A DNA stretch of 32,492 bases, taken from the sequence record SRR2962707_1907. The stretch is one strand, 5' to 3'. Positions 1 to 32,492 of this stretch are shown one piece after another (position 1 is the stretch's first letter; each line of letters begins with the position of its first letter). Made by a program: the position numbers and the translations under genes. Under the pieces are notes generated by a model. The model was not told the DNA's origin. It worked only from the letters and a program-made list of their open reading frames with translations, and did not search any database.

Positions 1-186
1 GGTGCCGTTGGAGACGCCGGCTTCTTCGGCGAGGGTGTTGAGGGCCAGGTCGCCGACGCCGGCGCGGGCGTAGATGCGCAGGGCGGCGTCCAGCAGCTGC
101 CGCCGGGTGCGGGCTTTCTTCTTGTGGCCCCGGGTGAGGGTGCTGGCCGGGGCTTTACGGGTGCCGGGCGTCGCTTTTTTTGCCAT
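1..186 (-). CDS. TetR/AcrR family transcriptional regulator (N-terminal part; runs off the window edge)
   Basis: Manual translation from ATG at 186: MAKKATPGTRKAPASTLTRGHKKKARTRRQLLDAALRIYARAGVGDLALNTLAEEAGVSNGT, a typical TetR HTH. Absent from the ORF track because it is truncated. Confidence 0.9.
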   Translation of the reverse strand, partial: MAKKATPGTRKAPASTLTRGHKKKARTRRQLLDAALRIYARAGVGDLALNTLAEEAGVSNGT

Positions 187-268
187 GAGACCGTTCCAAC
201 CGTGGGCTTGGGTGGCGTCATGATACTGGGAAAAGCTCAATATTGAGAGTCCTTCATCATAAGCGCCT

Positions 269-1858
269 TTAGGCAGCCGTCAGTGCCTTAAGGCAGTCCT
301 CGACGATGCGTTCCGCGTGGTGGGCCGGGCCGTCGTGGAGGATGACGCGGTCCGGGCGGCAGACCACCAGGGTGCCCCGGGAGGGGCCGTTGGCCAGGCA
401 GCCGGAGAGGTCCTCGGCGAAGGGGGTGTCGGTGGCCGGGTGTTCGCCGCGCAGGCCGATGCGCAGGAAGGCGCCGCCGTGGGCTTGCCAGCGGGCCCGG
501 GTCGCGTCGTCCAGGGCTTCGCGGGGGTCGACGCCGAAGCCGATCAGGGTGAGGTGGTCGCCCAGCACGTCGTCGCTGGGGCGGATATGGCCGTCGTGGC
601 GGACCAGGCCCTGGGCCAGGGTGGCGCCTCGGGTGACGCCCTTGCGGCCGCGGCCCTTGATCAGAAAGCCTTGGCGGAAGCGGTTGGGCGGTTTGATTTC
701 CAGTTCTTCGAGCTGGCGGCGTAGCCGGGGCACCAGACGGCCCAGGCGCATGGCGCCGTGCACGGTGATGGCCGTGAAGCGGCTGCGGGGCATGACCAGG
801 CTGCCCATGAGCTTGGCCAGACCGATCATCTTCTTGGCGTGGGGGCGGCGTTCCTTGTCGTAGCTGTCGAGCAGGGCCGGGGCGGCCTGGCCGTGGACCA
901 CCCAGGCCAGTTTCCAGCCCAGGTTGGCCACGTCGCGCAGGCCGGCCACCAGGCCCTGGCCGACGAAGGGCGGGGTGATGTGGGCGGCGTCGCCGGCGAG
1001 AAACACCCGCCCCTGCTGGAAGGTGGTGCAGCAGCGGGCGTGGAAGCGGTACACCGCCTTGCGCTCGATCACCAGGCCTTCCGGGGCGACCCAGGGGGCC
1101 AGCAGTTCGGCGACTTTTTCGGGGCGCTCCATGTCCTCGTGGGTTTCGCCGGGCTGGAGCATGAATTCCCAGCGTTCCCGACCGCCCGGGGCGGGCATGT
1201 GCGGGGTGGGCCGCCGGGTGTCGCAGAGAAATTCCACGTGGTCGATGGCTTTGCCTTCGCGGGCCTTGGCGTCGACGATCAGCCAATCTTCGGGGTAGGT
1301 CTCGCCCTGGAAGTCCTGGCCGATCAGGCCACGGACGGTGGAGCTGGCGCCGTCCGCGCCCACCAGGTAGCACGCGCTGACCTCGTGGCGGCGGCCGTCG
1401 CTGTCCTTAAGGTGCGCCGTCACGCCGCTCTCAGTCTGGTCGAGGTCCACCAGCTCATACCCATCGCGGAAGGTCACGTCGGGATAAGCGGCCACCTGCC
1501 GCCGCAGGGCCCGCTCCAGGTCCGGCTGGTAGAACGTCACCAGCTTGGGGTGGCCATCGAGGGTGCCGGACGTGTTGGCCCGGCCGAACTGGCCCAGGTA
1601 GGGGCAGTGCATTTTCACTTCCGGGATGGCGATGCGTTCGAAGGCCTCTTCGCCCAGCCCGATCATTTGCAGGATGCGCAGGGCCTCGTTGTCCAGGGCG
1701 ATGGCGCGGGGCGCCAGCATCACCTCCGCCACCTTGTCCACCACCAGGGTGGTCACGCCGTAGCGGCCCAGTAGCGCGCAGAGCGCGGCGCCCACCGGCC
1801 CGTAGCCGATTACCAGCACGTCCGTGGTCCGGGGCAGAGCCTCTTTGTTGTTCGTCAT
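269..1858 (-). CDS. FAD-dependent aromatic monooxygenase, MhpA-like (3-(3-hydroxyphenyl)propionate hydroxylase family)
   Basis: Rossmann motif VIGYGPVG, LVGADGASS, and GDAAHITPPFVGQG-x-x-x-GLRD. Start set at ATG 1858, downstream of a GGTGAG RBS; alternatives are 1864 and 1873. Confidence 0.88.
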   Translation of the reverse strand: MTNNKEALPRTTDVLVIGYGPVGAALCALLGRYGVTTLVVDKVAEVMLAPRAIALDNEALRILQMIGLGEEAFERIAIPEVKMHCPYLGQFGRANTSGTLDGHPKLVTFYQPDLERALRRQVAAYPDVTFRDGYELVDLDQTESGVTAHLKDSDGRRHEVSACYLVGADGASSTVRGLIGQDFQGETYPEDWLIVDAKAREGKAIDHVEFLCDTRRPTPHMPAPGGRERWEFMLQPGETHEDMERPEKVAELLAPWVAPEGLVIERKAVYRFHARCCTTFQQGRVFLAGDAAHITPPFVGQGLVAGLRDVANLGWKLAWVVHGQAAPALLDSYDKERRPHAKKMIGLAKLMGSLVMPRSRFTAITVHGAMRLGRLVPRLRRQLEELEIKPPNRFRQGFLIKGRGRKGVTRGATLAQGLVRHDGHIRPSDDVLGDHLTLIGFGVDPREALDDATRARWQAHGGAFLRIGLRGEHPATDTPFAEDLSGCLANGPSRGTLVVCRPDRVILHDGPAHHAERIVEDCLKALTAA

Positions 1859-1942
1859 CGCCATCTCACCCATTCACAAAAAGACGGGCGGGCCGGCTGC
1901 GCGGCCGGTGATCCACCCTGGGAAGCGGTCTTTGTATCTTTT

Positions 1943-1978
1943 ATTGACATTTATTTCAATATTGAATCTAATCTCAAT
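1943..1978. promoter_or_regulatory. Tandem palindromic operators ATTGA-N8-TCAAT in the divergent promoter region (putative TetR sites)
   Basis: ATTGACATTTATTTCAAT (1943-1960) directly followed by ATTGAATCTAATCTCAAT (1961-1978), containing TTGACA at 1944-1949. The junction palindrome TCAATATTGA recurs upstream of the TetR gene at 237-246. Confidence 0.65.
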
Positions 1979-2032
1979 TATACGAGCCGGCAAGGGGCTC
2001 GCCATCAATGACAACAACGGAAGAGGTGCGTC

Positions 2033-2998
2033 ATGACCTTCGCGGCCCAACCCAAACGCGACCTGACGGCGGAGGAGATCCGCGCGTTTCAGGAAGACGG
2101 CGTGATCATGCTCAAGCAGGTTCTTGAGCCGAACTGGATGGCCATGGTGGAGGCCGGCATCGAACAGGCGCGCCAGGAAAGCTCGCTGCTGGGCCGGTTT
2201 ATGTCGCGCAAGGTCGAGGGCTATCAGATGGACATCTTTCTGTGGAAGCGCATCGATATCCTGCGTGACTTGATCTATTACAGCCCCTGCGCGCACCTGG
2301 CGCGGCAGTTGATGGGCGCCGAGGAAGTGCGCTTTTTCTACGACCAGATGTTCGTCAAGGAACCGGGCACCGACGCGCCCACGCCCTGGCATCAGGATTT
2401 GAGCTTCTGGCCGATACGCGGCGAGCAGATTTGTTCGTTCTGGATTCCCTGCGACCCGGTGAACCGGGACAACAGCGGCCTGCTCTACGTGCGCGGTTCT
2501 CACCGCTGGCCGCAGCGTTTTAAAGCTATTTCGCCGGACTATGTGGCCAGCATCATCGACGAGGACATGGAAGATATCCCCGACATCAACGCCAACCCGG
2601 ACCAGTACGATTTGGTCGATTGGGACATGGAGCCGGGGGACATTCTCGCTTTCCACCCGCTGACGCTGCACGGCTCCTACGGCAATGCGTCCCGCACCCG
2701 CCGCCGGCGCGCGCTGGCGCTGCGCTGGACCGGCGATGACGTGGTCTACGCGCCGTCCAGCAAACGGATGCCGATTCATTACAAGCACGAGTCGGTAGCG
2801 GGCGGGCCGCTGCGTGGTGCCGCCTTCCCGCGCATTCTGCCGGAGCAGGTGCCTCGCGAGCGGGCGGCCCGGTTGCAGGCGGAACGGGCCGACGCCGGCA
2901 AGCTGCTGGCCTCGGGCTGGCACAATGCGGTGGCGGCCGCGCGCCAGACCTTGCGCGCCAAGAAAACGCCCACGCCGAAACAAACCTGGACGAGGTAA
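2033..2998 (+). CDS. Phytanoyl-CoA dioxygenase (PhyH) family Fe(II)/2-oxoglutarate dioxygenase
   Basis: KEPG...TPWHQD (HxD), distal TLHGS histidine and RRALALRW; GAGGT RBS. Confidence 0.88.
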   Translation: MTFAAQPKRDLTAEEIRAFQEDGVIMLKQVLEPNWMAMVEAGIEQARQESSLLGRFMSRKVEGYQMDIFLWKRIDILRDLIYYSPCAHLARQLMGAEEVRFFYDQMFVKEPGTDAPTPWHQDLSFWPIRGEQICSFWIPCDPVNRDNSGLLYVRGSHRWPQRFKAISPDYVASIIDEDMEDIPDINANPDQYDLVDWDMEPGDILAFHPLTLHGSYGNASRTRRRRALALRWTGDDVVYAPSSKRMPIHYKHESVAGGPLRGAAFPRILPEQVPRERAARLQAERADAGKLLASGWHNAVAAARQTLRAKKTPTPKQTWTR

Positions 2999-3003
2999 GC
3001 CCC

Positions 3004-4077
3004 ATGGCCGAACTGACCACCCCGCAACCGGCGCGGCATCCGTCGCCGACGGTGAAGGCGCGCAAGCTGGCCTACCTGCTGTTCGAGCGGCCCGATCTGG
3101 AGAAAACCGAGGGCTTCCTCAATGACTTTGGCCTGCACACGGTGTCGCGTTCGTCAGAAGCGCTCTACCTGCGTGGCACCGCCCCCGAGCCGTTCTGCTA
3201 CCGCGTGGCCAAGGGGGACGACGCGGGCTTTGTCGGGATCGGTTTCGAGGTGGGCACGCGCCAGGAGCTGGAGCGGCTCAGCCAACTGCCGGACGCATCA
3301 CCGATCCAGCCGGCGGACTACCCCGGCGGCGGCGAGCGGGTGCGCCTGACCGACCCGTCCGGCTTCACGGTGGAGGCGATCCACGGGCAAACGCCGGCGG
3401 CACCCCTGCCCCACCGGGATGCGCTACCGATCAACTTCCCCGAGCAACAGACCCGTGTGAATGACACCCAGCGCCCGCCGGTGGCGCCGCCGGAGGTGAT
3501 GCGTCTCGGCCATGTGGTGTTGGAGGTGGCGGACTTTCAGGCTACGTGCGGCTGGTACACGCAGCACTTCGGCCTGATTCCCAGTGACGTGCAGGTGCTG
3601 CCGGACGGTTCGCCGGCGGTGGTATTCCTGCGCCTGGATCTGGGCGACACGCCGGCGGATCACCACACCCTCGCCATGGCCCAGGGTTTCATGCCGCTGT
3701 ACAGCCACAGCGCCTATGAGGTGGTCGACACCGACGCGGTGGGCATGGGCCAGCGTCTGCTCAAGGAGCGCGGCTGGAAACACGCCTGGGGCATCGGCCG
3801 GCACGTGCTCGGCAGCCAGATCTTCGATTACTGGGAGGACCCCTGGGCGGCCAAGCATGAGCACTACTGCGATGGTGACGTGTTCACCGCCGAGCGGCCC
3901 ATGGGCGTGCACCCGGTGAGCCGGGAAGCCATGGCCCAGTGGGGCCAGCCCATGCCGGCCAGCTTCACCAAACCCAAACTCACGCCGGCTGCACTCCGCG
4001 AGCTGACGCGTAATCTGCGCCGCAGCCCGGACCTGTCGGTGAAAAAACTGATCACCCTCGCCAAGATATTTGGCTGA
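3004..4077 (+). CDS. VOC/glyoxalase-family extradiol ring-cleavage dioxygenase
   Basis: Two VOC modules; LGHVVL, DHHTL, HSAYE, WGIGRHVLGSQIFDYWEDP...EHYCDGD. Confidence 0.85.
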   Translation: MAELTTPQPARHPSPTVKARKLAYLLFERPDLEKTEGFLNDFGLHTVSRSSEALYLRGTAPEPFCYRVAKGDDAGFVGIGFEVGTRQELERLSQLPDASPIQPADYPGGGERVRLTDPSGFTVEAIHGQTPAAPLPHRDALPINFPEQQTRVNDTQRPPVAPPEVMRLGHVVLEVADFQATCGWYTQHFGLIPSDVQVLPDGSPAVVFLRLDLGDTPADHHTLAMAQGFMPLYSHSAYEVVDTDAVGMGQRLLKERGWKHAWGIGRHVLGSQIFDYWEDPWAAKHEHYCDGDVFTAERPMGVHPVSREAMAQWGQPMPASFTKPKLTPAALRELTRNLRRSPDLSVKKLITLAKIFG

Positions 4078-4091
4078 TAGGAGAAAAGAAT

Positions 4092-5048
4092 ATGGCACTG
4101 CACCTTGTCCGCTTCCAACACCAGGACCAGCCCCGTTGGGGCCTGCTGGAAGGCACGACTATCAAGCCGCTGAATCTGCCCTGCACCACCACCGCCGCGC
4201 TGATTGAACAGAGCCATGAGGCGATCCGGGCGGCGGCCGGCGATGGCGCCGAGCTGGCGCTGGAGAGCGCCAGCCTGTTGTCACCGATCACCGGCGAGGC
4301 CAAGGTGCTCTGCCAGGGCGCCAATTATCGCCAGCACATGATCGACTCCGGCATGAACCCGGACGATAAAAGCTTCAACATGTTCTTCACCAAATCCCCG
4401 GCGTCGATCACCGGCCCCGCCGGCGAGATCGTCAAGCCCGCCCACGTGCAGCTGCTGGATTACGAGGTCGAACTGACCCTGGTGCTGGGCAAGCAAACAG
4501 ACGGGCCGGTGGAGGTCACCGCCAACAACCTGCACGACTTCGTGGCGGGCATCTGCATTGGCAACGACGTCTCCGCCCGGGACGTGCAGATTCCCCAGAT
4601 GCAGTTTCACAAGGGCAAGAGCTACCGCACCTTCTGCCCGCTGGGGCCGGTGCTGTGCCTGCTGGAAAAAAACGAGATGCACTACCTGGACGAGATGCAG
4701 CTGAAGCTGACGGTGAACGGCGAAACCCGGCAGCAGGACAGCACCGCGAACCTGGTGTTCAAACCGGCCGAGACCCTCAGCGAGTATTCCCTGATTCACG
4801 ATTTCGCCCCGGGCGACGTGCTGATGACGGGCACCCCCGCCGGCTGCGCCCTGGGCCTGCCCAGCCCGGCGGTGACCAAGGTGGCCGCCTTGCTGCCCGA
4901 ATCAAAAAAATGGCAGCTTTTCATTAAGTCACAAAAGCGCCGCCAGCAGTATCTTCAGGCCGGGGATGTGGTGGAATCCACCATCACCAGCCGCGATCAG
5001 CAGCTGGACCTGGGTAAGCAACGTCATACCATTAAAGACGGGGCCTGA
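4092..5048 (+). CDS. Fumarylacetoacetate hydrolase family protein
   Basis: GANY, LDYEVEL, NDVSARD, GKS...PLGP and GDVLMTGTPAG motifs. Confidence 0.92.
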   Translation: MALHLVRFQHQDQPRWGLLEGTTIKPLNLPCTTTAALIEQSHEAIRAAAGDGAELALESASLLSPITGEAKVLCQGANYRQHMIDSGMNPDDKSFNMFFTKSPASITGPAGEIVKPAHVQLLDYEVELTLVLGKQTDGPVEVTANNLHDFVAGICIGNDVSARDVQIPQMQFHKGKSYRTFCPLGPVLCLLEKNEMHYLDEMQLKLTVNGETRQQDSTANLVFKPAETLSEYSLIHDFAPGDVLMTGTPAGCALGLPSPAVTKVAALLPESKKWQLFIKSQKRRQQYLQAGDVVESTITSRDQQLDLGKQRHTIKDGA

Positions 5049-5099
5049 GCAGGCCCCGTTCACGGCCACCTCAGCACGCAGCGACCGCAAGGAGAAAAG

Positions 5100-6134
5100 A
5101 TGAAGGCTTTTACCATCGTCGATCAGAGCACCGGCACGCTGCGCCCCAACGAGATGCCAGCGCCGCCGGCCCCAGCCGAGGACCAGGTGCAGCTTGAGCT
5201 GATCGGCACCTCCATCAACCCCATCGATCCACTGGTGGCCAAGGGCTATGGCGCGCCGCTGCTCAACACCAAACGGCAAGTGCCCCTGATCCCGGGCCGG
5301 GACGCGGTGGCCCGGGTGGTCGAGGTGGGCAAAGGCGTCACCGACCTGCGGCCGGGGCAGCGCGTGCTGGTGGCCGCCTCGCCACGCACCGGCGGCACCT
5401 ATGCGGCGGTCTTTAATCTGCCAAGAAAATGCGTGGCGCCCATCGAGGACAGCCTCAGCGACGCCACCGCCGCCGGCCTGGGCTACGCCGGGCTCACCGC
5501 CCTGCAGGCGCTGGCCGCCGCCGGCCTCTCCGCCGACAACGCCCGGGGCAAGACCCTGTGCATCAACGGCGCCAGCGGCGGCGTGGGCTCCATCGCCCTG
5601 GTGGTGGCTCGGCGCTGGGGCGCGACCATCACCGCCGTCGCCTCCCAACGCAACCAGGACTGGGTACGGCGACTGGGCGCCGACCAGACCGTGGACTATC
5701 GGGACGCAGCGGCCATGGCCGCCATCGACGCGGACATCATCCTCAACTTCGCCGCCCCCGGCGATAACCACCGGCAAGACCCGCTGCTGGACCTCCTGCG
5801 CCGCCGCGACACCCCCGGCCGCGCCTACGTGAACACCACCAATCCGGTGCTCAGCTCGGTTACCGACAAGGGCGTGGTGGGCGGTCTTGCCACCAGCGGT
5901 GGGATCTACGCCAGGAAACGCCTGGCGGCACGCCGGGCGGGCATCCACTATCGCTGGGTGCTGTTCAAGGAAAACGCCGAACAATTGGCGTATCTGGCCA
6001 AGGTGTTCGCCGACCTGGGCACGCCGACCATCGTCAGCGACAGCTGGCCGCTTGATGCGCTGCCCGAGGCGTTCAACGATCCCAAGGGGCCGCCGTCTCC
6101 GGGGAAGGGGGTTTTTATGGTCAATGCGCCATGA
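5100..6134 (+). CDS. MDR-superfamily NAD(P)H-dependent oxidoreductase (quinone/enoyl reductase-like)
   Basis: SINPID, PGRD, GLTALQAL, INGASGGVG; no obvious catalytic Zn cysteine set; AAGGAG RBS. Confidence 0.85.
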   Translation: MKAFTIVDQSTGTLRPNEMPAPPAPAEDQVQLELIGTSINPIDPLVAKGYGAPLLNTKRQVPLIPGRDAVARVVEVGKGVTDLRPGQRVLVAASPRTGGTYAAVFNLPRKCVAPIEDSLSDATAAGLGYAGLTALQALAAAGLSADNARGKTLCINGASGGVGSIALVVARRWGATITAVASQRNQDWVRRLGADQTVDYRDAAAMAAIDADIILNFAAPGDNHRQDPLLDLLRRRDTPGRAYVNTTNPVLSSVTDKGVVGGLATSGGIYARKRLAARRAGIHYRWVLFKENAEQLAYLAKVFADLGTPTIVSDSWPLDALPEAFNDPKGPPSPGKGVFMVNAP

Positions 6135-6326
6135 GCCGGCTTGGTAACGCGGGGGAAAAAAATCAGCAGAGTGAGAGCGGTCAAACCTTACTCGTTGAGG
6201 CTGTGGTGACCGATTGCGCGCCGGACCTGCCGGCTGCCCCCCTGGCGAACTATCCGGATTTTCCGGATAACTGAATCCTCGGCCAGCTCCCCCTCTTTGA
6301 AGACGTTCTTCACTGTAATCAGCCAC

Positions 6327-6364
6327 ACTGACCATATTGACAGTACATCACACGAAGGTACACT
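6327..6364 (+). promoter_or_regulatory. Sigma70 promoter overlapped by a LexA (SOS) box
   Basis: TTGACA (6337-6342)-N16-TACACT (6359-6364). ACTG-ACCATATTGA-CAGT (6327-6344) fits CTG-N10-CAG and covers the -35. Confidence 0.7.
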
Positions 6365-6398
6365 TAGTTAAGGAGCCTAGAAACTCCAACAGGCGGGC

Positions 6399-6431
6399 AA
6401 AGCCGCACCCCGGAAGCATTGCGGCTTTTTT
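6399..6431 (+). terminator. Intrinsic terminator/attenuator in the symE leader
   Basis: AAAGCCGCA...TGCGGCTTTTTT stem with U tract, just after the first antisense target site. Confidence 0.65.
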
Positions 6432-6454
6432 GTGCCCGAAATCCGGGACGTAAT

Positions 6455-6536
6455 GGCCGGGAGGTCCGGCGAATACAACACCTGCTTGCAGGAAATAGTC
6501 GGAGCAGTACCTGTTGCTGTTTCTAGCCTCCCGACC
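6455..6536 (+). ncRNA. C4/CI-like (P1 C4, P4 CI type) antisense RNA
   Basis: Closing stem GGCCGGGAGG/CCTCCCGACC. Contains CCTGTTG (6510-6516) and GTTTCTAG (6519-6526), complementary to CTAGAAAC/CAACAGG upstream (6377-6393) and CTAGAAA/CAACAGG downstream (6553-6571). Confidence 0.7.
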
Positions 6537-6580
6537 GCCCTATTTACGCAACCTAGAAATTGCACAACAGGAGCAAGACC

Positions 6581-6781
6581 ATGAAACAACGCAAACTGAA
6601 AGTCCGCAAAGGCCACCGGGACTACACCCTGAAGAGCAAGCCTTGTAGCGGCAACCCGATTATTCCTTTTCTTCTTCTCAAAGGTACCTGGCTGGAACAG
6701 GCGGGATTCACCATTGATACGCCCCTGTCCGTGACCGTGGAGGATGGGCGGCTTTCCATTGTTCGGGATCGTTGTCGGTGA
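6581..6781 (+). CDS. symE: SymE-family type I toxin (66 aa)
   Basis: P-x-L-x-L-K-G-x-W-L-E-Q-A-G-F-x-I-x-x-P-L-x-V-x-V-E-x-G-x-L signature; CAGGAG RBS before ATG 6581. Confidence 0.85.
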   Translation: MKQRKLKVRKGHRDYTLKSKPCSGNPIIPFLLLKGTWLEQAGFTIDTPLSVTVEDGRLSIVRDRCR

Positions 6782-6861
6782 GGGGCTGGCCCCAGCTTTG
6801 CGCCGGGGCTTCTCGCGTCAGCGGGGTATGCAAAGGTAAGACCTAGCCCTCATTGCTTACA

Positions 6862-6936
6862 CTAGGATGCTTATATCTCGGCATTGCCCACCTCCTCTTG
6901 TTAGGAGAAGGTGTCCACTAAAGCGGGGGAACTACA
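6862..6936 (-). mobile_element. Truncated IS3-family left end (IRL plus first codons of orfA)
   Basis: Minus strand reads TGTAGTTCCCCCGCTTTAGTGGACACC (5'-TG, IS3-like IR), then a GAGGAGG RBS and ATG at 6884 (MPRYKHP), and the frame closes shortly after. It begins exactly where the attC left arm ends. Confidence 0.55.
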
Positions 6937-6962
6937 TTGTCCGGTGCAATGCATTGTTATGC
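6937..6962 (-). mobile_element. attC site of cassette 3, left arm only (truncated)
   Basis: Minus strand GCATAAC-AATGC-ATTGCACCGGACAA. The inverse core GCATAAC is the exact complement of the cassette-start core GTTATGC (10760-10754). No right arm follows. Confidence 0.7.
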
Positions 6963-6987
6963 CTTCTTGGCTGACATCTCGTGCAGA

Positions 6988-8931
6988 TCATGTGCTTTGC
7001 CACTCTTCTGGAACCAGGGCGGGCGGCTTTGTCCAAGGCCCTTCGACCAACGATTTTTGAAACCAATGGTCACGAAGGTTCGCATGCTCGGTGATGATCA
7101 GTTGGAACCCGGGAACCTCATCCTGAGTGAACTTTAGCAATAACTCGAACAGACGACGCACTGCATCTAGGTCGGCGTCAGCCTCCGTCTTCTGTATTGA
7201 TCCATCGGCGTCGTTATAGACCTGCTCAGATGGAAAATAGACCTGGGTAGGCTGATCGATCAGCAGGAATCGAGGAATTGGCCGGTTATTCTTTGCGGCG
7301 AAAAGATGTAGCGCAAGCAGTGCCGATAGGTGGTAGGCCAGATGATTTTCGCCGCCGCCAGTCCGCGCCATCGGAACTGGGCGGTCTGGGCGATCGAAAA
7401 TTATAGTCAACTGTGGCAGGTTTAACCGAGCGGGGTAAGGACTGAACTCGGCGTTGAACTGTTGGACATAACGTGACAGATTTACGGAGATAGTGTTGAG
7501 AATCGAGGCTAAGCGCTCGTTGCTGTCATCCGCGCCGATCTGGTCTTCAAGCTCCTGAACCTTGTTATTAAGACGACGATTCTGTGCTTCCAACCGAGCA
7601 AGTTCTTCGTTCGGCAGAAGCGTCTCCAGAAACAGGCTGATGCGACCTACCACGCGTGCTGCCGCATTATTACGGGAGCCCATTTGAGAAATGACCTCGT
7701 TAGCCGAGATCGCCGCAGATAGCTCTGCTTCCTTCTGCTTTATGGCGCCCGCTATCTCGTCCACTTTGCTCGTCAGTTCGGAAAGGTAGGATTCGAGCTT
7801 TGGACGCTGGCCGGTAGCGATGCGCAATTCACTGTCAAGCGACTTCAACTCGCCGAGCAAGGCTGCCGCGATTGGAGACTCCATCGCTAGGTTTCGCTCA
7901 CTGAACGGCCATTGCCATTCGCCGCTTTCTGGGTTTTTTGGCAAAGCCTTGATCGACGCCAGTCGATCCAATTGTTCGGCTGCCTCATTCTCGTAGCCAC
8001 CCGCCCGCTTGGCAAACTGTCGCGCCGCGTCGATCCTGGATTGGGTGTCGCGTCTATCCTGACGCAACTGACTTAGTTCTTCTTCCAAGAACGAAATCCG
8101 GCTGCCGTCGTCGTCGGGTATCATTTCGGGCTTCCACGACAGCGCGGACCTCAGCGTCTCAATGATCCCGGTTCCATCCGTGCCCTCCCCGCCTCTAATG
8201 ACACCGACGCTTCTGGCTTCCGAATAGAGGCCAATGGCTTGCTCGTGCGATGTGTCGATAGCATTGCGCGCCTGTTCCAGCTGCTTGCTGTTAATCCTAA
8301 GATCCCGCTGGGCGGTGCGTAGACGAGATTCCAGTTCATAGCGGTCGCCAGAAGAGACGCCGAGCAGGATCGGCAGAGTGTCGCGGATTGCCTGAGGCTG
8401 GTACGGCTCGTTCTGGCGATAGAAAAGCTGATCCTTGTTGGCTATCAGGCCTTGCTTCTGGAACAGATAGTAGAACGTGTGCTTGACGTTCGCGTCGTAA
8501 CTGTCGCGGCTGTGTTCAAGCTCAACATCTGTGCGGTTCTCGGGAATACCTAGCAGACGCGACAGCAATTCCACAACGCCATCGTCATCAACGTTGGCCA
8601 CCAAATCCTTGAAAGCAGGCGTCTGCAACTGAGTACCACGTCGGAGCATCGCCATGCTGCAACTGGCTCCTGCGCTAGGTGGGCTCGGCTTAGCCACTAA
8701 AACCTGCTCTTTCTCGAACTGATAGACCACGGCGAACCATGCCACTTTGTCGCGAATTACGCCTTCGGGAACATTGAATGAGGAGCGGCCCATGCAATAC
8801 TCAATGATCTCGGAGAGTGCGGACTTGCCGGTAGACGAGTGTCCGGTGATGACATTAAGCCCTTCGACCCTAAACCGCAGATCCCGGCGTTGACCATCGT
8901 GGCTGTAGATATGGATAGAGCTAATCTTCAT
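6988..8931 (-). CDS. lmuB: Lamassu/ABC-three-component SMC-like ATPase (LmuB, DUF3732-type), 647 aa
   Basis: Walker A ITGHSSTGKS, Q-loop FQKQ, long coiled coils, signature TGGGEN, Walker B FLLIDQP, ITEH. ATG 8931 overlaps the upstream stop (ATGA). Confidence 0.85.
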   Translation of the reverse strand: MKISSIHIYSHDGQRRDLRFRVEGLNVITGHSSTGKSALSEIIEYCMGRSSFNVPEGVIRDKVAWFAVVYQFEKEQVLVAKPSPPSAGASCSMAMLRRGTQLQTPAFKDLVANVDDDGVVELLSRLLGIPENRTDVELEHSRDSYDANVKHTFYYLFQKQGLIANKDQLFYRQNEPYQPQAIRDTLPILLGVSSGDRYELESRLRTAQRDLRINSKQLEQARNAIDTSHEQAIGLYSEARSVGVIRGGEGTDGTGIIETLRSALSWKPEMIPDDDGSRISFLEEELSQLRQDRRDTQSRIDAARQFAKRAGGYENEAAEQLDRLASIKALPKNPESGEWQWPFSERNLAMESPIAAALLGELKSLDSELRIATGQRPKLESYLSELTSKVDEIAGAIKQKEAELSAAISANEVISQMGSRNNAAARVVGRISLFLETLLPNEELARLEAQNRRLNNKVQELEDQIGADDSNERLASILNTISVNLSRYVQQFNAEFSPYPARLNLPQLTIIFDRPDRPVPMARTGGGENHLAYHLSALLALHLFAAKNNRPIPRFLLIDQPTQVYFPSEQVYNDADGSIQKTEADADLDAVRRLFELLLKFTQDEVPGFQLIITEHANLRDHWFQKSLVEGPWTKPPALVPEEWQST

Positions 8932-9416
8932 GGACGAATCCCAAAAGTCGTGTAAACGGTCACCGGATCGGAAATGCGTGCGAATTCCCGCCCCAAGATC
9001 CGTGCCGCTTTCTGGCAAGAAACGGTCTCGTCAGTTCCCCGCACGGTCTTGCGCACCTTGTTGGGCACGGTCTGAATGCGACCGTCATCCCCAACTAAAA
9101 TGCACCCCCGCTCCATGAGCAAACCGAAACCCTCGAATACATAGGGCAGCATCTGCGTCACTCGGTCAGCGAACCCCAGTGTAATCTGCTGATTCTTTTC
9201 CGTGATCTTGAGGAGATAACTACGCGGACTGCCTGCAAGGATTTCTCGTGAATCCTTGTGTAGGCACAATGGCAGCACCAGCAGAGAAAGAGAGAAAGGC
9301 ATCGCGCGTGTAGCTTGTTCCTCGTAACTAGAGAGGGCACGATACAGTACCAAACCGCAGAAGGCTGGGTTGAACAGATTCCGAATCTCGACAGGGCGCA
9401 GGTTCCATTGCTTCAC
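8928..9416 (-). CDS. lmuC: ABC-three-component middle component (LmuC)
   Basis: 162 aa with LFNPAF and LVLPL-x-LH-x-x-SR motifs. Lies between effector and ATPase and is translationally coupled on both sides (GTGA, ATGA). Confidence 0.8.
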   Translation of the reverse strand: MKQWNLRPVEIRNLFNPAFCGLVLYRALSSYEEQATRAMPFSLSLLVLPLCLHKDSREILAGSPRSYLLKITEKNQQITLGFADRVTQMLPYVFEGFGLLMERGCILVGDDGRIQTVPNKVRKTVRGTDETVSCQKAARILGREFARISDPVTVYTTFGIRP

Positions 9417-10636
9417 TGGGCCACTCCAAGCACTTTGCCAAGACGATCAAGAAATCTGGGGTGCCAGTAGACCCTAGGTTCGGGCGTGGCATCGGCCAAA
9501 ATATGGAAGCTTCCGCGGAGGACATAAGGCTCAGCAACCCGGGCGCGAATGCGTAAGGATTCGAGCTTTCCTGTCTCGAACTCCGCCCAGTTATAGAGGG
9601 TTGCGCCGGCTTCACGAAGCGCGTTCTCGGCGCTATCATCTGCCAACTTTTCGAAGACGACATCCTTATAGCGATTCCACTCGTCAGCAAGACGATCTTC
9701 GTATTCCTCAACTTCTCCTGACACCAGCAGGTTCTCGCGTGCCCAAGCGGATCGCTGCTCGAACGCGCGATAGTAATCTAGTACGGCGCTTCTGATCCGG
9801 CTGGAGGAGAGGCCGATCTCGCGGAGCTGCGCCACGAACAAGCGAGGATCGTCCTCAATATCAATCTCGCCTACGGGCTGTTTTCCCCGGAAAGTGATAG
9901 GAAGGTTGTCCGCTTTATATTCCTCGGCAAAGTTGGAGAGCTTGTCCGATACCTCGTAACCGAAAATTCCTTCCGGCCGTGCGTGTGTCAACTGCTTTAT
10001 CACGGCGTCAGTCCACCAGCCTTCCAGTCGCTCGAAAACGAACTCGCGGTGCTCACGCCGGATGCTTCGCATATGCTTATCCCTGATGATCGACGGGATA
10101 TCATCAATACGTGGGCTACCGTCTAGGATCAGAATACGTTCGAGAAAATCCTGCTTCTCTGGCTCACTCAGCTCATTGAACGACACAGCGATAGTCGCGA
10201 TGAGTTGCGACTTTGAATTGGCGAGCGAGGCATTCGCTAGCTCAGTTAGTGGCGCCAAATCGCTTGATGGGGCGGGCTGGTCAGGGAGAAGACGTGCGAG
10301 AAACGAGCCTGCACTCACGGTACCCGTAGTAAACAGGAAGAACTGCAGGCTCGATGCGGAACGACCATCACGCTTGTAACGCTCCAGCCAGATGTTCACC
10401 GACTTCCAAAAGTCCGTGGCCAGATCGGTCACCCTATCGCCGACCGCCTTATGCTTGAGTGATGCGAGGGATTTTCCGCCGTCACCGTCGATGAAATCTA
10501 GGTCGTCGTCCTTTTCCAAGAAGACGGCGGTCTCCTCCGATAATTGCAATATATGGAGCAGGGCGAGACGCGCCTGGTATATGTACCCCAAGCCTTGTTC
10601 GCTGGCTGAATATTTGTCGGTTTTTTTTGTCGTCAT
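9413..10636 (-). CDS. lmuA: Lamassu effector (LmuA): Cap4-like PD-(D/E)xK nuclease fused to an ABC-3C C-terminal domain
   Basis: N-terminal A-x-x-x-x-LGY-x-YQ, E-x-x-DD, SLKHK, DFWKS-x-x-IW; C-terminal RGSFHILAD...VYWHP typical of ABC-3C C-terminal domains. Confidence 0.78.
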   Translation of the reverse strand: MTTKKTDKYSASEQGLGYIYQARLALLHILQLSEETAVFLEKDDDLDFIDGDGGKSLASLKHKAVGDRVTDLATDFWKSVNIWLERYKRDGRSASSLQFFLFTTGTVSAGSFLARLLPDQPAPSSDLAPLTELANASLANSKSQLIATIAVSFNELSEPEKQDFLERILILDGSPRIDDIPSIIRDKHMRSIRREHREFVFERLEGWWTDAVIKQLTHARPEGIFGYEVSDKLSNFAEEYKADNLPITFRGKQPVGEIDIEDDPRLFVAQLREIGLSSSRIRSAVLDYYRAFEQRSAWARENLLVSGEVEEYEDRLADEWNRYKDVVFEKLADDSAENALREAGATLYNWAEFETGKLESLRIRARVAEPYVLRGSFHILADATPEPRVYWHPRFLDRLGKVLGVAQ

Positions 10637-10753
10637 TGGTTCAACCGATACCTAATTATATTTTCAGGGTCGCAGTCTACTCAGCGTCAAGGTCGGCGAC
10701 CATCCTTATAATGGCCTTGATCCATACTTCACTGGTTGCGACTACTTCCTGCG

Positions 10754-10837
10754 GCATAACGCCGCCAGCACGTGCGGCTTTGTAATGGAGGCTCAGCCGC
10801 AGTGAAAAAGCCGTCGCTGAGCCTGCGCTTGTTAAAA
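10754..10837 (-). mobile_element. attC site of cassette 2 (84 bp, apparently intact)
   Basis: Minus strand TTTTAAC-AAGCG-CAGGCTCAGCGACGGCTTT...AAAGCCGCACGTGCTG-GCGGC-GTTATGC: imperfect hairpin with extrahelical bases; the TAA of the upstream gene lies in the inverse core. Confidence 0.8.
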
Positions 10838-11329
10838 TATGGCGCCCGCCGCCGCACCTATTACCGATACAACAGCCGGGTGCCCCAGCAATTTACGGAG
10901 CATGCCTTTAGCCTCTTCTTTCTGCGCAGCAGGAAGGTCAGCAGAGTCAATCCTCTTTACCAGCGCTTCAAAAGAATTCACGATATTTTGGGTATTGTAG
11001 TCACCGACTTGTACTGACTGCGCGCCATGAATATTGATGGTATGACCCGGCTTCTGCATCTCTGACTGCCCACCCTTACGGTATTTAATCTGGTAATGCG
11101 GCCCCATTCCGGCCACGCCTCGTTTGTAAAAGGTAGCCTCTGTCACGATGCAGCGCTCATCTTTGCCACTGGGAAGCTCACGAAGAATGACATCGCCCTC
11201 TTCTACATCTGCCTTCTCATCAAGCAGGAAAATCGTTTGACCGGGGAACGAGGCTTTGTATGGGCCGAGAATCGACCCGTCTTTCTTCTCAATCCTTGCT
11301 TCATCCTCGAACTTTTTCAGGAGCCTCAT
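10832..11329 (-). CDS. Hypothetical cassette protein with RHIM-like motif (165 aa)
   Basis: AAGGA RBS; the ORF fills the cassette; contains INIHGAQSVQVGDYNTQNI. Confidence 0.8.
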   Translation of the reverse strand: MRLLKKFEDEARIEKKDGSILGPYKASFPGQTIFLLDEKADVEEGDVILRELPSGKDERCIVTEATFYKRGVAGMGPHYQIKYRKGGQSEMQKPGHTINIHGAQSVQVGDYNTQNIVNSFEALVKRIDSADLPAAQKEEAKGMLRKLLGHPAVVSVIGAAAGAIF

Positions 11330-11338
11330 AGTTTTTCC

Positions 11339-11390
11339 TTTTAACGCCCGCCTAAGCCGCCGAAGGTCGGCCTGGAGGTGCTTTTCATGT
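11339..11390 (-). mobile_element. attC site of cassette 1 (52 bp, degenerate inverse core)
   Basis: Minus strand ACATGAA-AAGCACCTCCAGGCCGACCTTCGGCGGCTTAGGCGGGC-GTTAAAA, resembling short aadA/aadB-type attC arms. The inverse core ACATGAA differs at 2 nt from the expected ACATAAC. Confidence 0.72.
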
Positions 11391-11978
11391 AGATTTTGCG
11401 GGGCGATCCCACATGTGGCTTACAGCAGACAGCTGCCCCGGTTCTTGCAAGTCCTCAACGGAAAGCCCCTTCACAAAATATCTATCCGTAAGTTCTCGAA
11501 TAGTCTCGAGACGCTCGCCAGGGTTAATTATCTCGTATACGACCGACGTAAATAAGCGCTGCAGCTGTTCCGCTTTCTCATTCAGGCTCGAACTGCTTGG
11601 CTTGTGGTGAAGATTGTATGATGCCACAAGGAAGTCTAACCCTATATTCCTGTACCCTCGATAGGCGGGCGGCTTATCTACCCCATGCTCACCGGGATTG
11701 ATATTTGGAAAGAAAAATCTTCCCTTTTCGATGTATGCGGAGAGCTCGATCAGCAAAGACTGCCTTTCATCCTCATACCCAGAAAATTGTCTAAGTCTCA
11801 GCTCAGTAAGAATTTCGATGACCGAATGATGCCACTGCAAGAGCTGATTAATGTAATCATTGGCAATAGTGAACTTGACGTGACGCCTGTCTCTTACATA
11901 AAGGACAGCCAAAATTCCAGAAATCACCAAAGATACGCATGCTAGCAAATTCGAAAACTGATCTGACCCTATATCCAT
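11385..11978 (-). CDS. Hypothetical cassette protein with an N-terminal transmembrane helix (197 aa)
   Basis: Hydrophobic LLACVSLVISGILAVLYV followed by basic RDRRH; GAGAGGGGG RBS; AT-rich; the stop lies in the attC inverse core. Confidence 0.8.
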   Translation of the reverse strand: MDIGSDQFSNLLACVSLVISGILAVLYVRDRRHVKFTIANDYINQLLQWHHSVIEILTELRLRQFSGYEDERQSLLIELSAYIEKGRFFFPNINPGEHGVDKPPAYRGYRNIGLDFLVASYNLHHKPSSSSLNEKAEQLQRLFTSVVYEIINPGERLETIRELTDRYFVKGLSVEDLQEPGQLSAVSHMWDRPAKST

Positions 11979-12003
11979 AGCCCCCTCTCACCTTCCTTGA
12001 TCT

Positions 12004-12022
12004 ACATAACAGGAATTAGGAC
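12004..12022 (-). mobile_element. Putative attI-like simple site heading the cassette array
   Basis: Minus strand GTCCTAA-TTCCT-GTTATGT; a core site with no attC hairpin upstream; layout resembles attI1 (CCCTAAA-ACAAA-GTT). Confidence 0.5.
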
Positions 12023-12174
12023 GCCAGCTCGAATATCCAATGAACGCGCCGGCGTCATATCCCTTCTTTTGGCTCCCCATGACTTGAAATAAAACCAGAA
12101 AACTCAGCCGCTTACAAACTCCGCCGCACGCAGCATTCTGATATCTTGACCAACCATATCGTGCCCAGAACACA

Positions 12175-12210
12175 AAAAGGCCGCCGACGCTCCCGCGCCG
12201 GCGGCCTTTT
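12175..12210 (-). terminator. Rho-independent terminator of guaA (bidirectional form)
   Basis: AAAAGGCCGCCG-N12-CGGCGGCCTTTT, 31 bp after the guaA stop. Confidence 0.85.
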
Positions 12211-12241
12211 AAGTAAGCCCTTACTTTCAGGCTAGATCAGA

Positions 12242-13813
12242 TCATTCCCATTCAATCGTAGCCGGCGGCTTGGACGAGATGTCGTAGGTCACCCGGCTAA
12301 TTCCGGGAATCTCATTAATGATCCGGCTGGAGACCTTCTCCAGAAACTCATAGGGCAGGTGCGCCCAACGCGCGGTCATGAAGTCGATGGTCTCGACGGC
12401 GCGCAGGGCCACGACGTATTCGTAGCGGCGGGCGTCGCCGACGACGCCGACGGATTTGACCGGGAGGAAGACGGCGAAGGCCTGGCTGGTTTTGTGGTAG
12501 AGGCCGGCGGCTTTGAGTTCTTCGATAAAGATGTGGTCCGCCAGGCGCAGGGTATCAGCGTATTCTTTCTTTACTTCGCCGAGGATGCGCACGCCCAGGC
12601 CGGGGCCGGGGAAGGGGTGGCGGTAGACCATGTCGTAGGGCAGGCCAAGTTCCAGTCCAATCTTGCGCACTTCATCTTTGAACAGTTCGCGCAGGGGCTC
12701 GACGAGCTTGAGCTTCATGTCTTCGGGGAGGCCGCCCACGTTGTGGTGGGATTTGATCACGTGGGCGCCACCGGTTTTGGAGGCGGCGGATTCGATCACG
12801 TCCGGGTAGATGGTGCCCTGGGCCAGCCAGTTGGCGTTGGTGAGTTTGCCGGCTTCGGTGTCGAAGATGTCGATGAAGGTGTTGCCGATGATTTTGCGTT
12901 TCTTCTCCGGATCGGCTTCGCCGGCCAGGCGGGAGAGGAAGTGGTCTTCGGCGTCGACGCGGATGACGCGCACGCCCATGTGGTCGGCGAACATTTCCAT
13001 CACCTGGTCGCCTTCCTGGTGGCGCAGCAGGCCGTTGTCGACGAACACACAGGTGAGCTGGTCGCCGATCGCCTTATGGAGTAGCGCGGCGACCACGGAG
13101 GAGTCAACACCACCGGAGAGGCCGAGGATGACGTCGTCGGTGCCGACCTGTTCTTTGATGGTGGTGATGGCGTCTTCGATGATGTTGGCCGGGGTCCACA
13201 GGGCTTCACAGCCGCACAGTTCGCGGATGAAGCGTTCCAGCAGGCGGCCGCCTTGCAGGGTGTGGGTGACTTCCGGGTGGAACTGGACGCCGTAGAAGCG
13301 TTTTTCGTCATTGGCCATGCCGGCGATGGGGCAGCTGTCGGTGGTGGCGGTGACGACGAAGTCTTCCGGTACCGCGCCGACGCGGTCACCGTGGCTCATC
13401 CACACGTCGAGGTATTCCTGGCCGCCTTCTTCGTGGTCGACGATGCCGTCCAGCAGGGCGTTGCTTTCGGCTTTGGCGACGCGGGCGTAGCCGAATTCGT
13501 GTTTTTCACCGGCCACCACGGCGCCGCCCAGTTGCTCGGCCATGGTTTGCATGCCGTAGCAGATGCCCAGCACCGGCACGCCCAGTTCGAACACCGCTTG
13601 CGGCGCGCGCGGGGTTTCGGCGGCGGTGACGGATTCCGGGCCGCCGGAGAGGATGATGCCTTTGGGGTTGAATTCGGCGATGTCCTCGGCGCTGATGTCG
13701 AAGGCGCGGATTTCGCAGTAGACGCCGATTTCGCGCACGCGGCGGGCGATCAGTTGGGTGTACTGGGAGCCGAAGTCGAGGATCAGGAGGCGCTGGGCAT
13801 GGATGTCTTGCAT
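12242..13813 (-). CDS. guaA: GMP synthase (glutamine-hydrolysing)
   Basis: [46 protein letters not shown]. Confidence 0.99.
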
Positions 13814-13829
13814 GGTCCGTTTCCGGTTA

Positions 13830-14016
13830 GGGCCGGCGGTTCGGGGCCGGCTTTAAATGCAAAGGCCGGCGGTTGGGCCGGCCAGTTCAAATTCGGTTGA
13901 GCGTCGTCGGGGCGCCGTGCTTGCCATCCCTGGCGCAACGCCCCCTCTCCAGAGCGCCCTGCCCGGCCGTCCATGGCCGGGCGCGAGCCGCGCTGCGAAG
14001 CAGTGCTTCGGTCGCG
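13830..14016. repeat. REP/MITE-like palindromic element in the guaB-guaA spacer
   Basis: GGCCGGCGGTT occurs twice; hairpins GCCATCCCTGGC, GCCCGGCCGTCCATGGCCGGGC and CGAAGCAGTGCTTCG. Confidence 0.45.
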
Positions 14017-14018
14017 TC

Positions 14019-15590
<1,572 letters not shown>

Positions 15591-15780
15591 TTAAATTAAG
15601 CGGGGCATTATACGGTATGGCGGTCCTTCGCGGCAATCGGGGATCGCGGTCCGTCCGCCGCGGGCGAATGCACAATAATTGACAGATTCAGGGATTGGGA
15701 AGATTCGCCTGCGGGCAGGCTCCCACATCCATGGGCCGCGACGCTTGCGGCGGCGGCGGGGGGCGCTTACATTGCGCGGC

Positions 15781-17133
15781 ATGACTTCATCACGCACCGA
15801 ACCCTATTCCATCAGCCGTCTCAACCTGGAAGCCCAGGGACTGCTGGAAGGCAGTTTCCCGCTGATCTGGTTGCAGGGGGAGCTGTCCAATCTGTCCCGT
15901 CCCCGTTCCGGCCATTGGTATTTCAGCCTCAAGGACGACCGCGCCCAGGTCAACGGCGCCATGTTCCGCAATCGCAATCAGTTGCTGCGCTTCCAGCCCC
16001 GCGACGGTCAGCAGGTGCTGGTGCGCGCCAGGGTCACGCTGTACGTGCCGCGTGGCGGTTTCCAATTGGTAGTGGAGCACATGGAAGAGGCCGGCGAAGG
16101 GGCGCTGCGGGCCCAGTTCGAGGCGCTCAAGGCGAAACTGGAGGCGGAAGGGCTGTTCGCCAGCGAACGCAAGCGCCCCCTGCCCCGCTGGCCGCGCCGC
16201 ATCGGCGTGATCACCAGCCCCAGCGGCGCCGCGGTGCGCGATGTGGTGCAGGTGCTGAAACGCCGCTGTCCCGGCATTCCGGTGCTGGTCTACCCGGCGG
16301 CGGTACAGGGCGATGAAGCACCAATGCAACTGCGCCGGGCGTTGGACCTGGCGGTGCGGCGGGCGGATTGCGACGTGCTGGTGATCGGCCGGGGCGGCGG
16401 TTCGCTGGAGGATCTGTGGGCGTTCAACGATGAAGCCCTGGTGCGGGCGGTGGCGGCTTGCCCGATTCCCATTGTCTCGGCGGTGGGCCATGAGGTGGAC
16501 GTGGCGCTGACGGATTTCGCCGCTGATTTGCGCGCGCCCACGCCGTCGGCGGCGGCGGAGCTGGTGAGCCCGGACGGCGAGGCGATTCTGGCGCGGCTGG
16601 ATCAGTTGCAGCGCCGCCAGCACCGGGCGGTGGCCGGCACGCTGCAATATCGCCGGCAGCGGCTGAGCCAGCTGGCCCACCGGCTGCAGTTGCGCCACCC
16701 GCAGCGGGAGCTGGAACAGCGCCGGCAGCAGGTGGACGAATATCAGGCCCGTCTGCAACGGGCGCTGCAGCACAAGCAGACGCTGCTGCAAGCGCGGCTG
16801 GATCGCTTGAAAGGGCGGGTGATGCAGCAGTCCCCGCGTCAGCGGCTGGCGCTGCAGCGGCAACGTCTGCTGGGCCTGCAACGGCGGCTGCCGGTGCCGT
16901 TGCTGCACCAGCGCAGCCAATTGCAGCAGCGGCTCACCGGGCTGGGCCGGCGGTTGCACACCGCCAGTCCGCTGGCGACGCTGGACCGGGGTTATTCGCT
17001 GACGCTGGCCGAGGGCCAGCCGCTGCGTTCGGTGGAAACCCTGCGGGAAGGCCAGACCGTGGAAACGCAGCTGGCGGATGGCCGCTTCGAATCCAAAGTC
17101 ACCCGGCTTCTGCCGTCTTCAGATAACGACTGA
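15781..17133 (+). CDS. xseA: Exodeoxyribonuclease VII large subunit
   Basis: SGHWYFSLKD, RGGGSLEDLWAFN, VGHE-x-D, TPSAAAE; divergent from guaB as is usual. Confidence 0.97.
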   Translation: MTSSRTEPYSISRLNLEAQGLLEGSFPLIWLQGELSNLSRPRSGHWYFSLKDDRAQVNGAMFRNRNQLLRFQPRDGQQVLVRARVTLYVPRGGFQLVVEHMEEAGEGALRAQFEALKAKLEAEGLFASERKRPLPRWPRRIGVITSPSGAAVRDVVQVLKRRCPGIPVLVYPAAVQGDEAPMQLRRALDLAVRRADCDVLVIGRGGGSLEDLWAFNDEALVRAVAACPIPIVSAVGHEVDVALTDFAADLRAPTPSAAAELVSPDGEAILARLDQLQRRQHRAVAGTLQYRRQRLSQLAHRLQLRHPQRELEQRRQQVDEYQARLQRALQHKQTLLQARLDRLKGRVMQQSPRQRLALQRQRLLGLQRRLPVPLLHQRSQLQQRLTGLGRRLHTASPLATLDRGYSLTLAEGQPLRSVETLREGQTVETQLADGRFESKVTRLLPSSDND

Positions 17134-18985
17134 GCAACTTCGCCAGCAATTGCCGGCGGTAGGGTTTGGCCAGGTGGTCGTCCATGCCCGAGGCGAGGCA
17201 ACGTTCCCGTTCCTCTCCCAAGGCGTTGGCGGTGAGCGCGATGATCGGCACCGGCGAGCGGCCCGCCGCCCGTTCCCAGCGGCGGATCGCCCGGGTCGCT
17301 TCCAGGCCGTCCATCACTGGCATTTGCACGTCCATCAGCACCACGTCGAAGTTTTCTCCCTGAATGGTGTTGAGCGCGGTTTCGCCATCGCCACAGCTGA
17401 CCACTTCAAGCCCCAGATTTTCCAGCATGCGCGCCGCCACCATGCGGTTGACCAGGTTGTCTTCCACCAGCAGAGCGCGGCCGCTCAGGAGGCCATCGTC
17501 GATGCGCGGGCCATCGCTGGCCAGCTCCCCGGCGACCCGGGCGCGCACACGCAATCGCAAGGTGAAACAGCTACCCTCTCCGGGCTGGCTTTTGACGGCC
17601 AGATCGCCCCCGAGCATTTCCGCCAGGCGCCGGGCAATGGCCAGCCCCAGGCCGGTACCGCCGTAACGGCGCGACGGCGACGCATCCAGTTGAGAGAAGG
17701 CCACAAACAGGCGGTCGCGCTGGGCGTCGGAAATACCGATGCCGGTGTCGGTGACGGACAGCGACAGGTTCATCAGGCCGTGCTCATCGGCGGCGGCCTG
17801 GATGGTCACCCGCACCCCACCCTGCTCGGTGAACTTCACCGCGTTGGAGATCAGGTTGCTGAGAATCTGCCGCAAGCGCGTGGGGTCGGAATACAGGTCA
17901 TAGCCTTCCAGTTGCTCCAGCCCTTCCAGCTCCAGGTACAGGCCTTTGTGGCGCGCCACATAGCGGAACGTGCCGATGCAGTTTTCCAACAGCGGGCCGG
18001 GGGCGAAGAAGGTCTGATCGATGTCCATGCGCCCGGCTTCGATGCGCGAGAAATCGAGAATGTCGTTGATCACTTCCAGCAGGTGGCCGGTGGATTCCAG
18101 TGCCGCCTGGGTGTACTCGCGCTGCTCCTCATTCTGCTTCGTGGTTTCCAGCAGTTGCAGCATGCCGAGCACGCCATTCATGGGGGTGCGCAGTTCATGG
18201 CTCATCATCGCCAGGAAGTCGGTTTTCGCCTGGCTGGCCTGCTGCGCGCTGCGATGGGCTTGCCGCAATTCCCCCATGGCCCGTTGTTGATCGGCGCGGG
18301 CGCGCTCCAGACCAGAGGCCAGTTCGTTGATGTCCCGCTGCAGATCCGACAGTTCCCCCTGCAGATGGTGGTCACCGCGGGCGCGGTAATCACCGCCGCG
18401 AATCACCCGCACCAGACCGGACAGATAGGACAGCGGCTCGGCGATGCGGCGGGCCAGATAACCAGCACACACCAGGCCCACCATCATCGCCAGCAAGGCC
18501 GGCACCAGGCTGGCGGCGAGGATTTCCTTTTGCCGCGCCGCCAGCAGTTCCGGGGCCAGCCCCAGCACCACTTCGCCGACCCGGTCTCCGGGATCCACAT
18601 AGCGCTCGGTTTCAGAAGCGGACAGCGGCTGCCGATAGATGCCCGCGCGGAATTCCAGCAGTCCGCCGCGCCCGTCGCTGGTGGCCCGGCCTTCGCTCAA
18701 TAACACCTGGCCGGTCTCGTCACGGAACGCCACGTAATAGACGTCCGGGCGTTGCAGTGCCATGTTGGCGTGACGGCGCAGCTCCGAAGTGTTGCCGGAG
18801 AGCACGCCGTACTCGGCGGCGGCGGCCAGCTGGCGGGCCAGGAAGCCGCCCAGTTCGCGCACTTCGTTGTCGGCGTCCTGCAGACGCTGCCAGGTGAGTG
18901 TCACCAGCACCAGAACCAGCATGATCAGCGCCGGTATCACACCGAGCCAGCGCAACTGCCGGCGAATCCCCCCCTGGGCCATCAT
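17099..18985 (-). CDS. Hybrid sensor histidine kinase/response regulator (two TM, HAMP, HisKA, HATPase, REC)
   Basis: [47 protein letters not shown] overlaps the upstream stop (ATGA) and has a GGAGG RBS. Confidence 0.92.
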
Positions 18986-19842
18986 GGCTGTTCCTCCCAT
19001 TTTCGTTGTAACGCCCGGGGTTCCCAAAGCGGCAGGTTATAGGCGCGTGCCACGTGCTCATTGACGCTGATACTGCTGTGCTCGACAAAATCCGGCGACG
19101 GCCAGTGCCCTTGTCGCCGCCATTGGTCGAGCCAGCGCAATGTTTGCCGTGCCAACGCCGGCAAAGAGGAATGAACACTGGCGACACTGCCGGCGTTGAC
19201 GAACCCCTGACCAGGGCCGACCACGGGCACTCGTTGGCGGTAGCCGGAGAGTAAAATGAGTTTGGCGGTGCCGGCGTTGAACAGCGTCTCGTCTTCCGGC
19301 AGTAACAGCAAATCCCACTGTGGCAAGTACCTTCTCAGCAGCGGTCCGATGCCGGCGGCGGAGGAAACCGGCATCCAGTCCAGTTGCAGGGAAGCGGTGG
19401 CCGCCGACGGCAGCGGCTGCCAGGCGCTGTCGGGGCCATACAAAACGCCAACGCGGCTGACTCCGGGAAAGAGGATCTCGATCAGGCGCAACTGTTGTTC
19501 CAGCGACACGCCACTCCAGATCGCGCTGCACTGGCAATCCCGGCGTCTGGCCTCGTCAACCACCGCCGGCGGCACCGAAACACCCAGCACCGGGCCGCCC
19601 TCTTCCACCGCGCGCCGAAACGGAGCGGCGCCCAACGCCAGGGTAACGTCGGCGCCACTTTCCACCAGACTCCAGGGCAATACGGGCGGCACCTGCTCCA
19701 GGGCCAGCAGAAAGGCGCCGCGCTGCTGCGGCTGGTCGCTGATCACGCGCACGCGCAGCGGGTCGTCGGCCGCCGCCGACAGCGAATATAACGCGAGGGT
19801 TGCGAGCAGAATCCGGGCCTTCCTTGACCAGCGCACGCTCAA
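18982..19842 (-). CDS. Periplasmic ABC-type substrate-binding-like protein
   Basis: Signal peptide (...YSLSAAA), RVGVLY, FV-x-AG and NEHVA motifs; start may be GTG 19836. Confidence 0.72.
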   Translation of the reverse strand: MSVRWSRKARILLATLALYSLSAAADDPLRVRVISDQPQQRGAFLLALEQVPPVLPWSLVESGADVTLALGAAPFRRAVEEGGPVLGVSVPPAVVDEARRRDCQCSAIWSGVSLEQQLRLIEILFPGVSRVGVLYGPDSAWQPLPSAATASLQLDWMPVSSAAGIGPLLRRYLPQWDLLLLPEDETLFNAGTAKLILLSGYRQRVPVVGPGQGFVNAGSVASVHSSLPALARQTLRWLDQWRRQGHWPSPDFVEHSSISVNEHVARAYNLPLWEPRALQRKWEEQP

Positions 19843-19930
19843 TGACCTCCCCGCGGTGCGACACCGATCCGCTCCTCGCCGGTGAAGGCGAGGAGTCGGA
19901 CGTTATGGAAAAGGCGTCGCTCCGTCATAG

Positions 19931-22033
19931 TCAGAACCGCAAAGCCAGGGTTAGCCAGAACCGTTCATCAGCCCGATAGCGATTTTCCTCGAACACCACC
20001 GGCTCGTTTTCGAGGAAGTGCTGCACCAACAGGCTGGCCTCCAGGTGGGTCGGCCCCAGGGCACGGCGATAAGCCAGTTGCAGATCCAGGCGTTCGTAAG
20101 GGTGATTGTTATAGTCCCGCGCCAGGTAATAGCCGCTGGAAAGCCACCAGTTCCGCAGCACGTGCCATTCCCACAGGGCGCTGCCGCTGTCACGGGCGGC
20201 GAAGCGTAATTCCGTGTCACGGTTGCCGCGGGTATGGATGTGGGCGCCGCTGAGACGCAGCCAGTGATGCGCGCCGGGCCGCCAGCTGAGCTGCGCTTCG
20301 GTACCGCGATGGCTGACCTTGCCGCTGTTGTCGGCGTCAAAATTCACCGGGCTGATGGGGCCGCTGATCAGGTCCCAGAGCTCTTCCTGGAAATAACGCA
20401 CATCCAGTTCCACGTCACCGAAGTGGCCGTAGTAACCCCATTCCCGAGAGCGGATACGTTCCGGTTTCAGATTGCCATCGGCCTGTTCGCTGACAAAGAA
20501 GTAGGCCGGATCCCACCCCAGCCAGTCCGCGGTGCGGTCGCCAAAAGGTCCGTTGAGCCGGCTGATCGGCGCGTTGGAATGGGCCTGGTCCTCGTAGATG
20601 TCCGGCGAGCGCAGGCCACGGGCGTATACCCAACGCAAATGGTGTCCGGGCTTCAGTTGCCAGGACAAACCGACGCGCGGCGTGAAGTGCTCGCCGTTGA
20701 GGTCATCATATTCCCAGTACCCGCCCAGATTGGCGGTGAACCGGAACAGCGGCTTCAGCGCCAGATTGGCAAAAGCGCGGCGGCTGACGTTATCGGCGGT
20801 GCCGCTGAGGTAGGTTTGCGAGCTGCCCCGGTCGTAGCGCAGGTTGAGTCCCGCCACCAGCCGCGCCCACGAGTTGATTTGAACGGTATCCTGGATTTCC
20901 AGGTCGTAACGATGCTCGCGCACGTCCAGGTAACTGGTGCCACAAAAACGGTCAGCGCCGCTGCTGAGCAAGTTGGCGTAGCGCTGCTGTACCGCCGGGT
21001 CGGCGGGCGCGGCGGCCAGTGTGGCGTCAATGTCACCATCGTGGGCCAGATACAGGTCGCGCATTTCCTTCGAGAAAAGCAGGCCGCCGCCAGCGCCGTG
21101 CCGCCCGGTGAGCGGGTCGAAATAACACATGGTCAGCGGCAACTCTTCGTCCGAATACTGGGCGTAACCCGAGACCTTAAGTTGATGCCAGTCAGACAGT
21201 TGGCGTTCCCACACCATGCCGGCAAAGGCGCTGTCGTCGCGCTGTATCGCCAGACGCTGATAATCGCCCAGCCCGCGAAGACTGCTTTCCGGCGCCCGTT
21301 CCAGTTTTGAACGGCTACCGCCGAAGTAAAGGCTGAGCACGTCGCCATTATCCAGCTCCAAGACTCCGCGACTATTAACGCTTTGGGTGCGTTTGGCATC
21401 GCCGTCCTCCATCGGCGGCAAGCCGGCGTCGTAACCGTCGTCGGCGCGGCTCTCCACGGAGATCCGGAAGGCACTGTCGCCGAGGTGCCAGCCGCCGCTG
21501 ACATAGGCGTCACGAATGCCATTGTTGCCGGCGCGCAGACGCACTCTCTGGCCTTCGCTGTCGCGTGGATCGCGACTGATGATATTGATCACCCCGGAAA
21601 AGGCGTTGGCGCCGTAGGCCGCGGCGGCCGGGCCACGAGTGACCTCAATGCGCTCCACATCCTCCAGAGCGATAGGGAGATCATTCCAGTTGACCCGCGC
21701 CAGTCCCGGCCGATAAACACTGCGGCCGTCCAGCAATACCAGCATGCGGCGATGATCACGGGCCTGGGTGCCGTGATAGGACACCGACGGTACATTGCCG
21801 TCGGCCTTGGCCACGCTCATGCCGGGAACCAGCCGCATGACCTGATACAGTTCCCGGGCGCCGCTGGCGCGAATCATGTCCTGGGTGATGATGGTGACAC
21901 TGGCGGGGACTTCGGAGAGAGGCTGATCGAGGCGGGCCGGGGTCAGCACCCGGGGGATATCCGGGCCGGCCATTTCCTGGGCATGGCTCAGCCCCACCGT
22001 ACTTGCCAGTACGGCGGCGGACCAGAGTCGCAT
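19931..22033 (-). CDS. TonB-dependent receptor
   Basis: Plug domain (PASVTII...ERIEVTRGPAAAAYGANAFSGVINIISR) and C-terminal Phe; start ATG 22033 or GTG 22051. Confidence 0.93.
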   Translation of the reverse strand: MRLWSAAVLASTVGLSHAQEMAGPDIPRVLTPARLDQPLSEVPASVTIITQDMIRASGARELYQVMRLVPGMSVAKADGNVPSVSYHGTQARDHRRMLVLLDGRSVYRPGLARVNWNDLPIALEDVERIEVTRGPAAAAYGANAFSGVINIISRDPRDSEGQRVRLRAGNNGIRDAYVSGGWHLGDSAFRISVESRADDGYDAGLPPMEDGDAKRTQSVNSRGVLELDNGDVLSLYFGGSRSKLERAPESSLRGLGDYQRLAIQRDDSAFAGMVWERQLSDWHQLKVSGYAQYSDEELPLTMCYFDPLTGRHGAGGGLLFSKEMRDLYLAHDGDIDATLAAAPADPAVQQRYANLLSSGADRFCGTSYLDVREHRYDLEIQDTVQINSWARLVAGLNLRYDRGSSQTYLSGTADNVSRRAFANLALKPLFRFTANLGGYWEYDDLNGEHFTPRVGLSWQLKPGHHLRWVYARGLRSPDIYEDQAHSNAPISRLNGPFGDRTADWLGWDPAYFFVSEQADGNLKPERIRSREWGYYGHFGDVELDVRYFQEELWDLISGPISPVNFDADNSGKVSHRGTEAQLSWRPGAHHWLRLSGAHIHTRGNRDTELRFAARDSGSALWEWHVLRNWWLSSGYYLARDYNNHPYERLDLQLAYRRALGPTHLEASLLVQHFLENEPVVFEENRYRADERFWLTLALRF

Positions 22034-22132
22034 TCCACAGTGGTATCGCACCCCGTGCTCCCCCCGCTTGATCCGGAACCGTGCCGTCCCCACGACGGCA
22101 GCCGTTCTCCGTTTTTTCTATCGGAATCCGAG

Positions 22133-23530
22133 TTATTTCTTGATGTGCTTCATCATGCGCCGACGACGGCGGATCTGCCGATCAGTCAGCGGATTCTTGC
22201 GCCCCTCGTAGGGGTTGTCGCCGGATTTCAGCTCCAGCCGGATCGGCGACCCCTCGATTTTCAGCAGTTCCCGGAACCGGTTCTCCAGATAACGCCGGTA
22301 ACTGACCGGCAATGAATCAGTACGGTTACCGTGAATCACCACCACCGGCGGGTTCGAGCCGCCCAGGTGCGCGTAACGCAGCTTGGCGCGAAAACGGCCG
22401 CTGCGAGGCGGCGGATGGGAATGGGTGATGTCTTCCAGCATGCGCGTCAGGGCATTGCTGCCGATCTTGATGAAAGCGGAATCCCAGGCCCGCTCCACCA
22501 GACCGAACAAGTCGCCGACGCCGGTGCCGTGCAGGGCGGAAATGAATTTTATTTTGGCCCAGGGCACGAATTGCAGGCGGCGATCCAGTTGCTGCTTGAC
22601 CCACTCTTTGTGATCGCTTTCCAGACCATCCCACTTGTTCATGGCGATCACCAGGGCGCGGCCGGCTTCCAGCACATAGCCCAACAGGTGCAGATCCTGG
22701 TCACTGATGCCGTCGCGGGCATCCACCACCAGCAACACCACCTGGGCAGCGTCCACCGCCTGCAGCGCCTTGATCACCGAGAATTTTTCGATGGTCTCGT
22801 GGACTTTTCCCCGGCGGCGCACCCCGGCGGTGTCGATCAGCACATAAGGCCGGCCATTGCGCTCGAACGGCACCTCAATGGAATCCCGGGTGGTGCCGGC
22901 CTGGTCGAACACCACCACCCGCTCTTCGCCAAGAATACGGTTGATCAGCGTGGATTTGCCCACATTGGGGCGGCCCAGCACCGCTACCCGCACGGTGTCC
23001 GGGGCTTCCGGTTCTTCCTCTTCACCGGTTTCTTCCGGCTCGGGGAAGACGGCCAGCACCTCGTCCATCAGCGCGCGTACACCACGCCCGTGGGCGGCGG
23101 CGATGGGCAGCACCTGGGTCAGCCCCAGAGCGTAGAAATCCGCCATGGCGGAATCCGGGTCCAGGCCATCGGTCTTGTTCACCACCAGAAACACCGGCTT
23201 GGGCAGCTTGCGCAACTCCGAGGCCACCTGTTGATCGGCGGCGGTCAGGCCGGCGCGGCCGTCCACCAGGAACAGCACGGCGTCCGCTTCACCCACGGCA
23301 AGCAGGGCCTGATCGGTCATCGGCCGGTCTATGCCCTCCTCGCTTTCGCCGATACCGCCGGTATCGACCACGATGTAGGGCCGGTCGCCCATGCGGCCGT
23401 CCCCGTACTTGCGGTCACGGGTGAGCCCGGGAAAGTCCGCCACCAGGGCGTCCCGGGTACGGGTGAGGCGATTGAACAGGGTGGACTTGCCCACATTGGG
23501 GCGGCCCACCAGGGCGATAACCGGTTTCAT
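22133..23530 (-). CDS. der: Ribosome biogenesis GTPase Der (EngA)
   Basis: Two GRPNVGKS G domains, followed by the KH-like domain. Confidence 0.99.
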
Positions 23531-23645
23531 GCGGCACTCTGACGGTATATTGGGGCGCTATGGTATTAACTTAGCGGGAAAGTTGCCAAATTAATCGGCA
23601 ATGGCTGGGACGATGGTGTCGGAATGGCTTCGCCTTTCCTCAAAC

Positions 23646-23722
23646 GCCCCCTCTCCCCTCAAGGGAGAGGGGGCCGAATAGAAAGGTCTGTCTCGTCTCC
23701 CCTCTCCCTTGAGGGGAGAGGG
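23646..23722. repeat. Inverted doublet of CCCTCTCCC/GGGAGAGGG palindromes (REP/BoxC-like)
   Basis: 23649-23672 is the perfect 24-bp reverse complement of 23699-23722; each unit is itself a hairpin. Confidence 0.75.
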
Positions 23723-23740
23723 TGAAAAGAGCGTCCCGGA

Positions 23741-24946
23741 TCAGTCCCGGGCTTCCAGGCGGTAGGCGGCCAGACGGCCCTCGCTGCCAAGCACGTAGAT
23801 GACGTCGTCGTGGCGGATCGGCGCGGACACAATGGGCTTGCCGCGATGGCGATAGCGGGCCACCAGCTTGCCGTCGCTCTGATCCATCCAGTGCAGATAG
23901 CCTTCGTAGTCACCGACCACCACCAGGTCGTCCTGCACTGCGGTACCGGTGAGGCGGCGGCCATAGAGCTTGTCCTGCTGCCACAGGAAGGTGCCGCTGC
24001 GCTGGTCGACGCCGCGAACCAGGCCCTGATCATCGCTGACGAACAGCGTGCCCAGATCGGAACTGAGGCGCTGGTGGCTGGAAATGTCCTTGGCCCAGTA
24101 GGGGCGGCCGTTTTCCCAGTCCAGCACCGCCACCTTGCCCTGGAACGTAGCGGTGAACACGCCACCATTCTCCACGATCAGGCTGGTGTTGATGTCCACC
24201 AGACGGTCCAGTTCGGAGCGGCCGGTGGGCTCGGCCACCCGGCGCTCCCAGATCGGCGAACCGGTCTGTTCGTCCAGGCACACCACCTTGCCGCCGGAAA
24301 ACGCCGCGTAGACACGCCCGGCGGTGACCACCGGCTGTGTGCCGCCCAGCAGAATCAGGTTGGGGATGGCGGTCTCGTACTCCCAGCGCGGCTCACCGGT
24401 TTCACTATCAAGCGCCTGGATACGGCCGTCGATGGTCTGGTACAGCGCCAGGGAACTGGTGCCGGTGGGGGCGGAGAGGATCTCGCTGCTCAACTGGCGG
24501 CGCCACAATTCGCTGCCGTCCTCGGCGGACAGCGCCACCGCCTCGCCTTCCCGGGTGCCGTAGTAGACCTTGCCGTAGCCGGCGAAGAGGCCGCCGGAGA
24601 TGCGATCCTCGGTCTTTTTACGCCATTGCCGGTCGCCGTCTTCGCGGTTGAACGCGTAGACCTGACCGTGCACGTCGGCGGCGAACACTTGCTGGCTGGT
24701 CACCGCCGGGCTCAGTTTTATCGAGGTCTCGTCCATGCCGTCGCCGGCATTGGCTTTCCACAGCCGTTTGACCTTGTAGGCACTGTCGAAGTCCGGCAGA
24801 TCATTGGGCTCGATGGCGTTGGGGTTGCTGCTGCATCCGGTCAGCACCAGCGCGCCCGCCACCAGGGCCACCAGGCCGCGCGTGGTGAGGGAGCGGCGCA
24901 GACCGCCGGAGGCTTGGGAGGCTTTAAGAGGCTGCATAAATCTCAC
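23741..24946 (-). CDS. bamB: Outer membrane protein assembly factor BamB
   Basis: Lipobox LTGC, PQQ-type propeller repeats, ELDRLVD; synteny. Start may be ATG 24937. Confidence 0.95.
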   Translation of the reverse strand: MRFMQPLKASQASGGLRRSLTTRGLVALVAGALVLTGCSSNPNAIEPNDLPDFDSAYKVKRLWKANAGDGMDETSIKLSPAVTSQQVFAADVHGQVYAFNREDGDRQWRKKTEDRISGGLFAGYGKVYYGTREGEAVALSAEDGSELWRRQLSSEILSAPTGTSSLALYQTIDGRIQALDSETGEPRWEYETAIPNLILLGGTQPVVTAGRVYAAFSGGKVVCLDEQTGSPIWERRVAEPTGRSELDRLVDINTSLIVENGGVFTATFQGKVAVLDWENGRPYWAKDISSHQRLSSDLGTLFVSDDQGLVRGVDQRSGTFLWQQDKLYGRRLTGTAVQDDLVVVGDYEGYLHWMDQSDGKLVARYRHRGKPIVSAPIRHDDVIYVLGSEGRLAAYRLEARD

Positions 24947-25590
24947 GATTGACGGTTCAGGTCATCCAGTTTCATTTGCACGCGGTCACTTCCCCCCTGG
25001 CCGCCCATGGCTTCCAGTGCGGAAGCATAAGCGTCCCGTGCTTCGTCCCATTGTTGCCTGGCCTTGGCGACATCGCCTTTGAGCTCCAGGGCCTGCCCCT
25101 GCATGGCCTCGGGCCAGGTACGGCCCAATTCCTTGCCGGCGGCGTCCAGCTCGTTCTGGGCGATCAACACTCGCACCAGGCGTAAACGGGCCACGTGTTC
25201 CAGTTCCTTGGTGGCGGGTTTGTCCACCACCAAGCGCAGTTGACTGGCGGCTTCGTCCAGATCGCCGTCCTGCACCGCCAGTTTGGCCAGTGCCAGATGG
25301 GCGTAACCGGCGTAGCTGCTGCCGGCGAACTGGTCGATCAAGGCTTCGGCATTGGTTTTCACCACGCCGGCATCGCCGTCGCCGGCGCCCGTCGGCATCG
25401 CGCCGATCATCTTCTCGTACAGGCCGGAGGCCTTGCCGGCTTCAACGCTTTGATGCTGCTGCCATTGCCGCCAGCCGATCATGGAACCCACCGCCAGTAC
25501 GATCACCACTACCGTGGCCACGCCGTTTTTCTGCCACCAGTTGCGCAGACGCTCGGCTTGTTCTTCTTCGTCACGGATGTAATCGGCCAC
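24943..25590 (-). CDS. yfgM: YfgM family TPR membrane protein (SecYEG ancillary)
   Basis: EEEQ...WW-x-x-NG, TM helix, TPR repeats; lies between hisS and bamB. Confidence 0.92.
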   Translation of the reverse strand: MADYIRDEEEQAERLRNWWQKNGVATVVVIVLAVGSMIGWRQWQQHQSVEAGKASGLYEKMIGAMPTGAGDGDAGVVKTNAEALIDQFAGSSYAGYAHLALAKLAVQDGDLDEAASQLRLVVDKPATKELEHVARLRLVRVLIAQNELDAAGKELGRTWPEAMQGQALELKGDVAKARQQWDEARDAYASALEAMGGQGGSDRVQMKLDDLNRQS

Positions 25591-25602
25591 CCCTGTTTCT
25601 CC

Positions 25603-26883
25603 TTACGCTTGTGATCTTGCGAGACGTTCGGCCAGCCAGTCGGCCAGGTCGGTCTCGGGCAATTGCTGTTGTTCCGCGTCTTCACGCAGCGGTTTCACCG
25701 CCACTTCCCCGCGCGCCACTTCGTCCTCGCCGAGGATCAGCGCGTAGCGGGCGCCGCTGCGGTCGGCTTTTTTCATCTGGCTCTTGAAGCTGCCGCCGCC
25801 ACAATGGGCGACGATGCCGACGCCGGGGAACCGGTCCCGCAGACGCTCGGCCAGGGCCAGAGCCTGGGACTGCACTTCGCCCATGGCAGCAATATAGAGT
25901 GCCACCGGCGCCGGCAGTTCCGGGTTTTGTTGTTCCAGCAGCAGAATCAGCCGCTCCAGGCCCATGGCGAAGCCCACAGCCGGAGTCGGCTTGCCGCCCA
26001 GTTGCGCCACCAGGCCGTCGTAACGGCCGCCGGCGCACACCGTGCCCTGGGCGCCCAGAGCCCGGGTGGTCCATTCGAATACGGTTTTGCCGTAATAGTC
26101 CAGCCCGCGCACCAAATAAGGGTTGAGGCGGTATTCGATCCCGGCGGCCTCAAGCAACGCACACAGCTTGCTGAAGTGCTCACGGGCATCGTGGTTAAGA
26201 AATTGTTCCAGCCGCGGCGCCTGTTCCAGCACTTCGCGGGTGCCGGCGTCCTTGCTGTCGAGCACGCGCAGCGGGTTGCGTTCCAGCCGGCGGCGGGAGT
26301 CGTCGTCCAGGCGCTCGCTGTGTTCGCGCAGGTAGGCCACCAGGGCATCACGGTAGCGGGCGCGGTCTTCGGAGTCTCCCAGGGAATTCAGTTCCAGGGT
26401 GACCTGATCGGATAAGCCCAGGGCTTTCCACAGGCGCGCGGAGAGCAGAATCACCTCGGCGTCGATGTCCGGTCCGTCCATGCCGAAGGTTTCCACGCCA
26501 ATCTGGTGGAACTGGCGATAACGGCCGGCCTGCGGACGCTCATGGCGGAACATGGGCCCGGCATACCAGAGCCGCTGGGTCTGGTTGTAGAGCAGACCGT
26601 GCTCCTCCGCGGCGCGCACGCAGCTGGCGGTGCCTTCCGGACGCAAGGTCAGGCTGTCGCCATTGCGGTCCTCGAAGGTGTACATCTCCTTCTCGACGAT
26701 ATCGGTGACTTCGCCGATGCCGCGCTTGAACAGATCGGTCTGCTCCAGGATCGGCGTGCGGATCTCCTGGTAGCCATAGGCCGCCAGCACCCCGCGCACT
26801 TTATCTTCCAGCCACTGCCACAGCGGCGTCTGCTGCGGCAGGATGTCGTTCATCCCGCGAATGGAGGTGATCTTCTTACCCAC
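25603..26883 (-). CDS. hisS: Histidine--tRNA ligase
   Basis: RGMND, LRPEGTA, FRHERPQ-x-[21 protein letters not shown]. Confidence 0.99.
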
Positions 26884-26896
26884 CGGTTCTCCTTGT

Positions 26897-27012
26897 TAAC
26901 GCTCGACGCCCGACGCTGCACGCCCGACGCTTGAAACCCGACCGGAAACAACAAACGCCGGAGACTTGCCGCTTTTCGGCGTCAAGCGTCCGGCGTCCGG
27001 CACCCGGCGTTC
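26897..27012. repeat. Inverted arrays of 7-nt tandem repeats (CGACGCY / RGCGTCC)
   Basis: Left TAACGCT CGACGCC CGACGCT GCACGCC CGACGCT TGAAACC; right GGCGTCA AGCGTCC GGCGTCC GGCACCC GGCGTTC. Confidence 0.7.
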
Positions 27013-27013
27013 T

Positions 27014-28132
27014 TTATTCACTACGCGCGATAATACCCTTGGCTTCGTCGTCGCGCATTTTTTGCACCTTGGCGCGCACCATCCGTTCCAGTTCGCTCAC
27101 CAGGTCTTCCTGCTTGACGTGGTGGCTTTTCTGGCCGTCCTCGTAGGACAGATTGTTCGGGGTGCCGCCGGTAAGACCGACATCGGCTTCCCGCGCTTCG
27201 CCCGGACCGTTGACTAGGCAGCCGATCACCGCCAGGTCCACGGACTCGTTGATGTCTTCCAGGCGCGCCTCCAATTCGTTGACGGTCTGGATCACATCGA
27301 AGTTCTGCCGCGAACAGCTCGGGCAGGCAATGATATTGACGCCTTTCTTGCGCAGATTGAGGCTCTTGAGAATATCGAAACCGACGCGGATTTCCTCCAC
27401 CGGGTCGGTGGCCAGGGAAATACGGATGGTGTCACCAATGCCTTCCAGCAGCAGACCGCCAAGCGCCACCGCGGATTTCACCGTGCCGGAGCGGAACGTG
27501 CCCGCCTCGGTGACGCCCAGATGCAGGGGTTGCTCCACCTGGGTGGCCAGCTTGCGGTAAGCCTGCAGGGTCATGAAGACATTGGAGGCCTTGACGCTGA
27601 TTTTGAATTCCTGGAAATCGTGGCGGTCGAGAATCTCCGCGTGCCGCAACGCCGACTCCACCAGCGCGTCACTGGTGGGTTCGCCGTATTTGCGTTGCAG
27701 TTCCTTCTCCAGCGAGCCGGCGTTGACCCCGATACGGATCGGAACCCCGTGATCACGGGCGGACTGAATCACCGCCCGCACCCGGTCCTCACGACCGATA
27801 TTCCCCGGGTTGATACGCAGGCAGTCGGCGCCTTCGTCGGCCACCTTCAGGGCGATCTTGTAATCGTAGTGGATGTCCGCCACCAGCGGCACCTGCACCT
27901 GTTTGCGAATCTTGCCGAAGGCCTCGGCGGCGTCCATGGTCGGCACCGAAACCCGCACGATATCGGCCCCCACCTCTTCCAGGCGGCGAATCTGCGCCAC
28001 CGTGGCGTCCACGTCGCAGGTGTCGGTGTTGGTCATGCTCTGCACGGAGATCGGAGCGTCACCGCCAACGGGCACGGATCCCACATGAATCTGCCGGGAT
28101 TTGCGGCGTTGAATGGAAATTTCCGGTTCCAT
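27014..28132 (-). CDS. ispG: (E)-4-hydroxy-3-methylbut-2-enyl-diphosphate synthase
   Basis: [30 protein letters not shown]; start ATG 28132. Confidence 0.99.
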
Positions 28133-28228
28133 ACTGACTCCTGAAGAGCTGAAACGTCTGATCGACTTATCGCGGCCCGGCACCGGGCCGGGCATTCAAC
28201 AGCGTTGGGCGACCACGGTCATACGGGG

Positions 28229-29164
28229 CTACGGTAAAGAGAAACGCAGCACCTGGCCGGATCCGCTGCCGGGCAGGGTTTCCGTCTTGCCGTTGAGTGT
28301 CATCTCGCTGACCGCGGCGGCGTCACCGACGGTCAGCCGATAAGGGGCTTCGCCATTGAGGGACACACGATCCCCGGCGCTTTGCACACCTTCCACCAGG
28401 CGCTTGCCGGTGGCGTCAACGACCCGGATCCAGCAATCGCGGGAAAAAGCCATTTCCAGCCGGTCGCCGCTGGTTTCCGCCATGGCGGCTCCGGTTTCGC
28501 TGTCCGCGCTGTCCGTGGCGGCCTCATCGGCCGGCTCCGGGGTTCCCGCCTGTGGCTCCACCACCGCGGCCCCGCTGTCCATGCCATTATCCTCCGTATT
28601 GGAAGACGGCTCCATGACAGGTTCCGGGGTCACCGTTCCGGAGTCCGGGGAGGGCTCCGACGGCGGTGCCGGGGCCAGGTCCGTATCGGACCCGGTGTCG
28701 GCCGGCGCCGCTGGTGACGGCTCCGGCACCACGGATTCTTCCACCGTATCGGGGTGCGTGCCCACCGGCTCGGGCTCGCCGGCCGAGGGCCATAACCACC
28801 ATGCCAGGGCCAGCAGCAACAGGACCAGCAGCACCAGCAGCAACGGCCAGCGCCAATCGCGCCCGCCGCTCAGCGGTTCATGCACGGATTCGGTGGGCGC
28901 CGGCTCCCGGCGGTTCTGGTTCACATGCTGCTGAAAGCGGGACGCCAGTTCCTCGCCGGGCAGGCCGAGCAGACGGGCGTAATTGCGTAAATACCCTTTA
29001 ATAAAGGGCGGCTCGGGCAAACGCCCGTAGTCATCGTCCTCGAGAGCCTGAAGGTAGCTCATCGAAAGGTGCAGGTGTTCGGACACTTCCTCACGGGTCA
29101 TACCCCGCTCTTCACGCACTCGACGCAACTCGGCGCCGGGCAGTTCCGTCCCTGACTCGCTCAT
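28229..29164 (-). CDS. rodZ: Cytoskeleton protein RodZ (HTH, TM, linker, C-terminal domain)
   Basis: F-x-KGYLRNYARLLGL, TM helix, CWIRVVDA; synteny. Confidence 0.9.
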   Translation of the reverse strand: MSESGTELPGAELRRVREERGMTREEVSEHLHLSMSYLQALEDDDYGRLPEPPFIKGYLRNYARLLGLPGEELASRFQQHVNQNRREPAPTESVHEPLSGGRDWRWPLLLVLLVLLLLALAWWLWPSAGEPEPVGTHPDTVEESVVPEPSPAAPADTGSDTDLAPAPPSEPSPDSGTVTPEPVMEPSSNTEDNGMDSGAAVVEPQAGTPEPADEAATDSADSETGAAMAETSGDRLEMAFSRDCWIRVVDATGKRLVEGVQSAGDRVSLNGEAPYRLTVGDAAAVSEMTLNGKTETLPGSGSGQVLRFSLP

Positions 29165-29940
29165 TAAGGTGCCTCCTGAGCGTCGCGCCACTCCTGCCAG
29201 AGCCGATATTCACGGGAGCCCCGGTGGAGATTCTGCAACGCAAGCTCATAACTGGATTGTTGGTCTTTACGGCCCAACGCATGGGCCAGCCGCACCCCCA
29301 GCCACAACCCGGCGGGGTCCTGTCGACCCACCCGCTGGGTGTATTGTTGGTAATAGTCCCAGCCCAGATCGTAGCGCTGCTCCTGATAATACAGCCGCGC
29401 CAGCTCCAGATTCGGTGTCACGGATCGCGGTTGCAGACGAAGCGCCTTGATAAAGGCTTCTTTCGCCTGCTCCGGCTGGTCCAGGCGCAGATGGCACAGG
29501 CCGATATTGCTATAGGCACTGCCCCGCCCTTCATAACCCGGGTCGTTGGCGACCCGACCGAACAGCTTGAGCGCTTCCTGGTACCGACCCTGGCTGTACA
29601 GCAGGGTTCCGTAGTTGTTCAATGCCGGCGCATAATCGCCGTCGATCCGCAGGGCGCGTTTGTAGTGACGCTCCTCATTCTCCGGATCGCGCTCGTAGTT
29701 ATACAACAAGGCCATGGCATTGTGTGCCTTGGCACTGTTGTCATTGAGTGACAGAGCCCGGGAAAAATGTCGCCGGGCCTCGCTGGGATTGCCCTGCTGA
29801 AGATATTGAAGACCAGCGGCGACGCGGCTGGTGACCGCCTCATCCACCTTGACGTTGTTACGACTGCTCTCCACCGCGCAGCCGGACAGCCAAAGGCCTC
29901 CGGCCAGCACCACAACCAAAGAAAAATGTCGTTTTATCAT
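29164..29940 (-). CDS. pilW: Type IV pilus biogenesis/stability TPR lipoprotein PilW (PilF)
   Basis: Lipobox [16 protein letters not shown] repeats; lies between rlmN and rodZ. Confidence 0.92.
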
Positions 29941-31079
29941 ACGGACGCCGCATTGCCATCGGCCTGTTCGGTGCGGTGAAACACCGATTTTTTCCAACGT
30001 TCGGCACGACGGGTGCGGTCCTGCACCGTGCCCACCAGTTGCCCGCAGGCAGCGTCGATGTCATCGCCGCGGGTGGTGCGTACCGTGGTCAGCAGGCCAT
30101 GGTCATTAAGGAATTTATGGAACTCCAGGATGTCTTTTTTCCGGGAGCGCTCATAGCCAGCGTGGGGGAAGGGATTGAAGGGAATCAGGTTGACCTTTAC
30201 CGGAATGCCGTTGAGCAGCTTGACCAACTGCCGGGCGTGCTCCGGTTTGTCGTTCACGTCACGCAGCATCACGTATTCCATGGTGATGGTGTTGTGACGG
30301 TGGGTAATATTGTCGCTGTAGCGTTTGCAGGCGGCCATCAGTTCCGCCAGCGGGTATTTGCGATTGAGCGGCACCAGTTCGTTGCGCAGCTCATCATTGG
30401 GCGCGTGCAGACTGACCGCCAGCGCCACATCCAGATCCTGGCTGAGCTGGTCGATCTTCGGCACCACGCCGGAAGTGGACAGGGTAATGCGCTTCTTGCC
30501 GATGCCGTAACCCAGGTCGTCCTTCATGATGCGCATGGCGGTAAGCACTTCGCCGTAATTCAACAACGGCTCGCCCATGCCCATCATCACCACGTTGGTG
30601 ATCGGATGCTCGCCCAGATTGCGGCGTGGGCCGAAGGCACGGCCCGCCTGCCAGACCTGGCCGATGATCTCGGCGCTGGTCAGATCGCGCTGAAAACCCT
30701 GTTTACCGGTGGAGCAGAAGCCGCAATCCACGGCGCAGCCCACCTGGGAGGACACACACAGGGTGCCGCGGCGGCCATCGGGGATGAACACGGTTTCCAC
30801 CGCGCCGCCGCCGTCGGCCTCGAACACCCACTTGCGGGTGCCGTCCCGGGAAATACCTTCGTGCAGTACTTTGGGGCCACGAATTTCCGCCACTTCGGTC
30901 AGCTTCTGGCGCAGCGCCTTGCCGACGTCGGTCATCTGGTCAAAATGGTCCGCCTGATGGTGATGGATCCACTTCATCACTTGCTGGGCACGGAACTTCT
31001 TCTCCCCCATTTCGAGGAAGAACGTTTCCATTTGCTCACGGCTGAAACCGAGCAGATTGACCTTTTGCGGGGCACTCAT
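29937..31079 (-). CDS. rlmN: Dual-specificity RNA methyltransferase RlmN
   Basis: C-x3-C-x2-C (CAVDCGFC), [16 protein letters not shown]; start ATG 31079. Confidence 0.99.
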
Positions 31080-31137
31080 GGCTTCCTCCTGCGGCGGCGT
31101 AACGCCCCGCCCTGCGGCGAGGCGTTCACCCACCACC

Positions 31138-31569
<432 letters not shown>

Positions 31570-31815
31570 CGCTGTGTCTTCTCCAGAATTGCATGAATTT
31601 GCATTGCTTGTAGTGAATAGGCGCCCGCGCCATTCGGCCGGCCGCGCCCGTGGACTCGGCCTGGGCGGTCCTCGCCGCGATCCGGGGGCCTGAAACCGGC
31701 GGATTATACGCATCCGGGGTTAAATATGATACCGTTGGCGCCGGTTTCAGGCCCCCGGGGCCACCGCCTATCGATCCCATCGCCACTCTGGATTCCACCC
31801 TGCCGTCGGATCCCG

Positions 31816-31844
31816 TATAATACCTGACTAAATTACTCTGGTAT
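31816..31844 (+). promoter_or_regulatory. sufB -10 box plus IscR/Rrf2 type-1-like operator
   Basis: TATAAT at 31816-31821 overlaps ATACCTGACTAAATTACTCTGGTAT (31820-31844), a close match to the IscR type-1 consensus ATASYYGACTRWWWYAGTCRRSTAT. Confidence 0.72.
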
Positions 31845-31853
31845 TCTGAGATT

Positions 31854-32492
31854 ATGAGCAGCCAAGCCGAACTGGACAAAGTCATCCGCTCCGAGTACGA
31901 GGCCGGATTCACCACCCTGGTGGAGTCCGACACTCTGCCGCCGGGGCTCAGCGAAGACGTCATCCGCTTCATCTCCGCCAAGAAAGGAGAGCCGGAGTGG
32001 CTGCTGGAATGGCGTCTGGAAGCCTACCGCAAGTGGCGGGAGATGCCGGAGCCGGAATGGGCCCACCTGCATTACCCGAAGGTGGACTATGACGCTATCT
32101 CCTACTATTCCGCGCCGAAAAGCATGGAAGACCGGCCAAAAAGCCTGGATGAGGTGGACCCGGAACTGCTCGACACCTACAAGAAGCTCGGCATCCCCCT
32201 GCATGAACAGGAAATGCTCGCCGGGGTGGCGGTGGACGCGGTGTTCGACTCGGTTTCCATCGGCACCACCTTCAAGGAAAAGCTGGCCGAGGCCGGGGTG
32301 ATCTTCTGCTCCATTTCCGAGGCGGTGCAGGAACATCCGGAACTGGTGCGGAAATACCTGGGCTCCGTGGTGCCCAAGAGCGATAACTTCTTCGCCGGGC
32401 TCAACTCCGCGGTGTTCACCGACGGTTCCTTTGTTTACATCCCCAAGGGCGTGCGTTGCCCCATGGAGCTGTCCACCTACTTCCGCATCAAC
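31854..32492 (+). CDS. sufB: Fe-S cluster assembly protein SufB (N-terminal part; runs off the window edge)
   Basis: Manual translation: [19 protein letters not shown]...[25 protein letters not shown]...[11 protein letters not shown]...[31 protein letters not shown]. Confidence 0.97.

Follow-up and report, generated by a model that had tools for sequence, protein, structure and literature searches.

How did a block of genes with a GC content of 0.49-0.56, set between flanks of about 0.65, come to lie behind guaA, and can integron recombination account for it without an integrase gene at hand? The window analysed here is the whole stretch of record SRR2962707_1907, 32,492 nucleotides long. A preliminary description, made from the sequence letters, had proposed an integrase-less array of three cassettes at 6937-12022. 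We conclude with high confidence that a sedentary chromosomal integron array occupies the minus strand from about 6860 to 12127. It has lost its integrase and kept its attI, and so represents a CALIN with a preserved insertion site. The identity of the attI, the family memberships of the attCs, three cassette boundaries and the Lamassu gene content are direct observations. The features are listed below from guaA to the opposite flank.

12242..13813, minus: guaA (GMP synthase), conserved gene upstream of the array; Pfam GATase 3.6e-46, GMP_synt_C 1.1e-43
12175..12210, minus: intrinsic terminator hairpin of guaA, 16-bp stem followed by a T run
12004..12127, minus: attI, identified by homology; core 12004-12063, crossover between G 12010 and T 12009
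11345..12009, minus: cassette 1, 665 bp, beginning at the attI crossover; heptamers GTTATGT (12010-12004) and ACATGAA (11390-11384)
11385-11978, minus: ORF197, with an N-terminal hydrophobic stretch
11339..11390, minus: attC1, 52 nt, decayed member of a short attC family
10760..11344, minus: cassette 2, 585 bp; heptamers GTTAAAA (11345-11339) and TTTTAAC (10837-10831)
10832-11329, minus: ORF165, with a weak RHIM-like motif
10754..10837, minus: attC2, 84 nt, R'' TTTTAAC and R' GTTATGC
6937..10759, minus: cassette 3, at least 3823 bp, predicted type II Lamassu / ABC-3C system; heptamers GTTATGC (10760-10754) and GCATAAC (6962-6956)
9413-10636, minus: lmuA; PADLOC LmuA 1e-70, Pfam CTD7
8928-9416, minus: lmuC; PADLOC LmuC 1.7e-14, Pfam MC3
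6988-8931, minus: lmuB; PADLOC LmuB 1.9e-131, Pfam DUF3732
6937..6962, minus: attC3, truncated to its 5' half (R'' GCATAAC, then spacer and L'' as far as the loop), cut at 6936
6862..6936, minus: IS3-family stump, left inverted repeat and first orfA codons
6581..6781, plus: symE-like gene for a type I toxin, pointing against the array
6455..6544, plus: sRNA-Xcc1-like RNA, upstream of symE
6337-6364, plus: promoter-like TTGACA-16-TACACT of the sRNA-Xcc1-like RNA
6197..6310, minus: 5'-deleted remnant of a rhuM-fic gene, followed by the junction to core DNA
ending at 6134: ADH-like gene of the core flank

A sequence check confirmed all six heptamers at the minus-strand positions first given for them, and the lengths of cassettes 1 and 2 had been stated correctly. 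The same is true of the claims that the stop codons of these two cassettes fall within the inverse cores (TGA of ORF197 at 11387-11385, TAA of ORF165 at 10834-10832) and that the genes, five in three cassettes, all point in one direction. Taken alone, the heptamer pattern is within chance expectation and becomes meaningful only through comparative evidence: the strand of the 5.1-kb island holds six exact pairs of GTTRNNN and its inverse spaced 300-5000 nt apart, first-order Markov shuffles gave 2.95 ± 1.97 pairs with six or more in 57 of 500, and one chained pair was reached in 51 of the 500. Folding of the bottom strands of 10754-10837 and 11339-11390, which had been suggested as a check, failed to discriminate, single-sequence DNA folds of the two attCs scoring much like those of shuffled sequences (z -0.52 and -0.09). 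The window is GC-rich, and a naive search of its minus strand for hairpins of the AAC...GTT type returned 33 matches, with neither real site among them. Rfam, which contains no attC family, gave no attC-type match; its sole relevant match was sRNA-Xcc1. In cassettes of related genomes, R'' and the start of the same cassette are exactly complementary in five cases and one base off in three.

The head of the array had been described as a G/TT core start. It is that and more: 12004-12127 is identified as the attI of the family's chromosomal integron, because it is homologous to sites adjoining intI in seven related genomes. About 120 bp ending at 12007 correspond to the DNA between intI fragments and the first cassette in two genomes (G015, G011), and the attI core, 54-57 bp at 89-93% identity, lies about 195 bp from a full-length, divergent intI in five genomes of the sister genus (G043, G022, G038, G021, G037). 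Comparison of guaA-downstream loci among relatives, another proposed check, revealed breaks at G|TT. Homology to the nearest genome, G001, whose guaA is 96% identical in DNA, stops at the G|TT of 12010 (last match 12008), and the break in G019 is at GTTAAAA. The motif CCTGTT is retained in 10 of 16 aligned attI copies, which diverge immediately after GTT; the DNA fold of the attI has a z of -2.45. A block consisting of TTGTAA (12117-12112), 17 nt and TTTTAT (12094-12089) is conserved across all aligned attI copies and was missed by a consensus promoter scan; it may represent the cassette promoter (Pc). The terminator hairpin of guaA is kept in 15 aligned copies and is part of a unit of about 220 bp that is repeated in relatives' arrays. 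By homology, an attI heads the array as in a complete integron, and the position where intI would adjoin it is occupied by guaA and its terminator.

Alignment with MAFFT of nine attCs belonging to different families was poor in the centre and gave no general model, so a family-specific model was built instead. The 84-nt family, aligned from 19 distinct copies, has a consensus that forms one hairpin of 24 pairs, with TAAC opposite GTTA; compensatory changes are seen in nine of these pairs, and bulges occur on the R''-L'' arm only. Model R1, made from 17 of these copies with the window excluded and specific to this one attC family, matched attC2 exactly at the coordinates originally proposed (77.5 bits, E 3.4e-19); a search with an attC model had been among the proposed checks. 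It also matched attC1 precisely, at 17.1 bits and a marginal E of 0.022, comparable to that of a probable spurious match in a coding region at 737-821 (E 0.025). Both attC1 and attC2 belong to repeat families present in many genomes of the bacterial family. The architecture of an attC, with AAC...GTT in R'' and R', paired L boxes, bulged bases on a single arm and a structure conserved under variable sequence, is seen at the level of the family, in its 19 copies, and the copies in the window are degenerate. The R'' of attC2 is the exact complement of the start of cassette 2; the site is a hybrid, its first 17 nt or so resembling the attC of G019 and the remainder being the 84-nt family body, and it is the only family copy in which pairs 11-75 and 12-74 are both broken. 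Over its body, attC1 shares 87-98% identity with repeats of genus g2; its R'' reads ACATGAA where ACATAAC is expected, and its L' carries one substitution; four members of its family have xxxTAAC at the R'' position, and CTGAGG where the window has CTTAGG.

The cargo of the first two cassettes matches no known family. Searches of ORF197 against Pfam, PADLOC and NCBIfam gave no match, the Atlas places it only in 'hypothetical' clusters, and its homologue in G021 (71% DNA identity) lies outside an attC context. The RHIM match of ORF165 is under the Pfam cut-off (E 0.0072), and RHIM occurs in 17% of the members of its Atlas cluster. A homologue of ORF165 with 147 of 165 amino acids identical is found in G019, where its cassette stands alone at the guaA attI and starts with the same GTTAAAA (window 11345).

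By gene content, cassette 3 is a complete type II Lamassu anti-phage system. LmuA, LmuC and LmuB occur together, in the order lmuA-lmuC-lmuB, and their Pfam matches (CTD7, MC3 and DUF3732) all exceed the cut-offs. Relatives with solved structures are 9hqu and 9ny5, with PDB matches to 9hqu_A (3.2e-49) and 9hqu_C (1.5e-09). As in other type II Lamassu / ABC-3C (DdmABC-like) systems, a CTD7 effector is followed by an MC3 middle component and an SMC-like DUF3732 ATPase; the N-terminal effector domain of LmuA differs in that it matches no Pfam family at E 0.01. In such systems the effector LmuA is restrained by the SMC-like LmuB with LmuC as long as no foreign DNA is detected. Cassette 3 may act against phages or plasmids. 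The earlier label of a defence locus suits this cassette, but not ORF197 and ORF165.

Scoring of the best four candidates per genome revealed no DNA homologue of this cassette in 70 genomes of the family. The closest named record is a Vreelandella one, L110, which matches window positions 10762-6937 at 93% identity. There, another attC stands before the Lamassu cassette, which ends in an intact 48-nt attC of its own (last bases GTTATAG). The third attC of the preliminary description is present with its R'' GCATAAC, but as a 5' half only: the R' of cassette 3 is missing from the window because attC3 is cut at 6936 by an IS stump, and the end of the cassette was therefore taken from L110, where the half continues into the intact site. 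An attC of the same family in G024 is split by a full IS copy. Each of the boundaries at 12010, 11345 and 10760 is backed by an occurrence in an independent genomic context (G001, G019 and L110), which confirms the three-cassette layout behind guaA.

The array extends beyond the coordinates first given for it: next comes a symE/sRNA-Xcc1 unit in the opposite orientation (6320-6843), and then a remnant of rhuM. The IS3-family stump, 76 nt with 96% identity to a full 1280-bp copy in G004 (L094 895-2174; orfA and rve-type orfB), is fused to symE here and also, with differing break points, in G011, G008 and G007. The symE gene scores 48.9 bits with Pfam SymE_toxin (7e-13; cut-off 29) and stays under the cut-off with NCBIfam SymE (6.3e-05); the RNA reaches 52 bits with Rfam RF02221 (E 2.6e-07), one bit short of the gathering score of 53. 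The unit is conserved across the genus in several copies per genome, and no attC of its own was found in the window. A full rhuM-fic gene follows the symE unit in G004, G008, G011, G007 and G014, and the junction to the ADH flank is common to the window and G014. Three candidates in this part of the array were rejected. The repeat of about 100 nt at 6862-6962 is not a long attC in either orientation, since it aligns with the left end and orfA start of an IS3-family element. The sRNA-Xcc1-like RNA is not a guide RNA of the IS110/IS1111 type, the IS here being of the IS3 family with an rve-type orfB and the RNA lying on the opposite strand. Finally, a 148-nt inverted repeat at 6372-6531 is not the attC of the symE unit, which is conserved past the repeat as far as the promoter at 6337-6364; more likely, the repeat folds in the transcript leader.

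That no intI fits between the array head and the guaA terminator was correct, the gap being about 165 bp rather than 150 bp, and tblastn with IntI found none in the whole window (best E 2.1; positive controls worked). Nor was an integrase domain detected in the window ORFs scanned, from 269 to 15599, or intI in G001, which is 100% complete. Traces of intI exist in three of the 19 genomes of this genus, two of them fragments; the third, of 340 amino acids, is the genus's sole full-length copy and is cut by an IS at about codon 3. The gene is above cut-off in 32 of 70 genomes of the bacterial family; in the sister genus, 21 of 24 genomes have it. The array itself is decaying, with attC1 having lost its AAC, attC2 being a hybrid and attC3 cut by the IS3-family stump. 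Because none of the attCs in the window is intact, the suggestion that the array is a relic fits better than the alternative offered with it, that it is serviced in trans.

CALINs are common, and their origin is usually obscure because their attI cannot be recognised outside integron classes 1-3, the only classes for which IntegronFinder annotates it. The array described here is of this known kind, a CALIN with an identifiable attI. In agreement with the description by Cury et al. 2016 (PMC4889954), it has at least two co-oriented attCs less than 4 kb apart (spacings of about 0.5 kb and 3.8 kb), promoterless co-oriented cassettes and no intI nearby. It differs from the CALINs described there in having at its head an attI whose homologues adjoin intI in the same bacterial family, and in that this attI is fused to the terminator of a housekeeping gene, with several copies of the module in relatives. 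That work lists integrase loss, rearrangements and IS activity among the ways in which CALINs may arise. The sedentary integrons and CALINs described for Xanthomonas (PMC12444791, 10.1101/2025.06.18.660453) similarly represent a family-level ancestral platform whose intI was lost or truncated in many lineages, with arrays at conserved chromosomal positions and IS elements inside. They also hold symE with sRNA-Xcc1 set against the array, to which the present unit is a probable match; this reversed pair is reported there as the most widespread Xanthomonas integron cassette. That platform belongs to another bacterial family and is anchored at ilvD rather than guaA, and few of its cassettes are classed there as defence, whereas relatives' arrays in the present case are rich in defence and toxin-antitoxin genes. 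A complete anti-phage system as one cassette with its own attC has its counterpart in the defence cassettes of Kieffer et al. (bioRxiv 10.1101/2024.07.02.601719), who cite Darracq et al. for the Vibrio cholerae superintegron. The Lamassu-like cassette brc128 reported by them is a two-gene type 1 system of mobile integrons; ours is a predicted three-gene type II system of about 3.85 kb in an integrase-less chromosomal array.

The history that we propose begins with an attI that would have become fused behind the guaA terminator. An IntI encoded elsewhere would then have inserted circular cassettes at its G|TT, bringing in ORF197, ORF165 and the 3.8-kb Lamassu operon, which the reversed symE/sRNA-Xcc1 toxin unit follows. 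First cassettes vary between species at the orthologous guaA attI, which argues that insertion in trans took place after the attI-guaA fusion. Expression would start from the promoter-like block in the attI or from promoters inside the cassettes. The integrase gene appears to have decayed in this genus and the recombination sites in the window to be decaying too, so the cassettes are most likely fixed genes now.

Among the alternatives, the strongest is that whole arrays were assembled by IntI in other strains and entered as units, by homologous recombination between conserved flanks, with guaA-attI at one end and core genes at the other. The arms available for such an exchange are long and conserved at either end, intI is largely lost from the genus, the Lamassu cassette and the flanking attC parts are 93% identical in another genus, and G|TT breakpoints are equally expected from swaps via the guaA-attI arm. 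The duplicated guaA-end and tetR-end modules of relatives, which site-specific recombination does not explain, also speak for it. However, cassette 2, which heads the array in G019, takes second place in the window, the order that insertion of cassette 1 at the attI would produce, and the attC before Lamassu differs between L110 and the window, which indicates that this cassette moved on its own. We consider arrival as a block unlikely. Less probable still is that the array remains active, with an intact IntI elsewhere in the genome or from a mobile integron reshuffling its cassettes in trans. For this strain the absence of intI is established for the 32.5-kb window only, one genome of the genus keeps the 340-aa gene, 32 of 70 family genomes have a full intI, and the first cassettes do vary. 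Against this stand the structural damage to all three attCs (R'' AAC lost, two family-conserved pairs broken, IS cut), the lack of intI in G001 and the IS insertion in the genus's only full-length copy. Finally, an ordinary defence island that arrived by another route, such as a guaA-targeting tyrosine recombinase, with coincidental heptamers, would be compatible with the heptamer statistics and with the guaA-end copies beside AT-rich DNA in G001, G008 and G010 (which mean that other insertions do occur there), but is extremely improbable in view of the attI homology, the attC covariation and model match at E 3e-19, the three boundaries in independent contexts and the lack of a phage-integrase domain in all 147 ORFs of four relatives' arrays.

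The homology of its attI is direct evidence that this integrase-less array began as, or served as, a true insertion platform, and the contrast between 21 of 24 sister-genus genomes with intI and traces in three of 19 here dates the decay. The attI, three attC families and a related IntI constitute a concrete set of sites for trans-recombination assays. A complete three-gene Lamassu joins the list of defence systems mobilised as single integron cassettes, and the guaA-downstream region of this genus stands out as a defence hot spot built through integron recombination. Tentatively, and with a little less than even confidence, we extend this to a distributed, many-headed integron across the family: integrase-less modules of terminator, promoter-like block and attI behind housekeeping or regulatory genes would each head their own defence- and toxin-rich array, a single IntI elsewhere or a transient horizontal one would have filled them in trans, and a process outside classic integron recombination would have duplicated the modules.

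Relatives carry duplicated guaA-end and tetR-end modules. Copies with only the last 12-14 nt of guaA come after unrelated AT-rich DNA in G001, G008 and G010, and in G010 such a truncated copy repeats the one behind guaA. Two module types were seen, one behind guaA and the second behind a TetR-family gene, with at least four copies on one contig of G008. A module of the TetR type probably lies about 0.5-0.75 kb to the left of the window.

The locus downstream of guaA is a real integron array of a known kind with some unusual traits. The preliminary description had recognized there, on the minus strand, an integrase-less array of three cassettes, each opening at a G/TT core and closing in an attC site whose inverse core (R'') complements that core. 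This observation is confirmed, and its interpretation as an integrase-less integron is supported in the corrected form given here. The features of the locus are as follows.

12242-13813, minus: guaA, the array's upstream neighbor
12175-12210: strong guaA terminator
11385-11978, minus: ORF197, cassette 1
10832-11329, minus: ORF165, cassette 2
9413-10636, minus: lmuA (PADLOC 1e-70; Pfam CTD7), cassette 3
8928-9416, minus: lmuC (MC3), cassette 3
6988-8931, minus: lmuB (PADLOC 1.9e-131; DUF3732), cassette 3
6320-6843, plus: symE unit (terminator, symE, sRNA-Xcc1-like RNA and promoter-like site 6337-6364), behind an IS stump
6581-6781, plus: symE-like toxin gene (Pfam 7e-13), beyond the range first described
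6455-6544, plus: sRNA-Xcc1-like RNA upstream of symE (52 bits; gathering score 53)

All six core and inverse-core heptamers lie exactly where they had been placed on the minus strand, and the stop codons of ORF197 and ORF165 fall within the two inverse cores. The GC content of 6200-12200 is 0.49-0.56, compared with ~0.65 in the flanks. The heptamer pattern by itself is nevertheless weak evidence: the island strand contains 6 exact core/inverse-core pairs 300-5000 nt apart vs 2.95 ± 1.97 in 500 Markov shuffles of the same strand, at least 6 pairs were seen in 57 of the shuffles, and one chained pair was attained in 51. Bottom-strand folds of attC1 (11339-11390) and attC2 (10754-10837) did not discriminate (z -0.52 and -0.09, respectively). 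A naive AAC...GTT hairpin scan was discarded as an attC detector, overwhelmed by false matches in this GC-rich DNA. The sequence alone is thus unable to settle the matter.

We searched the DNA of the family (70 genomes, including a sister genus) with window 10700-12060. In the related genome G019, the ORF165 cassette (147/165 residues identical, 89%) lies right behind the attI site at guaA and opens with the same GTTAAAA, which places the left boundary of cassette 2 at 11345 and shows that this cassette occurs independently of cassette 1. No match in this search spanned 10760-10754. The body of attC2 is a widespread repeat of ~84 nt, of which a genome often has several copies at a spacing of ~1 kb. 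Nineteen distinct copies, alignable over their full length, were folded by RNAalifold into a single long imperfect hairpin of 24 pairs, in which TAAC pairs with GTTA, bulges are confined to the R''-L'' arm, and 9 pairs show compensatory changes (for example, columns 11-75: GC 10, CG 7). A covariance model built from 17 copies, leaving out the window copy and a degenerate copy from G003, detected attC2 with 77.5 bits (E 3.4e-19). Its second match fell precisely on the proposed attC1, 11339-11390, but with a marginal score (17.1 bits, E 0.022); how marginal is shown by a third match at 737-821, within a coding region, with E 0.025.

The attC1 body shares 87-98% identity with a family of short repeats in the sister genus, four members of which have the form xxxTAAC-AAG...CTGAGG...GTTRRRY. 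The window copy has TGAA for TAAC and CTTAGG for CTGAGG, which amounts to three substitutions at recognition or pairing positions. The two mismatches of its R'' to ACATAAC had been reported correctly; because the family members carry TAAC, they represent decay of R''. As for attC2, it is the sole member of the 84-nt family with two otherwise covarying pairs broken, and over its first ~17 nt it is similar to the attC that follows ORF165 in G019, a different site of 69 nt; we infer that it is two attCs fused after an intervening cassette was lost. The proposed footprint of circular cassettes holds in relatives, where R'' exactly complements the cassette's own start in five cases and is one base off in three. 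In G003, the last attC of the first array (L042 8210-8293), a member of the 84-nt family located 67 nt from an ADH-like core gene, has an R' without GTT, which is a further sign of decay at array ends.

The nearest genome, G001, is 96% identical to the window over 12008-14500 and shows no match leftward of 12008, so the second T of GTTATGT is the last homologous base. At the same point G001 has GTTGGGC; a GNAT gene comes next, then an attC of 56 nt with the inverse core GCCCAAC, complementary to this start. In 17 of the 19 genomes of the genus, the ~220 bp from the guaA stop to GTT is found several times over. CCTGTT is kept in 10 of 16 aligned copies, with divergence immediately after it into GTTRRRY-like cores; the remaining copies have GTG or GTC (three) or ATT (one), are cut by an IS (one) or miss the core (one). 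Beside the start of the intI fragments in G015 and G011, ~120 bp is homologous to window 12007-12127 and ends in CCT/GTTAGGG, followed by a cassette. Similarly, a 54-57-bp homologue of the attI core lies ~195 bp from the start of full intI, in divergent orientation, in five sister-genus genomes (G043, G022, G038, G021 and G037). Because of this homology to intI-adjacent sites, window 12004-12127 is the attI of the family, here joined to the guaA terminator where intI would stand. A TTGTAA-17-TTTTAT block (12117-12089) is kept in every aligned attI copy, that next to intI included, and is a candidate promoter for the cassettes; it was not called by a promoter consensus scan.

That no intI fits beside the array was borne out by tblastn with the G008 IntI, which found nothing in the window (best E 2.1) and matched controls at 97% and 76% identity. 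The integron-integrase model TIGR02249 found no intI in G001. Across the genus (19 genomes), it detected a single 340-aa gene, in G008, and two N-terminal fragments, in G015 and G011. The G008 gene, the sole intI of full length in the genus, shares 96% identity with the G015 fragment but is cut off from its upstream sequence by an insertion near codon 3 (L050, G008:C2, about 2440-2520); the inserted IS3-type element is another than the one that truncates attC3. Family-wide, intI scored above the cut-off in 32 of 70 genomes, with matches in 21/24 genomes of the sister genus and 3/19 of this one.

In established integron biology, the bottom strand of the attC in a circular cassette folds and is recombined by IntI with attI at G/TT (Cury et al. 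2016, PMC4889954). Our data show that IntI-type cassette insertion took place at an attI without an adjoining integrase. The first cassette at the orthologous guaA attI is ORF197 in the window, GNAT in G001 and ORF165 in G019. Since first cassettes differ between species, either IntI acting in trans would have inserted cassettes at the guaA attI after guaA and attI were fused, or entire arrays would have been exchanged through conserved flanks. At present the site looks frozen: intI is absent from the window and G001 and leaves only traces in the genus, and each of the three attCs is damaged.

The 70 family genomes yielded no DNA homologue of the operon in cassette 3 (only four candidates scored per genome). 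Relatives of LmuB at 56-95% identity occur at 80 loci in many phyla and, among the matches listed, all loci but one share with the window the coding region only (about 10621-6999). The exception, L110 from Vreelandella zhaodongensis, matches window 10762-6937 at 93% DNA identity and has a different attC ending GTTATGC before Lamassu and an intact 48-nt attC ending GTTATAG after it. The Lamassu cassette, ~3.85 kb long, thus truly starts with GTTATGC at 10760 and has its R'' in GCATAAC at 6962, as proposed, but attC3 has no R' in the window, since homology to L110 stops at 6937 and the left end of an IS3-family element begins at 6936 (6936-6862; 76 nt, 96% identical to a full 1280-bp copy in G004, L094 895-2174, which contains orfA and an rve-type orfB). 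The genes lmuA-lmuC-lmuB constitute a type II Lamassu / ABC-3C system; structures of Lamassu relatives have been solved (9hqu, 9ny5), and the predicted function of the cassette is assigned from the family.

In all 15 aligned copies of this element (orfA start MPRYKHP; window 6862-6936, L094 895-2174, L095 1728-3007 and L077-L088), from several genera, an attC 5' half precedes the left end: R'', AA, about 12 nt, mostly CGGAC, and 2 nt. In G024, one full copy has inserted into the loop of an attC of 48 nt, accompanied by a 3-bp duplication. Judging from these junctions, attC loops seem to be the target of the element, as they are known to be for the IS1111-attC group, which belongs to a different IS family.

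While the three cassettes do lie within 6937-12022, the range first described, the symE/sRNA-Xcc1 unit and a rhuM-fic remnant extend the array beyond it. The unit is oriented opposite to the array, and genomes of the genus carry it in multiple copies; the stump-plus-symE composite is also present in G011, G008 and G007, where orfA is broken at differing positions. A rhuM-fic gene lies divergent from the unit in G004, G008, G011, G007 and G014. In the window only a 5'-deleted remnant is left (about 6197-6310), followed by the ADH-like core gene, a junction common to G014. No attC belonging to the symE unit was found in the window. In Xanthomonas, symE with sRNA-Xcc1 is reported to be the most widespread integron cassette and to be oriented against the array (PMC12444791), the same reversed orientation as here. 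A 22-nt inverted repeat (6372-6393 / 6510-6531; 86% complementary, 116 nt between arms), kept in all aligned copies, covers the beginning of the symE/sRNA-Xcc1 transcript together with a portion of the sRNA and may form a leader structure by which symE is controlled.

ORF197 and ORF165 have no family match in Pfam, PADLOC or NCBIfam. Residues about 95-115 of ORF165 contain a sub-threshold RHIM-like motif (Pfam E 0.0072), followed by a hydrophobic C-terminal tail, and RHIM is found in 17% of the members of its Atlas cluster.

CALINs, attC clusters without integrase (PMC4889954), decayed chromosomal integrons at conserved loci with the reversed symE/sRNA-Xcc1 cassette (PMC12444791) and defense systems as integron cassettes (10.1101/2024.07.02.601719) are already in print. 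A recognizable attI that heads a CALIN, is fused to the terminator of a housekeeping gene and is multiplied goes beyond what the available parts of these works describe.

The terminator-attI unit (~220 bp; window 12004-12240) recurs at intervals of 3-15 kb behind guaA in relatives (L041-L049, L006, L007, L091), with at least four copies on one G008 contig. Internal copies either carry the last 12-14 nt of guaA or belong to an 850-950-bp module comprising the 3' two-thirds of a TetR-family gene, terminator and attI (three in G008, two in G003, also present in G006 and G019). Classic IntI recombination does not explain the duplication of these modules. Window 1-749 shares 94% identity with the sequence preceding such a module in G010 (L044); about 0.5-0.75 kb past the left end of the window there is thus probably another attI head, followed by cassettes of its own.

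Copies with only the last 12-14 nt of guaA follow unrelated AT-rich DNA in G001 (L007 8140-8370, G001:C6), G010 (L044 15736-15976) and G008 (L047 14892-15140); in G010 this copy and the one behind guaA flank an inserted island. In G003 (L041 4229-10046), the last ~660 nt of guaA is duplicated by a 5.7-kb insertion that encodes a YobI-like ATPase. Another kind of insertion thus has a hot spot at the 3' end of guaA as well. No integrase was seen at these insertions in the four genomes, and none of 147 ORFs in the guaA-downstream arrays of G003, G010, G008 and G006 (L041-L049) has a phage-integrase domain. These arrays contain many defense and toxin-antitoxin genes: OLD/TOPRIM, SIR2, AAA_15 with HNH, HigBA, HipA and restriction-modification, as well as E1/E2/JAB ubiquitin-like genes, Fic, RES, ParE, Mrr-helicase and methylases with Vsr. 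A 1294-aa SIR2 protein found among them constitutes a 3.9-kb cassette.

Follow-up and report, generated by a model that had tools for sequence, protein, structure and literature searches.

A type II Lamassu operon in an integrase-less array, probably a fixed integron cassette

Can a whole SMC-type defence operon travel as a single integron cassette? The question is raised by a stretch of 32,492 nucleotides, here called the window, in which three Lamassu genes lie between complementary 7-mers. We put the probability of the following reading at roughly 85%. Positions 6937–10759 are an integron cassette carrying a type II (Cap4-nuclease) Lamassu system in full, third in an integrase-less array. 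The cassette once had its own attC and has since become fixed.

Genes and predicted products

The minus strand is the coding strand of all three genes. Briefly, lmuA (9413–10636) matches the LmuA profile of PADLOC (1e-70) and Pfam CTD7 (8.7e-41). The next gene, lmuC (8928–9416), encodes the ABC-3C middle component MC3 (Pfam MC3, 7.9e-51; PADLOC LmuC, 1.7e-14). The last, lmuB (6988–8931), encodes an SMC/Rad50-like ATPase (PADLOC LmuB, 1.9e-131; Pfam DUF3732, 2.1e-50). Hence, all genes of a Lamassu system are present: LmuB with DUF3732, LmuC, and an LmuA effector with a C-terminal domain. A preliminary description of this DNA had proposed a complete, translationally coupled three-gene operon, and both parts of that proposal stand. 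Stop and start codons overlap between lmuA and lmuC (GTGA, 9416–9413) and between lmuC and lmuB (ATGA, 8931–8928). Because of this overlap we place the lmuB start at the ATG at 8931 (647 aa), not at the TTG at 9018.

LmuB aligns over its full length with PDB chain 9hqu_A (3.2e-49) and has a Walker A motif, GxxxxGKS. The PDB sequence matches of LmuA are the LmuA chains of 9nxx and 9hqu. In a structure model of LmuA, the N-domain is confident over residues 18–241. The best fold matches found by Foldseek are Salmonella LmuA (9hr5, 9nxx), V. cholerae LmuA and Cap4 (6vm5); identity to the solved LmuA chains is only 14–18% over the Foldseek alignments. Residues E41, D44, D45 and K61 are invariant among 21 sequences. 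From sequence and model, the lmuA product is predicted to be a Cap4-type PD-(D/E)xK nuclease effector with an ABC-3C CTD7 domain.

By homology to solved complexes, the SMC-like LmuB/LmuC module would act as a sensor of phage or plasmid DNA ends. On sensing, LmuA would be let go by LmuB/LmuC and oligomerise into an active DNA nuclease. Infection would then be aborted or plasmids eliminated. This proposal draws on the Lamassu mechanism as presented in PMC12663957. The closest known type II systems, from Salmonella enterica and V. cholerae (DdmABC; 9hqu, 9hqx, 9hr5, 9nxx, 9ny5, 9uxl), have these three components in the identical order. Solved type II LmuA also shares the fold of the window protein, in which the C-terminal domain comes after a Cap4-type nuclease. 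DdmABC lies on a Vibrio pathogenicity island and is not known from the superintegron. Unlike DdmABC, the window operon is, as we read it, in a cassette.

Borders of the unit and order of the array

The unit as retained (6937–10759, minus) begins with TTATGC and breaks off in the loop of its own attC, a span of 3,823 nt. GTTATGC lies at 10760–10754 (minus), 124 nt 5′ of the lmuA ATG, and its complement GCATAAC at 6962–6956 (minus), 25 nt 3′ of the lmuB stop. The two are complementary at 7/7 positions. These are the ends named in the preliminary description, which placed the first about 120 bp ahead of lmuA and the second, the exact complement, 25 bp past the lmuB stop, followed by an attC left arm. 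We find that arm, since GCATAAC is the R″ of a truncated attC (6937–6962, minus) that keeps R″ and L″; the other arm, with L′ and R′, is gone. Alone, the 7-mer count is not significant: the window has two copies of GTTATGC where 2.42 are expected, and at least two were also present in 69 of 100 shuffled versions. That the motifs are true ends rests on comparison.

The closest homologue is in Vreelandella zhaodongensis (locus L035). Positions 10082–6256 of that locus match 6937–10762 of the window at 93% nucleotide identity, and similarity ends at both borders. Among 80 homologous loci it is the sole one to match the window outside coding DNA. Upstream of GTTATGC, the two loci carry unrelated cassettes and attCs. 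Downstream, the V. zhaodongensis unit ends in a complete attC of 48 nt, after which come more small cassettes with attCs of the A2 type described below; neighbours thus differ on both sides. Similarity starting at GTTATGC, with unrelated DNA upstream, fits the G|TTRRRY crossover of a preceding attC. The closest homologue therefore lies in another array, with two identical ends between attC sites and no similarity running past them, as expected of the mobile unit first proposed.

The array lies directly downstream of guaA, in the order attI-like site, ORF197, ORF165, Lamassu as third cassette, and symE/sRNA-Xcc1. A repeat, 'R' (12004–12256, minus), abuts guaA and probably marks the array start. 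It comprises the guaA terminator and then the attI-like site, which ends in GTTATGT (12010–12004); a terminator-like hairpin lies at 12210–12175. Positions 12007–12127 are 78–80% identical, over 113–124 nt, to the stretch that separates an N-terminal intI fragment from the first cassette at three related loci (L021, L029, L030), although each of these intI genes is a fragment and one contig (G018:C14) has four copies of the repeat. At all three loci the GTT end faces away from intI.

The ORF197 cassette (11385–11978, minus; 197 aa) has a degenerate attC 3′ end, GTTAAAA (11345–11339), behind it. Its product has no family in Pfam, NCBIfam or PADLOC, and matches hypothetical clusters only in the ESM Atlas. 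The ORF165 cassette (10832–11329, minus; 165 aa) has its stop codon inside R″ of the next attC; a stretch homologous to this cassette adjoins guaA in genome G009. The attC in question (10754–10837, minus; R″ TTTTAAC at 10837–10831, R′ GTTATGC at 10760–10754) belongs to family A2, of which eight members were aligned, with RYYYAAC and GTTRRRY at their ends. Copies of A2 are about 1 kb apart in genome G021, and in V. zhaodongensis (L115) one sits beside attI and a fragment of intI. The Lamassu cassette starts after the G of this R′.

At the far end lie a symE-like type I toxin gene (6560–6781, plus; Pfam SymE_toxin, 7e-13; NCBIfam SymE, 6.5e-5, below cut-off) and, upstream of it, an sRNA-Xcc1-like RNA (6455–6544, plus; Rfam RF02221, 52 bits against a gathering score of 53, E 3.3e-8). 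Both are antisense to the array. They are the known symE/sRNA-Xcc1 integron cassette, whose reverse orientation in arrays is also described (PMC12444791), and form the last unit. The array is a low-GC island (47–57%, against 62–72% in the flanks), and content at the guaA locus varies among relatives.

Absence of an integrase and the mode of arrival

No IntI was found by tblastn in the 32-kb window, where guaA takes the place next to the attI-like site that intI has beside attI in a complete integron. None scored above the cut-off in the nearest genome, and only 1 of 19 genomes of this genus has a complete intI. Within 8 kb of the 80 homologues there is no intact intI, with matches at five loci only (26–35% identity). 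In three genomes with intI or a fragment, it lies on another contig than the Lamassu homologue. In V. zhaodongensis, an intI pseudogene lies about 100 kb from the Lamassu unit.

This scarcity favours an alternative in which the unit, a cassette by origin, arrived without IntI. It would have been brought in by homologous recombination or by natural transformation, using elements that arrays have in common, or by the IS3-family element described below. The conserved flanks (R, the A2 attCs and the symE cassette) give homology for exchange, deletions next to this IS are seen in relatives (L118), and transformation-driven cassette shuffling has been described (PMC12614218). However, the upstream junction falls exactly at the G|TT of an attC unlike the one in V. 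zhaodongensis, which we read as the mark left by a site-specific insertion in its past. Transport by an IS meets the further difficulty that there is one IS end only, outside the unit shared with V. zhaodongensis. We consider arrival without IntI improbable, and IntI presumably moved the cassette.

If the unit is a cassette, its ends should be met elsewhere. The motif GTTATGCCGC, with at most one substitution, occurs within 260 nt upstream of lmuA at 14 of 78 loci, where about 0.8 are expected from a background of 94 matches in 2.40 Mb. It is exact at seven loci, at −121 to −134 of lmuA. Similarity sets in exactly at GTTATGC, behind unrelated DNA, in six or seven distant loci, including Nitrospira, Gemmatimonadales, Desulfurivibrio and Burkholderiales. 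A related attC, read by eye, lies 3′ of lmuB in 13 of 79 homologous operons and is full, from R″ to R′, in 10; the window copy has R″ and L″ only. In orthologues, R″ and the cassette start are complementary at 7/7 (L037, L081) or 6/7 (L035, L046) positions, as expected of a unit passing through a circular form. After GTTA, R′ varies between loci, as expected from crossover at G|TT.

The cognate attCs also share a structure. Covariance model R1 recovered one site outside its seed (L081, 21.7 bits) and, with filters off, L035 (19.4 bits) and L046 (11.9 bits); the window attC scored 7.6 bits (E=1). In alignment A8, double changes are seen in 13 of 18 pairs, and the share of paired cells is 86% (28–38% with the partner slid). 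These counts lean towards structure because R1 was built from the same attC family and A8 was fitted to R1. All 13 default-filter matches went into A8, among them weak, likely false ones such as L088 inside lmuB. The bulged base in L″ is a G on the coding-strand arm; in classical attCs it is generally C.

Intact copies of the cassette measure 3,840–3,939 bp. Since a 3.84–3.94 kb cassette has the same ends in distant lineages, it moved as a unit. The preliminary description would have been undermined by close homologues never flanked by attC or intI; instead, loci far apart in phylogeny share the 5′ end and carry a cognate attC on the 3′ side. About 65 of the 79 homologues show no attC, so that today most of this Lamassu clade lies outside cassettes. 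A plasmid search for the unit gave coding-region similarity only (64–73%).

The same comparisons bear on a rival account, in which guaA is a hot spot holding a defence island of the ordinary kind with no integrase, the 7-mers are a chance inverted repeat and the unit was never an integron cassette. The chance-level 7-mer count, the missing IntI and the many operons without attC agree with it. In addition, several guaA-side repeats carry the guaA terminator, with four in G018:C14, and could mark tandem island integration. Even so, this account is largely refuted by the V. zhaodongensis similarity, which borders exactly on the motifs, and by the 5′ end conserved across phyla at 14 loci where under one is expected. 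It is also at odds with the structured attC and its compensatory changes 3′ of lmuB (13/79 loci), and with flanking elements that adjoin intI fragments in canonical orientation. We regard it as very unlikely.

Loss of the attC and relation to known cassettes

An integron cassette has an attC of its own at the 3′ end (R″-L″-loop-L′-R′, folding as an imperfect hairpin with one base bulged), and this copy has kept only part of it. The alignment with the intact V. zhaodongensis attC breaks after GGACAA, in the loop. In place of the 3′ half are about 75 nt of an IS3-family left end (6862–6936, minus), with the left inverted repeat, a ribosome-binding site and the first few OrfA codons. A 27-nt core (6910–6936) recurs at L118 and L124, followed by OrfA (HTH_Tnp_1) and OrfB (rve). 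Both are full IS3-family copies, with terminal inverted repeats around the OrfA HTH and OrfB rve DDE genes; the window remnant keeps the left repeat and OrfA start only. At L124, the whole element sits within a single attC, with R″ on one side and R′ on the other. The left end is 17–33 nt from a GTTA/TAAC core in 11 of 12 copies. An IS-adjacent deletion is seen at L118.

The preceding attC, at its G|TT crossover, gives the cassette its 5′ end; at the 3′ end there would once have been a short attC of its own. An IS3-family element inserting into attC loops would have landed there. Later deletion would have taken most of the IS, the attC 3′ half and the first part of the cassette that follows, and the Lamassu copy would thus have become fixed in this genome. 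With half an attC only, it is not excisable as it stands. We conclude that the Lamassu unit of the window is an ancestrally mobile cassette, now fixed.

IS1397 and ISKpn1 insert in REP loops and resemble the IS here in their orientation-specific use of a folded site. Orientation-specific insertion into a folded recombination site is likewise described for the IS1111-attC group (PMC11187229), whose members are DEDD IS1111 elements, whereas the IS here is of the IS3 family (HTH_Tnp_1, rve). Group IIC-attC introns are described with the same targeting (PMC3001079) but are introns, unlike the IS.

An array on the plus strand, with Lamassu as antisense cargo like symE and GTTATGC at 6956–6962 (plus) as R′ of the symE-cassette attC, is scarcely tenable: symE and sRNA-Xcc1 are on that strand and a repeat family, A3, ends in plus-strand GTTA-type motifs where similarity stops, but the conserved part of A3 is the IS3 left end and not an attC, the attI-like site and intI fragments fix the array direction as minus, the ORF165 stop lies within a minus-strand R″, intact attCs lie 3′ of lmuB in gene direction in V. 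zhaodongensis and nine other loci, and reversed symE in arrays is already described (PMC12444791).

The window cassettes are attC-bounded with no intI within reach, and 2 of the 3 attCs are degenerate or truncated. In these bounds they resemble CALINs, which Cury et al. in 2016 reportedly defined as clusters of attC sites without an integron integrase. Different from a CALIN, the array still has an attI-like site at its head.

The nearest defence cassette is brc128 (gcu128; Kieffer et al., 10.1101/2024.07.02.601719), described as a Lamassu-related defence in one integron cassette, as here. By that account it has two ORFs, is type 1-like, is without a Walker B motif and resides in plasmid-borne mobile integrons. 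In contrast, the window unit has three full-size genes over 3.8 kb in a chromosomal integrase-less array. Darracq et al. (10.1101/2024.07.02.601686) describe the cassette defence systems of RefSeq complete genomes as streamlined and never of more than two components. Their sedentary chromosomal integrons hold anti-phage systems beside toxin–antitoxin cassettes, as does the window array. With three components of normal length, the window Lamassu exceeds that published limit and is new to this class. Hence, the cassette is unusually large, as first claimed, both in the length of intact copies and in components (three against the published maximum of two).

We lean towards a wider reading, which seems somewhat probable. 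A full-size, three-component SMC-type defence may be an old, phyla-spanning integron cassette of 3.8–3.9 kb, whose 5′ leader is conserved and whose attC co-evolves. Integrons would then be a real route of Lamassu spread, the two-component ceiling a limit of sampling or detection, and an attC-loop-specialised IS3-family element able to strand cassettes in chromosomes.

The symE/sRNA-Xcc1 unit also has known relatives. The Xanthomonas cassette, in the account of PMC12444791, has the same gene pair in the same reversed orientation, with several copies per genome. In the window it is the terminal unit, with its 5′ end deleted, on a Halomonadaceae-like chromosome.

Lamassu genes and the ends of their cassette

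The window is mostly core chromosome, with a GC content of 60-72%. Between core flanks lies an island (~6140-12240) of 47-57% GC. To its left, a quinone-oxidoreductase-like gene (5100-6134, plus strand) is found with aromatic-catabolism genes. To its right is guaA (12242-13813, minus strand), followed by guaB, xseA, der, hisS and ispG. An ORF of 468 aa opposite the oxidoreductase gene (4929-6335, minus strand) is a shadow frame with no family match. No tRNA genes were found in the window by ARAGORN, Rfam gave no match there at gathering thresholds and no meaningful family of repeats was found within the island.

The island encodes lmuA (9413-10636), lmuC (8928-9416) and lmuB (6988-8931), all on the minus strand. 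The preliminary description identified these as a three-gene Lamassu system and profile searches agree. LmuA matches its PADLOC profile (1e-70) and Pfam CTD7, LmuC matches Pfam MC3 (7.9e-51) and LmuB matches its PADLOC profile (1.9e-131) and Pfam DUF3732. The stop and start codons of adjacent genes overlap, as GTGA and ATGA. Hence, the true start of lmuB is at position 8931. Solved LmuB chains align with the full length of the protein (9hqu_A, 3.2e-49) and LmuA aligns, by sequence, to solved LmuA chains. An AlphaFold model of LmuA, made with 21 homologues as input, had a mean pLDDT of 63.8; residues 18-241 were confidently modelled, the C-terminal part was not. Its best fold matches were Salmonella LmuA, LmuA of the V. 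cholerae type II Lamassu and Cap4 nucleases. Hence, we classify the system as type II Lamassu, its nuclease being of the Cap4 type. The N-terminal domain of LmuA alone matched nothing in Pfam. By homology, the system would follow the sensing-and-release mechanism outlined in the available text on solved complexes (PMC12663957). A scan for sigma-70 promoters detected nothing convincing 5' of lmuA.

The operon was proposed to form one cassette (6937-10759), bounded by GTTATGC (10760-10754) and GCATAAC (6962-6956). By count, GTTATGC is not special; the window contains 2 copies and 2.42 are expected. We scanned one genome per species and recovered 80 loci encoding LmuB relatives. For 79 of these, blastn matched the window over coding DNA only (~6999-10621, 64-82% identity). 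The remaining locus, L035 of Vreelandella zhaodongensis, is 93% identical over positions 6937-10762, where similarity stops; the two LmuB proteins share 94% of residues. At the 5' end, similarity starts 2 nt before GTTATGC, and upstream the two sequences have different cassettes with different attCs. At the 3' end, similarity continues through GCATAAC and ~20 nt more, then breaks. Past the break, L035 has a 3' arm and the R' sequence GTTATAG, completing an attC of 48 nt. Next come more small cassettes, among them a Phd/YefM-like pair, and the attC that closes each of them belongs to the same family as the window attC upstream of lmuA. L035 is thus a homologue in another array, with an intact attC and the same ends. 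It is because of this comparison with other genomes, rather than the count, that we judge both 7-mers to be real cassette ends, as first proposed. Single-strand folding of both sites was uninformative, with weak z-scores of -0.6 to -1.6. As a counting tool, a scan for AAC...GTT hairpins with constrained DNA folding was rejected; it found attCs but also terminators and coding hairpins.

Recurrence of the cassette across lineages

The 5' end recurs in other lineages. With at most one substitution, the decamer GTTATGCCGC occurs within 260 nt 5' of lmuA at 14 of 78 loci; ~0.8 are expected from the background of 94 matches in 2.40 Mb. Exact copies lie at -121 to -134 in L035, L037, L046, L063, L072, L081 and L111. 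At these loci conservation starts at the motif and DNA further 5' is unrelated. Though non-coding, ~40 nt after GTTATGC are kept across phyla (10640-10759 in the window, and the leaders of L037, L063, L072 and L111). This conserved cassette leader may be regulatory, or it may belong to the recombination site of the circularised cassette.

We also read, by eye, the 170 nt 3' of the lmuB stop codon at 79 loci. A related attC was present at 13. The full R''...R' structure was evident in 10 (L035, L037, L042, L046, L050, L081, L092, L102, L103 and L113) and R' was degenerate or missing in three (L067, L078 and L095). The record titles of the loci name Nitrospira, Limnobacter, Thauera, Franzmannia, Desulfurivibrio, Melioribacteraceae, Planctomycetota and Bryobacterales, among others. 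A covariance model, R1, was seeded from 6 of the attC sites. With default filters, R1 gave 13 matches at E<=1 in 81 sources, every one on the Lamassu strand, 6 being the seeds. A weak match inside lmuB of L088 is probably false. With filters off, applied to six loci, R1 scored 21.7 bits in L081, 19.4 in L035 and 11.9 in L046. In the model-fitted alignment 86% of cells were paired, compared to 28-38% with the partner slid, and double changes occurred at 13 of 18 pairs; this alignment was fitted to structure and includes weak R1 matches, so the pair counts are supporting evidence only. The sequence of R' after GTTA varies from locus to locus. R'' is complementary to the first bases of its own cassette; all 7 bases pair in the window, L037 and L081. 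Both properties fit integron mechanics.

Intact cassettes measure 3,840 bp (L035), 3,855 bp (L037), 3,915 bp (L081) and 3,939 bp (L046); 3,823 nt remain in the window. Our data show that an lmuACB operon of normal length has travelled as one cassette of ~3.85 kb in Proteobacteria, Nitrospirota, Gemmatimonadota, Desulfobacterota, Planctomycetota and Bacteroidota-related MAGs. Separately, GCTATGCCGC was found 47-48 nt before lmuA in L040, L041, L044, L045 and L110, from Rhodanobacter and Lysobacteraceae. No attC was seen at these loci; there the motif resembles the 5' end of a cassette in decay, a hint that some Lamassu copies now outside cassettes have cassette ancestors.

Integrases and published defence cassettes

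No IntI is encoded in the window. Among relatives, IntI scored above the family cut-off in 17 of 41, but in only one of 19 genomes of the genus, with fragments in three more. No integron integrase was detected by tblastn within 8 kb of any Lamassu homologue at the 80 loci. In six genomes where Lamassu could be placed, intI, where present, was on another contig or ~100 kb away. A pattern scan of metagenomes added a single locus, resembling the Nitrospira-type L037, with no IntI. Plasmid records shared only coding DNA with the Lamassu unit and held no copy beside intI. Movement by IntI would therefore be read from the anatomy of the cassette ends, not from a demonstrated event.

In the available text of the 2024-2025 literature, defence systems in integron cassettes are small and streamlined. 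That of Darracq et al. (10.1101/2024.07.02.601686) gives two components as their upper limit. The only Lamassu-like integron cassette that we found in print, as far as these texts extend, is brc128 (Kieffer et al., 10.1101/2024.07.02.601719). This is a two-ORF, Lamassu type 1-like cassette, whereas that of the window has three genes. Full-text searches found no three-gene Lamassu cassette, though supplementary tables might list one. The original suggestion of an unusually large cassette is upheld by intact copies of 3,840-3,939 bp, with three genes against a published limit of two components. We conclude that the Lamassu unit of the window is a true defence cassette that holds several genes and is unusually large.

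The lmuACB cassette widens what integrons can carry and is a natural substrate for studying how large a unit IntI can recombine. It suggests, too, that large cassettes may be overlooked when attC sites are clustered with a distance cut-off. The default attC distance of IntegronFinder is 4 kb.

The array beside guaA and an IS3-family element

The attC upstream of lmuA (10754-10837) belongs to a family with ends RYYYAAC and GTTRRRY. This family occurs at 7 other places in relatives, with two copies 1 kb apart in one genome (G021). In V. zhaodongensis, one copy adjoins attI and a fragment of intI (its N-terminal part), arranged divergently, as is canonical. In the window, the stop codon of ORF165 is inside R'' of the attC. 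Beside guaA, positions 12007-12127 are 78-80% identical to DNA separating the intI fragment from the first cassette in three relatives (G004, G011 and G002). The GTTRRRY end of this attI-like site points away from intI. Hence, the array is on the minus strand, in the order attI-like site, ORF197, degenerate attC, ORF165, attC, Lamassu, half attC and symE/sRNA-Xcc1. A plus-strand array was ruled out by the direction of the attI-like site and intI fragment, the position of attCs after lmuB in the direction of the genes, and the IS3 left end.

Cassette content at the guaA locus varies among relatives. Among the matches listed for 41 genomes (all but the 19 weakest), not one extended over the Lamassu genes. 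ORF165 (10832-11329) and ORF197 (11385-11978), both on the minus strand, belong to no known family. The 165 aa ORF165 protein falls in an Atlas cluster of 767 members, 17% with a weak RHIM-motif match; its own Pfam RHIM match (0.0072) is below the cut-off. According to the available text of PMC12444791, symE/sRNA-Xcc1 is a known integron cassette with genes reversed relative to the array. The sRNA-Xcc1 match (6455-6544, plus strand) scores 52 bits against a gathering score of 53, and is missed by a default Rfam scan. Relatives carry several copies of the symE module per genome.

An attC left arm was originally noted after lmuB. The window indeed has half an attC, its 3' half missing beside the left end of an IS3-family element. 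A 27 nt sequence at 6910-6936 has 11 further copies, spread over 7 of the 41 relatives. Counting the window, 11 of the 12 copies (10 of the 11 in relatives) have a GTTA/TAAC core 17-33 nt past the tip. The half-attC arms (R'' plus 17-33 nt) differ from copy to copy; their orientation is always the same. In L118 (896-2195) and L124 (1501-2795), the 27 nt core precedes genes for OrfA (HTH_Tnp_1) and OrfB (rve, HTH_21), with a matching inverted repeat at the far end of the element. On these sequence features, we assign it to the IS3 family of insertion sequences. The same OrfA and OrfB rule out a MITE, an IS1111-attC element or a chimeric attC. In L124, R'' (ACATAAC) and R' (GTTATGT) of one attC flank the entire IS. 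The element appears to target attC loops; our full-text literature search did not turn up any IS3-family element described as attC-specific.

Of the IS, the window keeps ~75 nt at the left end (6862-6936), joined to DNA 3' of symE. In one relative (G008), the guaA-side symE cassette has an intact attC before it and no IS. In the simplest history, the IS first entered the loop of the Lamassu attC, and a later deletion would have taken the body of the IS together with L'-R' of this attC and the beginning of the symE cassette; we infer this order of events. The Lamassu cassette is widely spread as a unit, and fossilised in this genome. The IS3 remnant illustrates one way in which cassettes turn into permanent chromosomal genes. 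At L127 (G023:C13:525.7-525.9k) the IS left-end core forms an inverted pair, 16 nt apart, within a palindrome of ~70 nt. Such a structure could have been left by excision, or be a miniature derivative of the IS.

The ~250 nt repeat containing the guaA terminator and attI-like site (12007-12256) has four direct copies, spaced by 7-8 kb, on one contig of G018; they are at 9215-9433 and 17006-17225 of locus L018, and 3792-4009 and 11899-12150 of L019. An integron would not be expected to have several attI-like sites within the same array. The cargo of this array (G018:C14) is further defence-like genes. Between 12467 and 17108, L018 encodes an E2/multiubiquitin gene, an HTH and IrrE-like peptidase pair and a 607 aa AAA_15/SMC_N ATPase, after which a half attC is joined to an IS end.
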